Positions 1-64,000 of a stretch of DNA of 64,000 bases are shown here, piece by piece (position 1 is the stretch's first letter; each line of letters begins with the position of its first letter). The notes below the pieces were generated by a model that was not told where the DNA came from, did no database searches, and was given only the letters and a program-made list of their open reading frames with translations. Made by a program: the position numbers and the translations under genes. Source of the DNA: an uncultured Bacillota bacterium (lineage in GTDB: Bacteria > Bacillota > Clostridia > Acetivibrionales > DTU013); NCBI GenBank assembly GCA_942493145.1, contig OW818679.1, positions 4,062,584 through 4,126,583 on the forward strand, in the 5' to 3' direction.

Positions 1-1646
1 AGCAACTCATCACCGTAACTATGACCCATACTGTCATTTATTCTTTTAAAATTATCAATGTCAATAAACATCACAGCAGTCCTGCCACCCTGCCTTTTTG
101 TAGTTTTTATAGCTACATCCAGTCTGTCTATCAATATGAACCTGTTTGGAAGTCCTGTAAGTACGTCATGGTATGCAAGGAAGTCAAGCTTCTCTTCCTG
201 TTTCTTCAAATTGTCAATATCCGTTTGCACACCTGCAAGCATCTGTGGCTGACCGTTCTTATCATAGAATGTCTTTCCTTTTACCCTTAACCAACGATAA
301 TCGCCTGTTATGTCTAAAATCCTGTATATATCCTCAAGTTCCGGCAACCTTCCCTCTCTGAAATCCATATATTTCTTGTGGGCAGCTTCCCTGTCCTGGG
401 GATGAATGAATTCTTCCCAGTTAACATGCGGCAGTACCCTCATTTCTTCCGGTCCGATGATTTCCTGGACCCACTTGTTGGATAGCAGGGATTCGCCTGT
501 ATTAAGGTTAATATACCAGATTCCGTCATCACTGGCCTCCATGATAACCTCCAGCATCCTGTTCTTCTCCTCCAGGATATCCTGCCCTTCTATGAGTTTT
601 TCATTCTGTTGCCTTAATTCCTCTTCAGATGCAATTACCTCTTCATTGAGCATGGTCAGGTCATAGTTCTTAACCTTCAGTTCCTCAATTATTGGCTGGG
701 AAATGAATTTTGTGCCATAGAAAACAAGGACTGTAGCCACTGCCGTCAAAATGATTGAAATAATCACGATAAAAGTGTTCATGCGGGTGACTGGAGCCCT
801 GGCTTCACTCATACTTCCTTCTATGGCAAGTGACCATCCTGTTTCCGGCACAAAGCTATATGCTGCCATCATCCTCTGGTTGTCTTTCCAGTACTCGATA
901 GTCCCCGCACCCAATATTCCGCTTTTCTCCCGGTTGGACAATACTTCCATTATTTCTTTTGTTTCAACAGGTCTCCCTATCCTTTCGGTTTGCGGGTTGT
1001 ATATATAATTCCCTTTTTCATCAATCAGGAAAGCATAGCTGGATTCAATGCCGCTCAGTTTCATTCCCTTCATATATCCTGCCATGCTTTCAGAGAGTAC
1101 AAGCGTAGCAATATATCCAAGTATCTCCGAACTATTCTCATCGATTACCGGATGGGTTATGGCAAAAAACTGACTGCCTGTTCGCAGGGACATGAGAGTT
1201 TCACTTATGCTATTCTTTCCGTTAGCCAGTGTCCTTATATGGTAGTCTCTTTTCGAAAGATCAATTCCAAGCATGGAAGCGTGATAGCTTGTGGTTGCTA
1301 TATTTATTCCTTTGGCGTCTACGAGGATTATTCCTTCGAGATTATCACGTGAAGTGAAATATCCGTCAAGAAGTTTTGTTACAGTCTCAGATTTTTCTTT
1401 TGATTGTTGGTCATAAAAGAAATCAATTATCTTTGGATCATTGGCAAGATATTTAGGAAGATCCATTTCATATTTTATCAGCCCTGAAATGGTGTGAATC
1501 TCGGCTTTGACCATGTCAACAGCGCTTGCTTTCGCAGTCTCCTCGATTATTCGGCCGGACTCGTAGTTGTTGAGGAGTCCTTCGGTAACAATCGTTAAGT
1601 TCAAGAGCACGATCATGAACAAGGTAAGCTTTGTCCTGAAATTCAT
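1..1646 (-). CDS. Sensor diguanylate cyclase (Cache-like extracellular domain, TM, PAS, start of GGDEF); the 3' end runs off the left window edge
   Basis: Absent from the ORF track because it has no in-window stop. Reverse-strand translation from ATG at 1646 (GGAGG 5 nt upstream) stays open to position 1. It starts MNFRTKLTLFMIVLLNL. It has a PAS-like segment, LEVIMEASDDGIWYINL. It ends LAYHDVLTGLPNRF...FIDIDNFKRINDSMGHSYGDELL, which is the N-terminal half of a GGDEF domain. Confidence 0.8.
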   Translation of the reverse strand, partial: MNFRTKLTLFMIVLLNLTIVTEGLLNNYESGRIIEETAKASAVDMVKAEIHTISGLIKYEMDLPKYLANDPKIIDFFYDQQSKEKSETVTKLLDGYFTSRDNLEGIILVDAKGINIATTSYHASMLGIDLSKRDYHIRTLANGKNSISETLMSLRTGSQFFAITHPVIDENSSEILGYIATLVLSESMAGYMKGMKLSGIESSYAFLIDEKGNYIYNPQTERIGRPVETKEIMEVLSNREKSGILGAGTIEYWKDNQRMMAAYSFVPETGWSLAIEGSMSEARAPVTRMNTFIVIISIILTAVATVLVFYGTKFISQPIIEELKVKNYDLTMLNEEVIASEEELRQQNEKLIEGQDILEEKNRMLEVIMEASDDGIWYINLNTGESLLSNKWVQEIIGPEEMRVLPHVNWEEFIHPQDREAAHKKYMDFREGRLPELEDIYRILDITGDYRWLRVKGKTFYDKNGQPQMLAGVQTDIDNLKKQEEKLDFLAYHDVLTGLPNRFILIDRLDVAIKTTKRQGGRTAVMFIDIDNFKRINDSMGHSYGDEL

Positions 1647-1677
1647 TTCATCCTCCACCAGCTGATGTTTTCTTACG

Positions 1678-4020
1678 CTATCTGAACATACCGCCCCACT
1701 CAACCACTGTAAATCCATCCCTGCTTATTCGCTCCACCTGCTGTGGTATGAGGAGGGGTTCTTCATCTCCCGATATGAAATAGAACCATATCCTGAAAAT
1801 GCTGTCCGGCATTGAATCGATTTTCACCGGCATAGCCCTGTCAATCAGTGCTGTCTCCTGGGGATAAACCAAATATTGTTTATCCGGATCAAGCTTTTCG
1901 CTCCAGAATTCAATGAAATCGCGCTTCTCTCTTTCATTGAAACCGTATAGATCAAGAATATCCTCAAATGCATCCACCCTTCCCTTTACAGGGAGCTTCC
2001 ATGCCGCAGATCTCTGAAAATACTTTTCTTCCACATCCGCTTCGTAAAAGAGATATTCGTACTCATCAACAGTTCTTCCTATTTTATCTTCATCATCGGA
2101 GACCACCTTGAATATCCTTCCATCCGGCGTTGCTGTAACATTCCAGCCGTCTGAATAATCGGGAATAGTTGTTGTGAGCTTTTCAGGCTTGCAGAATGTA
2201 ACCTCTACCTTCTGAGTCTTTACGGGATAAAGGTATATGTTAGGTTTCAATACAGGTATGGACAGCTTATTCGTATCCGGCAGCGGACGATAGGTTGTTC
2301 CTATCTGCGTAAAGCCACTGTCCGTCTTGCCATTGAAGCTGTCAGGCGTATTCCCGGTCCAATGCTTGTTTTTATCCGCCGAGGGTTTCGCAGGCTTTCC
2401 CGTTACTGGCTTCTTGTCCTTATCCAGTCCTCCTGCGGTAGCATCCTTCACCTTGGGGTCGAGCTTCTTTATCTTATCCTTGATCGGATTTGTTTTGTCT
2501 TTTTCTTTGTCTTTGTCAGCCTCTGTCTTTTCCTTGTCAGTGATGCCCTTCTTCTTGTCGATTTCTTCCTGGAGTTTCTTTTTTATATCCTCCATGGTCA
2601 TGTTCGGGTTAGCGTCCTTCATCTTCTTGACCCATTCCATGAAGCCCTCCATAAGATCAATCTTGCTCTTGTCCAGAGTTGAATCAAGGGTTTCAAGATA
2701 CTTGCCATATGCCTCGTTTATATCCCTCATCCTGCCGCTGCGTGTAAACGGGTCGACCAGTTTGTCCAGGATACCCTGGTCTCCGTTCACTATCCTGTCA
2801 ATAGAACGTCTTGTTTCGTCATCAAGGACTTTGTTCATGTTCCTATGCCCAAGGTCCATTATTCCATCTGGATCGAAGTCCTGAAACTTGTCTTTAAACC
2901 AGTTGTCCTCTGTTTTGACCGTTATCTTCTCCCCCTTGGCAAGCTGCACCAGTTGCTCGGGTGAAAGCTTTGGCCAATCTTCCTTCTTGCCATTTTCATA
3001 AGCTACATAAAGCTCCTGAAGCTTGTTGAATTCTGCTTCGGTGAGGGTAAGTCCTGAACTGCCGGGAATCGGTTTGAAGTTTTCGTCGAAAACAGCAAAC
3101 CTTCCGTCTCCCAGATTCAATATCTTTAGATCCTTGTCAAACTTCATCAAATCCGTCTTGATTACAGGTCCGAAATCTGAAAGTCCTATCTGATTCAATC
3201 CGTCGGTATACTGTGTCTTAAAGTTGGGATTTATATCACCTTTGTGGACACTTTCCCAAGCTGCCTTCGCAGCAGCATCTCCAAGGCCTGCAGCCTGTCC
3301 ATACGCATTGAGGATCTCACCGATAGGCCGCAAAGGAGTATCCTGCATCTTGTCTCCGGCAAAGGTCAGAACCTCTTTGGTGGCGTTAAGGAAGCCAACC
3401 AGGTTCTGGGCTGTTTCAGGCGCTTCAGGGTGGTTCTCCTTGGCCTGCTGGTATGCATTATAGGCATCAAGGGCTTTTTGCGCTGCTTCCACATAACCCT
3501 TGGCATGCTCTTCATAGGCTTCGGAGCCTTTCTCGTACATCTCCGTATACTTTTCCTTGTTTACTATCCAATCGGTCTCAGTCATACCAAGCGTCTTGCG
3601 GGCCTGGTTCTCAACTTGCTGCTGTATTTCATCCTTATGCTCTTCGTAGTATTCCTCGCCCTTTTCCTTTGCCTTTTCAATGGCTTTTTCCTTCAGATCC
3701 TCTATCTTTTTTGCTACTTCAGCTTCTTTTTCCAGCTGACCCTTGTAGCGGTCTATCTCAGTCTTCTGGTTTACAGCCATCTGCTTTTCGATTGCCGTTA
3801 CCCTGTCCTGGGGATAATATTTCCCTGCATTCCTCATTTTTATGGCGTACTTCATTTCAGCCACAAGCTCCTGGGTTGTCATCTTGGAAGGGTTGTTGAA
3901 CAGTGGCTTCATATCATGGTTGAATCCGTCTCCTGTGGCTGCATACGCCGGCGATGCTGTAAGGAAGCAGACTGATAATGCAAATGCAACCAATGCAATT
4001 ATTATAAATGACTTTTTCAT
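1678..4020 (-). CDS. Secreted protein of unknown function: signal peptide, long Lys/Glu-rich coiled-coil region, conserved-looking C-terminal ~190-aa domain
   Basis: Long ORF. The likely start is ATG at 4020 (MKKSFIIIALVAFALSVCFLTASPAYA), with GGAGG 7 nt upstream. The tracked GTG at 4026 is too close to the RBS. I recognise no family. Confidence 0.65.
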   Translation of the reverse strand: MKKSFIIIALVAFALSVCFLTASPAYAATGDGFNHDMKPLFNNPSKMTTQELVAEMKYAIKMRNAGKYYPQDRVTAIEKQMAVNQKTEIDRYKGQLEKEAEVAKKIEDLKEKAIEKAKEKGEEYYEEHKDEIQQQVENQARKTLGMTETDWIVNKEKYTEMYEKGSEAYEEHAKGYVEAAQKALDAYNAYQQAKENHPEAPETAQNLVGFLNATKEVLTFAGDKMQDTPLRPIGEILNAYGQAAGLGDAAAKAAWESVHKGDINPNFKTQYTDGLNQIGLSDFGPVIKTDLMKFDKDLKILNLGDGRFAVFDENFKPIPGSSGLTLTEAEFNKLQELYVAYENGKKEDWPKLSPEQLVQLAKGEKITVKTEDNWFKDKFQDFDPDGIMDLGHRNMNKVLDDETRRSIDRIVNGDQGILDKLVDPFTRSGRMRDINEAYGKYLETLDSTLDKSKIDLMEGFMEWVKKMKDANPNMTMEDIKKKLQEEIDKKKGITDKEKTEADKDKEKDKTNPIKDKIKKLDPKVKDATAGGLDKDKKPVTGKPAKPSADKNKHWTGNTPDSFNGKTDSGFTQIGTTYRPLPDTNKLSIPVLKPNIYLYPVKTQKVEVTFCKPEKLTTTIPDYSDGWNVTATPDGRIFKVVSDDEDKIGRTVDEYEYLFYEADVEEKYFQRSAAWKLPVKGRVDAFEDILDLYGFNEREKRDFIEFWSEKLDPDKQYLVYPQETALIDRAMPVKIDSMPDSIFRIWFYFISGDEEPLLIPQQVERISRDGFTVVEWGGMFR

Positions 4021-4032
4021 CTCCACTCCTCC

Positions 4033-4890
4033 TTACTGAACACCGGAGCCTGATACAGCTCCGTCGGCCTGGTCGGCCTGTTGTGTTTTTGTATAACCGT
4101 TATATACCATCATTTCCTCATCAAAACCCGATGCCATTTCAAGGGCCTTTTTATACTCAGCATCTGCCTCTTCCCAGGAGTGTATGTTTGCATATGCCTG
4201 CGCCAGCTTTACCCTTTTCTCAATTGAATCGGGCTGCCCGTCCACTGCAAGCTTGTAATAGTATATCCCTCTCAAATTGTCATCCAACCCCCAGTAACAG
4301 TCTCCCAGGGTCATATATGCATCTGCATAATCAGGCTGCAGCTTGATTATATATCGCAACGTATCTATTGCAGTGCTATAGTTTTTCTCCTCATACCATA
4401 ATATTGCATAATTGTATCGCGCATCTAAATCGTACCCGTTTTGATTGAGGATTTCTTCATACCTGCGCTTCGCCTCCTGATTGTTTCCAGCTTCTGCATA
4501 CAGGGATCCCAACTCATACTTGATGTTCCTGCTGAATTCAGTAAGGTTTGAGCTTTCTTTTTCCAGCCAGGCTGCTGCTTTCTCTGCATTTTCTTTTTCC
4601 AGTATCTTTTCAGCTCTGGCGATCATGGTCTTTTCATCATTAACATCTGTAAGGGTTTCTGCTGAAAAAAGCCCTGCAAGGAAAAGCACTGCGAGTGCAA
4701 GAACTGCTAATGACATTATCCCTTTGCCAATCATGCCCCCCATTTTGGGGAATAGTTTACCAACCAGGACGTTTATCAGCACAAGGAGAAGGCCGCAGGC
4801 TATGAGTAGGGCATGCAGTCCGGTGTAGCCGTGGATTGCAATATCAGCTCCAGCTCCCAGCAATATAAGTATTCCAAACAATACCATCAT
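4033..4890 (-). CDS. Membrane-anchored TPR-repeat protein
   Basis: N-terminal TM helices are followed by TPR-like repeats (LGSLYAEAGNNQEAKRRYEEIL, AILWYEEKNYSTAIDTLRYII, MTLGDCYWGLDDNLRGIYYYKLAV). Start reassigned to ATGATG at 4890, which has GGAGG 9 nt upstream and lies just after the upstream gene's TAA. Confidence 0.7.
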   Translation of the reverse strand: MMVLFGILILLGAGADIAIHGYTGLHALLIACGLLLVLINVLVGKLFPKMGGMIGKGIMSLAVLALAVLFLAGLFSAETLTDVNDEKTMIARAEKILEKENAEKAAAWLEKESSNLTEFSRNIKYELGSLYAEAGNNQEAKRRYEEILNQNGYDLDARYNYAILWYEEKNYSTAIDTLRYIIKLQPDYADAYMTLGDCYWGLDDNLRGIYYYKLAVDGQPDSIEKRVKLAQAYANIHSWEEADAEYKKALEMASGFDEEMMVYNGYTKTQQADQADGAVSGSGVQ

Positions 4891-4891
4891 A

Positions 4892-7477
4892 TTATTGTCC
4901 CTCCTTCTGCTTGAGAAGTGCACTTATCTCCTGGATTTGTATGGTCGAATGTATCGAAACCCCAAAGTGGTCTGTATTATGATCTTCCGCTGGCATATAC
5001 ACAAGGGTCTTCTGGAAAGCTCCCATTGCCTCTTCGTATCTTTCCGTCTTTTTCATGACATGTGCAAGTGAAAACCATGCAAATGGGTCCTCTGGGAAAA
5101 TCACCAGAGCCTGCCTGTACATTTCCTCGGCTTCCGCATAGTACTCAGGCTTGTTCTGTGTGCCGGCCATCTCGAAATACACATTGCCAAGCATGTAATA
5201 CGGCTTTGAGAATCCAGGTGCCAGGTAGATTGCATCTTTCAGAAATTTCTCGCCTTGTACGTAATCTGCTGTCTTCCAGAAGTATGCACCATATATGTAA
5301 TTATAGGCAAACAGGTTGGTATCCTTGATCATTTCGAGGGCTTCCCCTGCTTTGGCGTCCTGCTGCATCAGATATTCATACTTATAGACATACAGGCTGT
5401 AAAAATCATCGTATGTGGTAAAGATACCGGTTTCGGGTTCCATAGCATCCGAGAATTTTGACAACTGCTCGAGTGAACCGGAATAGTCCCGTTTCAAAAG
5501 ATCGATGACCGCCTTGCAGTAAAGTGAGAACCATCTGCCCGGCTCTTTTGCCAATATCCCGTCTATTATTGTTTCCGCCTGTTGTGCCGCCTCGGAATAA
5601 CTAAAGTCGGTGTTCTTCCTTAGCAGAGAATATGCGTATTGTTCTGATATATCCGGATTGTCCGGGTACTGTGCATAGGATGACTCCAGCGAAGTCTCCA
5701 TAACACTCTGGTTGCCTGCCCTCATTGCTATGCCGGTTGCAAAGTCCTGTGCCCATTGCTCACCGGGAAATTGTTTGAGTATTGTCTGGGAGGCTTTTAT
5801 AGCTTCTTCATATATCTTTCCGTCCTGCTTGATTTCCAGATCCGTTAATGCAATCAGGTAGTTGACCGCAAGATTTTCCGGCATTACCTGTTGCAGTTGT
5901 TTAAGCTCTGCCATCGCTTCAGGGTAGAGCTGGTTTTCATAATATGATATGGCAATTGTAGCGAAGTTCTCCATATAGGCAACGTCTCCTGCCACATACT
6001 GCTCCGCCAGTTTGCCTGCGGAGTTCGCCCCAATACCGTCAAGTTGCCGCAATCGGTTGTAGACACCGGCCTTAATCAGTTTATCGGCGATGTCTGCAGA
6101 TTTGTCTTTCATATTGTTTGCATTATAAAGCTTCATTAGTTCAAAATATGAATCATACCACTCAGGAGAGAGCCGTATGGCCTGCTCCAGGTATGTGATG
6201 CTGGTGGACGGGTTGCTTTCCCTCTGCCTCATTGCATCGATATAATAAACCAGGCCACTGTTTGGCCAATATGTATATGCATTTGTGATTGCGGCATTGG
6301 CCTTCGCACCCAATTCTGCCTTTGCTTTTTCAGTTACATTTTTATCCTTCACCGCCTGCGCATTGTAAAGATACCCTTCAAAAGCCTGTGAAACTGCAAA
6401 AGCTCTCTTGTAACCGGTTCCGCAAAGATACAGCCTGTCTGCATTCCTGTCTTCCTCAGCCTTTGCGGTAAGGTCTGCACGGTACTCATCGATTTCATTT
6501 TCGATTGAGCCGGCTACAGGTATAACAGAATATATGGATCCGATTATAAAAAGTGCAAGAAGTATAAGTCCTGGAAGTGGGTTTCCACGCTTGGGAGGCT
6601 GCATTGCCTGGTATTGTGGGGCCTGGTATTGCGGCGTCTCGTATTGCGGTGACTGGTATTGTGGGGCCTGGTATTGCGGCATCTCGTATTGCGGTGACTG
6701 GTATTGCGGTTCTTTAATTATATCTGCTTTGGTGTTTTTTACATCAATTAGCTTTATGGTAAACAACATTACAAATCCAATAAAACATGCCAGCAGAACA
6801 TACCGGTAAAACAGTGCCAATGACGCCGACATTGCCGTACCCTTGAGAAACTCCCAAGCATGGCTGTAAATGATAATTCCCACCGCTATTGATAGAATGA
6901 TAATTACAATAAGTGCGAGTAAGAATAGCGGCTTTTTCAAACACAGCTTAAGTGATTTCGCCAGTGCCCTTCCATATCCGTTCATGTCTGTCTTCTCATA
7001 AGCCAGCCGCCAGGATACATTAAGGAACAAAACAAACAAAAAGGCTGCAACGACCAGTGCGGCTATAGCGCCAAAGAATGCAGGAGTCAAATCCAGCTTG
7101 ATTATTGGCGGAATTATGTATTCCAGTAATTCGATAATGCATATTCCAAAAAGGAAATTAAGCATGGATGCAATGCTTTGATTGTCGGATTTTATGGTTG
7201 AGGAACCTTCCGGGGTAGCTTTTGTAGCTGTAGCAGACGTGTTGTCCCGATTGTTGATAAGTCTTTTTACCGCGAGTTGGAAAAATACAGCGCCCAGGGC
7301 AATTCCAATCAGTCGGAAAAAGATATCCAGAATAAATGGAACGTGCTCCTGCTTGAGAATAATGAACATTGCACCCGCAAAGTCACCCATAAGGACCGAC
7401 AAAGGAACAAACAGAACGAATAAGGCCGCTAAAAGGCTTGTCCTGTTCCCGGTAGCTTGCTTGATTTCAGCAAACAT
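4892..7477 (-). CDS. Polytopic membrane protein with a PQYQ pentapeptide repeat linker and a large C-terminal TPR-repeat region
   Basis: 861-aa ORF. About 6 hydrophobic helices come first, then EPQYQSPQYEMPQYQAPQYQSPQYETPQYQAPQYQ, another TM helix, and many TPR-like repeats. Confidence 0.75.
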   Translation of the reverse strand: MFAEIKQATGNRTSLLAALFVLFVPLSVLMGDFAGAMFIILKQEHVPFILDIFFRLIGIALGAVFFQLAVKRLINNRDNTSATATKATPEGSSTIKSDNQSIASMLNFLFGICIIELLEYIIPPIIKLDLTPAFFGAIAALVVAAFLFVLFLNVSWRLAYEKTDMNGYGRALAKSLKLCLKKPLFLLALIVIIILSIAVGIIIYSHAWEFLKGTAMSASLALFYRYVLLACFIGFVMLFTIKLIDVKNTKADIIKEPQYQSPQYEMPQYQAPQYQSPQYETPQYQAPQYQAMQPPKRGNPLPGLILLALFIIGSIYSVIPVAGSIENEIDEYRADLTAKAEEDRNADRLYLCGTGYKRAFAVSQAFEGYLYNAQAVKDKNVTEKAKAELGAKANAAITNAYTYWPNSGLVYYIDAMRQRESNPSTSITYLEQAIRLSPEWYDSYFELMKLYNANNMKDKSADIADKLIKAGVYNRLRQLDGIGANSAGKLAEQYVAGDVAYMENFATIAISYYENQLYPEAMAELKQLQQVMPENLAVNYLIALTDLEIKQDGKIYEEAIKASQTILKQFPGEQWAQDFATGIAMRAGNQSVMETSLESSYAQYPDNPDISEQYAYSLLRKNTDFSYSEAAQQAETIIDGILAKEPGRWFSLYCKAVIDLLKRDYSGSLEQLSKFSDAMEPETGIFTTYDDFYSLYVYKYEYLMQQDAKAGEALEMIKDTNLFAYNYIYGAYFWKTADYVQGEKFLKDAIYLAPGFSKPYYMLGNVYFEMAGTQNKPEYYAEAEEMYRQALVIFPEDPFAWFSLAHVMKKTERYEEAMGAFQKTLVYMPAEDHNTDHFGVSIHSTIQIQEISALLKQKEGQ
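6606..6712 (-). repeat. In-frame tandem repeat, 15-nt period (about 7 copies, with a 45-nt super-period), encoding xPQYQ
   Basis: ctggtattg(t/c)gg-type units are visible directly on the plus strand. The plus-strand shadow ORF translates to WYCGAWYCG. Confidence 0.9.
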
Positions 7478-7480
7478 TTC

Positions 7481-7741
7481 TCATCCCCCCAATTGTATCT
7501 CTAATTTATCAAACCAAACCTTATCTATAAATTGTTCACGTGGAAAAAATGTCCTTTTGAAAATGCCAAGTTCTCTTGTATTCTTCTTCAGCCATAAAGG
7601 CACAGGGATATCAAGACCGGCACAAAGATCGACAAGGCACTTTTCAAGCCTGTCGTGGAAAGGCTGTTTTGAGTCGTACTCAGCCACTTCTGCTTCCCTT
7701 ATGAGTTTACCATCCAAATAAAGCTTACCGTTAAGTGTCAA
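7481..7741 (-). CDS. Small hypothetical protein (86 aa)
   Basis: ORF with a TTG start 7 nt after GGAG. Its stop overlaps the RBS of the 861-aa gene, so it is probably co-transcribed. No family recognised. Confidence 0.5.
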   Translation of the reverse strand: MTLNGKLYLDGKLIREAEVAEYDSKQPFHDRLEKCLVDLCAGLDIPVPLWLKKNTRELGIFKRTFFPREQFIDKVWFDKLEIQLGG

Positions 7742-7848
7742 ATAATTCTCCTTCTCTTAAGTGCAAGTTAATACTTCTAATTATACTATCAGTACTGTAC
7801 CAATTCAACAAACCCCTACACAAGTTTGCCACAAATTCCTTATGATAA

Positions 7849-7878
7849 CAAAAAAAGCATAAGTCTGGCTCATGCTTT
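7849..7878 (-). terminator. Rho-independent terminator after cimA
   Basis: On the minus strand, the hairpin aagcatgagccagacttatgctt is followed by a T run (plus-strand A run at 7849-7856). Confidence 0.5.
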
Positions 7879-7909
7879 ATATGTCTTATTCCCTTATCAT
7901 TTGTCCCAG

Positions 7910-9484
7910 TCAGGTCATATTTCCGTCCATACCAAGCTTGTATTCTATGGAATCTACAAGTGCAAGCCAGCTGGCTTCAATTATGTCGGTGGATACGCCT
8001 ATGGTCGTCCATATCTCCCTGCCGTCAGTGCTTTCAATAAGCACTCTTACCTTTGCAGCAGTTGCTGAGGTCGAATCCAGTACCCTAACCTTATAGTCGG
8101 TCAGCTTCATTTCATCAATAGACGGATAGAAACGTACAAGGACTTTCCTTAGGGCATTATCAAGGGCATTTACAGGACCGTCACCTTCTGCAGCGGTGAT
8201 TTCCTCCTGTTCGCCGACTTTTACCTTGATCATGGCAGATGAATTCAAATTATTGTTGAATGAAGGTTCATTGACCATAACCTTGAATTCCCTTAATTCG
8301 AAAAATGTCTTGTGTTTGCCGAGAACTTTTCTTATCACTAATTCGAAGGAGCTCTCCGCGCCTTCGTACTGGTAGCCTTCCAGTTCCATTTCCTTGAGTT
8401 TTTTAAGTATCATTCCAGCTTCCGCAGAGCCCTTTGAAATTGATGGTTCCACCTTGTTTATGAGATAAAGTACAGCGCTCCTCCCTGCAACCTCAGACAT
8501 CAGAAAAACTCTCTCATTTCCGACTTTTTCAGGATTGAAGAGTTCATAGGCCTCTGAGTTCTTGCTTACGGCATCTGCATGCATTCCTGCCTTATGGGCA
8601 AACGCCGTCTTTCCTACAAAAGGCGCCCTCTCATCATGTATTATATTTGCGAGCTCGCTGAAATATCTTGCTATCGTAGTCAGCTCCGACAGACCGTCTT
8701 CTTTGATGCAGCTGTAGCCGAGCATCAGCTGCAACGTCGGTATGATGGAGCACAGGTTTGCGTTGCCGGATCTTTCCCCTAATCCATTCATTGTACCCTG
8801 CACCTGAACTGCACCGGCCTGGACTGCTGAAACCGAGCATGCCACAGCCATTCCGATGTCATTATGGCTGTGGATGCCTATGGGCAGGTTGAATTGCTTT
8901 GTTATCTCTTTTGTGATGTCATATACATCCGACGGGAGGAAACCTCCTTTTGTATCGCAAAGGCACAAGCTGTCTGCTCCCGCATCCGCCGCCGCCAGAA
9001 GTGTTTTCACCGCATAGTCCGGATTTGCCCTGTAGCCGTCAAAGAAATGCTCTGCATCGTATACGACTACTTTTCCTCTATCCTTGAAAAACTTTACAGT
9101 ATCATAAATCATTCTAATGTTTTCTTCAAGTGTAGTCTTCAGGATGTCTGTCACCTGAAAGTCCCATGACTTTCCAAATACAGCCACATCGTCAGTCTCA
9201 GCCGTCAGCAGCGATACTACGCTTTCGTCCTCTTCAACGGAGATGTTGCATCTGCGCGTGCTTCCAAAGGCAATCAGTTTTGCGTTTTGAAAGCGAATAT
9301 TTTTAGCCCTTTTGAAAAACTCCAGATCCTTGGGATTGGAGCCCGGATTTCCGGCTTCAATATATGAAACCCCCATCCGGTCAAGCTTCTCTACTATTTT
9401 AAGCTTGTCTTCTATTGTATATGAAATACCTAGAGCCTGTGCTCCATCTCTTAGCGTGGAATCATAAATGAAAACCTTTTTCAT
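7910..9484 (-). CDS. cimA: Citramalate synthase (LeuA-family paralog)
   Basis: MKKVFIYDSTLRDGAQALGISYT... matches the HMGL-like N-terminus, and a LeuA-dimer-type C-terminal regulatory domain follows. It is a second LeuA-family gene directly after leuA. At 524 aa, its length and sequence style are typical of CimA. Confidence 0.75.
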   Translation of the reverse strand: MKKVFIYDSTLRDGAQALGISYTIEDKLKIVEKLDRMGVSYIEAGNPGSNPKDLEFFKRAKNIRFQNAKLIAFGSTRRCNISVEEDESVVSLLTAETDDVAVFGKSWDFQVTDILKTTLEENIRMIYDTVKFFKDRGKVVVYDAEHFFDGYRANPDYAVKTLLAAADAGADSLCLCDTKGGFLPSDVYDITKEITKQFNLPIGIHSHNDIGMAVACSVSAVQAGAVQVQGTMNGLGERSGNANLCSIIPTLQLMLGYSCIKEDGLSELTTIARYFSELANIIHDERAPFVGKTAFAHKAGMHADAVSKNSEAYELFNPEKVGNERVFLMSEVAGRSAVLYLINKVEPSISKGSAEAGMILKKLKEMELEGYQYEGAESSFELVIRKVLGKHKTFFELREFKVMVNEPSFNNNLNSSAMIKVKVGEQEEITAAEGDGPVNALDNALRKVLVRFYPSIDEMKLTDYKVRVLDSTSATAAKVRVLIESTDGREIWTTIGVSTDIIEASWLALVDSIEYKLGMDGNMT

Positions 9485-9487
9485 GGC

Positions 9488-11098
9488 TCAAACCCCCCTG
9501 GTTTCCTTTTCAAGCACCACTCCGTTATCATTACCGTTACCATTGTTGTTGCCATTCGTTCCATTCGCAGCATTCTTTTCCATATCGCTGAAGACCCTGT
9601 TGATTGCATTAAGATATGCCTTCACACTAGCCTCAATAATATCTGTACTTACGCCTCTCCCGACATATATCCGGCCATCCTTGGCAACACGTACCGTAGC
9701 TTCACCCTGGGCATCCGCACCTTCAGTGACACCCTTAAGGCTGTAATCCTGGAGATCAAGGCTGAACCCAACTGTCCGTTCGATGGCATTAAACGCTGCG
9801 TTTACAGGTCCGTCACCGGTTGCAGCTTCGGTAATAGGCTCTCCATCCTTTTTCAAGCTGACTGTTGCTGTAGCTATGACCTTGTTACCGCTGTTGATCT
9901 GGAAGGTATCCAGAACATATACTTCCTTGACCTCTGAAACCATCTCTTCAACCAGCACCTCAATGTCCCTGTCCAGAACGGTCTTTTTCTTGTCCGCCAG
10001 GTTCTTGAACTGTTCAAAGGCCTTTGCGATATCAGATGGCAAGAGGTTATAACCCATTTCCTTCAGTCTTTCTTCAAAAGCATGTTTTCCTGAAAGCTTT
10101 CCGAGCACCATCCGGTTATGGGTGAGACCGATGGATTCCGGCGTCATGATCTCGTACGTTGTCTTTTCTTCAAGAACTCCGTGCTGGTGTATTCCTGATT
10201 CGTGTGCAAAAGCATTGGCGCCTACTATCGCCTTGTTGGGCTGTACTACTATGCCCGAAAGTCCGCTTACCATTTTACTTGCTCTGTATATCTGCCTTGT
10301 ATCTATATTATGAACATAACCCTTATAAAAATCCTTCCTGGTTTCAAGCCCCATTACCAGCTCTTCAAGGGAGGCATTACCAGCCCTCTCTCCCAGGCCG
10401 TTAATAGTGCATTCCAGCTGTGTCGCCCCGTTGACCAGCGCTTCAAGTGTGTTTGCAACCGCCAGTCCAAGGTCATTGTGGCAATGGACGCTGATATCCG
10501 CCTTGTGGATATTGGGAACGTTTTCGCTGATCCCTTTTATGAAAAGGCCATACTCCTGCGGTGTGGCGTAGCCAACCGTGTCTGGTATGTTCAGGACTGT
10601 AGCGCCGGCATTTATGACACCTTCCAGCACCCTGTACAGGAATTCAGGCCGGGATCTGCTGGCATCCTCCGCTGAAAACTCCAGGTCACTGCAATATTTC
10701 TTCGCATATTTCACCATAGCTATAGCACGCTGCAGCACTTCCTCTTCAGTCATCTTCAGCTTGTATTTCATGTGTATGTCAGATGTGGCGATAAAGGTGT
10801 GGATACGCGGATTTTCAGCCTTACATACAGCTTCCCAGGCCCTGTCGATGTCCGCTTCAGATGTTCTGCACAAGCTTGCTATTGTTGCACCCTTTACGTT
10901 CTCCGCTACCGTCTTTACTGCAAGAAAGTCGCCAGGCGATGCAATCGCAAATCCTGCCTCTATTACATCAACACCCATCTTGGCCAACTGTCTTGCTATC
11001 TCAAGCTTTTCCTGTATATTCAGATTGACTCCCGGGGTTTGCTCTCCGTCTCTCAATGTCGTATCAAAAAACTTTATACGTTTTGGCAATGCTCTCAC
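9488..11098 (-). CDS. leuA: 2-isopropylmalate synthase
   Basis: [32 protein letters not shown] and a LeuA_dimer C-terminus are present. The start is ambiguous: GTG at 11098 abuts the GGAG, while TTG at 11089 has better spacing. Confidence 0.9.
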
Positions 11099-11133
11099 TC
11101 CTTCTTTCCCTGATTGATCTCTTATTCATAAAT

Positions 11134-11200
11134 CCACAGCCTGTCGCCGTAGCCGGCTGTGGTATAGCAGCGGGTCAGGGGGCATCAGCCCCCGCCCTGC
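11134..11200 (-). other. Two adjacent GC-rich hairpins in the ilvC-leuA intergenic spacer
   Basis: ccacagcc...ggctgtgg (11134-11162) and gcagcgggtcaggggg...cccccgccctgc (11167-11200). No clear T tract follows. They could be a processing or stability element or a weak internal attenuator. Confidence 0.3.
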
Positions 11201-11211
11201 TTTATCTATTG

Positions 11212-12207
11212 TTACTTCTTAAGCCAGCTCATCATCTTTCTGAGTTCTGCGCCGACCTTTTCAAGCTGGTGTTCCGATTCGAGCCTCCTGGTTGAGAGGA
11301 ATTCCGCCCTGCCACCTGCCTTGTTCTCCGCTACCCATTGGGATGCGAATGCACCACTCTGGATTTCGTAAAGAACCTTCTTCATTTCCTTCCTGGTCTC
11401 CTCTGTGATTATCCTCTTGCCGATTTTGTAATCGCCATATTCGGCAGTATCACTGATGGAATACCTCATCATGGCAAATCCGCCGCTGTTGATAAGGTCG
11501 ACTATGAGCTTCATTTCGTGGATACATTCAAAGTAGGCTATTTCAGGCTGGTACCCTGCATTTACAAGTGTTTCAAAGCCTGCCTTCATCAATTCCGTAA
11601 CACCGCCGCAAAGTACTGCCTGTTCTCCGAACAAATCGGTCTCAGTTTCTTCCCTGAAGGTCGTTTCAAGAATACCTGCCCTGCCGGCACCTATACCTGC
11701 AGCATATGCAAGTGCGTAATCCTTTGCCTTGCCTGACGCATCCTGATAGACTGCGATAAGAGAAGGGACTCCCTTACCCTCGTTGTACTGGTATCTGACG
11801 GTATGTCCCGGTCCTTTTGGTGCGACCATGATGACATCAACATTCTTCGGTGGAAGTATAAGGTTGAAGTTGATGTTGAAGCCGTGTGCAAACATAAGTA
11901 CATTGCCCTCTTTCAGATTGGGCATTATGCTTTCCTTATACATGTCCATTTGTGTCTGATCGGGTGTAAGGATCATTATAAGGTCGGCAACCTTCGCCGC
12001 TTCAGCCGTATCAAGGACTTTAAGCCCATCCTTTTCAACCTGGCTCCTCTTTTCCGATGTCGGTGCAAGTCCTACAACAACATTGATACCACTATCCTTT
12101 AAATTCTGTGCATGGGCATGGCCCTGGCTTCCATATCCTATTACCGCTATAGTCTTGCCCTTAAGCAAGCCCAGGTTGCAATCCGCATCATAATACATCT
12201 TTGCCAT
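11212..12207 (-). CDS. ilvC: Ketol-acid reductoisomerase
   Basis: [40 protein letters not shown] is a canonical class I KARI N-terminus. Confidence 0.95.
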
Positions 12208-12214
12208 ATTTCAT

Positions 12215-12727
12215 TCACTCCTCATCATTATTGTTGTATCTTATTATTTTGTTGCCTCTTTCGATGGCAATTGTGCCCGTTCTGACGATTTCTTTAATTC
12301 CGTACTGCTGCAGCATGTCTTCAAGTGCCGCCACCTTGTCGGATGAGCCTGATATCTCAATTGTGACCGTAGTCTTTGAAACATCGATTATCTTGGCTCT
12401 GAATATCTCCACTATCTGTATTATTTCCGAACGCGAGGTGGTATCTGCAGAAACTTTTATCAGTGCAAGTTCCCTGCTCACCGAATCGGATTTGTCCAAT
12501 TGCTTGATCTTGATGACGTCAATCAGCTTGTTCAGCTGTTTACCCACCTGCTCGATTGTATAGTCGTCTCCGTCAACTACGATTGTTATTCTTGAAATAT
12601 CAGGATTCTCCGTCACCCCGACCGCGAGGCTTTCTATGTTGAAGCCCCTTCTGCTGAAAAGGCCGGAAACCCTGGACAGTACGCCGGCGTGGTTTTCTAC
12701 CAGAACCGACAATGTATGCTTGGCCAT
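12215..12727 (-). CDS. ilvN: Acetolactate synthase small (regulatory) subunit
   Basis: The ACT domain reads MAKHTLSVLVENHAGVLSRVSGLFSRRGFNIESL. Start moved to the internal ATG at 12727, which has AGGGGAG 7 nt upstream. The tracked start at 12799 would overlap ilvB. Confidence 0.9.
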   Translation of the reverse strand: MAKHTLSVLVENHAGVLSRVSGLFSRRGFNIESLAVGVTENPDISRITIVVDGDDYTIEQVGKQLNKLIDVIKIKQLDKSDSVSRELALIKVSADTTSRSEIIQIVEIFRAKIIDVSKTTVTIEISGSSDKVAALEDMLQQYGIKEIVRTGTIAIERGNKIIRYNNNDEE

Positions 12728-12782
12728 GTCGATCTCCCCTTTCTTTATATGTGTAATTTTACCACAAAATCTATATTGTTTG

Positions 12783-14411
12783 TCACAAAGTTGACTCATC
12801 CGGATCTACGATACACTCCAGCAGGAAGGTCCCGTCATCAGCCAGCATCTCTTCCAGGGCTCCCCTGACTTCCGGATTTCCAAATATCTTCCGTCCCCTG
12901 AATCCATATGCTTCAACGATTTTTATAAAGTCGGGGTTCTTCTCCAGAAACACCTGTGAGTATCTTCCGCCGTGCCTTGCCTTCTGAAGCTCCCGCACCA
13001 TCCCAAGCCTTGAATTGTTGAATACGATAATTTTCACTCCAAGGTCGAATTGTTTAATTGTACCGAGTTCCTGCATGGACATCTGAAAGCTGCCATCTCC
13101 ACTTATTACAATTACCGTTTTCTCAGGCTGGCCAATTTTCACTCCGACTGCCGAGGGCAATCCATAACCCATGGTACCAAGACCACCGGACGTTATGAAG
13201 CTGCCCGGTTCACGAATCCTGAGATTATTGGCCGCCCATATCTGGTTCTGTCCGACCTCCGTGGTCACTATCGCATTGTCTCCTGAATATTCATGCAACA
13301 CCGAAAGGAGGTATTTGGGGCTCACATATGAATCGTCCTTTTCATCCCACTTCTTTTTGGCATGCTGGTTTGCCTGGTTGTCAAGTACATCCTTCCAGCC
13401 TTCACAGGAAGTACTCTTAACATATTTTATCAGTTCCTTCAGGATAAGCTTTACATCTCCCACAAGGGGTATTGTTGTATCAATGTTTTTCCCGATTTCG
13501 GCAGGGTCAATGTCAATGTGCACTATTTTAGCTCTCTGAGCTATCTGGCTGGCTGTGCCCATAGCCCTGTCGCCTACACGCGCCCCCATGATGACAAGCA
13601 GGTCGGCATTGTGGACCGCGTAATTGGCAGCAAAGCTGCCATGAGTACCTACCATGCCATAACACAGACCGTGGTCGGTAGGTATGGAGCTGATTCCCAT
13701 AAGTGTAGTAGTTACAGGAATTCCCCACTTTTCTGCGCATTCGGTAAGGATCCCTGAAGCCTTCGCACTGATTACACCACCGCCGGCGCATATAACAGGT
13801 TTTTTAGCTGTTGACAAAGCCTCGGCAACTTTCTTTATCTGAAGAATGTGTCCCTTTTCTTTGGGTTTATACCCCCTTATATCCACTTTGGCAGGATATT
13901 TAAAATCCAGTGTCTTGTTTTGAATGTCAACCGGTATATCTATAAGGACCGGTCCAGGCCTTCCAGTTGAAGCTATATGGAATGCCTCCCGGAATACCCT
14001 CGGAAGATCCTCTGCTTTTTTCACAAGATAATTGTGCTTGCAGAAAGGCGCGGTAGCACCGGTAATGTCGGCTTCCTGAAAGACATCCCTGCCGATCAGC
14101 TCAGTGGATACCTGGCCTGTAATGGCCACCAAAGGGATGGAGTCCATATACGCGGTTGCAATGCCTGTAATGAGGTTTGTAGCACCCGGGCCGGAGGTGG
14201 CGACGCATACGCCGGTCTTCCCTGTTGCCCTGGAATATCCACTGGCGCCGTGTGCTGCACCCTGTTCATGCCTTGTAAGAATATGGCTGATTTCTGATTC
14301 CAATAATGCATCATAAAATGGAGAAATGGCTGCCCCAGGATAACCAAATACAGTATCTACCTTCTCCAACTCAAGTGCTTTTATAATTGCCTGCGCTCCG
14401 GTGATATTCAT
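12783..14411 (-). CDS. ilvB: Acetolactate synthase large subunit
   Basis: ThDP-enzyme motifs are present (GYPGAAI, GPGATNL, GGLGTMGYGLPSAVG...SGDGSF). A strong RBS, AAAGGAGGG, lies upstream. Confidence 0.95.
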   Translation of the reverse strand: MNITGAQAIIKALELEKVDTVFGYPGAAISPFYDALLESEISHILTRHEQGAAHGASGYSRATGKTGVCVATSGPGATNLITGIATAYMDSIPLVAITGQVSTELIGRDVFQEADITGATAPFCKHNYLVKKAEDLPRVFREAFHIASTGRPGPVLIDIPVDIQNKTLDFKYPAKVDIRGYKPKEKGHILQIKKVAEALSTAKKPVICAGGGVISAKASGILTECAEKWGIPVTTTLMGISSIPTDHGLCYGMVGTHGSFAANYAVHNADLLVIMGARVGDRAMGTASQIAQRAKIVHIDIDPAEIGKNIDTTIPLVGDVKLILKELIKYVKSTSCEGWKDVLDNQANQHAKKKWDEKDDSYVSPKYLLSVLHEYSGDNAIVTTEVGQNQIWAANNLRIREPGSFITSGGLGTMGYGLPSAVGVKIGQPEKTVIVISGDGSFQMSMQELGTIKQFDLGVKIIVFNNSRLGMVRELQKARHGGRYSQVFLEKNPDFIKIVEAYGFRGRKIFGNPEVRGALEEMLADDGTFLLECIVDPDESTL

Positions 14412-14471
14412 AGCAGCTCCCTCCTTTCTAACGTATACCTCTCCTAAATAAAACCTTTATAAATAAAATCT

Positions 14472-14736
14472 AAAAATAAAAAACCTCCGCCATGCAGAAA
14501 GAATCGTTCTGCAGGGGCGAAGGTATGATCCGACGCGGTACCACCCTACTTTGATATGCAATAACAGCATATCCTCAGTAAGTACTATTGTACTAAAACT
14601 GTAACGTAGTCATCGTCATTGAGCGCTATTGCGTCAATGCAGCTCCGGAATGAGCTATACATGCGTTTTCCGTTCAGGCTTTCACCACCCGCCTGCTCTC
14701 TTTATACAATCGAACGCATCTTATTTCCTTCATGGC
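14472..14736 (-). promoter_or_regulatory. T-box leader (tRNA-Leu, specifier CUC) with terminator/antiterminator, controlling ilvB-ilvN-ilvC-leuA-cimA
   Basis: All elements are on the minus strand:
- T-box sequence AAGTAGGGTGGTACCGCG (14534-14551).
- Stem I with a GA/K-turn base (GCCATGAAGGAA / TTCCGGAGC), an AGAGAG bulge and a GGTGGTGAAAG distal loop.
- CTC followed by A directly 5' of the closing helix (specifier at 14652-14654).
- Terminator cgcccctgcagaa...ttctgcatggcg plus a T run (14472-14520). Confidence 0.85.
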
Positions 14737-14777
14737 TTTTTCATATTAACATATACTATTTTCAAATATTGTCTAAT

Positions 14778-14806
14778 ATTCTACCAGCGCGCCATGAAGC
14801 TGTCAA
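14778..14806 (-). promoter_or_regulatory. Sigma-A type promoter for the T-box/ilv operon
   Basis: The minus strand reads TTGACA, a 17-nt spacer, then TAGAAT (-35 at 14801-14806, -10 at 14778-14783). Confidence 0.6.
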
Positions 14807-14875
14807 GGTAATTTTTCACGCTTTCCTGCTTACTATGAATGGTGTTTTTACGATATCCTATCCTGATTGGCATTC

Positions 14876-16084
14876 TCATCTTGTAACACTGCCGTTATTA
14901 ACTTTTTCAGCAAGTTCTACCGGAACAGTGATCCATGTATCTTCCCCATGCATCATATGGGTTATGTCTACAATATCACCCGGGGTTTTTGAAAGGATTA
15001 TCGTCCTCATCTGCAGCATGGTATTCACTTCAGTTCCATCTATTGACTTTATGATGCATTCCTTTCTGATGCCCGCCTTGTATGCAGGACTTGTTTCATC
15101 AATATATGCAACATATACCCCATCGGAGTTTTCCTTCGTCTCACTAAATCCGTTGATGTATTTAAGAAGGGACCTGTCAAAAGCGAATACCCCAAGATAG
15201 GCCTCTTTAAAAGTTCCTCCGTCTGCAAGCTTATCAATTATTGGTTTTGCTGCGTTAATCGGGATGGCGAACCCCATCGCTTCAGCGCTTGATACTTTAA
15301 TCGTATTAATACCGACAACCTCCCCTTTAGAATTCAGGAGGGGCCCGCCACTGTTGCCAGGATTGATGCTGGCGTCTGTCTGTATGAGGCCTTCCATATA
15401 GTTTGCACCCTGGTCTGTATCTACCCTGATCGTTCTGTTCACTGCACTTATAATCCCCGATGTTACTGTGCTTTGGAATTCAAGGCCCAGCGGATTTCCG
15501 ATAGCAATGGCCGGTTCACCGACACTAAGGGTTGTGGCGTCTCCCAATGTCAACACCGGCAGACCTGTGAGCTCAACCTTAACCACTGCGAGGTCCAGTA
15601 CCGGATCGGTCCATACCGTTATACCATCCACATTTCTACCGTCACTGAGGGTTACTACCAGCTTACTGCCCTTATCTCCAGCCACGTGATTGTTCGTAAG
15701 GATATATCCGTTCTGATCTACGATAAAGCCCGATCCTACGCCGACCTGTGTTCCGGAATTACTGTCGAAAAGGCTGCCCGTGTCAGGTATCTCCAGTGTT
15801 ATACCCACTACGGACTCTGTAGCGGTCCTGGCCACCGATTGGGCAACAGTTTCCACATTCACATTACCTGTGACTATATTAACTTTTTCTGTCGTCTGTC
15901 CTGCCTGATTTGTGCCGGCGGACATCAAAGTTGATATCTGCATATTTTCCGGGGAATCCATTCTTGGAGCATTTCGTGTAATATACCCCGAAGTAAATGA
16001 GAAAACCAACAAAGCAAGTCCCAAAGACCCGACAACCGCATAAATCAACGTTTTCAATCTATTGTTCCACAGTCTGTTTTGCAA
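14876..16084 (-). CDS. htrA: HtrA/DegP-family serine protease with a C-terminal PDZ domain
   Basis: An N-terminal TM anchor is followed by GSGFIVDQNGYILTNNHV, the catalytic GNSGGPLLN, and a PDZ-like tail. TTG start. Confidence 0.85.
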   Translation of the reverse strand: MQNRLWNNRLKTLIYAVVGSLGLALLVFSFTSGYITRNAPRMDSPENMQISTLMSAGTNQAGQTTEKVNIVTGNVNVETVAQSVARTATESVVGITLEIPDTGSLFDSNSGTQVGVGSGFIVDQNGYILTNNHVAGDKGSKLVVTLSDGRNVDGITVWTDPVLDLAVVKVELTGLPVLTLGDATTLSVGEPAIAIGNPLGLEFQSTVTSGIISAVNRTIRVDTDQGANYMEGLIQTDASINPGNSGGPLLNSKGEVVGINTIKVSSAEAMGFAIPINAAKPIIDKLADGGTFKEAYLGVFAFDRSLLKYINGFSETKENSDGVYVAYIDETSPAYKAGIRKECIIKSIDGTEVNTMLQMRTIILSKTPGDIVDITHMMHGEDTWITVPVELAEKVNNGSVTR

Positions 16085-16249
16085 AATTTCATCATTCCTT
16101 TAATTTTTCTTTTATTATTCCTTTATCAGGCTTCCGGTATCCGGAATCCTTACAGGCTTTAATATTACTGCGACTCAAATATACTTCCGGCAAGTGCTAT
16201 GAATATGTTATTATTGTTATGATATTAAATACGATTGGAGTGTCAATTC

Positions 16250-16885
16250 ATGAAATTCATTGATATCGAAGGCTGGGAAAGAAAAGATCATTACAGGTAT
16301 TTTAAAGACTTTGATTATCCCCATTTCAACATATGCGGAAACATAGACATCACGATATTCCTGTCATATATAAAGGAAAAAGAGTTGCCCTTCTTCATAT
16401 CCATGCTTTATCTCTCATCAAAAACAGCCAATGAAATAAGGGAACTGAGGCTCAGAATCAAAGGGGACAAGCTGGCAGAATACGACAGTGTAAGCCCCTC
16501 GTGTACGGTAATGACCGATTCGGGCGCTTTTAGTTATTGTACTGTTGAATATATGGAGGATTTCGTTGATTTTCGTTCAAATGCACAGGTCAGGATCGAA
16601 AAGGCTAAACAAACAGCAAATATAGATGATGTACCAGAAAGGGATGATCTGCTATATGTAACGAGCATCCCGTGGATTTCCTTCACAAGCATTTCCCACG
16701 CCATGCATACGCATCCGGTAGACAGCATTCCAAGGATAGGCTGGGGCAAATACTTTGAAAGCAACGGCAAGATGCTGCTCCCCCTCTCAGTATCAGCACA
16801 TCACGCTCTTGTCGACGGTCTTCACATCGGCAAATATTACAATACGCTACAGAAATTGTTGGATAGTCCCGAGACATTATTTTAA
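16250..16885 (+). CDS. cat: Type A chloramphenicol O-acetyltransferase family protein
   Basis: MKFIDIEGWERKDHYRYFKDFDYPHF matches the family N-terminus, and the catalytic HHALVDG motif is present. Start set at ATG 16250 (GGAG 9 nt upstream) rather than the tracked 16235. Confidence 0.8.
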   Translation: MKFIDIEGWERKDHYRYFKDFDYPHFNICGNIDITIFLSYIKEKELPFFISMLYLSSKTANEIRELRLRIKGDKLAEYDSVSPSCTVMTDSGAFSYCTVEYMEDFVDFRSNAQVRIEKAKQTANIDDVPERDDLLYVTSIPWISFTSISHAMHTHPVDSIPRIGWGKYFESNGKMLLPLSVSAHHALVDGLHIGKYYNTLQKLLDSPETLF

Positions 16886-16915
16886 AATCTTTCAATTGTA
16901 ATTTTTCTGTTTATT

Positions 16916-17122
16916 TTAAGATAAGTTCACAGGAAGATTGGATTTGATGATTTTCTTGACGCTTTTCTCAAATTTGGGACGCGGCAGCATGACCTGGTGC
17001 TGACAGCCAAGGCATTTCACCCTGAAATCAGCTCCGGTTCTGGTAACTTCCCACTGCTTGCTGCCACAGGGGTGTTCCTTTTTGAATTCCACTATATCTC
17101 CTTCACAGAATCTGTCTGCCAA
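16916..17122 (-). CDS. DUF951-family small protein
   Basis: GDIVEFKKEHPCGSKQWEVTRTGADFRVKCLGCQHQVMLPRPKFEKSVKKI matches the DUF951 pattern. TTG start 7 nt after GGAGG. Confidence 0.7.
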   Translation of the reverse strand: MADRFCEGDIVEFKKEHPCGSKQWEVTRTGADFRVKCLGCQHQVMLPRPKFEKSVKKIIKSNLPVNLS

Positions 17123-17173
17123 TGCTACACCTCCTTTTATCCGGTTTATTCTCCAGATATCTTCACATTCCGT

Positions 17174-17896
17174 TCAGCCAGTTGCCCCTGCAGCGCTGAC
17201 AAAGCCTTCGAACAGTCTGAGGAATTCCTTGTCAGCCTGCCACATTGTTTCAGGATGCCACTGCACTCCTACGGCAAAGGTACTTCCCCTGTATTCTATT
17301 GCCTCGATCACACCATCCGGGGACGCAGCTGTGATTTCAAGCCCTTTCCCAAGGCCCTTCACCGCCTGGTGATGATAGGAATTAACTCTTACTTTGTCTC
17401 TTTTAAAGCAATCCCAGATATATGTATCCCTGCATATGGCAACCTCATGCACAGGATACCAGTCGGGTGCCTCCTGCCAGTGCTTCAGCATCTCAATGTC
17501 CTTGTTCTGCGAGTATATGTCCTGGTATAAAGTGCCTCCAAGTGCTACATTCAGCACTTGTATCCCTCTGCAGATTCCAAAGATCGGCTTTCCCAGCTCT
17601 AAAGCTTTTCTTGCAACGGCCAGCTCCATCCTGTCCCGGTGCGGGGAAATTTCACCGTTTGCCTTGAGATTTGCCTCACCGTAGTGGAAAGCGTCAATAT
17701 CGGCTCCACCCGGCAGCAGCACACCCTGGCAGGTTTCCAGGAGTCTGCCGATTATTTCCTCATCTTCGGATAACGGCATCAATACGGCAAGCCCCCCTGC
17801 CATATTGATGCCATCGATATATCCTTTGCCTATATAAAGTCTATCCTTATCTGAGCTGTATCCGGGTGTTATCCCGATAACCGGCCTTACTCCCAT
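17174..17896 (-). CDS. Class I glutamine amidotransferase / gamma-glutamyl-GABA hydrolase-like (peptidase C26)
   Basis: GICRGIQVLNVALGGTLYQDI holds the nucleophile Cys, and HHQAV plus WHPE lie in the C-terminal part. Confidence 0.8.
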   Translation of the reverse strand: MGVRPVIGITPGYSSDKDRLYIGKGYIDGINMAGGLAVLMPLSEDEEIIGRLLETCQGVLLPGGADIDAFHYGEANLKANGEISPHRDRMELAVARKALELGKPIFGICRGIQVLNVALGGTLYQDIYSQNKDIEMLKHWQEAPDWYPVHEVAICRDTYIWDCFKRDKVRVNSYHHQAVKGLGKGLEITAASPDGVIEAIEYRGSTFAVGVQWHPETMWQADKEFLRLFEGFVSAAGATG

Positions 17897-17933
17897 AACC
17901 GCCCTCCGGCTTTAACCTTGCATTTATATTATA

Positions 17934-19268
17934 TTAATACTTTGTCAGATATGAGTCAATTTCCCACTGGCTGATTCTTTTTCTGTATTCATCAGCTTCA
18001 TTCAATTTGGCCTCAAGGTATTTACTGAAAACATGATCCCCCAGCACCTCTTTGGCAAACGCACTGCCGGCCATTTCCTCAAGGGCTTCATCCAGACTTC
18101 CCGGGAGTGATCCGATACCTTCAGCTTTCCTTTCCTCATCGGTAAGTTCAAACAGGTTCTTGTCAGCGGATGGCGGCGGCTGAATCTTGTTCTCGATACC
18201 GTCCAGGCCTGCTGCAAGGATTACTGCGAGCGCCAGATACGGGTTACACGATGGATCCGGGCATCTGAGCTCTACTCTGGTCGATGAGCCACGCGCGGCG
18301 GGAATCCTTATGAGCGGGCTTCTGTTCCTTGCCGACCATGCTATATAAATTGGAGCTTCATACCCCGGTACAAGCCTCTTGTATGAGTTGACCAGCGGAT
18401 TTGTGATAGCGGCAATCTGTCTCATGTTCTTCATTAATCCGCCTATGAACCAGTATGCCTCCTGACTTAGCTGAAGGGGATCGTTCTCATCAAAGAATAT
18501 GTTTTTACCGTCTCTGAATAGTGAGGCATTCGCATGCATTCCTGATCCGGCAATTCCATAGATCGGCTTGGGCATGAATGTTGCATGCAGCCCGTGGCGT
18601 TGTGCCACCGTCTTGACCACCAGCTTGAAGGTAAGGATGGCATCCGCAGTAGTCAGTGCATCGTTGTATTTAAAGTCAATTTCATGCTGCCCGGGAGCCA
18701 CTTCATGATGTGATGCCTCAATTTCAAAGCCCATATCCTCCAGTGCAAGGCACATATCCCTTCTCGCATTCTCTCCCAGATCAACCGGTCCCAGATCGAA
18801 GTAGCCTCCGTTGTCGTGCGTTATAGTTGTCGCTTTTCCTTCGCTGTCAGTCATGAACAGGAAGAATTCGCATTCCGGTCCTACATTGAAGGTGTCATAA
18901 CCCATCTTCACGGCCTTTTCCAGGATCTTCTTCAAAGTATACCTCGGATCCCCTTCAAATGGTGTTCCGTCCGGATTGTATACATCACATATAAGCCTGG
19001 CGACCTTACCCGTCTGGGGCCTCCAAGGGAACACAACAAATGAGTTGGTATCCGGTCTGAGATACATGTCTGATTCTTCAATACGTACAAATCCTTCTAT
19101 TGATGACCCATCAAACATACATTTGTTATCCAGGGCTTTTTCCAACTGGTCGGCGGTGATTGCTACATTTTTAAGTGTTCCGAATATGTCTGTGAATTGA
19201 AGCCTGATAAATTTTACATCCTGTTCCCTGACTATTCTGACAACATCTTCATTGCTGTATTTCGTCAT
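17934..19268 (-). CDS. glnA: Glutamine synthetase, type I
   Basis: [30 protein letters not shown] matches the family N-terminus, and the conserved GSGMH and NPYLA regions are present. Start moved to ATG 19268 (GAGAGGA upstream). The tracked N-terminal extension covers the leader hairpin. Confidence 0.9.
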
Positions 19269-19333
19269 GATACGCACATCCTCTCTCTTCCTTATCCTCA
19301 TTGCAAGGCGAATTTTTAATATTGAAAATTTTA

Positions 19334-19378
19334 TAAAAAAAGCGTTCTCAAGGGCATAAAAAGCCGGTCCGAGAACGC
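19334..19378 (-). terminator. Terminator-like hairpin in the glnA leader (possible attenuator)
   Basis: The minus strand reads gcgttctc-(21 nt)-gagaacgc followed by TTTTTTTT. It sits about 65 nt upstream of the glnA start. Confidence 0.45.
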
Positions 19379-19467
19379 CATTGTTCCAAACACATGTCAA
19401 ACATATGATTAAAAAAATTACATATAACCTATAGCAATAAAGATATTATAGCATAATGAGGTGTCTC

Positions 19468-19989
19468 TTAAACAGACTTTTTCCCAAAAATAACTACAAT
19501 TCCGATGAAAATCAGTACAATCGGTGCAATAAACCCAGTTGTGCCCGGTCCGAGCAATTCCTTAAGCGAAATTGTAAAGAAGAATATGACCGACAAGCCG
19601 CCCAGGATACCGACAGGGATGAGCAAGCCCTTTTCCCTTCCCCCGAACAGGTACAGTTCAAACAAACCGAATGCCACTGCAAATATATATGCTGGCCAGG
19701 TCACATCCCATCCACCGAAAAGCATATTGAACTGGAACACGACACCAAGTACCAGCAGTATCCCTCCCGGAACCAGCAATCCGGCGTCTTTCCTTCCTCC
19801 GGACAGAAATCCATAGTGGAAAAGGAGACCAGGAATGATAAGGAACAGTGATGGCCAGAAAGTTCCTATAAGTGATCCAAAACTGAGTGAATCAAAAAAT
19901 GGGCTGAATATATTGAAATTCTTTAGTAGAAACAGGACACCTATGATAATTATTATAATGCCTATGATACCGTTAGTTTTAATCTTCAC
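19468..19989 (-). CDS. Small polytopic membrane protein (resembles LiaI/LiaF-type TM-only proteins)
   Basis: The protein is almost entirely hydrophobic helices rich in G/I/L/F. The likely start is GTG 19989, 6 nt after GGAGGG. The family assignment is tentative. Confidence 0.5.
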   Translation of the reverse strand: MKIKTNGIIGIIIIIIGVLFLLKNFNIFSPFFDSLSFGSLIGTFWPSLFLIIPGLLFHYGFLSGGRKDAGLLVPGGILLVLGVVFQFNMLFGGWDVTWPAYIFAVAFGLFELYLFGGREKGLLIPVGILGGLSVIFFFTISLKELLGPGTTGFIAPIVLIFIGIVVIFGKKSV

Positions 19990-20034
19990 GCTAAACCCTC
20001 CCAAATATGATTTTTATTGTCATCTGGCTAGTGT

Positions 20035-20077
20035 TTTGTAACACTTCATTCCTGTATATCACTCGAAGTGTTACAAA
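20035..20077. repeat. Perfect 13-bp inverted repeat with a 17-nt spacer in a divergent intergenic region
   Basis: TTTGTAACACTTC-N17-GAAGTGTTACAAA, read directly from the sequence. Confidence 0.85.
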
Positions 20078-20258
20078 TACACCTCCTTGATGTTGTGGCA
20101 GCTTAAGCTTTTCAAAAAGTCTTTCTATAACAATTATAATTGGCAAATACAAAAATGTCTGACTTTTGATAAAAGAATACCTGAGTATTGCCCTTCAGGC
20201 CTATATTTGGTATCATCTAATCAAGTTTGTTGACATCAAGCGACCGGAGGGCAATCAC

Positions 20259-21362
20259 ATGAGGTATTTCAAGGAAAACACGCAGATAATAAAACAAATC
20301 ATAAATGGAATGTTAGACTGGGTAAGGGTATTGGACCTTGACTGCAATATCATTTATATGAACAAGGAGATGACTGAGAACCTTTTAGACGCCAAATTAG
20401 GTGATAAATGTTATAAGGCTTCAGGCAGATCGGAACCTTGTGAAAATTGCATATCAAAGCAGGTCATAAAATATGGAAATCCGTCAGAAAAGGAAGAAAT
20501 AATTAATGGCAAGGTTTTCTCTGTATTGAGTTCTCCGGTAAAAAACCCCAAGGGCGAAGTTATTGCTATTGTGGAGGTCATGAGGGACGTAACTGAAGTG
20601 AAAGCGCTGCAACAAGAAATGTTAAAACAGAACAAAGCCATGTTGGATAATCTGAGCATAGCACGTCAACTTCAGGCCTGTCTTCTTCCAAAGCCCATAT
20701 CCGATGAGCATATCACCTTCAATTATATTTATAAACCGTCTGAAGCTATCGGCGGCGATTTTCTTGACATCTTCAGAATCGGTGAAAAGCATCTTGGCCT
20801 ATGCATTGCTGATGTTTCCGGGCATGGAGTTCCCGCATCCATGCTGACTGTATTTCTCAATTCATCACTGAACAAGGAAATCCTTTCCCCTGCCAGGGCA
20901 TTGGATGATCTTTTCAGGGCATTCAACCGCCTGAGAGCTTATGAAGAAATGTACATAACTATTTTTTACGCAATAATTGATCTTGATGCCAAAACCATCT
21001 CCTATTCCAATGCCGGCCATAATGCAAGCCCCATTTTGATTTCAGGAGAGAATATAAAGGCTCTGAAGCAGCCAGGGATACCATTGAGCAATTGGTCCGA
21101 GCAACCTGATTACTCGGATATGCAGATAGGCTATAAATCCGGTGATCGTCTGTTGTTGTTCACTGATGGCATAATCGAAATCCGGAATTTTCAAAATGAG
21201 CTGTTCGGGAAAAAAAGACTGTTGGAACACATACTCAAGAGTACGGGAGAAGTAGAAGAAATTCTCGAATCAGCAGTTAAAGAGGCTTGTATTTATGGCG
21301 GAATAAAAGATGTCTCAAAAATTCAGGATGATATTACTATTGCTTTGATTGATTTGAAATAG
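20259..21362 (+). CDS. PAS-domain PP2C (SpoIIE/RsbU-type) serine phosphatase
   Basis: The N-terminal PAS-like region contains a Cys cluster (CYKASGRSEPCENC). The C-terminal PP2C region has GGDFLDIF, DVSGHGVPASM, FTDGIIE and DDITIALIDL. Start is ATG 20259, 8 nt after GGAGG. Confidence 0.8.
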   Translation: MRYFKENTQIIKQIINGMLDWVRVLDLDCNIIYMNKEMTENLLDAKLGDKCYKASGRSEPCENCISKQVIKYGNPSEKEEIINGKVFSVLSSPVKNPKGEVIAIVEVMRDVTEVKALQQEMLKQNKAMLDNLSIARQLQACLLPKPISDEHITFNYIYKPSEAIGGDFLDIFRIGEKHLGLCIADVSGHGVPASMLTVFLNSSLNKEILSPARALDDLFRAFNRLRAYEEMYITIFYAIIDLDAKTISYSNAGHNASPILISGENIKALKQPGIPLSNWSEQPDYSDMQIGYKSGDRLLLFTDGIIEIRNFQNELFGKKRLLEHILKSTGEVEEILESAVKEACIYGGIKDVSKIQDDITIALIDLK

Positions 21363-21378
21363 CATTCAGAATCCAACG

Positions 21379-22443
21379 TTACTTTGCTTCACGCCGACTT
21401 ATTGTAAGTGCTGATGCTGCAAGGAAGGTAAATCCTCCGATAGCGGCAATCACCTTTCCTGTGGGGGTTCCACCATATATAGGAGCCAACCTGACCATCA
21501 GGTATATCCCCGCCATCACAATGGCACTTGAGTTAAGCACCACCGATACAGGGATGTGTTCCACCGCTGCACTTTGAAGCCAGCTTTGAAAAGACATCCG
21601 GATTGATATAACAAATCCCAAAAAGCAGAGTATGCCAAGACCCATCGGTAACACCCCGACCAGCGGAGTACCGGAACCCATACTTGTCAGCTCATCAATT
21701 GCCAGTGTTCCCGCTGATTTATATATAAGAATGTTGCCGACTATGAACGCAACACCTCCCAGCATATTCATCCACAGGGCCCTTACTGCATTGTCCACCA
21801 GTACGGCGTTGCCGTCGTGTGAAATTAGCAGAAACAAGCAAAGTGTGGTGACTTTCCAGAAGAAATACAGCCCCATCAGGTCGTTTGTCATTGTCAAGGC
21901 ATTCATAGCCGCAAGCAGTACGAACATCATCATGAAAAACCTGGGCTGCTTCGACTTTGCATTGTGATTGTGATGCTCCTGCCCATCCATGTATCCCAGG
22001 GCAAATAGAACTATGACAGGTCCTATTATTGATACGGGGAATATCATTGCTAGTGAGAGATGGTCTATTACAAAGGCATTTTTAGTCTCCACAGCATTCA
22101 CAAAAACTTCAAGAAATACCACCAGAAAAAATTGAAGCACGGCGAGTATTGATATTATAAGCTTTTTAAGAGAAAGTCCCAGGTATATGATATAAACAAG
22201 AAGTGCCAGATCAAGAAACTTGATAATCCATCCTGCATCAAGCGCAAAGACATCAAAGGACATTTCGATCCTTCCTCCTGCCTTTTTCACCATTACAGCA
22301 AATAATACTGCTGTAACCACAAGGGCGACTGAAGTTAATATTACTATAACCCATCGTGCCGACCGCTTTTTGATGATATGGCATAAAGCAGCAGCAATTG
22401 CCGGCAGTAATATGGACACTGCCAACAATAAAAATTTATCCAC
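21379..22443 (-). CDS. Proton-conducting-transporter family (NuoL/M/N, MnhA/D-like) membrane protein, short and without partner genes
   Basis: LMGLYFFWKVTTLCLFLLISHDGN resembles the conserved TM5 region of the family. At 354 aa the protein is much shorter than usual, and it ends 16 nt from the convergent gene. Confidence 0.55.
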   Translation of the reverse strand: MDKFLLLAVSILLPAIAAALCHIIKKRSARWVIVILTSVALVVTAVLFAVMVKKAGGRIEMSFDVFALDAGWIIKFLDLALLVYIIYLGLSLKKLIISILAVLQFFLVVFLEVFVNAVETKNAFVIDHLSLAMIFPVSIIGPVIVLFALGYMDGQEHHNHNAKSKQPRFFMMMFVLLAAMNALTMTNDLMGLYFFWKVTTLCLFLLISHDGNAVLVDNAVRALWMNMLGGVAFIVGNILIYKSAGTLAIDELTSMGSGTPLVGVLPMGLGILCFLGFVISIRMSFQSWLQSAAVEHIPVSVVLNSSAIVMAGIYLMVRLAPIYGGTPTGKVIAAIGGFTFLAASALTISRREAK

Positions 22444-22472
22444 AGCTTTTTCCCCTCTCAGTAATTCTCTCT

Positions 22473-23342
22473 TTACATCTCCCGTAACGTACCGGATACC
22501 ACCCTGTCGATTCCTGAAAGATCCTTTCTGACTATTACCCCGGTAAAATTCACTTTCATCATTTCAACAATCTCTCCGGCTTGCCCCGCCCCGGCTTCAA
22601 AAGCAAGTATTCCTCCAGGTTCGAGTATTTCCGGCGATCCGTCAACTATACGTCTGTAAAAATCCAATCCGTCCACTCCACCATCCAATGCACGCGCAGG
22701 TTCGAAGCCACCAACCTCGCGCTGGAGACCAGGCAGATCCTTATGTTCAATATATGGGGGATTGGAAACGACAATATTGAACTTCCTGTTCTTTATTCCT
22801 TCAAACAGATCAGTGTTGATAAATTCCAACCTATCTGATACACCATTCCGGATTGAATTGGCCCTGGCGGTTTCCAGTGCCTCACTGGAGATATCTGCAG
22901 CCGTAACCATACATCCGGGAAGATAATGTGCAAGGCTTATGGCTATACACCCCGAACCCGTACCAATATCAAGGATCCTGGGCGGATTGCCTCTTTTACG
23001 GCAATACTCCCTCCCTGCTTCAATCATTTCTTCGACTAATACTTCCGTGTCCTGTCTGGGTATGAGCACTGATGCATTCACCTCAAAATCCAGTGACATG
23101 AATTCCTGATGCCCGGTCAGATATTGCACAGGCATCCCGGTGCATCTAAGCTTGAGCAACTCTTCAAACCTTGATTTTGCTGCTTCTTCAAGGCTATCCC
23201 CGCCATGTGCGTATAGATAAGCCCTGTTATATTTCAATATATGACACAGTAATACCGAAGCATCGACTACAGGTTCAACGATGCCGGACATCGCCAGCTT
23301 CCTGACCGCCTCGTCGAGATAATCTCTGATCTTACCACTCAT
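22473..23342 (-). CDS. prmC: Release factor glutamine N5-methyltransferase
   Basis: ILDIGTGSGCIAI is the SAM-binding motif and VVSNPPYI is the NPPY motif. The likely start is ATG 23342, overlapping the upstream stop (ATGAGTGGTAA). Confidence 0.9.
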   Translation of the reverse strand: MSGKIRDYLDEAVRKLAMSGIVEPVVDASVLLCHILKYNRAYLYAHGGDSLEEAAKSRFEELLKLRCTGMPVQYLTGHQEFMSLDFEVNASVLIPRQDTEVLVEEMIEAGREYCRKRGNPPRILDIGTGSGCIAISLAHYLPGCMVTAADISSEALETARANSIRNGVSDRLEFINTDLFEGIKNRKFNIVVSNPPYIEHKDLPGLQREVGGFEPARALDGGVDGLDFYRRIVDGSPEILEPGGILAFEAGAGQAGEIVEMMKVNFTGVIVRKDLSGIDRVVSGTLREM

Positions 23343-24267
23343 CGGCCTTTTCATCCTCGACCAGTACCGCGTTCATGGCTGCTATCGCTACCTCTATCTG
23401 CGCATCATCCGGCTCCTTGGTGGTTAAGAGCTGGAACAGCATTCCAGGAGCGATGATAACTTTCATTATTGGCCAATCCACATGCTTGCCTGAAAACTTC
23501 AGTAGCTCATACGATAATCCTGCAACAAGCGGTATGAGCACCAGCCTCATAAGGACATTCATAACCGGTGATAACCACGGCAGCAGGGAAAATATAATAA
23601 TGGCAATGACCATTACCAGAAACATGAAGGAAGTCCCGCAACGCGGATGCTTGGTTGTATATTTTCTAATATTTTCAACTGTTAGTTCTTCTCCCTTTTC
23701 ATAGCAGTGAATGGTCTTATGCTCTGCACCGTGGTATTGCCATACCCTTTTGATATCTTTCATGAGCGAGGCGAAGTAAATATATCCGAAAAACAATGCT
23801 ATCCTGATTAAACCCTCAATGAAGTTGTATGCAAGTAGTCCCAATCTGGTCTCTTCATTAAAATTAAAAAAGCCCGCTATCACATTCGGAAGCAGTATGA
23901 ACAATCCTATACTGAAAGCAAGGGCAATGATTACAGAAAAATATACTATTGCATCCTTGAATTTGTCGCCGAACAGCTTCTCAATGAATGCATCAAGTTT
24001 TGAAGGCTTTTCACCTTCCTGTCCTTCCTCGAGCTCAATGAAGTCAGCAGAATACATTATTGCCTTAACGCCAATGACCATCTGTCTGAACATATTTACA
24101 GCCCCGCGGATGACCGGTATTTTTGCCGCCAGTGATTTGGGCGGTACCGGCTTCTTATCGATAATGATCTCACCATCAGGTTTTCTGATGGCTATTGCAA
24201 TATCATTCGGGCCCATCATCAGTAGGCCTTCAAGTAATGCCTGGCCCCCTATGCTTGTTTTTTTCAT
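23332..24267 (-). CDS. DUF1385-domain membrane protein (YqhQ-like)
   Basis: IGGQALLEGLLMMG and YHGAEHKTIHCYE are signatures of the family. It sits in the conserved position between rpmE and prmC. Confidence 0.8.
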   Translation of the reverse strand: MKKTSIGGQALLEGLLMMGPNDIAIAIRKPDGEIIIDKKPVPPKSLAAKIPVIRGAVNMFRQMVIGVKAIMYSADFIELEEGQEGEKPSKLDAFIEKLFGDKFKDAIVYFSVIIALAFSIGLFILLPNVIAGFFNFNEETRLGLLAYNFIEGLIRIALFFGYIYFASLMKDIKRVWQYHGAEHKTIHCYEKGEELTVENIRKYTTKHPRCGTSFMFLVMVIAIIIFSLLPWLSPVMNVLMRLVLIPLVAGLSYELLKFSGKHVDWPIMKVIIAPGMLFQLLTTKEPDDAQIEVAIAAMNAVLVEDEKADEW

Positions 24268-24320
24268 TTATTATTCTCCTCTGTTATATAAAGGCTGTCG
24301 TTTAAAAGCTGTTCCATATA

Positions 24321-24349
24321 AGAAAAAAGGCTGAACCTTGTTCAGCCTT
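24321..24349 (-). terminator. Rho-independent terminator after rpmE
   Basis: On the minus strand, the hairpin aaggctgaacaaggttcagcctt is followed by TTTTTT. Confidence 0.6.
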
Positions 24350-24459
24350 AAGTTTAACACTCTTACTATTCTTTTTCAAATACATTATTGGCACATTTGA
24401 CACAATTTTTACACTTCTATGCATTATTTAATCTGTTGGTGAATACCTACAAACAAAAA

Positions 24460-24669
24460 TCAGCGATCGTCAACGATACCAAATTTTTTCTTGAATTTCT
24501 CAACGCGTCCGCCGACATCGATTAACTTCTGCTTTCCTGTGAAAAACGGATGGCATTTGGAGCATATTTCAATATGAAGATTCTTTTTTGTTGAGCCTGT
24601 TGTAAAGGTTTCTCCGCAAGCGCACTTTGCAACCGCTTCGCCATACTTCGGATGGATATTTTCTTTCAT
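24460..24669 (-). CDS. rpmE: 50S ribosomal protein L31 (Zn-ribbon type)
   Basis: [48 protein letters not shown]. Start is ATG 24669 after AGGAGA. The tracked extension is spurious. Confidence 0.95.
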
Positions 24670-24798
24670 CGTTATTCTCCTTCTCATACTCTTGTGCAAA
24701 ATAGTTTTCGCCATTTTGCCAGCAAACATTATTCTAACACATGCCTATTATTACTGCAAGCACAATTATTTCTATTATATATCCATAAAGGGGATATA

Positions 24799-26865
24799 TT
24801 ACTTGTCTAAAAATTGCACATTGATGCTTCTTACAAAATCCTCATTGGTTTTTGTCTGTTGTAGCTTGTTCAGAATCATCTCTGTCACTTCAGAGGTTCC
24901 CAGACTGCTCATGGCCTTCCTTATAGCCCATATACCGTCAAGCTCGCGTTGGTTGAGCAGCAGCTCTTCCCTTCTTGTCCCCGACTTGTTTATGTCTATT
25001 GCAGGGAATATCCTCTTTTCTGAAAGCTTTCTGTCAAGGTGGATTTCCATATTGCCCGTTCCCTTGAATTCTTCGAATATTACATCATCCATCCTGCTTC
25101 CGGTTTCGATAAGTGCTGTTGCTATGATAGTCAGGCTGCCCCCAAATTCAATATTACGGGCAGAACCGAAGAACCTCTTCGGGCTATGGAGAGCGCCGGG
25201 ATCAAGTCCGCCCGACAGAGTCCTGCCCGTTGGGGGTATGGTGAGGTTGTACGCACGGGACAGTCTGGTGATACTGTCAAGGAGTATGACTACATCCTTC
25301 TTGTGCTCTACCAGCCTCTGTGCACGTTCGAGCACCATTTCTGCAACCTTTATGTGATGCTCCGGTACCTTGTCGAAAGTCGAATATATGATGTCGCCCT
25401 TTATCGAGCGCTGCATGTCCGTAACTTCTTCGGGCCTCTCATCTATGAGGAGGACTATAAGCTCAACGTCAGGCCAATTAGTTGTTATTGCATTGGCAAT
25501 TTTCTTAAGGAGTATTGTCTTACCTGCTTTTGGAGGAGACACTATCATACCCCTCTGACCCCTGCCTACTGGTGCGATAAGGTCTATTAACCTCGTAGAA
25601 AGCTCCTTGGGACCGGTCTCCAGCGTTAGCTTCTGTTCAGGAAAAATAGGTGTCAGATATTCAAATGCTACTCTTTTGGACGCAATATCCGGTGTATCAC
25701 CATTGACTGTCTGTACATAAAGCAATGCCTGGAATTTCTCGCCCTCTTTGGGTATCCTGCCTTTTCCTCTGACCTTGTCGCCGGTTTTAAGTCCGAACCG
25801 CCTGATTTGTGAGGGTGATACATATACATCCTTGGGACCGGAAAGGAAATTGTCGCTCCTCAGAAATCCATATCCGTCAGGAAGAACTTCAAGCACACCT
25901 TCCACCGGATCGTCCGCTTCAATCTTCTCGCCGCCATTCTGTTGCTGGACTGGTTTACCATCCTGTTGAACCGGCCTGCCATCCTGTTGAACCGGCCTGC
26001 CTTCCTGTTGAGCTGGCCTGCCTTCCTGTTGAGCTGGCCTGCCTTCCAGTTGAGCTGGCCTGCCTTCCGGCTGGGCTACCCTGCCTTCGAGCTGGTTATA
26101 GCGACCTTCCTGCTGATTATTTCCATTTTCACGTTTTTGTTCATAAACTCTTTGAGTTGGCCTATCCTCATCTTTATTAGCCTCAGGCATGACAGTTTCC
26201 TGCCTTTGGATTTGAGTCGGTTCCGTTTTGATCTCCTGCCGAGGATGAACTTTCTGCTCATTAAGGGCATCCAAACGGTTTTTGCCATGTACCGGCTTGT
26301 GATGTGGAATAGTGACTGTTTGTGATTGATTAACGATTTTATCTTCAGACGGAGGCTCCGGTATTGTCTCCTGAACGGCCGCTGCTTTGCTCGGCCTGCC
26401 TCTCTTTGATTTTCTCATTGTAGCGGGTTCGTCATTTACAGTTATATCTTCGGTTTCATTACCCGAATTGTCCTGCACGGCATCCGCTTGTTCTGTTTCT
26501 TCAGTTATCTCATCAGCTGTTTTTTTCGCTCCTGGTTGAGCTTTTTTCACCTGTTTCTTGTCCTGCTGTGTTTTCACTGCTACCGTACCAGTAGCCTTTT
26601 TAGCCTTTGAAACCGTTTCTTCATTCTTTGGTTCGGCTTCCTGCATATCTGCGTCACCATCTTCCGTCTGGAGTTTCACAGGCTTTCTACCCCTTTTGGG
26701 TTTTGCAGCCATCTCCCCTGTGTTATTGCCGTCTTTTGAACCGGCTCCCAGGATTTTTTCGATAAGTTCATTCTTACCATCACCTGGGATTTCTTCTATG
26801 CCCATCATCTTGGCTATGTATTGCAAATCTCCCAGCGATTTACTCCCAAGATTAATTTCTTCCAT
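24799..26865 (-). CDS. rho: Transcription termination factor Rho with a ~290-aa disordered N-terminal insertion
   Basis: An N-terminal Rho_N-like helix ([16 protein letters not shown]) comes first. The canonical body follows: [11 protein letters not shown], the RNA-binding domain, Walker A PPKAGKT, and the Q and R loops. Between these lies a K/E/Q-rich low-complexity segment that includes 8 heptad repeats. Confidence 0.95.
25942..26109 (-). repeat. In-frame tandem repeat, 8 x 21 nt, encoding EGRPAQQ-type heptads inside rho
   Basis: [56 protein letters not shown]. The unit boundaries were checked against the nucleotide sequence. Confidence 0.9.
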
Positions 26866-27107
26866 AATTCACCGCCTTATAAAACTATGATATTTATTTG
26901 ATTTATTGGAAACTCATTCTGTCATTTAGTGTTAACAGTTTCAAAGTATTGTTTAGAATAGATTCCTGCTTTTTGTAATAATAAGAAGGATATATTGCTA
27001 TACGGAAAACACATGAAACTTCCTAGGTTATATTTTAGGGATAAAAAACAAAAAGAATGTTTCTTGAATACTACCTTAGGCATTATAACACTATGCAAAT
27101 ATTATTG

Positions 27108-27764
27108 TCAATCTTTTAAAATTGTATACGGTACTTTTCCAAAGAATTGAGGTATTTCTTCACAAACAACCATGCTCTGCTTCACCATGACAGCTTTCAA
27201 GTCTTCATTTGTTGCCGCCTTGATCATTTTCCCCGTATTGCATCTGCTGCATTTGAGAAATATCCTGTCGGACAGCAGGACAAGTTCGATGTCCCTGTTG
27301 CCGCATTCACAGTATAAATTGCCCTGCTCGGCAATATCATGTATCTTGTTCAAAGAATCCAGCATGACCTGGGTATTTCTAAAATAACTGTCGTATCCAA
27401 ACATGTTGATCAGTTCATCAAGTTCCTCTTCAATGTTGTCCACTGCTTTTCTGACAGGTAAGTCCTTTCCGAGGAAACACAGCTTCATTCCAGTTTCAGG
27501 GCAGCTGAATGTATTGATCTCCTTTGTCAAAAGATCTTTTTTGCCAAAAAGGAATGCATGATCATTTCCACAGCCGATACATGGCATCTTTACAAGCAGT
27601 CCCCGTTCGAAATCAGCTCTTACAGTGATTCTGGAATTTTTACAATGGCAACGGAGAACACTGTCCTCCCTGCTGGACATCGAAAAGAGTGAAACATTGA
27701 AGAATTCAAAGCTTCCGCACGAAGGACATTTATATGCGATTGTCAGACTGGTATCAATGAGCAT
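27108..27764 (-). CDS. Cys-rich hypothetical protein (multiple CxxC zinc-ribbon-like motifs)
   Basis: The motifs are CPSCG...CHC, CIGCG, CECG...CSRC. Start is ATG 27764 after GAGGTGAGG. Confidence 0.5.
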   Translation of the reverse strand: MLIDTSLTIAYKCPSCGSFEFFNVSLFSMSSREDSVLRCHCKNSRITVRADFERGLLVKMPCIGCGNDHAFLFGKKDLLTKEINTFSCPETGMKLCFLGKDLPVRKAVDNIEEELDELINMFGYDSYFRNTQVMLDSLNKIHDIAEQGNLYCECGNRDIELVLLSDRIFLKCSRCNTGKMIKAATNEDLKAVMVKQSMVVCEEIPQFFGKVPYTILKD

Positions 27765-27884
27765 TTTCCTCACCTCGCATCAACATATATATTATATTCT
27801 CCATAAATGAAAAAAATCCTTCTTTCGGCGCATTTAAGAGGATTTTGGGATAGCTTTCCAACGGATACTGCAATACAATGCAAA

Positions 27885-27911
27885 GGAGAGTGAGAACTGT
27901 TCCCACTCTCC
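27885..27911 (-). terminator. Hairpin downstream of the SLH-protein gene
   Basis: The hairpin is ggagagtg(g/a)gaac.gttc.cactctcc. Only a weak T tract (tttgcatt) follows on the minus strand. Confidence 0.35.
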
Positions 27912-27972
27912 TGACTGTTATGTAGCCTGAAGCCCGGCTGCCTGCCTGCTCCAACTGCCTGATTTAACTTAC

Positions 27973-30138
27973 TTACGATGCTTGCAGGTAGTTGTAAATC
28001 ATGACTGCCGCAGCTGCCCTTGTAAGCCCACCTTTGGGATTGAAGCTGCCGTTGTAGCCATTGATTATCTTCAGCCCTGCTGCAATGGAGATGTATGCTT
28101 CCAGCCCTTCGGTTATTTGTCCCCTGTCCGCGAAGGTACTTGCCTTGTATAAATCCTTCAGGTCTGCTACTTTATCAAACTTCATAGCCCTGATTATATA
28201 TTTGACGGCTTCCTCCCTCGTCACAGTTACATTGGGTGCCTTCTCACCCTCCTTAACAATGCCCTCCCTGATCAGGTAAGAATAAAGATTGTCTATTTCT
28301 TCTTGTGAGCTCTTGTCTGTTATAGCTATGCCATAATAGTTCAGTGTCTTTGAAAGCAGCAACAGAAAGTCTTTCTGCAGTATAACGGTTGCCGGCTTAA
28401 ATTCCGTTCCTTCCAGAGATATGCCGTTTTCCGCCAGAACCGTTATTTGATTCTCTGCATACGAACCTGCTATATCAGTGTATGATACCAATACGGCTTC
28501 CTTGTACACATCACCGTTGTAATCCAGCAGGTTTCCCGTGACTGCACTTATTATGTGCGGTTTTGTTGTATCAAGTGCATATGCGAGCATTACTTCGGGC
28601 GTTTCCGTGATGGTACCGTATCTTGAGAAGCTCTGTGTCTTGAGCCTGTATTCCAGGTTCAGTCCTACATTTTCAAAGAGCTTTTCATAGGCGGCATCAA
28701 GTGTTATTGTGTTATTTAAGGCCGGGAAGGTCGTATTGAACCATGCCATGTTGAGGTTGCTGATTTCTCCGGTAATAGCATTGTATTCGATATTGATGCT
28801 GTTATCAGGAAATTCAATTCCGTTAACAAGCCTGATATATCTAAGTGAGAAACTCGTTGGTTCGGTTGTTCCATAATTCGCAACCATTTCTTCCGTATAG
28901 AGTTCGTCGTATTTAACCTGTTTCACGAAATCAGCGTAGTATGCAGCGAGGAGTTTGTCAGCTGCAGCCTTTGCATCCTTCTGAGTATAGACCGCTTTTG
29001 TACCCTGCTGACTTGAGGAGTAACTGTAATAGTTCTGGATGACGCCCGTATTAGCATTGACTCCGACATAGATATTGCTTACCACCTGCTTATCGGCGTC
29101 GGTTTTGGAGTAGTTCAGGCTCCAGGTATATTCCTCTCTTAAAGGCCAGTTTGCATAAAGGCTGTAATTATCGAGCTTGTATTCATTGGTTATCCCAGTG
29201 AAGCCTGCCGCCTTTGCGATTGCTTCAACTTCCTCCAGAGTTTTCAGTTTTGCTGCATCAGATACCGCCTTTTGTTCATCCGGATCGAGAATGACTTCTG
29301 TAACTGATGAATTCATGGTTTTTGCAGAAGCGCTTGCTCCGCCCATGGCCTGATCGTACATTATCCCGTAATAGTAGCCGATATGCGCCCTTTCACCGGT
29401 GACTGCATCAAGCACATAGGAACCATTTTCATAAACAGGTACATAAGCCGGGAACAACCTGAGTACATTTTTGCTGTAGTCGTAGGAATACTTGTATATT
29501 AGCTTGAGGCCCATGTTATCCTTGTATGCCTGCTTTGCTGCATCAAGTGTTATTGACTTGGGCGTCGGGAAAGTCAGTCCGAAGGTCCAGTTGCGGCTGA
29601 AATTCTGCAGTTTGCCTGTCTGTCTGCTTATGGTGACATATACACTATTGTTGTAGAAAGGAAGTCCGTTAACTACCCTGTAATAATTGAAATAGTAGCT
29701 GGAATCCAGGCTGTAGTTCTGGTTGGCGTCCTGCAATTTTATTTGTGCCAGCAGGTCGGCATCGATGGACTTTATATATTCTTCGGCCTTCTTTGCCGCC
29801 TCCTGTCTGCTCAGAGCAGGAAGCTTTTTTGTCTGTGTGTAATCAGATGATGAATATGTATAGTAGCTCAATATGACTCCATCTTCATTTACAGTCACAC
29901 TGATGCTGCTTCCATCAATAGTGTCCTTGCTGTTCCAGTTAAGGTAGAATATCTTTTTGGCCCCATCCGTGCTTATGTTGGATTCGAATCTATAATTGTC
30001 CGGGATCTCAAATTTGGTTTTTGCGATCTTTATGGCATTTTCGAGAGATTGGTCCATGGTCTCGGCAAATGCCTGAATTGGCAGAACAAGAGTAAAAATC
30101 ACGATGACCGCTAATAACAATGAAATTCTTCTTTTCAA
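27973..30138 (-). CDS. Cell-surface protein: signal peptide, repeated PepSY-like modules, C-terminal SLH domains
   Basis: The probable start is TTG 30138 (KRRISLLLAVIVIFTLVLPIQAFA), 6 nt after AGAGGTG. The C-terminus carries SLH-like segments (YTDIAGSYAENQITVLAENGI... and FNPKGGLTRAAAAVMIYNYL). Confidence 0.7.
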   Translation of the reverse strand: MKRRISLLLAVIVIFTLVLPIQAFAETMDQSLENAIKIAKTKFEIPDNYRFESNISTDGAKKIFYLNWNSKDTIDGSSISVTVNEDGVILSYYTYSSSDYTQTKKLPALSRQEAAKKAEEYIKSIDADLLAQIKLQDANQNYSLDSSYYFNYYRVVNGLPFYNNSVYVTISRQTGKLQNFSRNWTFGLTFPTPKSITLDAAKQAYKDNMGLKLIYKYSYDYSKNVLRLFPAYVPVYENGSYVLDAVTGERAHIGYYYGIMYDQAMGGASASAKTMNSSVTEVILDPDEQKAVSDAAKLKTLEEVEAIAKAAGFTGITNEYKLDNYSLYANWPLREEYTWSLNYSKTDADKQVVSNIYVGVNANTGVIQNYYSYSSSQQGTKAVYTQKDAKAAADKLLAAYYADFVKQVKYDELYTEEMVANYGTTEPTSFSLRYIRLVNGIEFPDNSINIEYNAITGEISNLNMAWFNTTFPALNNTITLDAAYEKLFENVGLNLEYRLKTQSFSRYGTITETPEVMLAYALDTTKPHIISAVTGNLLDYNGDVYKEAVLVSYTDIAGSYAENQITVLAENGISLEGTEFKPATVILQKDFLLLLSKTLNYYGIAITDKSSQEEIDNLYSYLIREGIVKEGEKAPNVTVTREEAVKYIIRAMKFDKVADLKDLYKASTFADRGQITEGLEAYISIAAGLKIINGYNGSFNPKGGLTRAAAAVMIYNYLQAS

Positions 30139-30281
30139 ATGAATACACCTCTTTCTTGATAGTTGGTTTAATTTATGTTGGAACTCTTTAACGCTCAATA
30201 GATTAGACCTTGAATAGGGATAAAAGTTCCAGAGAAATTAATAATTTCTTAAAATCATTTTAAAAATTTATTGTTGCGAAT

Positions 30282-31547
30282 TCATTTAAAAATAAGAAGG
30301 GCGCCTGCAAGGGGTCTCTCCTGGCTTTTGAAGGAGGGCTTATTTACTATCTCACCGTCAACGATCATTTCGGTGGATGCACCTCCGTCCAGCATGGCCG
30401 CTTCTTTTACACCATTTTCAAGTAGATATTCCCCAAGCTCTCTTCCTGTCATGCCTTCACTATATCCAGGTTGTCTCCCGTCAACAGTAATAAGCAATAC
30501 AGTACCATCCTCCCTGATGCCGATGACCGTCCTTGGGTCATGGTTGGTGAGCACGCCCACCCAAATATCCTTATCCCCGATGACTATTTGTCCATCCCTG
30601 ACGATCCAGCTGCCGCACTCATATGCCTGGGTGCCGGTTTTTATGAAGTCCGGACTGTGGATGAGCGAGATACTGTCGCCGGCAATTACAGGCAGCCCCT
30701 CCCCGGAATACTGCATCGGAAGCGCGAAGGTCAAAAGCATGCCATCCACAGGGATGCTCGTTTCAGCGGGATATATCCCCACGTCCTCAACAATCCCGTT
30801 CCTTATGGTTACAGTCATATTTTGAGTTTCCATCCTGTTGGTTCTTCCGTATAATGGAGTGTAAACCGCAGTCAGCCCTTCCCCGACAGGCGTATTCATA
30901 CAGTCGGCATTGATGGTACCCAATCTGCCATCACTACCTTTATATCTGATTGTCAGTTCACTATTGAAATCGGTGATGTCAGCTATCCCGTCAGTAAGTG
31001 TAAATACAGGAAACTTGCCTGTTGACAGGGTGATCAGCTGCCCGTCAATTACCACCATTCCCGAAGGTAGCCCATAAAGTGTATAAAACCCGCCATTAAC
31101 AGCGGCATATGCGTTTTTTCTGGAAACCATCGAGCTCAGTATTTCAAACCCATATATAAGATCAGAGGATAATACCGGCACTATACGGACACCCGGTGCC
31201 GATACATCGATCTCAAGAAGGTTCACAACCTGCCTCAGCCCTTGCGATTCCGACGTCTTATTCAAATATTCTATCTTTTGGATATGCTTTACGGGACTGG
31301 ACTCAAGCCCCTTATCTGATTGGGAATCATCCTGCGCTCCCTCGTCCTCATTTCCATCCCCGGCTCCGGCAGTGCCCTCTACGGTCATTTCACCATTTAC
31401 CGCCGAAAGGCTTCCTTCAACAAAAAAAAGCCCTGCATACTTGTAGATGGAGAGCATCAATACCACCAGGACCATAATTGGAATGGCAATGGCAATTATT
31501 ATCCGTATACTGTTGTCATTTACAGATTTCATCGGCGATCGCCACAT
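30282..31547 (-). CDS. Phosphodiester glycosidase family protein (DUF2233-like), membrane anchored
   Basis: An N-terminal TM helix is followed by AVNGGFYTLYGLPSGMVVIDGQL and a C-terminal MLDGGAST, typical of this family. The start is uncertain (31547, 31532 or the tracked 31604). The tracked start overlaps the upstream gene. Confidence 0.65.
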   Translation of the reverse strand: MWRSPMKSVNDNSIRIIIAIAIPIMVLVVLMLSIYKYAGLFFVEGSLSAVNGEMTVEGTAGAGDGNEDEGAQDDSQSDKGLESSPVKHIQKIEYLNKTSESQGLRQVVNLLEIDVSAPGVRIVPVLSSDLIYGFEILSSMVSRKNAYAAVNGGFYTLYGLPSGMVVIDGQLITLSTGKFPVFTLTDGIADITDFNSELTIRYKGSDGRLGTINADCMNTPVGEGLTAVYTPLYGRTNRMETQNMTVTIRNGIVEDVGIYPAETSIPVDGMLLTFALPMQYSGEGLPVIAGDSISLIHSPDFIKTGTQAYECGSWIVRDGQIVIGDKDIWVGVLTNHDPRTVIGIREDGTVLLITVDGRQPGYSEGMTGRELGEYLLENGVKEAAMLDGGASTEMIVDGEIVNKPSFKSQERPLAGALLIFK

Positions 31548-31551
31548 GTGC

Positions 31552-32049
31552 TTATTCAGCCTCTGCAGCTCCTCCCTCCATACCGGCAGTACCTGTTGTA
31601 CCACCCACTCCTTCTGCTTTTTCTGTTCCGTCAGCTTCTGAGGAACCTGCAGCTTCCTTTACTTCCCTGGTTTCATAAGAAGTAGGAAATTGTCTGCTCA
31701 GCTGTTTATATAACGCATCGGCAAGGCCAAGTGTCCCGGTCTGAGACGCTTCGTCCACCAACTCTTCATCCAGCATGCTCTGAAACAACTCCGTCCCCGC
31801 ATCCTCTTCAACAAGGTCGGATTTAATGATAGTCGCCTTCATCGACTTGTACATCATATTCAGCATTATTCCCTCAAACTGCTTGCAGGCTTCCTTCAGC
31901 TCCTTCTCATCCCGGTTGTCCACCGCTTGCTGGAGAAGTTTTTCAAAGCTGTTGTCCGATACCTGTTGCGCCGCGGCCTGAGATGATGCTGCAGAAGCAA
32001 TGCCGTTATATGAATCGCTCGAATTACCGCTTATACCATCAATCGCCAC
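31552..32049 (-). CDS. Flagellar rod-binding protein (FlgJ N-terminal-domain-like)
   Basis: FEGIMLNMMYKSMKATI...LFQSMLDEELVDEASQTGTLGLADALYKQL is a Rod_binding-type motif. GTG start 7 nt after GGAGG. Confidence 0.7.
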   Translation of the reverse strand: MAIDGISGNSSDSYNGIASAASSQAAAQQVSDNSFEKLLQQAVDNRDEKELKEACKQFEGIMLNMMYKSMKATIIKSDLVEEDAGTELFQSMLDEELVDEASQTGTLGLADALYKQLSRQFPTSYETREVKEAAGSSEADGTEKAEGVGGTTGTAGMEGGAAEAE

Positions 32050-32069
32050 AATTTTACCTCCTTCAGATA

Positions 32070-32870
32070 CTACCGTTTCAAGGCGTTTGCTATACCAAGC
32101 ATCTCATCAGACGACTGGATGGCTTTTGAGTTCAGTTCATAAGCTCTTTGAGCAATTATGAGCTTCACCATTTCCTCGACGGTTTTTACATTTGACGCTT
32201 CAAGATACCCCTGGTTGATAAGGCTGCGAGTTCCGGTTTCAGAATCAAGGACTGCCTCTCCTGTCGCATCATTGCTTGAATACAGGTTCCTGCCCATACT
32301 TTCGAGAGCTGCCCTGTTCTGAAATTTAACCAGCCCGATGGATTGGCCCAGAGCTACTGTTGTCCCCGTCTCGTCCATATATCCCAGTTCACCCAGTTGG
32401 GTTACCGTAAGATCTGATATATCCACATTGAATATTATGGGATTCCCGGTTTCGTCGAGCACTTGATATCCATCAGACGTTGTCAGCTGCCAGCCATCTT
32501 CGGTAACACTTGCCTTGAAACTGCCGTCCCTTGTATATTCAATTTCCCCGGTGGGGCCCAGAACCATGAAGAAAGCATCCCCGTCTATGGAAAAATCGAG
32601 TGTGCTCCCTGTTTCCATGGGATTTCCGGTTTCAAAATCCTTCACCGTCGCAACTGCCATTGTGCCGTGACCTACCTGCAGGTTTACCGGCTTTCCGCTC
32701 TGCTCCATCACATAGGCCCTCGACATCGTTTCATAAAGAAGATCCTTGAACTCAGCCCGTTCCTTCTTGAATGCCGTAGTATTTACATTTGACAGATTAT
32801 TTGAAATAACGTCTACGTTAAATTGTTGGGCTTCCATTCCCGAAGCCGCCGTCCATAATGCCCTCATCAT
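32070..32870 (-). CDS. flgG: Flagellar basal-body rod protein FlgG
   Basis: MMRALWTAASGMEAQQFNVDVISNNLSNVNTTAFKK is the conserved N-terminus, and GYLEASNVKTVEEMVKLIIAQRAYELNSKAIQ is the conserved C-terminus. Confidence 0.9.
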   Translation of the reverse strand: MMRALWTAASGMEAQQFNVDVISNNLSNVNTTAFKKERAEFKDLLYETMSRAYVMEQSGKPVNLQVGHGTMAVATVKDFETGNPMETGSTLDFSIDGDAFFMVLGPTGEIEYTRDGSFKASVTEDGWQLTTSDGYQVLDETGNPIIFNVDISDLTVTQLGELGYMDETGTTVALGQSIGLVKFQNRAALESMGRNLYSSNDATGEAVLDSETGTRSLINQGYLEASNVKTVEEMVKLIIAQRAYELNSKAIQSSDEMLGIANALKR

Positions 32871-32898
32871 AATTCAAGTTCCCCCTGTCCGCCTTTTA

Positions 32899-33675
32899 TT
32901 ACAATCTGCCAACTTCGTTGACTGCTTTGTCCAGTGTTGTATCTATGGATGTTATTATTTTCTGGTTTGCTTCATAAGAACGTGTCACTGTTATCATATT
33001 CACCATTTCTTTGACTATGGTTACATTGGATTGTTCAAGATGTCCCTGCCGGACTACCCCGCTAAATTCCTGTTCCGTCGTATCGTCGGTGGATTCAAGC
33101 ATGTTCGAACCGAACTTGCGAAGGGTTTCCGTATTGTCAAACTGCTTTATGAGGAGTCTGTCCAAGATTTCACCATTCTGTATGACCGATCCATCCTCAT
33201 CTATGGCAAAATCACCACTTCCAATAACTACCGGGCCATCCTGACCAGCGACCGCATATCCGTCCTTTGTCCTGAGTACATTATCCTTGTCAACCACAAA
33301 CGAGCCGTCTCTGGTGAAATACTCCATGCTGTTCCCTTCTTCATCCGTCCCCGTTACAGTAAAAAAAGCCGAATTGGCACCGGTTATTGCCAGATCGGTA
33401 TTGTTGTTGGTATTCACAAGCTGTCCCTGGTTGAAATATGTATAGATCTCCCCCACATCGCTTCCAAGCTGAAGGGTTCCCACATTACCCGATGGGTTCA
33501 GGTTGCTTTTTGTATCATATATCCTTTTATAAAGTGCATCGGGAAAACTTTCATACACTACGGTATCCTTTTTAAAACCCGTAGTGCTGACATTAGCCAT
33601 ATTATTCGAGATGACGTCCATCTTTTTTTCCAGTGCAAGCATGCCCCAGCCGGAGGTATATAGACCTCGTATCAT
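32899..33675 (-). CDS. flgF: Flagellar basal-body rod protein (FlgF / FlhO-like)
   Basis: MIRGLYTSGWGMLALEKKMDVISNNMANVSTTGFKK is the N-terminus, and GHLEQSNVTIVKEMVNMITVTRSYEANQK is the C-terminus. Confidence 0.85.
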   Translation of the reverse strand: MIRGLYTSGWGMLALEKKMDVISNNMANVSTTGFKKDTVVYESFPDALYKRIYDTKSNLNPSGNVGTLQLGSDVGEIYTYFNQGQLVNTNNNTDLAITGANSAFFTVTGTDEEGNSMEYFTRDGSFVVDKDNVLRTKDGYAVAGQDGPVVIGSGDFAIDEDGSVIQNGEILDRLLIKQFDNTETLRKFGSNMLESTDDTTEQEFSGVVRQGHLEQSNVTIVKEMVNMITVTRSYEANQKIITSIDTTLDKAVNEVGRL

Positions 33676-33856
33676 ACTTAGTCCTTTCCAAAGCCCGTAT
33701 ATGGTTTTTTATTCTGCATCCTTGCCTGATTTGTTCGGATTGTATTTGATATGATCGTCCATGACCATTGGAACGTTATGCCGTCCACAATGTATATATC
33801 GGAGGGGAGGGACAAATACTTAACATGGTTTATATTAACAAAGTTGAAAAGGAACG

Positions 33857-33918
33857 TTAACAAATGGACGGGGAGAGTGTCAACCTTTTGGTTGACACTC
33901 TCCCCGTCCATTTGTTAA
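33857..33918. repeat. Perfect 29-bp inverted repeat with a 4-nt loop (62 nt) between mbl and flgF
   Basis: The sequence is ttaacaaatggacggggagagtgtcaacc tttt ggttgacactctccccgtccatttgttaa. It produces the mirrored MDGESVN... shadow ORFs on both strands in the ORF track. Confidence 0.95.
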
Positions 33919-33932
33919 TATTTGTAAATATG

Positions 33933-34973
33933 TTATCTCTTATTGTTTCTGTTTTCTGCTGCTGCACTCTGTTCGATGAACTCTATATTATTCAGGGCTT
34001 CACCGGTGCCCAGTGCGACACAGGATATTGCATCATCGGCTATGATTACATTTATGCCGGTCTTCTCCTGCAACAGCTTGTCCAGTCCGTAAATGAGACA
34101 TCCACCACCGGTCAGGACCATGCCTCTGTCGCTGATGTCCGCCGCAAGTTCAGGGGGCGTCCTCTCCAGTACGGCATGTACCGCTTCGATAACGCTGGAT
34201 ATGGGTTCTTCGAGGGCATCCATAATCTCAGTCGAAGTGACGTTAATTGTCTTGGGAAGGCCGGATATGAGATTTCTTCCCCTTACATCCATCGAAACCT
34301 CCTGGACCCTTGGATATACTGTTCCGACATTTATCTTCAATTCCTCGGCGGTTCTTTCGCCTATCATTATGTTATGCTTTTTGCGCATATACCTTACTAT
34401 TGCTTCGTCAAACTTATCACCGGCCACCTTTAAGGAAGATGATACAACAGTGCCTCCCAGGGATATGACTGCTATATCCGTGGTGCCTCCGCCAATATCA
34501 ACGACCATGCTTCCGCAAGCCTTTGAAATGTCTATACCTGCTCCTATTGCTGCAGCAATTGGTTCTTCAATAAGGTATGTCTTCCTTGCGCCTGCCTGCA
34601 TGGCCGCATCAACTACCGCACGCCTTTCGACCTCGGTTACGCCGCTGGGCACACACACCATTATCCTTGGCCTGAAAAGCCTGAACATTTTGTTCCCGCA
34701 TACCTTGTTTATAAAATACTTCAGCATCCTCTCGGTAATGTCATAGTCTGAAATGACACCTTCCCTGAGAGGTCTTATAGCAACAATGTTTCCGGGGGTT
34801 CTGCCAAGCATTCTGCGGGCTTCTTCCCCGACTGCAAGCAACTTGTTCGTATTCTTATCTATAGCTACAACCGACGGTTCTCTGAGCACTATACCCTTTC
34901 CTTTGATATAAACCAGAACACTGGCGGTTCCAAGATCGATTCCTATATCCTGTCCAAAGCCCAAAAATCCCAC
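33933..34973 (-). CDS. mbl: Rod-shape-determining actin homolog MreB/Mbl
   Basis: DIGIDLGTASVLVY, VVDIGGGTTDIAVISLGG and GMVLTGGG are present. Its position between spoIIID and the flgF/flgG-like pair matches B. subtilis spoIIID-mbl-flhO-flhP. Confidence 0.9.
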   Translation of the reverse strand: MGFLGFGQDIGIDLGTASVLVYIKGKGIVLREPSVVAIDKNTNKLLAVGEEARRMLGRTPGNIVAIRPLREGVISDYDITERMLKYFINKVCGNKMFRLFRPRIMVCVPSGVTEVERRAVVDAAMQAGARKTYLIEEPIAAAIGAGIDISKACGSMVVDIGGGTTDIAVISLGGTVVSSSLKVAGDKFDEAIVRYMRKKHNIMIGERTAEELKINVGTVYPRVQEVSMDVRGRNLISGLPKTINVTSTEIMDALEEPISSVIEAVHAVLERTPPELAADISDRGMVLTGGGCLIYGLDKLLQEKTGINVIIADDAISCVALGTGEALNNIEFIEQSAAAENRNNKR

Positions 34974-35222
34974 TCCCTTTTTTATAAGTATAGTGTCGGC
35001 AAACGCCTTTTAAATATCCTTCTGATGGAAAACGCAAATTTACGCAAAATAACAATACGTTCTACAAAAAACAAGAAATGGTTATGCAACTTTATAAATA
35101 ATATTATCATACCATGAGAATATTGCAACATAAAAATCAATGCCTTGACAACAGCTGGCTACACTGCTTCAAGTACTTCAACTATAGGTGAATCCTTTGA
35201 GAAAGCTTCTGCATAAAAACTC

Positions 35223-35268
35223 AGCCGGCTGGATGATCTGTCTCATACAGCAGACCATCCAGCCGGCT
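35223..35268 (-). terminator. Terminator after the spoIIID 3' segment (bidirectional-looking)
   Basis: An 18-bp stem (agccggctggatgatctg / cagaccatccagccggct, one mismatch) has T-rich flanks on both strands. Confidence 0.6.
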
Positions 35269-35300
35269 TTTAAACTTCAAATATTTTATCAGGATCTTTA

Positions 35301-35469
35301 TCAGCCTGCCTTCGTAGTGCCTCCCTGGTATTTTGCCCTGGTTGCCTCTCCGCCTCTGATATGCCTCTCCGCCTTGTTCTCTTCAAGAACCATCCTTACA
35401 TGGACAGCAAGCTCAGGTTTAGCCCTGTTTAACCTTTCAGTAACATCTTTGTGGACGGTTGATACAAAT
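35301..35469 (-). CDS. spoIIID: spoIIID 3' segment (C-terminal 49 codons plus stop) of a split gene
   Basis: Not in the ORF track. The minus strand reads (ST)VH KDVTERLNRAKPELAVHVRMVLEENKAERHIRGGEATRAKYQGGTTKAG*. This matches the conserved second half of SpoIIID (HKD.TERL...RH.RGGEAT). It has no start codon of its own. Confidence 0.85.
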
Positions 35470-35506
35470 TGTAATTTAATTGTTGTCTCAACTATTAAAT
35501 TTTCTA

Positions 35507-37033
35507 TTATATTTTCTTTAGTTGGACAGTTACCTCTCCTTCAGGGTTGACTGTTATCTTCTCAATAATTTGTTTCAGCCCTGCATTATTAAGTGTATTA
35601 TCATCCATGATGTTTTCAATGGAATAAAGCAGCTGATCTATTCGTGCTTTTACAATGTCAGGTTTTGAAACATCGTCACCGATTAAATCCAGGTTTTTCT
35701 CATGAGCATTGATCTCTTTGTCAATGGGCTCAAGCTTTAATTGAAGTTCTGACTTTGAAATGATTCCGTCTGTGAATAAATCGAGGGTTTTTTCTCGCTT
35801 CTTTTTAAGCCGGGTTATCCTTTTATTAATGTCTTTAGCATTTAAAGCCCCTGTTTGCAGATCCTTTTCCGCATAAATTCTTTTGAATTCCTTTTGTGTC
35901 CTGTCAAAAAACGCTTTTTTATCTGAAATGACAGATGTGAAATACCCCCTGATTGATCCAAGAAGTTCCTGTTCGTCAAGTACTGTATTGTTTGAGCAGC
36001 TGCTTTTGCCGTGAACGTTTCTTCCGGAGCAGATCCATCTGTAATATGTGTTTGCGTAGGTTGCCGTATACCTGCGAAAGCTGTAACCGCATTCAGCACA
36101 TTTTATAATCGTTGAGAAAAGATGCCTGTTGCTTTGCCTCGTTCTGTTCACTTTGAAATCTGTATGCCGTTGCTTCAATATCGTCTGTGCCTTTTCGAAG
36201 GTCCCCCGGTCAATTATCGCAAGGTCCGGATATTCGTGTACTATCCATTCCTCCCTGTCCCTGTTCTTTCTTTTAGAGGTAAGATAGTCGGTTATCTCCT
36301 GCTTTCTGTTGATGACCTTTCCTGTGTACAATTCATTCGCAAGTGTCCTGCATATGGCCGCCTGTGTCCATTGACTATTGCGCTTGGTCCTGAAACCCCT
36401 TTCATTAAGTTCATTTGCTATCCTGAGCGCCCCGAGATCCTGGGTAGTATAAAGTGAGAATATGAGTCTTATTACGTCTGCTTCGATTTCATTAATTTGA
36501 AGTATCGCTTTTTTTCTATTCGTCTCAGTTTTTATCCGAATTGAATCATAACCGAATACACATGTAGGAATGGATCCTTCCTGTCTGCTTCGCTGTTCTT
36601 TACCCCATTTTGTACGTTTTGAGATGTTGCTGCTTTCTTCCTGTGCAAGAAGTGAGAATATTCCCAGTGTCAGTTCGCCCTGCCCGATTACGTTCAGGTT
36701 GTTGGTCAAAAATATGGTGTCAATGCCCAGATCCCTCAGTTCCCGGATATATTGCAGAAAATGCAATGTGTTACGTGAGAACCTGTCCAATCCTTTTGTA
36801 ATTACAATTTCAAACAGCCCTTTGCGTGCATCCTCCATCATTTTAAGGAAGGCTGCCCGGTTCCTGAGCTTAAGACCACTCAGGCCTTCATCAGTGTATA
36901 TGTTGACAAGCTCAAAATTATTGATTTTAGCATAGTCTTCAAAGAAAGTACGCTGATTCTCAAGTGAATTCATTTGTTCATCCTTTGTTGTTGATACCCT
37001 CGTATATGCAGCTATTCGCCTTTTTCCCGTCAT
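35507..37033 (-). CDS. Large serine recombinase (resolvase catalytic domain, recombinase domain, zinc ribbon, coiled coil)
   Basis: From ATG 37033 (AGGAAGGG upstream) the protein begins MTGKRRIAAYTRVSTTKDEQ, which contains the catalytic Ser. DRFSRN, LLAQEESSNISKRTKWG and CAECGYSF...WICSGR...SSC (the Zn ribbon) follow, then a C-terminal coiled coil. The ORF is intact. Confidence 0.9.
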   Translation of the reverse strand: MTGKRRIAAYTRVSTTKDEQMNSLENQRTFFEDYAKINNFELVNIYTDEGLSGLKLRNRAAFLKMMEDARKGLFEIVITKGLDRFSRNTLHFLQYIRELRDLGIDTIFLTNNLNVIGQGELTLGIFSLLAQEESSNISKRTKWGKEQRSRQEGSIPTCVFGYDSIRIKTETNRKKAILQINEIEADVIRLIFSLYTTQDLGALRIANELNERGFRTKRNSQWTQAAICRTLANELYTGKVINRKQEITDYLTSKRKNRDREEWIVHEYPDLAIIDRGTFEKAQTILKQRHTDFKVNRTRQSNRHLFSTIIKCAECGYSFRRYTATYANTYYRWICSGRNVHGKSSCSNNTVLDEQELLGSIRGYFTSVISDKKAFFDRTQKEFKRIYAEKDLQTGALNAKDINKRITRLKKKREKTLDLFTDGIISKSELQLKLEPIDKEINAHEKNLDLIGDDVSKPDIVKARIDQLLYSIENIMDDNTLNNAGLKQIIEKITVNPEGEVTVQLKKI

Positions 37034-37265
37034 TTGTCCCTTCCTGCCTTTCAGTTGCAGCGTTATCTTCTTTTGAAGCTGAAACCTTATCTGCTTTTGA
37101 AGCCGAAACCTTATCTTCTTTTGAAAACGCAATATCACCCTCCGACGAGGCTGTACAGGTATTGAATAAATATATGCTTTTTGCAAGCATGGCAGCCAAT
37201 GCAGCCGGGAGTGTGTCAGGATCTGTGTTTGGATTGATGAATCGGATATTCAAAGGTTTTCTCAT
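36978..37265 (-). CDS. Possible small ORF (95 aa, MRKPLNIRFINPNTDPDTLPAALAAMLAK...) overlapping the recombinase start in another frame
   Basis: ATG 37265 lies 8 nt after GAGG. The ORF contains an 8-aa tandem repeat, (K/E)DKVSASK, encoded by the 24-bp repeats. I recognise no family, so it may not be translated. Confidence 0.3.
   Translation of the reverse strand: MRKPLNIRFINPNTDPDTLPAALAAMLAKSIYLFNTCTASSEGDIAFSKEDKVSASKADKVSASKEDNAATERQEGTNDGKKANSCIYEGINNKG
37063..37130. repeat. Tandem 24-bp repeats (2.8 copies) immediately upstream of the recombinase start codon
   Basis: The copies read ttatcttcttttgaagctgaaacc / ttatctgcttttgaagccgaaacc / ttatcttcttttgaaaacgc. Confidence 0.9.
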
Positions 37266-37284
37266 AGCTTGTACCTCACGATAC

Positions 37285-37295
37285 ATTATATTCAG
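37285..37295 (-). promoter_or_regulatory. Candidate -10-like block CTGAATATAAT upstream of the recombinase unit; the identical 11-mer sits upstream of spoIID (46784-46794)
   Basis: Both copies lie 20-40 nt upstream of a start codon on the minus strand. AATATAAT resembles the sigma-E -10 (cATAcanT) and also the sigma-A TATAAT. No convincing -35 was found. Confidence 0.25.
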
Positions 37296-37344
37296 ACAAG
37301 GCCGTGGACATTACCCTTGTTAACGATGTGCAGCTTTGAAGGGC

Positions 37345-37385
37345 AAATTAAAAGACCACCAGCGGAAAGAGCTCCAATGGTGGCC
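37345..37385 (-). terminator. Terminator after the 583-aa cargo gene, separating it from the recombinase unit
   Basis: On the minus strand, GGCCACCA...TGGTGGTC (one G-U pair) is followed by TTTTAATTT. Confidence 0.5.
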
Positions 37386-37430
37386 TGATACCTTGTTGCC
37401 GGGCCCAGCCAGGCGTAGTTGTCAGCAGAC

Positions 37431-39182
37431 TTATTTGTCAACTGGCTGGATATACGTATTGTCAAATATATTTCCCGTTATATCGATATCATCAATCAAC
37501 CAGGTTTGAACATTTTCACCTTTCACCGCTGTTATCAGCATCCAGTAAGCTGTTCCGAGCCTGGCACCGGATATGCTTTTGGTGGATTTAGCAAGGGGCA
37601 GGACATAGTCCCTCATGTAGGTATTTATAGCTGATTTCGTCATCACCAAAGGAAATGTTTCTATATACCCAACATCATCATAGTAGCTGTACGTGTTTTC
37701 ATAAATATCTGTAAAGTACATGGACTCCAATTCCGGCGAAAGCCTGATGGTCACATGATCAGGGTCCCCAAGTGTTGTTACGTCGATTTTCACAGCTTCA
37801 TATGAAAGGAAGCGATGAGGTTCAACAGACATTACCCTGCCGAAGATATCCTTCTGTCCCCTCCAGTGATTCCAGTACCCGGTCAGGCTGACACCTGTTA
37901 TCTTTAATGATGTCCTTGTAAATGTGCCCCTATACCGGGTATATGAGTTTCCTGCAACGTCGGTGGCTTTCATAAAAAGATAGTATGTGCCGTCGGTTGT
38001 TAATGTTGCTGTATACGAAAATGAATCCACTCCACCGGCACTTATAGCAGTCCATCCCGAAACCGGTACAGCCGTTGAATCAGACCAGGCATGTTCTATT
38101 GAAGCCAGACCACTGCCACCAGTATCTGTTGCAGTAATTATTGCCTCAAGATCATCTGCAGCGACTGATACCGAAGCAGGAGAACAATCAATTTCCGGCG
38201 CAACCCTGTCGATGCTGAAAGGACCGCGAACCCTGGAGAACTCGCCTCCTGCGGCATCACAAGCCATCATGTGCAGGTACCAGATGCCCGTTGTAGCAGC
38301 TGTTGCCGTTGTGCTCAGCTCCGCCACACTTGTAGCAGTTACTGTTGTCCATATTGACGGTGTTTCCGTCGAATCGCTCCAGGCATATTTGATATGGGAT
38401 AAATCAGGTGTAGTATCTACAGCTGTAATCAGGGCAGGTACATTTTCATTTGTCCAATCCTTTTTTACAGGCGTACAATCTATATCCGGCACCAGATTGA
38501 CAAGGTCGGTGGAAAGAGTCAATACGTGGGGCAGGCTTGATGCGCCTTCCATATCAGTCACTACAAGGGACACAAGGTAGGTCTCCCCTTCAGCCCATGT
38601 CGATGGCAAGTCTGTGCAGCTTGTCCAGCTATCGTCATCAACATCCTTCCATTTCCACTCCCAGGAAACAATTCCCCTGTCTGCAAGCGAAATATGGTCA
38701 GGGTCATATGAGTTGTCCGACAATGATGAAATATAGTTCCCCGATGTGTTCAACCCTGTAAAGCCCATATTGAATGCTGCAACCGGCCTTCGATGGGCGA
38801 ATACCGTCATTCCGACCCGGTCTTTACTCCAAAGCTTGTATTCATCAAAGCCTGCATCGCTTTTCGGGTTGTCCTGCACCATGTAGGTTATCTCATATTT
38901 CCCTGTCTGTGTGAAGGTAGTCACCGGTGATGCCCGGCAAATTCCGGAGAAGCTTGCTGTTCCGGTATTGTTTTCAAAATATGAAGGAACATGATCAAAC
39001 CTCCACTTTGAATCATACATTGGATCACCTTCATAGTCGCTATAGTATGTTTTGTATTCAAGAGCATCTTCATCAACTATGGCAAAGGCTTCAACGACAG
39101 TGTCTTTGGGGGTCGCATATTTCGTCCTTAGATCATTTGCAGCTGCAGCATATTGACCGGAATCATACAGTATACCCGCCAC
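37431..39182 (-). CDS. Cargo protein with a PKD-like domain and two ~95-aa Ig-like (OmpL47-type-like) repeats
   Basis: Three things support the call:
- A PKD-like segment: SYDPDHISLADRGIVSWEWKW and GETYLVSLVVTDMEGASS.
- Duplicated modules: IDC.P...AWSDST..P..WT......GTYYLFMKATDVAGN.
- A GTG start with no signal peptide, so the N-terminus may be missing. Confidence 0.65.
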   Translation of the reverse strand: MAGILYDSGQYAAAANDLRTKYATPKDTVVEAFAIVDEDALEYKTYYSDYEGDPMYDSKWRFDHVPSYFENNTGTASFSGICRASPVTTFTQTGKYEITYMVQDNPKSDAGFDEYKLWSKDRVGMTVFAHRRPVAAFNMGFTGLNTSGNYISSLSDNSYDPDHISLADRGIVSWEWKWKDVDDDSWTSCTDLPSTWAEGETYLVSLVVTDMEGASSLPHVLTLSTDLVNLVPDIDCTPVKKDWTNENVPALITAVDTTPDLSHIKYAWSDSTETPSIWTTVTATSVAELSTTATAATTGIWYLHMMACDAAGGEFSRVRGPFSIDRVAPEIDCSPASVSVAADDLEAIITATDTGGSGLASIEHAWSDSTAVPVSGWTAISAGGVDSFSYTATLTTDGTYYLFMKATDVAGNSYTRYRGTFTRTSLKITGVSLTGYWNHWRGQKDIFGRVMSVEPHRFLSYEAVKIDVTTLGDPDHVTIRLSPELESMYFTDIYENTYSYYDDVGYIETFPLVMTKSAINTYMRDYVLPLAKSTKSISGARLGTAYWMLITAVKGENVQTWLIDDIDITGNIFDNTYIQPVDK

Positions 39183-39273
39183 CAGGGAACTGTTAACAAA
39201 GCTTCGTTTGTCATCTCTGTGGTAATGCCTGAATCAAAATCTTTCGAAGTGGGCAAACAGCTATAATTTAGAG

Positions 39274-40345
39274 CTATTTCTCGAAGCTAGAGTGTTTCCG
39301 AAGTATTGGTTCCGTTGAGTAGATGCTGTCGTGATACCCACATAAATACGTAGACCCTTTTTTTAATGATGATGTGCTGAAATCAGATAGATTTGGGGCA
39401 AAGACATGTGTTTGCCAGGTTGGTGTCGAGAGTGCAGACACACTTACTGTTCTGGGACTTGATGCTGTTGATGAACCATAAAACTTCCCTCCGCTGGTCA
39501 TATAAGACAGATTACTTATGGCAACAATATTGCTCAGTTCATAGTTAGTAGTTACAGCACCGGTTAACGTTTTAGTCGAACCAATATATCTGTATGTATA
39601 TTCCGAACTGCTTTCCCTCATTACCTGTGTCATTGTACCGTCTTTATATGCCCAGACAGTGCCGTCGGTTTTCAGGATTCTTAATGCATAAGAGGTGGTC
39701 GTCATTTTGTATGTAGTACCGCTTACTGTAAATGAAGACCCCTCTTCTACAGGAATAGTACCATAAACCATGTCCTGAATGTCGCTTCCGTCCAGTCCGG
39801 TTTAGGTGGCGTGCTTGCAGAACCTGGCGGTCGGATCATGGTTGTAGTTCCGGCACGGTTGTCTGGCACCTGTGTCCGGGCAAACTGCCCCACGTCCAAA
39901 CCCTGTTGTCCGTTTCAGCGTGGTTTCATTTTGCCTGTATACTCGTGGAGTAGAATATCTTCTTTTATTGGTAGGTTAGGTATTGAACAAGGTTATATGC
40001 CTCTAACCACATGATTGCAGGATACCCTCCCAAATATTGTGCATCCCATGAATACTTACTCAACGGTCCGAGTATTCCGAAACAGGCATTCCCTTTTCCC
40101 CAAACCGTACCATCGTTCTTGAGAACTAAAAGCGTATTATCGCCGCCTGTGATTTGTTTTGCATTGGTCGTTATATCATTTGGACCGTAGTAGTAGGGCT
40201 GGAGACCTCCTGCTCCGATATAAACAAGCTGGTGAAACCTGCCGGAACCATGAATCTGGACTTTTCCGGCCGAGTCCAATGATATGATGTTGGAGCCACA
40301 TATAAAAGCATCCTTGTACGTCTTCCCCTGTCCTGTATATGTCAT
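39274..40345 (-). pseudogene. Fragmented RCC1-like repeat gene(s), with coding potential split across frames
   Basis: The fragments at 39965..40345 (ITGGDNTLLVLKNDGTVWGKGNACFGILG) and 39274..39771 (ILKTDGTVWAYKDG) look like RCC1 blades. The 39772-39964 spacer translates as DNRVWTWG... in a different frame. No single frame is open across the region. Confidence 0.45.
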
Positions 40346-40530
40346 ATTCGGATTTCCAATGGCAGGTGATTTTACGATATATCACTGTTAAAATTCACCG
40401 GTTGGAAGAAACCGTTCCTGCCACAGGTGGGGGAAGGGTGAAAATTTGTTGTTGAAGTACTACCCCGTACTCTCCATTTTCGGTGATTAGAGCTGTGAGT
40501 TGTTGGTGTATTGTGGTTACATCTTATAAT

Positions 40531-42141
40531 TTAAGCTCCCACAGCTCCACTTGCCGGTACATAAGAATAATAAGATCCATCATGGCGATAATAGGAGCTG
40601 TTGTTATATGCCCTGAATTTTATAAACTGTCCATCTTTTATTATGCTGCCTGCCTTAATACCGGTTGAGCCATCGTTGATAGTGTAATTCAAGTCAACAC
40701 TATTTGTATAGGCTGAAGATTTAAGAGAGCTTAGCTCTGATACAAGGCTTGTTAGTTTTGTTCCTGTATAGTCGGTGACAACGGACACATCGACAAGCTG
40801 CTTTTCTACAAGCGAAAAGCTTGCTGACGGTGCATTGTTGATACATTCTGCCCTGCCGTCGCATGCAGAAGTAAGGTAATCACTTTCAGAAACAAAGGAT
40901 ATTATTGTTTCCTGTCCGAATTCCTCTTTTACTTTTAGTGTTATCTTGTAGTTGCCGACCTCTGGAGCCTTTATCTCAATATCTTTGTCAGTACCGCTAT
41001 CTATTGATCCCATAACGGTTTCATCCGTGAAATCTCCGTCATTATCCGAATCGTAAAAGTATGTCCAGACCCTGCTCGATATGATATCCCCATCAGGGCT
41101 GTAGCTTTGGTCGGTTACATTTATGTAAGCCAGGTTGCTGTCCGCTGGATCGCGCATTACTGTCTCCGGTGCAAAAAACGCGGTTTCGGGTGGTGCGTCT
41201 TGTGCAATCCATATTGTCTTTGTGATAGTGTCGGAATACCCCAGGCTGTTATATACCGTAAGAGTTATATTGTAGGTTCCGGTCTTTTTTATAAGTATAT
41301 CCCTGCTCACATTTCCGTCCAATACTCCTTCATACTTAATATCGCTTACTGTACCTCCGGAAACAGGTGTTATAGTCCATTTTGTGAGACCTGTGTTGAT
41401 TGGATATGCTGCCGTACTGTAGCTCGTACTGGAATCAATGGTGAATTTTCTGTTTTCTTTCAGGCTTCCGGTTATAAAGCATGCGGCTTTCGGTTTGGGT
41501 GGCGTCACGGTTATTGTCTTACTTGTATAGGCTTGCTCCCCTGCTGAATCCATGACATACAGAACAATGTCATACGTCCCTGTATATAGATATGTTACAT
41601 TGCCCGAACCCGTTTCCATCGCCGTCTCTACGGCGCCGCCCAGTTCCCAGTAATAATAGACAATGGCACCATTGGGCGATGATGACCTGTAGCCGTTTAT
41701 GGAAACACTACTGCCTGCCTCGAAACTGTTGGGGGCGGTAATGACTGCCGTTGGTTCACCAAGTACAGGTACAGCAGCCTTGTAGAATTCTGTTTCTGTA
41801 TAGGTTGAGTTTTGCAGTTGGGCATCGGAGCCCACATTAGCCTTGAATTTAGCGACTGCAGTGATCTTAATCTTCTGCAAATATGAATTTACACTGAATT
41901 TGCTTTTGTCTACCGTAAAGGTATGGCTTATTGAAGAAGTCAGGCTTCCACCGGAAAGGACGGAGGACTGCACTGTTGAATCCTCTCCATCAAGCTTTGC
42001 ATACCATGTCCATGAGGCAACATTTGCTGCGTTTGTATATTGCTTTAAAGCTGCGTTGGCGGTAATCGTTATTGTTTCATTTGATGTACCCGTAATCTGT
42101 TTGCTGTATGGACTTGCTGTTGCCACAACCTCAAGTATCAC
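40531..42141 (-). CDS. Cargo protein made of several PKD-like Ig repeats
   Basis: The repeats have GTYDIVLYVMDSAGEQAYTSKTITV, TGTYNITLTVYNSLGYSDTITKTIWI and VGNYKITLKVKEEFGQETI signatures. The ORF begins at GTG without an RBS or signal peptide. The frame stays open upstream (..PDLKPNRHKAKP), which suggests a truncated N-terminus. Confidence 0.65.
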   Translation of the reverse strand: MILEVVATASPYSKQITGTSNETITITANAALKQYTNAANVASWTWYAKLDGEDSTVQSSVLSGGSLTSSISHTFTVDKSKFSVNSYLQKIKITAVAKFKANVGSDAQLQNSTYTETEFYKAAVPVLGEPTAVITAPNSFEAGSSVSINGYRSSSPNGAIVYYYWELGGAVETAMETGSGNVTYLYTGTYDIVLYVMDSAGEQAYTSKTITVTPPKPKAACFITGSLKENRKFTIDSSTSYSTAAYPINTGLTKWTITPVSGGTVSDIKYEGVLDGNVSRDILIKKTGTYNITLTVYNSLGYSDTITKTIWIAQDAPPETAFFAPETVMRDPADSNLAYINVTDQSYSPDGDIISSRVWTYFYDSDNDGDFTDETVMGSIDSGTDKDIEIKAPEVGNYKITLKVKEEFGQETIISFVSESDYLTSACDGRAECINNAPSASFSLVEKQLVDVSVVTDYTGTKLTSLVSELSSLKSSAYTNSVDLNYTINDGSTGIKAGSIIKDGQFIKFRAYNNSSYYRHDGSYYSYVPASGAVGA

Positions 42142-42167
42142 TGGTTTGGCTTTATGACGGTTTGGTT

Positions 42168-42940
42168 TTAGATCCGGCAGCAGTAGGGCATCCCCATTTT
42201 CGACTCAGGCCGTCCCGTGTGTCGGGTTAAGTCCAGGTCGTTGAAGAGATGAATACCGGTCGTAGATTGCCGACAGGGGCCGTTAGCACCTGATTCTTGA
42301 TGCTTTTCGTGGTCGCATTTGGCAGTGCCGGACAGTTCTGTTGTCGGTGCCATTGTTTGTGCTGTTTGGTGTTGATACGGTGCACGCCAGTTTTGGAGTC
42401 CCCATTGAGGGGCCTGTAAGGGTTGCATACCTAAGCTTGTTATGGTAATATTTCGGTGAAAGAGAAAGCCGGTGTTCCATGTGGGAAGGTCTACTTTTGC
42501 CTTATTTACACCGCCTGATGTACTGTAACTGAGGTGTTTCGTTCCAGAATAGGCAGAGGAGCTTAAGTTGGTTTTTTTGATCTGTTCGATTTGTCCCTAT
42601 TTGTCAGATCATCACTATCCCCATATAGGAGCCACCCCCCCTGAATCGGGGAAAATTTTTTGTAACCTTAGTTCCATTGTAGGAATAACCAAGATATCGA
42701 TATTCAATTGTGCCATTATGGTTTGGGATTGAATCACCCGTGGCAGTATCTCCAAAAGGCGAACCGTAAACAATCTGGTTATCATACTTAAGGTAAGTAG
42801 AAAAATTAGCCTCATAAAGTTGGTTGCTGCTCATTGTTGAGCCATACAACCCGTTTAAATAAGTCGCGAATTGCTCGTAAGTTGTAAATGGAGAAAATAG
42901 GGTAACAAATATTTTTTTTCTTTTCTTTTATTCACCCGCC
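42168..42940 (-). pseudogene. Decayed coding region (frame-hopping fragments), including an 81-aa fragment at 42604..42849
   Basis: Plausible peptide stretches alternate among all three minus frames (YATLTGPSMGTPKLACTVSTPNSTNNGTDN / TKSIKNQVLTAPVGNLRPVFISSTTW / ...). An A8 run at 42912-42919 separates a GTG-MNKRKEKK start from the downstream FVTLFSPFTTYEQF...YGSTMSSNQ frame. Confidence 0.4.
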
Positions 42941-42972
42941 CTTTTTCAAGATAGGAGAATAAAGGTGTTTGA

Positions 42973-43452
42973 CTAGCGCAAATGTTTCCTCATATTTCCA
43001 AACAATTTCGTTTCCTTGTCGTTTATTTGTGCGTAGTACCTTGAATCTTCGCTCTTAAAGTCCCTTACATATTTTTCATAAACATACTTATATATTTCTG
43101 TACCTGTCGTTTTCCCAAACAAAGCTACTAGAGAATCCCTGAGCTTCTTTTCAAAGTATGGGCTGCTTAAGCTGTCCTGGTATTCATATCCCCAATAGAG
43201 CTGGTTGACATCCAAGCTGACAACTACCTTGTCGGAGAATGATGTATATTGAGAATCTGTTTTTGCATTCCAGTACTCGTCATCATAAAACTTAAAATCG
43301 AAGTATGTTGCATTTACTTGCGTCTGAAGCTCCCCTTTGCGTCCTTTTTCGAGCCATTTAAACTGTTCGAATTTGCCTTTGTTTCTTTCGCCTTCACTAC
43401 CTTTCCTCTCAGCCAACACCTTCTCAAATTTATTTGCCTTTTTTGGATTCAT
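42973..43452 (-). CDS. Hypothetical cargo protein (159 aa)
   Basis: The ORF is intact, and its ATG overlaps the upstream stop (ATGA), which suggests translational coupling. No family recognised. Confidence 0.5.
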   Translation of the reverse strand: MNPKKANKFEKVLAERKGSEGERNKGKFEQFKWLEKGRKGELQTQVNATYFDFKFYDDEYWNAKTDSQYTSFSDKVVVSLDVNQLYWGYEYQDSLSSPYFEKKLRDSLVALFGKTTGTEIYKYVYEKYVRDFKSEDSRYYAQINDKETKLFGNMRKHLR

Positions 43453-43967
43453 TCTTCAGAAACGACCTTATCCGTAAATGGTATGCTGCCGTATTCATCC
43501 TTGAACACAAGCCTCCTGTTCACCGTATCAAAGTCATAATATTGGTTTGAGGTATGATCTGCATTGAACACCTTGGCAAGGAAATCTTCATCACTCATTG
43601 AACTGAACTCGCCGAGGTTATATATCCTGATTTCATCGTGCTTCTGGCTCTCTATCCACTGCACCGTGTACCCAAAGGCTTCAAAGGCATAACGAATCGG
43701 TATGTAAGTCCGGTTCACCGTTGGATCGATAATGGTCTTTGTATCCATGGTATAAGCTGTATCGTTTATGTAATACGTGGTGCTGCCCAGAGGGAATTTG
43801 ACCGTAGATCCGTTAAATTCTCCTACAGCTGTCCTGGTTACAGCATCCCATGAAACCACAGCACCAAGTGCCTCTAAAAGATCCCTGAAAGGGTAAAGTG
43901 TCCGGCCGTGTTTTACATCCGACAGTATGGGCAGGGTCAGGTTCTGTTTCTCACTGTTAATATACAC
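43449..43967 (-). CDS. Copper-amine-oxidase N-terminal-domain-like ('stalk' domain) protein whose leader region appears disrupted
   Basis: GRTLYPFRDLLEALGAVVSWD...TYIPIRYAFEAFGYTVQW is the typical two-lobed repeat of this domain. The tracked start is GTG. A signal-peptide-like reading upstream (43968-44122) contains in-frame stops. Confidence 0.55.
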   Translation of the reverse strand: MYINSEKQNLTLPILSDVKHGRTLYPFRDLLEALGAVVSWDAVTRTAVGEFNGSTVKFPLGSTTYYINDTAYTMDTKTIIDPTVNRTYIPIRYAFEAFGYTVQWIESQKHDEIRIYNLGEFSSMSDEDFLAKVFNADHTSNQYYDFDTVNRRLVFKDEYGSIPFTDKVVSEE

Positions 43968-44277
43968 CGTTATCGGCCGGGTTCGCGTGTAGGATACCCC
44001 TGCTCGGATTCAGCTTCTCATTTAATCTGCTGCATTTTGGTAGAGCGAAAGCCGGAGCCCGCAAACGCTGAAAGTAAAATCGATACTGTAAATAAATATT
44101 ACAGTCTTGAAGTATTTTTTGAAAACATAGTAGTCTCCTTTTGATGTATTTTTTTGTTTAATGCAAATGTAGTCATTCCCTATAATGTAAAATATTTACT
44201 TTATCATAATAACAAATATTTTTCTGCCTTTCAATCTTTTTCGACATTGAATAGAAAATTTTTCCTATATTTCTCAG

Positions 44278-44305
44278 TACAAAAAAAGGACCGGCATGGT
44301 CCTTT
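44278..44305 (-). terminator. Terminator just inside the right end of the element, downstream of the truncated spoIIID 5' ORF
   Basis: On the minus strand, aaaggacc atgcc ggtccttt (8-bp stem) is followed by a T run (plus-strand A7 at 44281-44287). Confidence 0.55.
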
Positions 44306-44318
44306 TCAAACCTCTCTA

Positions 44319-44453
44319 TTATGTTACAACCGTGTGGACGGTGCTTTTACTTATTCCAAATTTCCTTGCCGCCGCCCTTACTGTAGTTTTCTTCTCAATG
44401 ATATAATTGGCCAGTTCAACTGCCCTTTCTTCAATATATCCTTTCAACTGCAT
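44319..44453 (-). CDS. spoIIID: spoIIID 5' segment (40 native codons, then 4 element-encoded codons and a stop)
   Basis: Not in the ORF track. ATG 44453 follows GAGGGGG. The translation is MQLKGYIEERAVELANYIIEKKTTVRAAARKFGISKSTVH, then TVVT*. The native part is the SpoIIID HTH up to the SKSTVH recognition helix. Confidence 0.85.
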   Translation of the reverse strand: MQLKGYIEERAVELANYIIEKKTTVRAAARKFGISKSTVHTVVT

Positions 44454-44548
44454 ATACCCCCTCTAAAAGTCATACCTTGGGAAAAGTATAGCTCAGGCGT
44501 TTTGCCACCAGCTGCTTTCAGGCTTTGTAACTCAAGTCTTCCATTGTA

Positions 44549-44577
44549 TATATATGCCTTTAAAATTAACGATATGA
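44549..44577 (-). promoter_or_regulatory. Sigma-E-like promoter upstream of spoIIID
   Basis: The minus strand reads tCATATc, 14 nt, then CATATATA. The remembered sigma-E consensus is ATATT-N14-CATACAnT. The element lies about 95 nt upstream of the start codon. Confidence 0.4.
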
Positions 44578-44580
44578 ATC

Positions 44581-44627
44581 AAAAGATAAGAAAACCGTGC
44601 AAAATCAACTGATTCCACACGGTTTCC
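44581..44627 (-). terminator. Terminator after the spoIIQ-like gene
   Basis: On the minus strand, GGAAACCGTG-(18 nt)-CACGGTTTTC is followed by TTATCTTTT. Confidence 0.5.
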
Positions 44628-44649
44628 GAATTATTCGAATATGTTCATA

Positions 44650-45663
44650 TCAACTGCTTTCCTCCTGGCTTAATGGCAGGTATGCTAACGGGTCCACTGC
44701 AATATCGTCGATGAGGACTTCAAAATGAAGGTGTGATTGTTCAATAGACTCAAATGAAGCCGTATCTCCAATACTTCCGATCACTTCGCCCTGTTCCACC
44801 TTCTGGTTCACCGCAACCGCTTCGTCGGATGCCAGGTTTGCATAGACTGTCTTCAAACCATTTTCATGATCAATAACAATCACAACGCCATAACGAGGAT
44901 CGTTTTTTATTGCACTAACAACTCCGGCAGCAGCAGCTTTGACTGCGTCACCCCTGTCAGCGCCTATATCCAGCCCTTCATGTGTCCTCCATTCTTCAAG
45001 GGTTCTTGAATAGAGGAGCTTGTCCTTTGCATATTCAAAGGTTATCTCCCCGAAGACTGGCATTATAAGCTCCTCCTTTACCATCGCTGTACCGGAGGCC
45101 GATTTTGAAGTCTCTGATGCAACTGCCATCGATGAAGTCGCCTTATCCGTTGCTGCTGTCTTCTTGCCGTCATCTGCTGTCAATGCCGAATCAGTCTCAG
45201 CCGTTCCAGTATTTGTGGCTGTCTTGCCTGCATCAGCCACGATACCTGAAGTTGATCCGGTAACAGAGTCAGTACCCGTAGCCGAAGCTGGATCTGATGC
45301 TATCATACCCGTTACTCCACCTGTGCCTGAAGCCGAATCAGCTGCTTTTGCGGGTCCTTCCGCTGCTGTCACACCGGCAGCCATGGACGGATCAGTGTTA
45401 TCAGCTTCAGATATTGAAGATGTTGCAGTCCCGTCTGCCAGGGAATCTTCAAGGCCATTTCCCTCGACTTGATCAGCCATGATCTCATCCGGATTGTAAT
45501 CAAACTCATTCAGCGAGGTACTGCGGGTCGTCACGTAGATCAACGTCCCTCCAACAATAGCGATGCAAAGCAGCAACACTACATAGAAGCCCCTTTTATC
45601 CAAAAATTCCATTACTTTTTTCCTACGGGTTTTTTCTTCCGGAAACAATTTTTTCATGTCCAC
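44650..45663 (-). CDS. spoIIQ: Membrane-anchored M23 (LytM) peptidase-domain protein in the SpoIIQ position
   Basis: An N-terminal TM helix (FYVVLLLCIAIVGGTLIYV) is followed by a ~130-aa S/T/A/G-rich linker and a C-terminal LytM domain with HEGLD (HxxxD) and SHLHFEV (HxH). It lies between spoIID and spoIIID, as in other Clostridia. The start is ambiguous (GTG 45663, ATG 45657 or the tracked 45672). Confidence 0.65.
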   Translation of the reverse strand: MDMKKLFPEEKTRRKKVMEFLDKRGFYVVLLLCIAIVGGTLIYVTTRSTSLNEFDYNPDEIMADQVEGNGLEDSLADGTATSSISEADNTDPSMAAGVTAAEGPAKAADSASGTGGVTGMIASDPASATGTDSVTGSTSGIVADAGKTATNTGTAETDSALTADDGKKTAATDKATSSMAVASETSKSASGTAMVKEELIMPVFGEITFEYAKDKLLYSRTLEEWRTHEGLDIGADRGDAVKAAAAGVVSAIKNDPRYGVVIVIDHENGLKTVYANLASDEAVAVNQKVEQGEVIGSIGDTASFESIEQSHLHFEVLIDDIAVDPLAYLPLSQEESS

Positions 45664-45726
45664 AGTTTCCACCTCCTTGTAATATTGTTGCCTTTTATGG
45701 TACCAATATACATTGGAGGTAATTTT

Positions 45727-46749
45727 TTAATTGCTCAACTTTCCCACCTGCTGATTTATTACAACCAGGTCGACGCCAATATAGTAATACTTGAGTATCT
45801 CGCTGTATATGCCTCCCCTTTTGGCAAGATAATTTGCCCCATACTGGCTCATCCCTACACCGTGGCCATACCCATAGGTTGTTATTGTAAGGGTTTCCTT
45901 ATCTGTTTTTTCAATTGCAAAATTGGCTGATTTAAGTTCAAAGAGCACCCGGAATTCGGTACCTTTCATTTCTACATCTGCTACCTTCAAAGTGTCTACC
46001 CTTCCTCCCGAGGTATGGTCAATGATTTTTATACACCTGGGTACATCAATAGCCTCAATATCAATTCCAGGATAAGCGTTATTCATTTTTTTAACAAAGT
46101 CCTTGATTTTTATCTTTATAACATTTCTATATGCTTTAGAGTCCTCTTCTCCCCTGCTTACAACACTCCTGAGATAAGGCACACTAACTCCCTCCCAGAC
46201 TTCTTCACAGTTTTCAGTCCTTCCACCGCTGTTTGAATGGAAAAGTGCATTTGCCGTTTCACCTTCATATTCCAACACTACACCCTTTGTCCCATTTACG
46301 GCCTTTTCTATCCTGCTCCAGTTTCGTGAAGCAAACAGGATACCCCACTTCTTTTTAGCTTCTGCCTTGCTGATCCATGCCTGGCAATGACACGGGTTGG
46401 TACATATGGGTATACCGTCGTGGTCTCCTTCTTTGCATTTGTATGTGCCATTAAGTCTTCCGTATGCAAATGTTCGCGCCGCAACCGCTTGTGCCTTCAA
46501 TGCCTCCAATTCAAAATCCGCCGGCATCTCAGCTGCTACAACCCCTTTTATATATTCTTCCAGGTCCATTATTACCTGCTTTTTTATAACATGATCATAT
46601 ATATTTATTGTCGTTGAATCTACTGTCGGCTGTTCTTTAGCTTTATAAGGCTCATTTTCTACAGACGCCCCGCATCCTCTGACCATTGCCAACGGCAGAA
46701 TAATGATGACCGCCAACATAACAATTGCATATCCCATCAGCTTTTTCAT
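45727..46749 (-). CDS. spoIID: Stage II sporulation protein D (lytic transglycosylase)
   Basis: The protein has a signal anchor and the SpoIID/LytB-domain signatures EMPADFELEALKAQAVAARTFAY, LFHSNSGGRTEN and GHGVGMSQYGANYLA. Confidence 0.9.
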   Translation of the reverse strand: MKKLMGYAIVMLAVIIILPLAMVRGCGASVENEPYKAKEQPTVDSTTINIYDHVIKKQVIMDLEEYIKGVVAAEMPADFELEALKAQAVAARTFAYGRLNGTYKCKEGDHDGIPICTNPCHCQAWISKAEAKKKWGILFASRNWSRIEKAVNGTKGVVLEYEGETANALFHSNSGGRTENCEEVWEGVSVPYLRSVVSRGEEDSKAYRNVIKIKIKDFVKKMNNAYPGIDIEAIDVPRCIKIIDHTSGGRVDTLKVADVEMKGTEFRVLFELKSANFAIEKTDKETLTITTYGYGHGVGMSQYGANYLAKRGGIYSEILKYYYIGVDLVVINQQVGKLSN

Positions 46750-46843
46750 ATTGCCTCCATATTACGGGATTAAAATACAATTAATTATATTCAGCGGTCA
46801 TGTAATTAATTACCTACTTGTCCTTATATCTTCCTTAACCCTG

Positions 46844-48121
46844 TTATCCCAAAGTATGTTTGTCCTCCAACCTTTGAATGTTGGCGCCAAGTGCCTGAAG
46901 CTTCTTTTCCATGCCTGCATATCCCCTGTCAATATGCTCGATATCCGATATTTCTGTAGTGCCTTCTGCTCCCAGACCTGCGATTACCAATGCCGCACCC
47001 GCTCTCAGGTCAGTTGCCTTGACCTGAGCTCCGCTAAGCCTGTCAGAGCCTTCAACAATTGCACTTCGCCCTTCGACTCTTATATTTGCTCCCATCCTTT
47101 TTAGCTCACAAACGTGCATGAACCGGTTTTCAAAAACAGTTTCGATTATCATGCTTGTGCCGGTCGCGATGCTCATAAGTGCAGTCATCTGCGACTGCAT
47201 ATCTGTAGGAAACCCGGGATACGGAAGCGTCTTGATGTCCACCGCTTTGAGTCCCGACCTGTTTGTTCCGCAGACACGGATGCTGTTGAGTTCCTCGCTT
47301 ACCTCGATTCCGGCTTCCTTAAGTTTTGCGCTTACAGGACTTACATGCTCAGGAATAATATTATCAATTACCAGGTCGCCTCCGGTTATTGCAGCAGCTA
47401 CCATGAACGTACCCGCTTCTATCCGGTCGGGTATAATGTTATGGTTTGCCGCCTTTAGTCTTCTTACACCGGTTATCTTTATGGTATCTGTACCAGCTCC
47501 CTTTATATCTGCGCCCATTGATGAAAGATATGTAGCAAGATCAACGATTTCAGGCTCAATTGCTGCATTTTCAATGGTTGTAACACCATCTGCGGTAGCA
47601 GCTGCCATCATTATGTTTTCTGTTGCCCCTACGCTTGGAAAATCGAGGTATATTTTCTCTCCATTAAGCTTTCCGGATATACGGGCTTCAACATATCCAT
47701 GTCCCTGGGTTATTGTCGCTCCCATAGCAGCAAAACCTTTCAGATGCAGGTCAATGGGTCTGGAACCTATTGCACAGCCTCCCGGGAGTGAAATCCTGGC
47801 ATATCCGGTCCTCGCAAGCAGCGGCCCCATAATCAGAAAGGATGCCCTCAATTTGTTCACAAGCTCGTAAGGTGCAGTTGAAGAGGATATTTCCGGCGAG
47901 TTCACCGTCAACACCCCTCCGGAAAGATCGATTTCGACCCCAAGTGATTCAATGAGGTCACACATGATTTTAACATCATTTAAAAATGGTATTTCTTCGA
48001 TTACAGTTTTTCCTTCAGCGAGTAAGGATGCCGCGATAACAGGCAAAACAGCGTTTTTGGCGCCGCTGATCCTTACTTTTCCAATAAGAGGCACTCCTCC
48101 GCAAATAACAAAAGTGGACAT
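46844..48121 (-). CDS. murA: UDP-N-acetylglucosamine 1-carboxyvinyltransferase
   Basis: [19 protein letters not shown] is present, along with [16 protein letters not shown], which holds the catalytic Cys. Confidence 0.95.
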
Positions 48122-48331
48122 TTTTGTTCTCCCCCTTAGTCTTTAGTGCATTTAGTATTTGTTTACATAACAACATATTTTTTCACAGCACTTTAAATCC
48201 GTTAAAATTATTGCCTCTTTGAAAGGGGACTATACATGAAATTATTATTAAAACGGCTGTATTTAGCCATCCGGCGGCATTACGCCGCCAGACGGCTTTT
48301 GTTAGACATTCCCAGAATTATTACCAGAAAA

Positions 48332-51300
48332 TCACAGTTCCCCGGAAAAAACTAGAAGTTTTTCGAGCAAAATCATCAATTCGCCCCGCGTTATGGGATC
48401 CTTCGGTCCGAAGACATTGCTGAACCTGCTTATAATAATGCCATTTTCCACAGCATATTTAATTTTTGGTAAATATTTGGATGATATTTCTGACGCATCC
48501 TTGTAAACACCAGTGTCATCCCTTGATGCAACTGCCTTTTCGGAGGATTTCAACTCATATATCCTGATAGTCATCGATACAAGCTTCTCCCTGGTACATT
48601 CCACCGAGGGCTGCACAGCATCGGCAGCACTTAAAAGGCCGGCTTTTACCGCAACATTCAGATAGTTAGATCCATAGCTGTAATCTATCATATCAAGCAT
48701 GAATTTTACGGCATCACCATTGGTGACATATTTCTCCGGTTCGAAGGTCCTGTCCGTAACTACCCTTATCTCATGTACCGAAGCCACATTGTTGATCGAG
48801 GTCCTCGCCCAATGCTTCGAAGTATCATCGAAATAATTCTCACCAGGCTCCGCAACCGCCATCCTGCCGGTCTCACCTGCTTCAAAGCTCAGGTATCCGA
48901 TACTGTTGTCGGGGTCAAAGGTGGCGGTTGTATCCTTTTTGATCCACTTGACCTTCTCTTCAGGAAGGATATAGCCTGAAGTCAAACCTTCTGTATACCA
49001 TCTGACACTGGAGTATTCATAGACCACCTTCAGCGGCTTTTCAAATTTATTGATCTCTGAAATACTTCCATTCAATGCCTCTGTTATGCTCAACTGGGTT
49101 GCAGATGTCTTTAATGCAAGGTTTGTGGTATCGGTATCTGCAACAGCTCCCTCGAGCAGGATGTGGAAGGCGAAAACCGTTTCCTTCGATTGGACTGCCG
49201 AAGCAACCACATTATCCGTTATAAATACTCCCGGACGTACAACAATCGTATTCTTGTCCGTTTTTATCAGCAGGTTTTCACCTATTGCAGAAAGCGCCCT
49301 CAACACCTTTCCTGATACTGATAATGTTACTATCTGGGTTCCGCTGGGCGCATCAGTAAGATCGACAAGGTAATCCAGCTTCCTGTCGTTCTGCACATGG
49401 TTGATGAACCGCTCGGCATTGATTCCGACAATCCTTGCACTCCAGATATGGTTGACTGCAGCATAGTCTATCACTATGAAATCCCCGCTCAACACATTTT
49501 CCACATCCTGATCGGAATCGTAATCGTCCTGGCTCCGCTCAGTTCTCACAATAACGCTCTGAGTGGGATTGGATTTCAATTCCTTTTCCGGGTCATAGGC
49601 ATACAGTCTCGCGTAATATCTCAGATTGGATCTGAGCCCTGAAACAGTGTATTCCGAAACCTCACCGGCTTCATATACTTTCGCATCGGTGTAATTTATA
49701 TCTGTTGCTACTTCAAGTATGTATTCAAGCCCCTCTATCATAATCCATTCGTAGGTAATCGAATTTTTTGTCACTGCATCATCTGAATTTTTTACTCCAA
49801 AGCCTTTCGGCGTTTCAGGCGGCATATATGCCTTTGTTTTCAGGATCAGTGAATCGCTCCATTCGGAACGGCTGGTTTCACCGGCTGCGTTGGATGCCTC
49901 GGCCTGTATCCAGAAGTAATATATGGTACTGGGGGTAAGGTCTGAAAGCTTATAATACGACGTACCGATCAGTTCATCGGCAGTAATTTCGATGCTGTCC
50001 GATGCTGACTCTATATCATCCGTTGTCGAGTACTTGAGGTAGTAGTTGTAATTGGCTACAGTGGTCCAGCCCAGATTCACATAGGTATCTGCTGCCTCAT
50101 AGTAGTTGAATAAAGGGACTGTGGGCTTTTCAAGCGGTATTAGAAGGTCAGGGTTTGTGGTGACTATTATGGGGTCGGATGGGCCGGAAATAAGGCTTAC
50201 TGTCCTCCTGGCCGCTCTAAGCCAAATTATATATGTCATATTGGGCTCAAGACCTTCGATGGTTATGTCCAGGTTATGCTTCTTCCCATCACGGATCGAG
50301 CCTGCGTCGGTTATAACCTCATCAGTGTCGTTGGCAGTGACCGGGAATCCTGTTATCCTGTCCGCAGTAAGTGTCTCAAGGGTGCTGTAATCGAACCCAT
50401 CAACATATTCAATGCACCCCACATCAATGGTTACGCCTCCATCATATTCTACGATCCTGTAGAGCAACCGCTCTTCAGCGGTAAGCCGTTCCCCGACGGG
50501 CAGAAGGTCCGGAGAACTGGACGCCTTTTCCGTCTCAAGTCTTGATACCAGTGTATCGTCAATATCATCAAGCGCTTCCGGCGTCACGTACACCCATTCA
50601 CCCCTGCCGTCACTGAGAGTGGTATACATCTCATACCATTTGTTCATTAGGGTAACGGTCGCAGAAGTACCGGTTACCGCTTCAATTCCGTCGGTTATTT
50701 TTATTGCAAAAGGCGGTCGGTTGGGCACAACAGGCTGATCGATGGGACCGCTTGCCGGTGTGATGATTATCTTAATCGCAGGCAGAGACTCGTACATTGT
50801 GGTGGTCAGCTTGTTGTTCACAAATTCCACATAAGCCTTCTTGGCAACGATTTTAAAATAGTAGGTGGAGTTTGCTGTGAGTCCATTGATGACATATTTG
50901 TAGCCAAGCAGGTTCGTACCGCTCATTACGTTGTTGTTAGTCGTCATGCTCACTTCAGAAGCTATTAATGAAGATGACGGTGGGTCATCTATAAGGCTTG
51001 AGTCGGTTATCAGCCATATATCGTAAACCATGTCGGTATCGACAGTGCCGTCACCCTTTTTGGGTGTCCTCCACAGCAGTGTGGCGCTGTTGGAGGTTAG
51101 CCTCTCCTCATAGCTGATTATTGGGATGCCGGCGTTGGTAAACTCTTTGACAAGCTCCGGCACCCCTGGATTGGCTGGTGCTGCCGTCTCTTTGACGAAT
51201 ATCTTCTGTGAGACTATATCGATTCCAGGGTATATATCCGCTCCATTCTCCGTTACAATAGCTCTTATTATATAATAATTGGTCAATTCTTCGGGTGTAA

Positions 51301-52306
51301 CCGTCAAATAGAATACAGTATCGTCCGTTGAAGCCATGTATTGCTCAAGTGAGCCTGTTTCGTTCGAGCCCTTGTAAATCATGTAGGTAATGTTCAAATC
51401 CTCGCTGCTGAGGCCTGTCACAACCGGGCTCCACTCCATCTTCCATATGGTGCCGTCATCGGTGGTCGCCATTTTTGTAGTGGTTGCAAGAATATAGCTT
51501 GAGACGGTTACCGTATTACTCTCTTCTGTATGATAGAGTCCTGTATCTGAAATGTCAGGTACAATTTTAATGTAGTAGACCCTTCCCGAGTCGCTTACAT
51601 TATGAATATATTCGAGCTTTCCGGATGACTCGTCCACGGTCACCGGTCCGGTGGAGCTGATATCCTCTTCATTGATATATATGGGTTGTGTATTTGTAAA
51701 GGAGCTGTTTTCTGAAATATAAAGCTTGTAATCGATACGGCTTCCTGCATTCCATACGTCATCCCATTGTATCATTATCTGGCTGTCCTCATAAGCATAT
51801 GCATTGAGCGCAATATCAGTCAGGAACCTTACGGTGTTTGACCTTGCTGATTCAGCGCTGCTGAAGGACGTATCATCGATGGAGTATGTATAATATGCCC
51901 TGGTATATGCATAGTAAACTGTCCCTGAATCAAGTTCGTCCATCCTCATTTCATTTTCAGCGCCCACTGCCGTCGATGCAGGAACATCCGATTCTTTCAG
52001 CTCAAGCGGATTTGATGCCTTATAGGGTTTGTTTATGGGCAGGAGATAATAGTTAAGGAAATAGCCTGTAACATTTAGGGGAGGATTTGTGGGAAGTGTC
52101 AATGCATCGCCCCTCAAATCGGCATAATATTTATTTATCTCATTATAGCCTATGGCCGGCTGGAAGTTGGATATGGCCTCAATGTGCAGATTTTCCGGAT
52201 CCGGCTGTATGGCTACAGCTGCAAATACACTGCTCACAGGACCTGCCAGCTGTAGTGCTATTATCATCGTCAATATCAAACTTAGTATTATTCTCGCTTT
52301 TTTCAT
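48332..52306 (-). CDS. Giant secreted surface protein: signal peptide, many Fn3-like modules, C-terminal SLH-like domains (1324 aa)
   Basis: Start is ATG 52306 (MKKARIILSLILTMIIALQLAGPVSSVFA), 6 nt after GGAGG. Repeated Fn3-type strands are present (YYFKIVAKKAY, YYFWIQAEASN, YYARLYAYDPE). The C-terminus carries KHWARTSINNV... and FGPKDPITRGELMILLEKLL. Confidence 0.8.
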   Translation of the reverse strand: MKKARIILSLILTMIIALQLAGPVSSVFAAVAIQPDPENLHIEAISNFQPAIGYNEINKYYADLRGDALTLPTNPPLNVTGYFLNYYLLPINKPYKASNPLELKESDVPASTAVGAENEMRMDELDSGTVYYAYTRAYYTYSIDDTSFSSAESARSNTVRFLTDIALNAYAYEDSQIMIQWDDVWNAGSRIDYKLYISENSSFTNTQPIYINEEDISSTGPVTVDESSGKLEYIHNVSDSGRVYYIKIVPDISDTGLYHTEESNTVTVSSYILATTTKMATTDDGTIWKMEWSPVVTGLSSEDLNITYMIYKGSNETGSLEQYMASTDDTVFYLTVTPEELTNYYIIRAIVTENGADIYPGIDIVSQKIFVKETAAPANPGVPELVKEFTNAGIPIISYEERLTSNSATLLWRTPKKGDGTVDTDMVYDIWLITDSSLIDDPPSSSLIASEVSMTTNNNVMSGTNLLGYKYVINGLTANSTYYFKIVAKKAYVEFVNNKLTTTMYESLPAIKIIITPASGPIDQPVVPNRPPFAIKITDGIEAVTGTSATVTLMNKWYEMYTTLSDGRGEWVYVTPEALDDIDDTLVSRLETEKASSSPDLLPVGERLTAEERLLYRIVEYDGGVTIDVGCIEYVDGFDYSTLETLTADRITGFPVTANDTDEVITDAGSIRDGKKHNLDITIEGLEPNMTYIIWLRAARRTVSLISGPSDPIIVTTNPDLLIPLEKPTVPLFNYYEAADTYVNLGWTTVANYNYYLKYSTTDDIESASDSIEITADELIGTSYYKLSDLTPSTIYYFWIQAEASNAAGETSRSEWSDSLILKTKAYMPPETPKGFGVKNSDDAVTKNSITYEWIMIEGLEYILEVATDINYTDAKVYEAGEVSEYTVSGLRSNLRYYARLYAYDPEKELKSNPTQSVIVRTERSQDDYDSDQDVENVLSGDFIVIDYAAVNHIWSARIVGINAERFINHVQNDRKLDYLVDLTDAPSGTQIVTLSVSGKVLRALSAIGENLLIKTDKNTIVVRPGVFITDNVVASAVQSKETVFAFHILLEGAVADTDTTNLALKTSATQLSITEALNGSISEINKFEKPLKVVYEYSSVRWYTEGLTSGYILPEEKVKWIKKDTTATFDPDNSIGYLSFEAGETGRMAVAEPGENYFDDTSKHWARTSINNVASVHEIRVVTDRTFEPEKYVTNGDAVKFMLDMIDYSYGSNYLNVAVKAGLLSAADAVQPSVECTREKLVSMTIRIYELKSSEKAVASRDDTGVYKDASEISSKYLPKIKYAVENGIIISRFSNVFGPKDPITRGELMILLEKLLVFSGEL

Positions 52307-52343
52307 TATTGCCTCCATGTCCCCGTTGTACCAGATGAATTGT

Positions 52344-52371
52344 CTCATTGGACTCATTGGTCTCATTGGAC
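52344..52371. repeat. Three 9-nt spaced copies of CTCATTGG (minus strand: CCAATGAG) between the two giant genes
   Basis: The sequence ctcattggactcattggtctcattgga lies 38-65 nt upstream of the 1324-aa gene start. Confidence 0.8.
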
Positions 52372-52381
52372 TCCTCGGATT

Positions 52382-55300
52382 TTACTCCGAAATGTCCCCT
52401 GTCAGCTGCAGCAGTTTTACAAAGGCGGCTGCAGTTTCAGCTCTTGTCATTGTTCCGTTTGGTTTGAAATTACCGTCCGAATCGACGCTCATGACCTTCA
52501 GGTCCAGCGCAGCAAGCACAGGATTGTAAAACTTGTCCAAAATGCCTGTTTCGTCACTTATATATATAGTGGCACCCGGTTTCATACTGCCCGGGCTCAA
52601 CCCCTTTTTGACTTCAATCAGTTTGATCAGTACCGCAGCTGTCTCCTGCCGTTTCACACTCTTCAGCAGCCCCGTAGGACTGAAAATGTCATCAAGCCCA
52701 AGTCTTGTAGATTTCTGCCTTATCGTCAGACCATAGTTTTCATTGGCCTTGCCCGTAACTTTTTCATACAACAGGACAATCTCGCTGCAGGCAACTATGT
52801 TTTCCGGGGCGAAAGTACTGCCGCTGCCTGTGAATACTTCACTGAGATCATACCTGGTTGTAAGCCTGGTGATATATGTACTAGCCCAGTAGCTGCCGTC
52901 AATATCGGTTGTCATGCTCTTTGCTGCCAGTATAACGTATTCGCCCGTTCCTGTGATATTGAAAATCAGGCTGCCTGAGGTCTGGCCCACATTGCTGCTG
53001 AGCTTCTGCCAGGCTTTTGCATCATCATACAGGACATACGGCGATTTCACCCCATCCGAACTGATATAATTGAGCTTTGCCGCCATAGGTGAATTGAACC
53101 TTTGTATGCTCTGCACGGCTGTACTCAGCCTCGCTGCCTCAAAGGCAGTGTTGATGTAATTCGAAAGCTGATCCTCAATGACTTCAACCAGAGTATTGGT
53201 GTATCCCTCCAGGATTTTATATGAATCTGTTCCTGACCCTATGTACGTGTTGAGCAGTACGGACAGGGTCTCCGAAACAAGGCCTGAATCTTTATTGTAC
53301 AACTTATCATCGATAAGCTTCTTCAAATTGGCAGAAGATATCGACGTCCCCTGTGCAAGGACGTCCATGCTGTTAACCGTCGAAGCAAGTACCTGTGTCG
53401 AAGGTATGGCTTTTGAAGGACCACTTGATCGGTTTATAGTGATCTGCAGATAGATATCTTCCACATTCGACATGGCATCCAGTGTTTTAATCTGCTCGCT
53501 GTTTACCGTATCAAGGCTGCCAGGTTTCAATGTGTATTCAGCCCCCGATGTCCTTATGAGAAGGTTTTTCCCCTTTGAATTCAATGCCCTGACCACTGCC
53601 AACGGCACATACACCACATCGGAGTAGGTTGTGGAGGAATACTCTGAAATATCAAGGGTAATACCAGCTCCGGAGGCATAATTCACCATGTTTACAGCTG
53701 GCTCACTTTTTATGAGTATTTTGGTAGGTGCTCCGGATGTTGCCACCCTCCAGTACCATTCCATCTCCATATCCTCAATCTTGTCGCGGAAGACAGCTTC
53801 TGTCTGTTCCTGCCTGTCAGTGTCATCATAGTCACTCTGGTTGAATTCTGTCCTGATGTTCACAGGTCCGGCATACTTGGAGTATGATGTGTTGGCCAGG
53901 TCAACGGAGTCCACCTTTAATGACCTTACTTTAATATAGTATTTTACATTTGACCTGAGGGTCTGATGTGTCGTCACATCATCGGTCAGTGCCACCTCCA
54001 TGCTCTTTATCCTGGCATGGAACTGCTGATAGTCGGTAGTCGAAGTCACTTTGGTTTCTTCCCAGTAATAAGGAAGGACATATCCGTTTTTATCAGTATA
54101 CATTTCAAGGTCCGCCGATGTCAGCGTCGTATAATCAGCTTCTCCTTCAGCACGTATTGCCAGTTCATATGAAGAGTAGTCGTCAACAGGCGTTCCTACC
54201 CATGCGACCTCTATCTCATGTGCTCCGTCGCGTGTTGCCACTCCGCTGTCAGAATATACTTCATTGGTCTTGTTCGAGCCCCTGTATACCCTGATATCAT
54301 AATACGCTCCCAGCTCCAGTCCATAAAGCCTGCCGTAGAAAGTACTGCCATCTTCATCGGCAACCACTGTGCTTGCCGATCTTGTTACCAATATGTAATT
54401 CGAATCGCCGGATTTCTTAATGTATATATAGAAGTCCTCAGCTGTCACACCAGCAGTTGCATCCGTCCAGAAAAATCCCAGCCGCACATCGCTTACCGCA
54501 AGCAGGGAGGTCGGAGCTTCAATAAGGGATGTGGTGACAGGTATGCTTACCCATACACTTTCGCTGACCGTATCTGCGTCTATCACCCTTACCGCCTTGA
54601 GGCTGAAATAGTAAAGCTTGTTGGGAAACATCCTCAAATCGACCACATATGTACATGTATTCGTTTCGCTGTTATAGGTGAATTTGCCCTGTTGATTTCC
54701 GAGGTGCGGTGGATTTTCGGGGTCCAGATATACCTTGTCGTTATCCGCATCCCCATCACTGATTTCATCATATGCTGCAAGGAAGCTAAGATACTCCTCA
54801 TCGTTTGAGTACGCCGGTAACTGATCGGTTGTCGCTACCCTGGAAGAAGTCCTGATCAGCTCGTAGATCACATCGTCCTCGATGCGCTCCCATGTAAGGG
54901 TCACACTCCTGCCGGTCACGATCTGGTTTCCTGAGCTATCGGTTGCAATGGCTAAATCCACTGGAGCAAGGGGCTTCCTTGTTGTATCATCCGGTACATT
55001 CACCACCAGCTCAACTGTCGTTACCGACAGGATTGCCGTGTTCCTTGAGGGCATTGTAACGGGTTCTTCTACAGCCAATTTGTCGGTTATCACAAGCCTT
55101 ATCTTCATAATGTAGTAATATGTTGTGTTTGGCTGAAGGCTACTGCCAAAACGGGTATATCGGAGCGCCTGATCTGTGCCGGCGGCCCCTCCCTCAAATT
55201 GTGATATCCTCGCCACTATCGACGTACTTGTTGGATCGTCTGAGCCTGTGAATATGACATCCTCGTCTGTGTGCTCAGTGGTACCGACCAGTGTGAACTC

Positions 55301-57418
55301 CGTATCAGTCCTGGTGTTCATATATATGTCGTAATACATGTCGTAGTTATATGTGTTGGTGTCATAATCACTCGTATAATTTGTCCAGTCAAGATTCTGC
55401 ACTTTGTCAAATATCAGGTCTATGTAGTTCTTATAGCCGGTAGGGCTTGTTGCATCATCCGGCAGGTGGGTTCCATTTGCCTCAAGCATGAAATTCATGG
55501 GCAGGGGGACTTCCTGTTCAGCGCCGGTCAGGGTTGTGAAGGTTGCCACCACCGACCTGTCCGACATGTCTCCGGTATCAACGGAGCCCGCATCACCGAC
55601 TAGTGTGGTGTACATCTGCAGATAGTAAACCGTATTTGGCAGAAAGAAGGTCGGATAGCCTTCCGTATTGTCATTACCGGGGAATGCATCAGCTGCAAAA
55701 TTTATTGGATTTCCCAGGGAGTCTTCTCCCTTAAAAAGGCTGAAGGCATCTATGGTATAGGACAGGGTCGTGCCGTTGTCCGCTATGTTGGCAGAGTCTC
55801 CGATAACATATTTGACCAGCCTGTAATTAACCGGATATTCATCCCAGTATGTCCCGTTGACATACAACGGCACCAGCAACTCCTCTTCCAGATTGCTTTG
55901 GTTGGTGCTTACCAGGAAATGTACCGCAAGGGTGTCCTTAGAGGTGGCCCACATTTCAGGTTTGTCCCATGTTACAGTTACGTCGGTTGATTTGAAGGTG
56001 ATCGTTGTATTTGCCGGATCTGCTGGATTCGGAAGGATCACAGGCCCTGAAGCATGAAGCGTCCTTCCGGTAACAGCAGCTCCTGTTGGGACAGGCGGCC
56101 TGCTGGTGTCTATCGAAAGCATGTATGGCATTTTGAGTGATTCAAGCCTGTCAGCCTCACTATCCGATTTGACTACAATCTTGTAATAGACCAGGTTGTT
56201 AGGGTTACCTCCGTCAATAGGTACTGTCGTGGTTTCACCGACAAAATACGAGTCGTTCAGGGTATACATGACCGTCCAATCGCCGGTATTGGATGGATCG
56301 TCACCGGCCTGCACCTCATAATACAACCTCGGAAGGTCCAGGCTGCCCTGGTTTATCCTGTATATCTTCACATATACGTTGTTGATGCTGTCTTTAGTAA
56401 GCTGGAACCTGATTGGTGTATAAGCATATGCAACCGGGCCTGAAAGCAGGCTGCCGTTCTGATCCACGGGCTTCGCAGCGATTATGGCGCTCTGCTGCAC
56501 GCCCGAAGCGTTCCGGACAACAGGCTTGATGTTCATATAATATACGGTTCCTGGCAGTATGTCTCCATCGGGCAAAGTATTGGCATCGGGTGCAACGATA
56601 TCAGCAACGTCGATTGTTGTATCCGCCCTGCCAAGGATATTGAAGCTTAGAAAGCCATATATATCCGGTCCTTGTACCTGGCAGGTGACAGGATCTGCTT
56701 CACTGCCTGAAACATGGGCCTCGTACCTCCCTGTCAGACCATTATGTTCTACAATCAGAGCCGCTTCATCAGGACTCCCATTTAGCTTGGACTCAGTGGT
56801 GGAAAGATTGATCCTGTATTCAAAGGTTGAAAAATCCCGAAATCCATCAAGCATGCCGTAAACTGAATTAAGGGAGTTTTCCATCGTTTCCAGTGTGGCA
56901 AAATCCGAAGCGGAGATGTTTACAATCATGCCGGAGCTTTCGTCATATATCCTGGGCTCGATCCATTTCAAATTCAATTCCGGCTCATTCCCGCTCTGCC
57001 TTCCGCCTCCGGTCAGATCATCATATCCGGTATCCACAGAGGTTGAATAGAAGGTAATCATGGGGAGGTAATAAAGCAGGCCTCTGCCTGTCAATGATCC
57101 CGCCCCGCCGGGATCCGAATATATCTCCAGCTCTATGTCGTATATGTAATCTGATTCGAGATCGGTGATAGATATGGTGTTTAACGTCTGATCGCTGGAT
57201 ATTGTCTCTATACCGCCCGTACCTGGCGAGTGATAGGTGATAACGACCGATTCCGCTCCTGAAACCGCATCCCACCTTATATCGAGCGTTCCGGATTCAT
57301 AGCTGACAACATATATATCAACCGGTGTAGTTGCCGCATGGACTATGGAAACGGGTGCAAGCCCCATTAAAAGTATGATTGAAAGCGTCAGTGCAGCCGC
57401 CTTTTTTAGTAGTTTCAT
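52382..57418 (-). CDS. Giant secreted surface protein: signal peptide, many Fn3-like modules, C-terminal SLH-like domains (1678 aa)
   Basis: Start is ATG 57418 (MKLLKKAAALTLSIILLMGLAPVSIVHA). Fn3-type signatures are present (YIYDIELEIYS, YYLQMYTTLVG, YYYIMKIRLV, YYFSLKAVRV, YYIKVRSLKV). The C-terminus carries GSYWASTYITRL... and FKPNGTMTRAETAAAFVKLL. Confidence 0.8.
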   Translation of the reverse strand: MKLLKKAAALTLSIILLMGLAPVSIVHAATTPVDIYVVSYESGTLDIRWDAVSGAESVVITYHSPGTGGIETISSDQTLNTISITDLESDYIYDIELEIYSDPGGAGSLTGRGLLYYLPMITFYSTSVDTGYDDLTGGGRQSGNEPELNLKWIEPRIYDESSGMIVNISASDFATLETMENSLNSVYGMLDGFRDFSTFEYRINLSTTESKLNGSPDEAALIVEHNGLTGRYEAHVSGSEADPVTCQVQGPDIYGFLSFNILGRADTTIDVADIVAPDANTLPDGDILPGTVYYMNIKPVVRNASGVQQSAIIAAKPVDQNGSLLSGPVAYAYTPIRFQLTKDSINNVYVKIYRINQGSLDLPRLYYEVQAGDDPSNTGDWTVMYTLNDSYFVGETTTVPIDGGNPNNLVYYKIVVKSDSEADRLESLKMPYMLSIDTSRPPVPTGAAVTGRTLHASGPVILPNPADPANTTITFKSTDVTVTWDKPEMWATSKDTLAVHFLVSTNQSNLEEELLVPLYVNGTYWDEYPVNYRLVKYVIGDSANIADNGTTLSYTIDAFSLFKGEDSLGNPINFAADAFPGNDNTEGYPTFFLPNTVYYLQMYTTLVGDAGSVDTGDMSDRSVVATFTTLTGAEQEVPLPMNFMLEANGTHLPDDATSPTGYKNYIDLIFDKVQNLDWTNYTSDYDTNTYNYDMYYDIYMNTRTDTEFTLVGTTEHTDEDVIFTGSDDPTSTSIVARISQFEGGAAGTDQALRYTRFGSSLQPNTTYYYIMKIRLVITDKLAVEEPVTMPSRNTAILSVTTVELVVNVPDDTTRKPLAPVDLAIATDSSGNQIVTGRSVTLTWERIEDDVIYELIRTSSRVATTDQLPAYSNDEEYLSFLAAYDEISDGDADNDKVYLDPENPPHLGNQQGKFTYNSETNTCTYVVDLRMFPNKLYYFSLKAVRVIDADTVSESVWVSIPVTTSLIEAPTSLLAVSDVRLGFFWTDATAGVTAEDFYIYIKKSGDSNYILVTRSASTVVADEDGSTFYGRLYGLELGAYYDIRVYRGSNKTNEVYSDSGVATRDGAHEIEVAWVGTPVDDYSSYELAIRAEGEADYTTLTSADLEMYTDKNGYVLPYYWEETKVTSTTDYQQFHARIKSMEVALTDDVTTHQTLRSNVKYYIKVRSLKVDSVDLANTSYSKYAGPVNIRTEFNQSDYDDTDRQEQTEAVFRDKIEDMEMEWYWRVATSGAPTKILIKSEPAVNMVNYASGAGITLDISEYSSTTYSDVVYVPLAVVRALNSKGKNLLIRTSGAEYTLKPGSLDTVNSEQIKTLDAMSNVEDIYLQITINRSSGPSKAIPSTQVLASTVNSMDVLAQGTSISSANLKKLIDDKLYNKDSGLVSETLSVLLNTYIGSGTDSYKILEGYTNTLVEVIEDQLSNYINTAFEAARLSTAVQSIQRFNSPMAAKLNYISSDGVKSPYVLYDDAKAWQKLSSNVGQTSGSLIFNITGTGEYVILAAKSMTTDIDGSYWASTYITRLTTRYDLSEVFTGSGSTFAPENIVACSEIVLLYEKVTGKANENYGLTIRQKSTRLGLDDIFSPTGLLKSVKRQETAAVLIKLIEVKKGLSPGSMKPGATIYISDETGILDKFYNPVLAALDLKVMSVDSDGNFKPNGTMTRAETAAAFVKLLQLTGDISE

Positions 57419-57679
57419 CTGATTACCCCCGACAAATGTAGGCACACATAAAAATCCCATATGTGTTTTACTACTTTATCGGCAAAAAAGGCCTTTTAAA
57501 TTATAGCTTTAAAATTACAAATATGTTTCAGCAGCTTATTCGATGAGCGTGATATGTGTGTGAGTTTATGTTATATGATTTTGTGTTATATTTTGACAAT
57601 TATTGTTTTATATGGTATATTATTGGAAGTTGTGCCGATATTTGACCTTATGACCGACAATATACTATCTACAGGAGGA

Positions 57680-58303
57680 ATGGCATTGACTCAATATATC
57701 AGGCTTATGCTTATGTCAATAATGCTGGTACTTGCACTAATCAGCGATATAAAATACTTAAGGATCAGGAATCTTCATGTGGCTGTCTTCTCAGTGGCCG
57801 GGCTGATCATAACCATACTCACCGGAGACACCAATGATATATGCCCGATATTTTCACCCGTTATCGGCCTTTCACACTTTATTAGCTTTTCACCCATTAT
57901 TGGCCTTTCACCCTTTATCGATTTTCTGCTTTCAATTGCTGTTCCCTTTTTTCTGCTTTTCCCCATTTATTGCCTCAGAATGCTTGGTGCCGGAGATATC
58001 AAGCTCTTCTGTGCCATAGGCGCCATAATGGGCTTTCCTTTTGTTCTGGAGAGTATGGCATGTTCATTCCTTTCAGGTGGAATTATTGCATTATCGTCCA
58101 TGATGTTGCGAAAAAATTTAAGAACCAGGCTCTCATGTTTATATCAATATATCAAATCCTGTATACTTACACGCTCCTTCCAACCATACACCACCGCGTC
58201 CTCAAACACCTTCAACGGCTCATACTTCCGATTCAGTCCGGCGATAGTTTCCGGCTCGTTTATCGTGGCATTTTTTCGATATTTTGCTATAATTGAGGTG
58301 TGA
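57680..58303 (+). CDS. A24-family prepilin-type aspartic peptidase (CpaA/PilD-like), with no neighbouring pilus genes
   Basis: LISDIKYLRIRN carries the first Asp and LRMLGAGDIKLF carries the GxGD second Asp. The start is uncertain: the ORF is open from 57554, while ATG 57680 and TTG 57686 follow AGGAGG. Confidence 0.65.
   Translation: MALTQYIRLMLMSIMLVLALISDIKYLRIRNLHVAVFSVAGLIITILTGDTNDICPIFSPVIGLSHFISFSPIIGLSPFIDFLLSIAVPFFLLFPIYCLRMLGAGDIKLFCAIGAIMGFPFVLESMACSFLSGGIIALSSMMLRKNLRTRLSCLYQYIKSCILTRSFQPYTTASSNTFNGSYFRFSPAIVSGSFIVAFFRYFAIIEV
57851..57922 (+). repeat. 36-nt in-frame tandem duplication inside the A24 peptidase gene
   Basis: The two copies are ttttcacccgttatcggcctttcacactttattagc and ttttcacccattattggcctttcaccctttatcgat. 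They encode FSPVIGLSHFIS and FSPIIGLSPFID. Confidence 0.85.
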
Positions 58304-58317
58304 GGAGTGATTTTCAT

Positions 58318-58887
58318 ATGCCTGGAAGCAATATCATACTTATCGGAATGCCTGGCGCAGGCAAAAGCACCGTCGGTGTGTTACTCGCGAAAAATATAAA
58401 AAAGCCCTTTGTTGATACCGACTTGCTGATACAGCAGCGTGAGAACCGCTTTCTTCAGGAAATCATCAACCATGACGGACTTGATGCTTTTCTGAAAATT
58501 GAAGAGGAGGTAATTATTGCGCTGGATCTTCATAACCACATCATCGCAACCGGGGGAAGCGTAATTTACAGCAAGCCTGCGTTGATAAAACTGAAGGAGG
58601 ACGGAATCCTTGTCTACCTCAATATAAGGCTTTACCAGCTCGAGCGCCGGCTTAAGAATATAAAGACCCGTGGTGTTGCAATGAACATCGGGCAAACACT
58701 TAGGGACCTGTATTGTGAGAGGACGCCCCTATATAAAAAATATGCCGATATTGAAATAGACTGTTCGCACAAACATATAGAATCGATAATAGCCGAAATA
58801 ATAGACAGACTCACTGAATCAGGCACATTGGAACCGTCTTCTCAGGGATATTATGGTAAGAATAGAGGCAGAGGGAGATTTTTGTGA
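58318..58887 (+). CDS. aroK: Shikimate kinase
   Basis: MPGSNIILIGMPGAGKSTVGVLLAKNIKKPFVDTDLLIQQ holds the Walker A motif and the shikimate-binding DTD. Start is ATG 58318 after GAGGAG. Confidence 0.9.
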   Translation: MPGSNIILIGMPGAGKSTVGVLLAKNIKKPFVDTDLLIQQRENRFLQEIINHDGLDAFLKIEEEVIIALDLHNHIIATGGSVIYSKPALIKLKEDGILVYLNIRLYQLERRLKNIKTRGVAMNIGQTLRDLYCERTPLYKKYADIEIDCSHKHIESIIAEIIDRLTESGTLEPSSQGYYGKNRGRGRFL

Positions 58888-58985
58888 AATATTTTTATTA
58901 TTTTTTGAAATATTTGAATAAACACCTGAATTTAAGGTAAATAATATAAGTGACCTCACAAAATACATTTTGACCCCCTTTACAT

Positions 58986-59014
58986 GGTTAGCCAAACGGC
59001 TAACCTCTTTTTTT
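58986..59014 (+). terminator. Rho-independent terminator after aroK
   Basis: The hairpin ggttagcc aaac ggctaacc is followed by tcttttttt. Confidence 0.6.
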
Positions 59015-59185
59015 GTCCTTCATGGGTTGTGGATAATTATTGTAAATTATCATTTTCAGCACAAAGAACGCCTGTTTTGTGGATATGCTTCTGTGGATAA
59101 TGTTGATAAGTCTGTGCATAACTGTGGTTTCGGCTTTTTAAGCCTGTGGATACTACGATTTTATTAACATGCGAGCAATCAGTTA

Positions 59186-59213
59186 ACATAATCAAACCAA
59201 TGCCCATATTATA
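59186..59213 (+). promoter_or_regulatory. Sigma-K-like promoter candidate upstream of the Gly/Pro-repeat gene
   Basis: The sequence reads AC, 17 nt, then CATAttaTA, which fits AC-N16/17-CATAnnnTA. It lies about 30 nt upstream of the start codon. The consensus carries little information, so a chance match is possible. Confidence 0.25.
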
Positions 59214-59243
59214 TAGTAAAAAATCATAAGGAGTGCAAATTCT

Positions 59244-59888
59244 ATGAGCTATAATAATTATGACCGTCAGCCCGAACAGCCGGGATCCGCATCCCCCGGA
59301 GGGCCCGGCGGCTTCCCTGGTGGTATTGGTGGCTTCCCTGGCGGACCCGGTGGCATCCCTGGTGGACCCGGTGGCTTCCCTGGCGGACCGGGCGGCTTCC
59401 CTGGCGGACCCGGTGGCTTCCCTGGCGGACCCGGCGGCTTCCCTGGCGGACCCGGTGGCTTCCCTGGCGGACCCGGTGGCTTCCCTGGCGGACCCGGCGG
59501 CTTCCCTGGCGGACCCGGTGGCTTCCCTGGCGGACCCGGTGGCTTCCCTGGCGGACCCGGTGGCTTCCCTGGTGGACCTGGCGGCTTCCCTGGCGGACAA
59601 CCAGGTGGTCAACCGGGCGGAGCACGACCACCTTCATCACGTCCACCCTCGTTCACTCCACAGAGGCCTCCTATTACTGCTGGATTTACGACTTATGCAA
59701 TAAATCCCGGCGCAATATCGAGATGTCGTTTCAGATTTGTATACATCTGGCTCACTAGCGGCAGAAGCTTCTGGGCGTGGATAACCTTCGTAGGAAGAAA
59801 CTCCATTGCAGGATTCAGATGGACAGGTTTCGGCTGGGTGTATTTCGGACTTGATTTGAATGCCATTGAGTATTTTGAATGCTATTGA
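59244..59888 (+). CDS. Gly/Pro-rich repeat protein (about 14 GGFPGGP heptads) with an aromatic/Cys-containing C-terminal domain; function unknown
   Basis: AAGGAG lies 9 nt upstream. The N-terminal part reads PGGPGGFPGG.... The C-terminal ~85 aa reads YAINPGAISRCRFRFVYIWLTSGRSFWAWITFVGRNSIAGFRWTGFGWVYFGLDLNAIEYFECY. Confidence 0.7.
   Translation: MSYNNYDRQPEQPGSASPGGPGGFPGGIGGFPGGPGGIPGGPGGFPGGPGGFPGGPGGFPGGPGGFPGGPGGFPGGPGGFPGGPGGFPGGPGGFPGGPGGFPGGPGGFPGGPGGFPGGQPGGQPGGARPPSSRPPSFTPQRPPITAGFTTYAINPGAISRCRFRFVYIWLTSGRSFWAWITFVGRNSIAGFRWTGFGWVYFGLDLNAIEYFECY
59295..59621 (+). repeat. In-frame tandem repeat, 21-nt period (ggcttccctggcggacccggt), about 14 near-identical copies
   Basis: Visible directly in the sequence. 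It generates long shadow ORFs in other frames and on the opposite strand. Confidence 0.95.
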
Positions 59889-59902
59889 GTATTTTGAATG
59901 CT
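59865..59902 (+). repeat. Perfect 19-bp tandem duplication spanning the stop codon of the Gly/Pro-repeat gene
   Basis: attgagtattttgaatgct occurs twice in tandem. The second copy creates the TGA at 59886-59888. With a single copy the ORF would end ...IEYFECYSNW*. Confidence 0.9.
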
Positions 59903-60000
59903 ATAGTAACTGGTAACTTAAATATCTATGCCGTGCATAATCCACTATGATAAGATGCCGGCGCGGTTGCACCAAATATGCAATTGTGCCGGTATTGTTA

Positions 60001-60049
60001 TTATCATCTTTCTGATTCTATTATCATCTTTTTGATTCTATTAACATCC
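60001..60049. repeat. 20-bp direct repeats (2.4 copies) upstream of the rubredoxin/flavodiiron operon
   Basis: The copies read ttatcatctttctgattcta / ttatcatctttttgattcta / ttaacatcc. Confidence 0.85.
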
Positions 60050-60235
60050 ATGTTATGATTAACTTTATTTTATTGTGGTATAATTCAAGTTAAGTATTGC
60101 CGGTATTCGAGGGAAAATCACCGCGGACTGTTCCAACTTATGCCAGTCATGCAAAATAGTCCTCTCCTGAGTAACCGGTAAAATTAATAAAAAATCAAAT
60201 ACTAATAATATTATCAAAAGAAAGGAAGTTTGTTT

Positions 60236-60397
60236 ATGAAAAGATATGTATGTTCTGTTTGCGGGTATATATACGATCCAGCTCAGGGCGATCCTGATTC
60301 CGGAATCGCGCCGGGTACTCCATTTGAAGATATCCCTGACTCCTGGGTATGTCCGGTTTGCGAAGTAGGAAAGGATTCATTCGAGGAAGAGGTGTAA
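60236..60397 (+). CDS. Rubredoxin (53 aa)
   Basis: Below the ORF-track size cut-off. The translation is [53 protein letters not shown], with two CxxC pairs. AAAGGAAG is the RBS. The stop lies 1 nt before the next ATG. Confidence 0.9.
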
Positions 60398-60398
60398 A

Positions 60399-61583
60399 AT
60401 GGCGATAAAAGAAATTTCTCCCGGCGTACATTCTGTCGGTGTCAACCACTGGGACCGTCAGATATTCGACGCTTTAGTACCGCTGCCTTACGGTACCAGT
60501 TATAATTCATTTGTCGTTAAGGGAAGCGAAAAGATTGCACTGATTGATACCGTCGAGCCGGAGAAGGCCGGGGAGTTCTTCGAAAACCTCCACCTGCTTC
60601 AGCTGGACCGCATTGACTATATAATCTCGAACCATGCAGAACAGGATCATTCGGGTGCAATCCCTTCGGTCCTTGAAAAGTTTCCCGGTGCGATGGTCCT
60701 AGCCAATGCTAAAAGCAAGGATATGATCCTTCACTTTATGAATGTCAGCGAAGATCGAATAATCGAAGTGAAGGATCGCGACACTATTTCACTGGGTGAT
60801 AAAACCCTGGAGTTTATCTTCACACCATGGTCGCACTGGCCGGATAACATGGTCACATATTTACGGGAGGATAAGATCCTGTTTTCAAATGACTTTTTGG
60901 GTGCTCACACATCTGACAGCAATCTTTTTGTCCGTGATGAACCCAAGGCCTATGACGCTGCCAAAAGATATTACGCCCAGATAATGATGCCTTTCAGGGG
61001 CAGTGCTGCATCCAATCTGAAGAAGGTTGAGGGACTTGACATTGCCATAATAGCACCCAGTCACGGACAGCTCCATGATAAACCGGCGTTCATTTTGGAT
61101 GCATACCGCAGCTGGACCTCGGATACGGTTGCAAATGAAGTCGTCATTGCCTATGTCACCATGCATGGCAGCACCAAAAGGATGGCTGAATACCTTACGG
61201 AAAAGCTGATTGAGAAAAATATCACAGTAAGACCCTTCAACATGGATTCTGCCGATACCGGAGAACTTGCAATGGCAACGGTTAATGCAGCGACCATTAT
61301 CCTGGCATCACCGGCAGTCCTTGTAGGTGCACACCCCAAAATTGTCTATGCAGCCTACCTGGTAAACGCCCTGAAACCGAAAACCCGTTTTCTCGGACTG
61401 ATAGGCTCCTATGGATGGGGATCCAAGCTGGTTGATAGCGTAAAAGGCTTGCTTCCGAATATGAAGTGTGAATTCCACGAGCCGGTTCTGGTAAAGGGAT
61501 ATCCGGATGAAGAATGCTTCAGGAATCTTGACAGGTTGGCAGACTCCATAGCTGAAAGCCATATAAAATCAGGATTAATCTAA
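60399..61583 (+). CDS. Flavodiiron protein (A-type flavoprotein; O2/NO reductase)
   Basis: The metallo-beta-lactamase-like domain carries SNHAEQDHSGA (HxExDH), and a C-terminal flavodoxin-like domain follows (VVIAYVTMHGSTKRMAE). It appears translationally coupled to the rubredoxin gene. Confidence 0.9.
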   Translation: MAIKEISPGVHSVGVNHWDRQIFDALVPLPYGTSYNSFVVKGSEKIALIDTVEPEKAGEFFENLHLLQLDRIDYIISNHAEQDHSGAIPSVLEKFPGAMVLANAKSKDMILHFMNVSEDRIIEVKDRDTISLGDKTLEFIFTPWSHWPDNMVTYLREDKILFSNDFLGAHTSDSNLFVRDEPKAYDAAKRYYAQIMMPFRGSAASNLKKVEGLDIAIIAPSHGQLHDKPAFILDAYRSWTSDTVANEVVIAYVTMHGSTKRMAEYLTEKLIEKNITVRPFNMDSADTGELAMATVNAATIILASPAVLVGAHPKIVYAAYLVNALKPKTRFLGLIGSYGWGSKLVDSVKGLLPNMKCEFHEPVLVKGYPDEECFRNLDRLADSIAESHIKSGLI

Positions 61584-61602
61584 AATAGTACGGAAAAAGA
61601 GT

Positions 61603-61655
61603 GGGGACGGTTCACGCACTTCCAAATTGAAAAATGGAAGCGCGAGAACCGTCCC
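61603..61655. terminator. Bidirectional terminator between convergent genes
   Basis: A 22-bp stem (ggggacggttcacgcacttcca / tggaagcgcgagaaccgtcccc, 2 mismatches) is flanked by an A run on the left and a T run on the right. Confidence 0.7.
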
Positions 61656-61698
61656 CTTGATATTTTTTCTTTTATCCTGATCCTATTCTCTTTATTTG

Positions 61699-62985
61699 CT
61701 AAATAAGATATGCAAAATAGAGATATACTGTACAAATTACTATGGTCACCAACATGATAGGGAAGGAATACTTGAAGTATTTGGCGAACGTGATTTTATG
61801 TCCGTGCTCTTCAGACATACCCGAAGCTACAACATTTGCACTGGCTCCGATTATGGTTCCGTTCCCTCCCAGGCATGCACCAAGGGACAATGCCCACCAT
61901 ACCGGCCATAGGTTCATTCCGGTAAGGGCTCCCACATCCTTTATCAAAGGTATCATCGTGGCAACAAAAGGTATGTTGTCTATAAACGCCGAGGCGATGG
62001 CTGATACCCAGAGTATTGCAAGGGTCGTCAGCACCAGATCTCCCTGCGTCATATCTATGACTCCCTTGGCAAGCATTGTAATTATTCCAGTAGCTTTTAT
62101 ACCACCAACCATGATGAACAGTCCGACGAAGAAGAATATGGTTTTCCACTCGACCTCTTCGAGAACTTTTTCAGGTTTTACCCCTGATACCAGAAGCAGC
62201 ATGACCGCTCCTGCAATGGCAATGGTTGAGGACTCAAAATGTATGAAACCATGCATAACAAAGCCCAGTATGATAAGTCCAAGCACTATCAGGCTCTTAA
62301 CCAAAAGCTTCTTATCCTTTATACAATCATACTCGTTCATCTGCATAACATGGTCTTTTGCTTCTTGGGTGGCTACCAGTTTTTTCTTAAACATTAGCAT
62401 GAATATGTAGGTTGTAATAAACAGCATAGGCAAAATGATGGGGGCGTCATTTTTAATAAAATCCATGAAAGTAAGACCTACTGAACTTCCAATCATTATG
62501 TTTGGCGGATCACCAATTAATGTTGCCGTTCCACCGACATTTGAGGCAAAGACCTCGCTTATTACGAACGGGAAGGGATTGATGCGCATATCCTTTGCTA
62601 CAGTGAATGTCACTGGCAGCATGAGAAGGATGGTCGTCACGTTATCCAGGAACGCTGACAGGATACCTGTGATAAGTGAAAGCAGTATGATTATCTTGAC
62701 AGGGTCTGCTTTTGCAATCTTTACAGTTTTAACAGCCAGGAATTCAAATACACCTGACCGCTTGGTGATCATAACAACTACCATCATGCTGATCAACAGC
62801 GCAAGGGTATTGTAGTCAATCTCCAGAAATGCCTCCTCCTGGGAGAGTATCCTCAGCAGAATCATCAGTGCGGCACCACTCAAAGCCACAACCGTCCTGT
62901 CCAGCTTGTCGATAATAATCAACACATATGCTGCGACAAATATGACTGCTGAAAGAATTGTTAGGAATTGATTTGATTCTTCCAT
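61699..62985 (-). CDS. ArsB/NhaD-superfamily (CitMHS-like) anion/cation permease
   Basis: The 428-aa polytopic membrane protein carries LSAFLDNVTT and SAFIDNIPFVATMIP, the duplicated hairpin motifs of this superfamily. Confidence 0.75.
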   Translation of the reverse strand: MEESNQFLTILSAVIFVAAYVLIIIDKLDRTVVALSGAALMILLRILSQEEAFLEIDYNTLALLISMMVVVMITKRSGVFEFLAVKTVKIAKADPVKIIILLSLITGILSAFLDNVTTILLMLPVTFTVAKDMRINPFPFVISEVFASNVGGTATLIGDPPNIMIGSSVGLTFMDFIKNDAPIILPMLFITTYIFMLMFKKKLVATQEAKDHVMQMNEYDCIKDKKLLVKSLIVLGLIILGFVMHGFIHFESSTIAIAGAVMLLLVSGVKPEKVLEEVEWKTIFFFVGLFIMVGGIKATGIITMLAKGVIDMTQGDLVLTTLAILWVSAIASAFIDNIPFVATMIPLIKDVGALTGMNLWPVWWALSLGACLGGNGTIIGASANVVASGMSEEHGHKITFAKYFKYSFPIMLVTIVICTVYLYFAYLI

Positions 62986-63044
62986 TTTCTATATTCCTCC
63001 ATGATGTTATTTCCCCCAAAAGCGCAAAAAGATATGAGTATACT

Positions 63045-63082
63045 AAAAAGAACAGTGCAAGCTTGAAATAAAGCTTGTACAC
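63045..63082 (-). terminator. Hairpin downstream of the FapA-like gene
   Basis: On the minus strand, gtacaagctt tatttc aagcttgcac is followed by tgttcttttt. Confidence 0.35.
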
Positions 63083-63159
63083 TTTTCAGATTCCGCTCCT
63101 TTTTTCTATTGTGTTAAGGGGCTTTGTATTAGATTAAAAACATTATAACACTATAAAAA

Positions 63160-64000
63160 TTATAATTGCAATATCTTTCCGTCCTGGAATATAATATCTG
63201 TAGCATATTTGGGGCTGTTAAAGGAAATTTGTTTGTCTTTCATGGTAATAATTGTATTTGAATACAGTTTTTTTGTGATCTTGACTTCTCCGTCACCCCT
63301 GGCCTTTATAACAGAACTGAGTAAATCCTTTTCCTCATTCCGGGTACGAATTTCACCCCTGATTTCATCAAGCCTGATCTTTGTTTCATTAAGCATGCTG
63401 TCCTGCAGGGCAGTAAGTGAAGTTTGCTCACTGTAAAAACGCATCCTGTTACGCAACCGCTCATTCTCACTTTTCAGGTCTTTAATCCGATCATCTGCTT
63501 TATTTATTTCACTTTTGATTGTCTCCCTGTTGAAGCAGGTAATCTCAATAGCCGTCTTCTTCTCAAGCTCTGACCCTATCTCCGCTGCAACCACTCTTGT
63601 GGTCGCTTTGATACTTCCCCCCTTTATTATTCCGTTGGGAGCATCAATTATAACTTCCCGTGCATTAACAATACTATTTGAGCATGAAAAACCTATATGG
63701 GCTGTACCACCGCAATTAACCGTCACATTTTCAATGAATTTCAGATATACATTCTTTGCAGCTTCGACCTTAACTCCACCTCTTGCAAGTATGCCTCCCC
63801 TGATATAGATGCTTCCTTTTTTGCTTACAATCCCCTTTATGTTCCCGAGGCCGATCTCTCCATTAACTTCAATGTCGTTTGTTGCTTCTACATAAAAGCC
63901 GTCACATATTGTTCCGTTTATGATGACATATCCGTCAAAAACAATATTACCGGTTTTAAAATCCACATCTCCGCTTATGACCAGGGGGTTCATCAGGGAT
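63160..64000 (-). CDS. FapA-family (DUF342) protein, C-terminal part; the 5' end lies beyond the right window edge
   Basis: Repetitive beta-helix-like G-rich turns are present (GDVDFKTGNIVFDGYVIINGTICDGFYVEATNDIEVNGEIGLG...), followed by a coiled coil. The frame is open to the window end. Confidence 0.7.
   Translation of the reverse strand, partial: SLMNPLVISGDVDFKTGNIVFDGYVIINGTICDGFYVEATNDIEVNGEIGLGNIKGIVSKKGSIYIRGGILARGGVKVEAAKNVYLKFIENVTVNCGGTAHIGFSCSNSIVNAREVIIDAPNGIIKGGSIKATTRVVAAEIGSELEKKTAIEITCFNRETIKSEINKADDRIKDLKSENERLRNRMRFYSEQTSLTALQDSMLNETKIRLDEIRGEIRTRNEEKDLLSSVIKARGDGEVKITKKLYSNTIITMKDKQISFNSPKYATDIIFQDGKILQL

Follow-up and report, generated by a model that had tools for sequence, protein, structure and literature searches.

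The sporulation gene spoIIID of an uncultured Bacillota bacterium is split by an element that carries its own large serine recombinase (LSR) beside an att site, and precise deletion of this element restores the open reading frame of what is a mother-cell gene. The window analysed here is a stretch of 64 kb, and its relevant features are collected in Table 1. In our view the insertion probably belongs to the gene-intervening elements of the skin/SPbeta/gin type, seated as it is in the His40 codon of spoIIID, and we predict that it would be excised in the mother cell.

Table 1. Features of the split spoIIID locus and of the element within it
Feature	Position	Strand	Remarks
spoIIID 3' fragment	35301..35450	-	codons 41-89 and stop, in frame
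attR core	35450..35459	.	second copy of the 10-bp repeat TGTGGACGGT
Intervening element	35460..44342	-	8,883 bp including one core copy
LSR	35507..37033	-	508 aa; Resolvase, Recombinase and Zn_ribbon_recom; at the spoIIID-3' end of the element
Small ORF	36978..37265	-	95 aa (MRKPLNIRFINPNTDPDTLPAALAAMLAKSIY...); candidate recombination directionality factor; overlaps LSR start
Cargo, 583-aa protein	37431..39182	-	weak Ig-like (Big_13/PKD) matches
Cargo, 126-aa protein	39965..40345	-	weak RCC1-like repeat match
Cargo, 536-aa PKD-domain protein	40531..42141	-	
Cargo, 172-aa protein	43449..43967	-	Cu_amine_oxidN1 domain
Sigma-70-like site	44234..44206		TTGAAA-17-TATTAT with TG; upstream of 172-aa cargo gene
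Terminator-like hairpin	44281..44306	-	AAAAGGACC-ATGCC-GGTCCTTTT then T run, 13 nt past the stop of the truncated 5' fragment
attL core	44333..44342	.	10-bp repeat TGTGGACGGT (ACCGTCCACA on gene strand)
spoIIID 5' fragment	44334..44453	-	codons 1-40; ends at His40 (CAC, 44336..44334)
Sigma-E-like promoter candidate for spoIIID	44549..44577	-	TCATATC-N14-CATATATA; 12/15 consensus positions, weak consensus match only

On the minus strand, 44453..44334 translates to MQLKGYIEERAVELANYIIEKKTTVRAAARKFGISKSTVH before running into foreign sequence (TVVT*), so that the unrepaired 5' ORF has 44 aa, with the tail TVVT and a stop at 44319. The 3' half continues in frame (KDVTERL...TTKAG*) at 35450..35301; the preliminary description, correct on the 5' half and on the frame, had started the 3' half at 35460 and thereby included a repeat copy. 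The halves lie 8,883 bp apart on the minus strand, and deletion in silico of one repeat copy and the intervening DNA (8,883 bp) yields the announced ORF of 89 aa. This joined ORF aligns with SpoIIID over its full length, with 124.1 bits against TIGR02844 (profile positions 1-79 of 80; curated equivalog cut-off, 111.5 bits) and 133 bits against Pfam SpoIIID (PF12116; positions 1-79 of 82). The gene order murA, spoIID, M23/SpoIIQ-like, (spoIIID), mreB/mbl, flgF, flgG is, as had been proposed, canonical for spoIIID. It recurs in the closest relative found (L001), where spoIIID is uninterrupted beside mbl; the SpoIIID of this relative is 97% identical to the joined protein, and its DNA alignment with the window breaks exactly at the repeat core. 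The central claim of the preliminary description, a split sporulation gene holding a recombinase-bearing element whose clean deletion repairs it, is strongly supported by the intact relative, as well as by 77 independent parallel insertions at the same codon and by a phage attP, both presented below. The sigma-E-like promoter candidate of spoIIID, scored against the consensus of Helmann and Moran, is situated 3' of a terminator-like hairpin (44627..44590) that belongs to the preceding gene. The pN/pS ratio is low in both halves (0.17 and 0.20), which is no proof of selection in the split state because the elements move horizontally. spoIIID encodes a transcription factor of the mother cell. 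Its expression is sigma-E dependent and mother-cell specific (PMC517825).

The element is bounded by the 10-bp direct repeat ACCGTCCACA, which the 64-kb window contains only at these two places; the 9-bp GTGGACGGT first noted at the junctions does have exactly two copies (35451-35459 and 44334-44342), but the repeat really shared is 10 bp long. The element-side att arms form an imperfect palindrome, the predicted attP, and the cores of 16 attL/attR pairs, 4-10 bp in length, each span the His codon. All genes of the element are on the spoIIID strand, and its G+C content is 43.1%, against 44-45% in the flanks.

By its domains (PF00239, 109 bits; PF07508, 80 bits; PF13408, 42 bits), its catalytic serine, invariant within RVS(T) in 22 relatives, and its att anatomy, the protein encoded next to attR is an LSR, for which catalysis of attP x attB and, together with an RDF (recombination directionality factor), of attL x attR recombination is predicted. 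It had rightly been described as intact, all three domains being present, although its stop (35507) lies 47 nt from the attR core rather than 37 nt from the junction. The most probable start codon is the ATG at 37033, which gives 508 aa as in NCBI protein P0121, and not a TTG at 37186.

In the window element, no cargo ORF (seven in all) matched phage structural, packaging or lysis PHROGs, the sole PHROG matches being two weak ones of RCC1 type and one of unknown function. The 583-aa protein has a counterpart at the corresponding place in a related element (L002), with 57-65% identity. Cargo varies across the family and includes, for example, AAA_21+RloB, AIPR and Schlafen/AlbA_2. The terminator-like hairpin behind the truncated 5' fragment has a stem of 10 bp and a centroid of -13.1 kcal/mol; over a 66-nt stretch its z-score is not significant.

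The insertion is one of many. Alignment of LSR relatives over species-representative genomes returned at least 591 stretches. In 77 of the best 80 loci, which we examined, the gene of the LSR relative (45-48% identity) is immediately followed by a spoIIID 3' fragment that opens with the same His codon; in 15 of these 77 the 5' fragment is present too, 4.1-9.7 kb upstream, and all 16 joined spoIIID ORFs match TIGR02844. The carriers, at least 77 genomes besides the window, are gut and environmental Clostridia; cultured ones include Sporofaciens musculi WCA-9-b2, Schaedlerella arabinosiphila DSM 106076 and Dorea amylophila H5_25. Apart from the LSR, the only conserved gene is the small ORF (67 of the 80 genome loci, L002, the viral contig L083 and the window), which, wherever it is present, precedes the LSR in the same orientation. 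In the window, the last 56 nt of this ORF overlap the LSR start in the +1 frame, and a 24-bp x 2.6 tandem repeat (37063-37125) lies in its tail. It matched no Pfam, PHROG or NCBIfam family, and its predicted structure, a single helix, had no PDB match. We regard it as a candidate recombination directionality factor (RDF) by position and co-occurrence only.

Upstream of the small ORF, members of the gut clade share a conserved two-part motif, aGGaCTAttt-N14-CATAGtATT, which looks like a sigma-E/K promoter, the two factors being indistinguishable by sequence; its -35 block reads CTA, whereas the B. subtilis sigma-E consensus has ATA. A SpoIIID-box-like motif is found in this clade at the predicted transcription start of the small ORF. 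The corresponding site of L083, TAATATA-N14-CATAAATT, agrees with 14 of 15 sigma-E consensus positions, and it is followed, ahead of the LSR, by a hairpin and a sigma-A-like TTGACA-17-TAAAAT. In the window and L002 the upstream regions agree at 11 of 15 positions, about background.

An alternative to developmental excision is that the element switches sporulation off: the conserved spoIIID would merely offer an attB, the carriers would be asporogenous or poor sporulators, and excision would serve only transfer or induction of the element. Sporulation loss is common in gut Firmicutes. To judge from their recombinases, the elements of this family are clearly mobile and move horizontally, since identical or near-identical LSRs occur in hosts whose SpoIIID fragments differ by 21-30%. 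One family member, L083, is a complete phage (a 62-kb contig with polymerase, helicase, ligase, endolysin and tail-fibre genes) that retains the predicted palindromic attP, free and intact, beside the same LSR and small ORF. The variable cargo is typical of mobile DNA, and a search of metagenome contigs for the attB, attP, attL and attR junctions of the element detected no excision junction, only intact spoIIID of other species. However, the motif preceding the small ORF in the gut clade and L083 resembles promoters of mother-cell (sigma-E/K) rather than sigma-A or SOS type. Moreover, both spoIIID halves are undamaged and the adjoining sporulation genes intact in the window and in L002, and between these two the cargo, small ORF and LSR are 46-65% identical while host genes are 47-89% identical, which suggests, though it does not prove, that the elements have co-diverged with their hosts and have long resided in a gene that is split but still usable. 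Sporofaciens musculi, described as spore-forming, is among the carriers. Finally, the LSR insertions in mother-cell genes that have been tested experimentally (sigK, spsM, spoVFB, spoVR and gerE) are all developmentally excised (PMC4191935, PMC5595907, PMC5025042). We hold loss of sporulation to be an unlikely explanation of the split.

It is considerably less probable that a second, intact spoIIID exists elsewhere, the split copy being a tolerated pseudogene and the element an ordinary island. Only 64 kb of the 4.34-Mb genome were read, and SpoIIID-like genes do occur on some clostridial phages (PMC5027557). Nevertheless, the split gene occupies the canonical spoIID-spoIIQ-spoIIID-mbl position, the 64-kb window contains no further spoIIID-like sequence, and 77 other genomes show this split as well, both halves being devoid of frameshifts and stops. 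A chimeric assembly join that placed foreign DNA inside spoIIID can practically be dismissed: we found no point in its support, and against it stand the same 10-bp core at both junctions, the same architecture in L002 and 77 independently assembled genomes, and the chromosome-scale (4.34 Mb) nature of the contig.

Under the preferred reading, developmental excision, the LSR of the element would bind attL and attR and, helped by the candidate RDF, recombine them at a dinucleotide within the His codon, probably CA. The element would come out as an attP-bearing circle and leave behind an intact spoIIID of 89 aa. SpoIIID would thus be restored in the terminally differentiating mother cell, the forespore retaining the element. 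The trigger cannot require SpoIIID, as that of skin does, because SpoIIID is the product; most likely it would be sigma-E acting on the promoter of the small ORF. In the gut clade, the SpoIIID-box-like motif may afterwards switch this promoter off.

spoIIID is, strictly speaking, a known target, contrary to the preliminary description. Galperin et al. 2022 (bioRxiv 10.1101/2022.02.25.481979, main text and Table S3) record for Ruminiclostridium cellulolyticum H10 that spoIIID is interrupted by a skin-like element of 64.7 kb, whose recombinase is Ccel_3111; this record consists of one sentence and one table row, without experiments. The target is the same, and the 5' fragment of about 42 codons places the insertion point at, or very close to, that of the window. 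Both recombinases are LSRs of about 510 aa (511 aa in H10, 508 aa here), a likeness of type and size. However, the H10 element is seven times larger, and its recombinase adjoins the 5' fragment on the opposite strand, whereas the window LSR adjoins the 3' fragment on the gene strand. Our literature search found no paper on the breadth of the family, the RDF candidate or the proposed regulation, for which we are thus aware of no earlier description.

Among the studied systems, the skin element of Clostridioides difficile (sigK; LSR CD1231 and RDF CD1234) is likewise small (14.6 kb) and inserted in the gene of a mother-cell regulator, and it combines an LSR with a small unrelated protein as RDF, as we propose for the window element. 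In skinCd the recombinase is constitutive and the RDF mother-cell specific under sigma-E (PMC5025042), the same pattern as in L083, with its sigma-A-like LSR site and sigma-E-like small-ORF site. Its target, in contrast, is downstream of SpoIIID, and CD1234 expression needs SpoIIID, which is impossible for an element that splits spoIIID; the SpoIIID box lies at -46 in C. difficile (activation), but the proposed one of the gut clade lies at the transcription start, suggesting repression. The skin of B. subtilis (sigK; SpoIVCA and Skr) shares with the window element the unit attL-rdf-int-attR: skr, a proven RDF gene, lies just upstream of spoIVCA, whose 5' end it overlaps in the +1 frame over 101 nt (PMC6957869), as against 56 nt for the candidate RDF gene of the window, a likeness of layout. 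This skin is, however, a 48-kb defective prophage, whereas the window element (8.9 kb) has no phage genes, and spoIVCA and skr depend on sigma-E and SpoIIID, unlike what we propose here. In Bacillus cereus ATCC 10987, gerE harbours gin, which is also a small, non-prophage element free of phage genes and inserted in a short mother-cell HTH-regulator gene (PMC5595907), but gin has three recombinase genes and a late (sigma-K phase) target, where the window element has a single LSR and cargo of Ig/PKD type. SPbeta (spsM; SprA and SprB) and its degenerate relatives parallel this family, in which a full phage (L083) and reduced forms share one int-rdf-attP unit (PMC4191935); spsM, on the other hand, is a late spore-surface gene, and a stress-inducible promoter serves SprB as well.

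That at least 77 further genomes carry near-identical insertions in this codon leads us to suggest that excision of the element is probably needed early in spore formation. More tentatively, these elements may constitute a large, horizontally spreading spoIIID-intervening family, present in hundreds of gut and environmental Clostridia species, with an LSR clade dedicated to one His codon. Such a family might gate the passage from sigma-E to SpoIIID in the mother-cell cascade by a self-limiting circuit, in which sigma-E would drive a novel RDF (about 55 aa), spoIIID would be rebuilt by excision, and SpoIIID would repress the RDF promoter through the box at its transcription start; in most members, excision would also rewrite the C-terminus of the LSR, since the crossover point falls within the LSR ORF. 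If this is true, spoIIID would be subject to a DNA rearrangement checkpoint acting earlier in sporulation than any studied case, and operating in abundant commensals of the human gut.

The preliminary description read spoIIID as a split gene, and so it is: both half-ORFs lie in frame on the minus strand of the window, and the element between them is real. The motif GTGGACGGT occurs exactly twice in the 64-kb window, once at each junction as had been described, and with one further base common to both copies the direct repeat is 10 bp long, not 9. Removal of one repeat copy together with the intervening DNA, 8,883 bp in total, does give the proposed 89-aa ORF, which matches Pfam SpoIIID end to end with 133 bits and scores 124.1 bits against the NCBIfam equivalog TIGR02844, whose cut-off is 111.5. 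No further spoIIID-like sequence was found within the 64-kb window. The claimed gene order also stands, with murA, spoIID and an M23/SpoIIQ-like gene on one side and mreB/mbl and two flagellar rod genes on the other. The large serine recombinase (LSR) indeed adjoins the left junction; its distance needs correction, as 47 nt instead of 37 separate its stop from the repeat.

A relative with an uninterrupted gene was sought and found. The top database match to the joined SpoIIID, P0001, is 97% identical, 89 aa long, uninterrupted, and encoded on a metagenome contig (L001) with mbl following it. The alignment of L001 DNA to the window jumps from 44323 to 35459, so that synteny breaks exactly at the core of the att sites.

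Coordinates and predicted sites of the spoIIID element and of features in related loci
Sequence	Feature	Coordinates	Strand	Remarks
Window	spoIIID 5' part	44453..44334	-	40 SpoIIID codons to ...SKSTVH, then TVVT and stop at 44319
Window	spoIIID 3' part	35450..35301	-	KDVTERL... continues SpoIIID; stop at 35301
Window	LSR	35507..37033	-	likely start ATG at 37033; 508 aa, same length as the identical NCBI protein P0121
Window	Small ORF	37265..36978	-	overlaps LSR start by 56 nt, +1 frame
Window	Repeat in small-ORF tail	37063-37125		24 bp x 2.6
Window	DNA aligned to L001	44594..44323, 35459..35301
Window	Core			ACCGTCCACA; 10 bp, attL/attR identity
Window	Predicted attB junction			...AAAAGCACCGTCCACAAAGATGTTACT...
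Window	Predicted attP junction			...TTTGTATCAACCGTCCACACGGTTGTAACATAA...
L002	Repeats in small-ORF tail	2090-2215		about 8 tandem units
L017	LSR	5974-7539		stop formed from spoIIID codons
L018	DNA 3' of LSR	7770-7942		not spoIIID
L025	DNA after LSR	7940-8000		not spoIIID
L075	Element	158-7423
L080	LSR	10001-11470
L080	spoIIID 3' fragment	13899
L083	LSR	9986-11572		free attP form
MT838016.1	Whole fragment	1-6398		6.4 kb
MT838016.1	spoIIID 3' fragment	3626-3763

The suggestion that spoIIID is an undescribed target does not strictly hold. Reviews and primary papers name sigK, spsM, spoVFB, spoVR, gerE and yabG as targets of intervening elements, and Galperin et al. (2022) report two more genes split by skin-like elements, cotJC in Laceyella sacchari and spoIIID in R. 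cellulolyticum H10. The H10 element is 64.7 kb long, and its recombinase Ccel_3111 (511 aa) adjoins the spoIIID 5' fragment on the opposite strand (Galperin et al. 2022, Table S3). Apart from that study, full-text literature searches turned up no account of elements that target spoIIID, of where they occur or of their recombination directionality factor (RDF). Thus spoIIID is a listed yet unstudied target, and the window holds a new member, organised differently from the H10 case. A skin-type element excised developmentally by its LSR is the best explanation of the locus and in our view a probable one, with excision and its timing as predictions. All experimentally studied sporulation gene rearrangements take place at or past the SpoIIID step, and both skin systems require SpoIIID to fire; an element within spoIIID must therefore be wired differently.

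The LSR, with Resolvase, Recombinase and Zn-ribbon domains, belongs to a large family with a common target. The LSR of contig L002, 63% identical to that of the window, is followed after 30 nt by a 63-aa SpoIIID 3' fragment and then by mbl, flgF and flgG. When an alignment of 22 LSR relatives was searched against one genome per species, at least 591 stretches were confirmed. The best 80 of these loci (45-48% identity) come from Lachnospiraceae, Oscillospiraceae, Christensenellaceae, Blautia, Dorea, Roseburia, Schaedlerella, Sporofaciens, Flavonifractor and others, and in 77 of the 80 a spoIIID 3' fragment with the same His-Lys-Asp start lies 3' of the LSR. Within the flank read, the matching 5' fragment ending in ...SKST(V/I)H was found 4.1-9.7 kb upstream in 15 of the 77; with the window's, all 16 joined ORFs are full-length SpoIIID by TIGR02844. 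A few loci deviate. In L025 the P arm and CAT after the LSR lead into a ribosome-binding site and the start of a membrane-protein gene, and the DNA 3' of the LSR in L018 is not spoIIID either; integration at secondary sites or rearrangement may account for both. The element of L075 carries three recombinase-like ORFs in addition to its terminal LSR, a set that calls to mind the three recombinases of gin. In L080 the LSR and the spoIIID 3' fragment are about 2.4 kb apart, with an opposite-strand ORF of 676 aa in between, which suggests a nested insertion or rearrangement.

In each of the 16 attL/attR pairs the stretch of identity takes in the His codon, with CAT as the smallest overlap, which places the crossover dinucleotide within this codon; CA, the non-palindromic candidate, is the probable choice. 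The element-side arms are mutually inverted (AAACCGTTCTAAttaGTaACaACCaTA / CAT / AtgGTTGTAACAAAAtAGAACGGTT), so attP is predicted to be palindromic. L083, the only close viral relative, is a 62-kb phage contig with genes for DNA polymerase, helicase, ligase, endolysin and tail fibre, and it carries such a palindrome, ACCGTTCTATTATCTAACGACCGTG CAT ACAGTAGTAATAATTTAGAACGGT, intact directly 3' of its LSR. The family thus takes in a real unintegrated phage as well as many reduced elements. The core, with similar flanks, is also present in intact spoIIID of several unrelated metagenomic Clostridia (L163-L175), so ready-made attB sites for such elements are common. When one degenerate attB/attP/attL/attR pattern was searched against metagenome contigs for junctions of the window element, the core-sharing intact spoIIID genes of other species were all that matched. 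The GenBank record MT838016.1, which comes from human faeces and is labelled 'UNVERIFIED: Bacteriophage sp.', was considered as an excised circle and rejected, since the fragment is linear and holds attR along with the 3' part of spoIIID. Given these and its LSR of this clade (55% identical to that of L083), it is a piece of bacterial chromosome with an integrated element and not a phage genome.

In most members integration would also alter the recombinase gene. In 67 of 79 integrated members the LSR stop (TAA/TAG) is made up of the T of the spoIIID His codon plus positions one and two of the Lys codon, and in 8 more the ORF extends deeper into spoIIID; the LSR reading frame hence crosses the crossover point. 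The stop precedes the core in the window, L002 and L038, and the measurement for L080 is unreliable owing to its extra DNA. Phage L083, with attP in its free form, has an LSR ORF that is longer by about 16 codons. Alteration of the LSR ORF at the crossover is reminiscent of SSV-type integrases, whose genes are split by integration.

The genes of the window element all share the strand of spoIIID. The truncated spoIIID 5' ORF is followed after 13 nt by a terminator-like hairpin, and the first cargo gene has a sigma-70-like site upstream. As cargo the element encodes one protein with a Cu_amine_oxidN1 domain, one with a PKD domain, several of unknown function and, by weak matches only, one RCC1-like repeat protein and one Ig-like protein. 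No phage structural, packaging or lysis family was matched by its ORFs, a likeness to gin rather than to a prophage, and its G+C content does not differ from that of the flanks. The cargo of small gut-clade elements (L021, L030, L047, L050, L052, L056, L067) resembles anti-phage defence: an AAA_21 ATPase paired with RloB occurs in five of them, other such cargo being AIPR, Schlafen/AlbA_2 with HATPase_c_4, and AAA-ATPase_like with PDDEXK_9.

Clustering of the ORFs of 16 complete elements left just two genes common to them: one is the LSR, the other a small ORF in which the motif K-L-N-Y-x-F-H-N-P-N-T precedes a helix. Its HMM has matches in 67 of the 80 best genome loci and in the window, and the ORF is also present in L002 and phage L083. 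The match lies on the LSR strand in all but one locus, and 66 loci have a copy upstream of the LSR, at most 400 nt away in 20 of them and separated from it by cargo elsewhere. No Pfam, PHROG or NCBIfam family was matched; a profile search returned 1,448 protein clusters, of which all named ones are annotated as hypothetical. The AlphaFold model (pLDDT 74) has an extended N-terminus plus a single helix, and Foldseek found no fold match for it in the PDB. In the window and L002, which form one subfamily, the tail of the ORF is repetitive. The units in L002 contain TGTAAC(A/T), resembling the C. difficile SpoIIID box, KRTAACARK, whereas this type of motif is absent from the window's repeat; the repeats are possible binding sites or merely low-complexity coding sequence. 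The overlap of small ORF and LSR in the window has the layout of B. subtilis skin, where the RDF gene skr shares 101 nt with spoIVCA, likewise in the +1 frame (PMC6957869). We infer that the small ORF is a candidate RDF.

Its upstream regions carry promoter-like motifs in part of the family. In the gut clade, 49 distinct regions have in common the bipartite motif aGGaCTAttt-N14-CATAGtATT, with information content peaking in CTA and CATAG. In spacing and -10 block the motif agrees with the sigma-E consensus, kmATAtt-N14-CATAcahT, and is similar to sigma-K promoters as well. Scored over 15 positions of the B. subtilis consensus against background windows, 23 of 51 regions reach at least 12/15 (8% of random windows) and seven reach 14/15 (0.1%); since this strict sigma-E enrichment is only moderate, we leave the class as sigma-E/K-like. 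The upstream regions of the window and L002, which share GTAAT-N17-GAATAyAAT-...-CGTGAGGTA, score only 11/15 against sigma-E, about the background level. The motif G(G/A)ACAA(A/G) occurs in 27 of the 51 regions against 0.04 expected by chance, directly after the -10 block or, in a second variant, about 10 nt downstream of that position. The motif fits the SpoIIID box of B. subtilis, WWRRACARNY, and suggests, speculatively, feedback repression of the small ORF. In some variants it coincides with an ATG-GAC-AAA upstream mini-ORF. One promoter variant (L010, L015, L017, L037) has a conserved ATGGACAAAG that starts a 12-codon mini-ORF (MDKEKREVGAPL), whose TGA overlaps the small-ORF ATG (cTATGAag); this could provide translational coupling, and would be another explanation of why the GGACAAAG motif is conserved. 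In phage L083 the small ORF has the site TAATATA-N14-CATAAATT (14/15 against sigma-E) and is followed by a hairpin, and a sigma-A-like TTGACA-17-TAAAAT lies ahead of the LSR. This pattern would reproduce the logic of skinCd, in which the recombinase is constitutive and the RDF sigma-E-dependent (PMC5025042).

The main rival to developmental excision is a non-programmed insertion that blocks sporulation, which we consider unlikely. Across carriers pN/pS is 0.17 and 0.20 for the two spoIIID halves (pS about 0.8); because the elements move, low values alone do not prove selection while the gene is split. Distances of LSRs and 43-aa SpoIIID fragments correlate weakly (Mantel r = 0.29), and 167 pairs with LSR distances below 0.12 have SpoIIID fragments more than 20% different. 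The fragment replaced Mbl in this comparison; mbl is not 3' of spoIIID in most gut loci. The window and L002 stand apart: their elements share the order of 583-aa cargo protein, small ORF and LSR at 46-65% identity, with host proteins at 47-89%, which suggests long co-residence with both spoIIID halves preserved. By Mbl identity (95% vs 89%), element-free L001 is closer to the window organism than L002, implying clean loss in the L001 lineage or more than one gain.

If the element is excised developmentally, as we favour, it would impose a DNA-rearrangement checkpoint immediately downstream of sigma-E activation. The analysis also yields an uncharacterised candidate RDF family and a defined attB/attP for a new LSR specificity, and the anti-phage-like genes of the small relatives make their cargo of interest. 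One LSR clade targets the same codon in Blautia, Dorea, Roseburia, Schaedlerella, Sporofaciens, Flavonifractor and many uncultured Lachnospiraceae and Oscillospiraceae, so the case is not a one-off; given this breadth of hosts, such elements may alter the sporulation, and hence the transmission, of common gut commensals.

Follow-up and report, generated by a model that had tools for sequence, protein, structure and literature searches.

In the sporulation cascade of Bacillus subtilis, expression of the recombinase that restores sigK requires SpoIIID. The interrupting element, skin (SpoIVCA, Skr), is a 48-kb prophage-like large-serine-recombinase element that is developmentally excised under sigma-E, and spoIVCA is almost wholly SpoIIID-dependent (PMC517825, PMC6957869). 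[quoted passage not shown]

In SPbeta (SprA/SprB, target spsM) and in gin of B. cereus (GirC/GirX, target gerE), both located in late, sigma-K-stage genes, a family-less factor of 42-58 amino acids sets the timing from a mother-cell promoter (PMC4191935, PMC5595907). [quoted passage not shown] The 'skin-like' element of Ruminiclostridium cellulolyticum has the same target gene as the element described here, spoIIID; the account gives the interruption only, with no promoter, small-ORF or regulatory analysis (Galperin et al., bioRxiv 10.1101/2022.02.25.481979).

An element that splits spoIIID

The window, by which we mean the whole stretch of 64,000 nucleotides that was analysed, contains an 8.9-kb non-phage element that, like skin, is a large-serine-recombinase element in a mother-cell regulator gene. 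The gene is spoIIID, an early regulator, as against sigK in skinCd and the late genes in SPbeta and gin. Unlike in R. cellulolyticum, sigK is not split in this genome; since it is intact, a two-step excision cascade via a split sigK was rejected.

44322..44447, minus strand: 5' half of spoIIID, ending ...SKSTVHTVVT and a stop codon
35301..35462, minus strand: 3' half of spoIIID
44333..44342, minus strand: attL core ACCGTCCACA
35450..35459, minus strand: attR core ACCGTCCACA

The mobile element between the two cores measures 8,883 bp and cuts spoIIID in two, leaving a 5' fragment without the C-terminal half of the protein. Joined in silico at the short direct repeat ACCGTCCACA, the two halves of this host sporulation gene give an in-frame SpoIIID of 87 amino acids that covers positions 1-79 of the 82 of PF12116 (133 bits). 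As in skinCd, a mother-cell regulator gene is rebuilt by excision, here in silico, with the predicted junctions ...AAAAGCACCGTCCACAAAGATG... (attB) and ...GTATCAACCGTCCACACGGTTG... (attP).

A search of the 4.34-Mb genome found the two halves to be its sole source of SpoIIID. The genome thus holds no functional SpoIIID before excision, which is what a spoIVCA-type recombinase requires, and excision cannot depend on SpoIIID, as the original prediction had held. The SpoIIID requirement of CD1234 is impossible here, SpoIIID being the excision product, and excision comes before SpoIIID, the opposite of the order seen in B. subtilis. The further claim, that expression of the recombinase has to be earlier, is sound in its logic of SpoIIID-independence; it is too narrow in naming the recombinase, since the small factor may be the regulated part, as it often is, in place of the recombinase, in known systems (SPbeta sprB, CD1234; PMC4191935, PMC5025042).

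The excision unit and its upstream region

35507..37033, minus strand: large serine recombinase, 508 amino acids, ATG at 37033, Shine-Dalgarno sequence GGAAGGG
36978..37265, minus strand: small ORF, 95 amino acids (MRKPLNIRFINPNTDPDTLPAALAAMLAKSIY...), Shine-Dalgarno sequence GAGG at 37277..37274
37285..37295, minus strand: 11-mer CTGAATATAAT, with the -10-like AATATAAT at 37292..37285
37307..37315, minus strand: -35-like GGTAAT (37315..37310), with TAATGTC (37313..37307) in sigma-E register
37344..37386, minus strand: intrinsic-terminator-like hairpin (37386..37353) and U-tract (37352..37344)
37431..39182, minus strand: cargo gene for a 583-residue Ig-like/PKD-like protein (weak Big_13/PKD matches), stop codon at 37431
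46784..46824, minus strand: spoIID promoter with GGACAAG (46823..46817), GGTAAT (46814..46809) and CTGAATATAAT (46794..46784); ATG at 46749

The recombinase has the Pfam domains Resolvase, Recombinase and Zn_ribbon_recom, and its gene lies at the element edge, 47 nt from the attR core, as in skinCd. The small ORF overlaps its start by 56 nt, and the two are probably co-transcribed. In skinCd, in contrast, CD1231 lies apart from CD1234 and is served by a sigma-A promoter of its own; here no sigma-A promoter is detectable.

The unit is predicted to be insulated from the cargo gene by the terminator. Its 9+5-bp hairpin, which is followed by UUUAAUUU, folds with -25.1 kcal/mol (z = -3.6), a stability reached by 0 of 200 shuffles, and bears out the terminator that had been placed at 37345-37385. 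A simple terminator scan did not call the hairpin after the cargo gene because the stem has an internal mismatch.

The original prediction also drew attention to an identical 11-mer upstream of the excision unit and of spoIID. The window indeed has two copies of CTGAATATAAT and no more, each on the minus strand (37295..37285 and 46794..46784), against 0.06 copies expected from shuffles. It is present, as described, ahead of the recombinase; what it directly precedes is the small ORF, whose ATG (37265) follows its end by 19 nt, the recombinase ATG being 251 nt away. At spoIID this distance is 34 nt. The -35 regions had been called not convincing; GGTAAT is in fact common to both sites, and both carry GGTAAT-N14-CTGAATATAAT with identical spacing. 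On both strands of the 4.34-Mb genome, GTAAT-N16-GAATAYAAT is found in only two places, the excision unit and spoIID; a relaxed search with TAAT-N16-GAATANAAT gave four further sites with no obvious sporulation genes downstream. Among random pairs of 165-nt upstream regions from the same genome, 1.4% have an 11-mer in common and about 0.035% an 11-mer plus an in-register 5-mer, so that the 11-mer alone is marginal after multiple comparisons and the bipartite match is not. From the position of these elements we infer a transcript start at about 37279-37277.

Sigma-factor assignment

The copy of the 11-mer at spoIID corresponds by orthology to the -10 of a promoter kept in about 23 of 29 relatives as (G/T)CATACT-N13-AATATAnA, which by its sequence is the canonical sigma-E-type layout. 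At the excision unit, AATATAAT (37292..37285), identical to the -10 of the window's spoIID and in agreement with the one kept at spoIID in the relatives, has the sigma-E -10 form (C/A)ATAnAnT; the -35, TAATGTC at N14, agrees with kmATAww (13-15 nt upstream) in 5 of 7 positions, without the central ATA. A count of 11/15 against a degenerate sigma-E consensus is uninformative, being reached by 65% of controls, and among the scoring schemes only a matrix trained on relatives (host spoIID and spoIIID promoters only, no element promoters) discriminates. For sigma-E, the matrix scan of 37266-37345 that had been proposed gave a site of 9.9 bits, a score reached by 5.8% of control upstream regions and by about 3,160 positions of the genome; by consensus, sigma-K (AC-N16/17-CATAnnnTA), sigma-F and sigma-G had no good match in this interval. 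The matrix scores are as follows.

spoIIID: 17.7 bits (44549..44577, minus strand: its own sigma-E-type promoter, TCATATC-N14-CATATATA, conserved in relatives)
spoIIP: 16.9 bits
spoIVA: 14.6 bits
Excision unit: 9.9 bits
spoIID: 8.9 bits
spoIIIAA: 7.2 bits
spoIIM: 3.0 bits

The excision-unit site is inside the score range of the host's own sigma-E-regulon orthologues. Its 'TAAT' -35 is found also at host spoIIM and spoIID, and its 'AATA' -10 also at host spoIIP, spoIIIAA and spoIID. The score of the spoIIID promoter is reached at just 17 genomic sites; the top genome-wide matches include spoIVA, spoIIP and a LysM protein, the rest being swamped by AT-rich false positives. Since the excision-unit site is individually borderline, it is orthology and the pattern across the family, not this sequence by itself, that carry the assignment; these two support the earlier lead that the shared motif marks a sigma-E-type promoter.

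Related elements

Homologous recombinases adjoin part of spoIIID in at least 19 related genomes, and a homologous small ORF accompanies every one of them; homologous recombinases are found in the genus g18 (same order as R. cellulolyticum, many species). Upstream of the small ORFs that precede the recombinase in 21 non-redundant elements, the matrix gives a median of 11.6 bits vs 3.2 bits in 600 control upstream regions (Mann-Whitney p = 1e-10, which overstates independence because the elements share ancestry). Examples of typical sites are GAATAAA-N14-AATATACA, TAATATT-N14-AATATAAT and GCATAGT-N13-AATATATT.

TATAAT at 37290..37285 is also a perfect sigma-A -10, and a housekeeping promoter at this place would give low constitutive expression of small ORF and recombinase, with excision timed otherwise or not developmental. 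The C. difficile recombinase CD1231 and SPbeta sprA are indeed constitutive (PMC5025042, PMC4191935), and in some relatives the recombinase has a clear sigma-A promoter. Against this, the 6/6 match of the -10 is accompanied by only 2/6 in the -35 at 18-nt spacing, without a TGn extension; a promoter scan of the minus strand of 37033-37345 called no sigma-A promoter; and across the family the regions ahead of the small ORFs show no enrichment of the sigma-A consensus (p = 0.65). Where relatives have a sigma-A-type promoter (10-11/12; L019b, L081, L083, L021, L023 and L074), it is located between small ORF and recombinase, downstream of the former rather than upstream, and by this arrangement the developmental promoter is that of the small gene; in the window no such internal sigma-A promoter was found (best 8/12). 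Constitutive production of recombinase and excision factor together would, moreover, lose the element from the germ line. We consider a sigma-A promoter quite unlikely.

The nearest related element, L030, has a recombinase of 63% identity and the same spoIIID-mbl synteny; in a search of 5.8 billion proteins the next recombinase was 47% identical, and one close comparison thus exists. In the gapless alignment of L030 with the window, GTAAT, GAATACAAT, the Shine-Dalgarno sequence and all spacings are kept and the spacer sequence has diverged; in the three-way alignment of L030, the excision unit and the window's spoIID promoter, GTAAT is invariant. Both sigma-E-type elements, -35 and -10, and their spacing are conserved at orthologous loci, as judged from the L030 alignment and from the 21 elements vs controls.

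The same bases were also read as a promoter of sigma-H type, or of another pre-divisional or stress type, that would fire in the whole cell at the onset of stationary phase or upon a transfer signal, GGTAAT...TGAAT then standing for AGGAWWT-N-GAAT. In the sigma-H consensus AGG and GAAT are 17-19 nt apart. The excision unit (AAGGGTAAT-N15-TGAAT) has 12/14 matches, which 11% of controls equal or exceed; the window's spoIID promoter, read by eye from the shared bases, has 13/14. At the excision unit the distance of 20 nt is 1-3 nt too long. L030, with TAGTAAT, is without the AGG, and the spoIID promoters of relatives have the sigma-E -35 and no AGGA element; in B. subtilis, spoIID is under sigma-E (PMC517825). 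If excision preceded septation, moreover, the spore would be left without the element, and we hold this reading to be highly improbable.

That the similarity is functionless, by chance or as a relic of an element no longer excised, would make spoIIID a pseudogene in a strain sporulating poorly or not at all. The chance rate of the 11-mer by itself and the borderline matrix score agree with this, and neither the exact rejoined attB 34-mer nor the exact circle-junction attP 33-mer was found in public metagenome contigs. It nevertheless appears very unlikely: the bipartite motif occurs in the genome at these two sites only and is kept in L030 despite the divergence of the spacer; the two halves of spoIIID and its promoter are intact, as are the recombinase and the core of the small ORF; and the same architecture is maintained in at least 19 genomes. 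In three relatives the element carries a spare intact spoIIID, a different way around the paradox that the regulator is itself the excision product, and one that shows the element family to be under pressure to leave sporulation working.

Proposed order of events

From sequence comparison we therefore favour, as the probable reading, that a sigma-E-type, SpoIIID-independent promoter drives the candidate directionality factor and the recombinase. The interval 37266-37345 would be an early mother-cell promoter (TAATGTC / AATATAAT, start at about 37278) that transcribes a two-gene excision unit, small ORF and overlapping recombinase, insulated by the terminator. Sigma-E alone would switch the unit on in the mother cell; the small protein and the recombinase would recombine the ACCGTCCACA cores at 44333-44342 and 35450-35459; the 8,883-bp element would leave as a circle; and the rejoined 87-codon spoIIID would be expressed from its own intact sigma-E promoter. 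This order places excision between sigma-E and SpoIIID, with no SpoIIID requirement, and spoIIID could probably be restored in a cell that has no SpoIIID yet. That the promoter is used by sigma-E, as for skin, and that the unit has mother-cell timing, we infer from the promoter comparisons.

Because spoIIID is the interrupted gene in this genome and in no fewer than 19 related ones, the rearrangement would have to take place one step earlier than in B. subtilis, on sigma-E alone. If confirmed, this would show that the module of promoter, small factor and recombinase can be re-wired to another tier of the sporulation hierarchy, and the step from sigma-E to SpoIIID would be delayed by a natural DNA excision.

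SpoIIID-box-like heptamers

37316..37322, minus strand: TAACAAG, speculative SpoIIID-box-like heptamer abutting the -35 and centred about -42 from the predicted start
37294..37300, minus strand: CTTGTCT in the spacer (AGACAAG on the opposite strand), second speculative heptamer, from a pattern scan

The heptamers were recognized with the SpoIIID-box consensus from B. subtilis and C. difficile (PMC517825, PMC5025042). The spoIID promoter of the window also has a box-like heptamer abutting its -35 (GGACAAG, 46823..46817), and the excision-unit promoter copies its layout of heptamer, GGTAAT, 14-nt spacer and CTGAATATAAT. In B. subtilis the spoIID promoter belongs to the sigma-E-activated, SpoIIID-repressed 'pulse' class (PMC517825), with SpoIIID sites overlapping -35 and -10, whereas SpoIIID binding here is guessed from 7-mers. 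SpoIIID may still act on the excision-unit promoter after excision. That this promoter works as a copy of the spoIID class, with activation by sigma-E followed by SpoIIID feedback on the repair genes, seems rather unlikely. Were it so, the feedback could take one of two forms: a pulse of recombinase and factor that limits itself, or a latch by which the factor stays on and re-integration is prevented. The rearrangement would then be a self-resetting sigma-E-to-SpoIIID timer, a portable module of a widespread element family.

The candidate directionality factor

The 95-residue protein is a candidate recombination directionality factor. Like CD1234 it has no family (none was found in Pfam or NCBIfam) and lies behind a sigma-E-type promoter near the start codon, here a predicted one; SprB and GirX, too, are small, belong to no known family and have a mother-cell promoter. 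If the assignment is confirmed, its homologues would be a new, uncharacterised small-protein family of candidate directionality factors for serine integrases, and such factors are useful parts in genome engineering.

An Rfam search of 35200-38000 gave nothing. The best match to the recombinase in a phage collection, MT838016.1, was rejected as a circle, being a bacterial fragment with the spoIIID 3' half. A homologous small ORF precedes each related recombinase and co-diverges with it, and synonymous and nonsynonymous codon changes are about equally frequent, a ratio consistent with a constrained coding core. The structure model is of low confidence (mean pLDDT 58), with a single helix at residues 19-37 and a disordered tail. 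The tail, of low complexity, is not conserved among the homologues and is encoded here by tandem repeats:

37053..37124, minus strand: three 24-nt tandem repeats (SKEDKVSA x3)

The split spoIIID gene and its excision unit

All relevant genes of the element region lie on the minus strand:

44447..44334, minus strand, spoIIID 5′ half (residues 1-38, then TVVT-stop)
44333-44342 and 35450-35459, the two copies of the 10-bp core ACCGTCCACA
ATG at 37265, minus strand, small ORF of 95 aa (Shine-Dalgarno GAGG), overlapping the recombinase start by 56 nt
37033..35507, minus strand, recombinase with Resolvase, Recombinase and Zn-ribbon domains
35462..35301, minus strand, spoIIID 3′ half (residues 35-87)

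From the two core copies the element measures 8,883 bp. Its flanks, when joined in silico, encode an 87-aa protein that covers positions 1-79 of 82 of the Pfam SpoIIID family (133 bits). Since the 4.34-Mb genome contains no spoIIID homologue beyond the two halves, excision cannot wait for SpoIIID, which upholds the logic of the original prediction on this point. With the sigma-K model two genes were found above the curated cut-off (356 and 324 bits; G000:C1:1772950-1773609 and G000:C1:4003894-4004571 of the host genome, outside the window); both are uninterrupted, and one may be a paralogue.

At least 19 further genomes of the order, and one metagenome contig, have a recombinase homologue (33-63% identity) next to a spoIIID fragment, and each of these recombinases is closely preceded by a small ORF of 39-118 aa. 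These small ORFs align over a core of ~35 residues (hydrophobic strand, (D/N)P turn and amphipathic helix with L..xLA..I) and form subgroups that match the identity classes of the recombinases. The tails are of low complexity, unrelated to one another and lineage-specific: in the window three SKEDKVSA repeats (24-nt tandem repeats, 37053-37124), in the nearest related element, L030, a Cys/Asn-rich run of CNNNC-type repeats (L030:2100-2200). Between the small ORFs, synonymous and nonsynonymous codon differences are about equally frequent although nonsynonymous sites are more numerous, which points to purifying selection. Pfam and NCBIfam hold no family for the small ORF, its 45 database homologues either lack a name or are annotated "hypothetical", and a low-confidence AlphaFold model predicts a single helix (residues 19-37), the tail being disordered. 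From position, size and linkage we infer that the small ORF is the best candidate for a recombination directionality factor; known ones are SprB with 58 aa, GirX with 42 aa and CD1234 (PMC4191935, PMC5595907, PMC5025042).

The putative promoter shared with spoIID

The 11-mer CTGAATATAAT, described as preceding the recombinase and recurring upstream of spoIID, occurs in the window exactly twice, at 37295..37285 and 46794..46784 (0.06 expected). It does lie upstream of the recombinase, but the gene that it directly precedes is the small ORF (19 nt to the ATG versus 251 nt to that of the recombinase). The match to spoIID is larger than claimed: GGTAAT-N14-CTGAATATAAT is present at both sites with identical spacing, and GTAAT-N16-GAATAYAAT has no site in the genome besides these two promoters. 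Of random upstream pairs, 1.4% have an 11-mer in common and about 0.035% an 11-mer plus an in-register 5-mer. The terminator proposed upstream was borne out: the region folds into a stable hairpin (-25.1 kcal/mol, z -3.6) that is followed by a U-tract. A crude terminator scan did not call this terminator.

The promoter regions of L030 (GTAATtctatcggacatgctcGAATACAATataCCGTGAGGTA) and the window (GTAATgtccacggccttgtctGAATATAATgtatCGTGAGGTA) align without gaps, both boxes and the Shine-Dalgarno sequence being kept and the spacer diverged. That the similarity is without function, a product of chance or decay, is quite unlikely in view of the uniqueness of the bipartite motif, its footprint in L030 and the intact spoIIID halves, spoIIID promoter, recombinase and small-ORF core.

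Upstream of spoIID, about 23 of 29 relatives have (G/T)CATACT-N13-AATATAnA; the upstream regions of spoIIID contain TCATA(T/A)n-N14-CATATATA. By sequence these are canonical sigma-E layouts, in which the -35 is of the ATA type and the -10 of the CATA/AATA type (as in the C. difficile description of PMC3789822), and CTGAATATAAT at spoIID of the window therefore corresponds by orthology to the -10 of a conserved mother-cell promoter. The -35 of the window spoIID, TAATTAA, departs from what is typical of the clade; it is of the same kind as TAATGTC of the excision unit. About 10-20 nt past the spoIID -10, many relatives (e.g., L035, L039, L043, L047) share a conserved AGGACATAC(C/T)T box, which may be a SpoIIID (repressor) site of the clade; it is absent from the spoIID upstream region of the window.

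Tests with a sigma-E matrix

A bipartite matrix trained solely on the host spoIID and spoIIID promoters of relatives was used to score the 110 nt that precede the small ORF in each of 21 non-redundant elements, with 600 upstream regions of the window genome as controls. The median best score was 11.6 bits versus 3.2 bits in the controls (Mann-Whitney p = 1e-10; 4e-10 with the window left out). The best sites usually have a spacing of exactly 14, and 18-61 nt separate the end of their -10 from the start codon. For the window itself, the suspected use of sigma-E gained partial backing: its site scores 9.9 bits, which 5.8% of controls and about 3,160 genome positions reach, and taken alone is only suggestive of a sigma-E-type promoter. 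The score lies within the range of sigma-E-regulon orthologues of the same genome.

Matrix scores in the window genome
spoIIID, 17.7 bits
spoIIP, 16.9 bits
spoIVA, 14.6 bits
excision unit, 9.9 bits
spoIID, 8.9 bits
spoIIIAA, 7.2 bits
spoIIM, 3.0 bits

A housekeeping sigma-A promoter would fit the perfect -10, but it is unlikely, as the -35 matches at 2 of 6 positions and the family-wide signal is absent, the sigma-A consensus not being enriched upstream of the small ORFs (p = 0.65). A sigma-H-type or other pre-divisional or stress promoter is very improbable: GGTAAT...TGAAT fits the sigma-H consensus at 12/14 positions, but 11% of controls do equally well, the distance between the elements is too great, the AGG is missing in L030, and firing before septation would cost the spores the element.

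At both window promoters a SpoIIID-box-like heptamer abuts the -35, TAACAAG at the excision unit and GGACAAG at spoIID (centred about -42 and -43), and the excision-unit spacer contains an inverted, box-like AGACAAG. Strict SpoIIID boxes occur in 6/21 element promoters versus 8.1% of controls, at varying positions. Feedback of newly made SpoIIID on the excision-unit promoter is conceivable, if speculative. In the spacer of the predicted spoIIIAA promoter (TCATAAAattGGACAAAgcctAATACTTA, about 28 nt upstream of the gene, which runs from about 1464028 in G000:C1) lies a SpoIIID-box-like GGACAAA, which recalls the repression of spoIIIA by SpoIIID in B. subtilis.

Transcription of the recombinase and comparison with known systems

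Six relatives (L019b, L081, L083, L021, L023, L074) have a good sigma-A-type promoter (10-11 of 12 matches, e.g., TTGACC-N17-TATAAT) between small ORF and recombinase, the same arrangement as in C. difficile and SPbeta, where a constitutive recombinase is combined with a developmentally timed small factor. No such internal promoter was found in the window, L030 and the nearest groups (at most 8-9 of 12), where the genes overlap. Most likely, small ORF and recombinase of the window are co-transcribed from the sigma-E-type promoter, resembling girX and girC of B. cereus, both transcribed solely during sporulation (PMC5595907).

An interrupted spoIIID has one published mention, a single sentence on Ruminiclostridium cellulolyticum (bioRxiv 10.1101/2022.02.25.481979); in the literature we found no published analysis of how a spoIIID-interrupting element is regulated. 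In its mode of operation the window system resembles skinCd, SPbeta and gin. Its place in the cascade is one tier earlier, however, and the SpoIIID requirement must therefore be missing. A sigma-E-type promoter would drive small ORF and recombinase together, and excision would precede SpoIIID without requiring it; the central steps that we infer are sigma-E use, the directionality-factor role and excision in the mother cell.

Relatives with other solutions

A second route round the paradox is an intact, divergent spoIIID copy inside the spoIIID-splitting element, found in three relatives:

L022:5563-5956 (G022), full-length spoIIID
L021:2364-2836 (G021), full-length spoIIID
L024:13498-13922 (G039), full-length spoIIID

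These copies are 47-61% identical to the window SpoIIID halves, the hosts' own halves 81-89%. With a ribosome-binding site of its own and a start about 40 nt past the truncated 5′ half of the host gene, the L022 copy could be read from the host sigma-E promoter.

L069 (G066:C1:3646262-3647737 plus flanks) belongs to a genome of this order that is complete at 4.1 Mb; here the homologous recombinase abuts the spoIIID 5′ half convergently, and the element seems to be inserted in the opposite orientation relative to spoIIID. L098 (MT838016.1, from a phage collection, labelled "Bacteriophage sp.", human faeces) is a bacterial chromosomal fragment with a spoIIID 3′ half directly after a 42% identical recombinase; no small ORF was recognised upstream of the latter. 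In L064, L065 (G102, G103) and L066 (G100) the recombinase (43-46% identity) is accompanied by a homologous small ORF, that of L064 being identical to Anaerobacterium chartisolvens DFR58_1489. There is no spoIIID fragment within 1.5 kb, and target or element size may therefore differ. The small ORF lies behind a near-perfect TAATATT-N14-AATATAAT promoter in L064 and L065, and behind GCATAGT-N13-AATATATT in L066.
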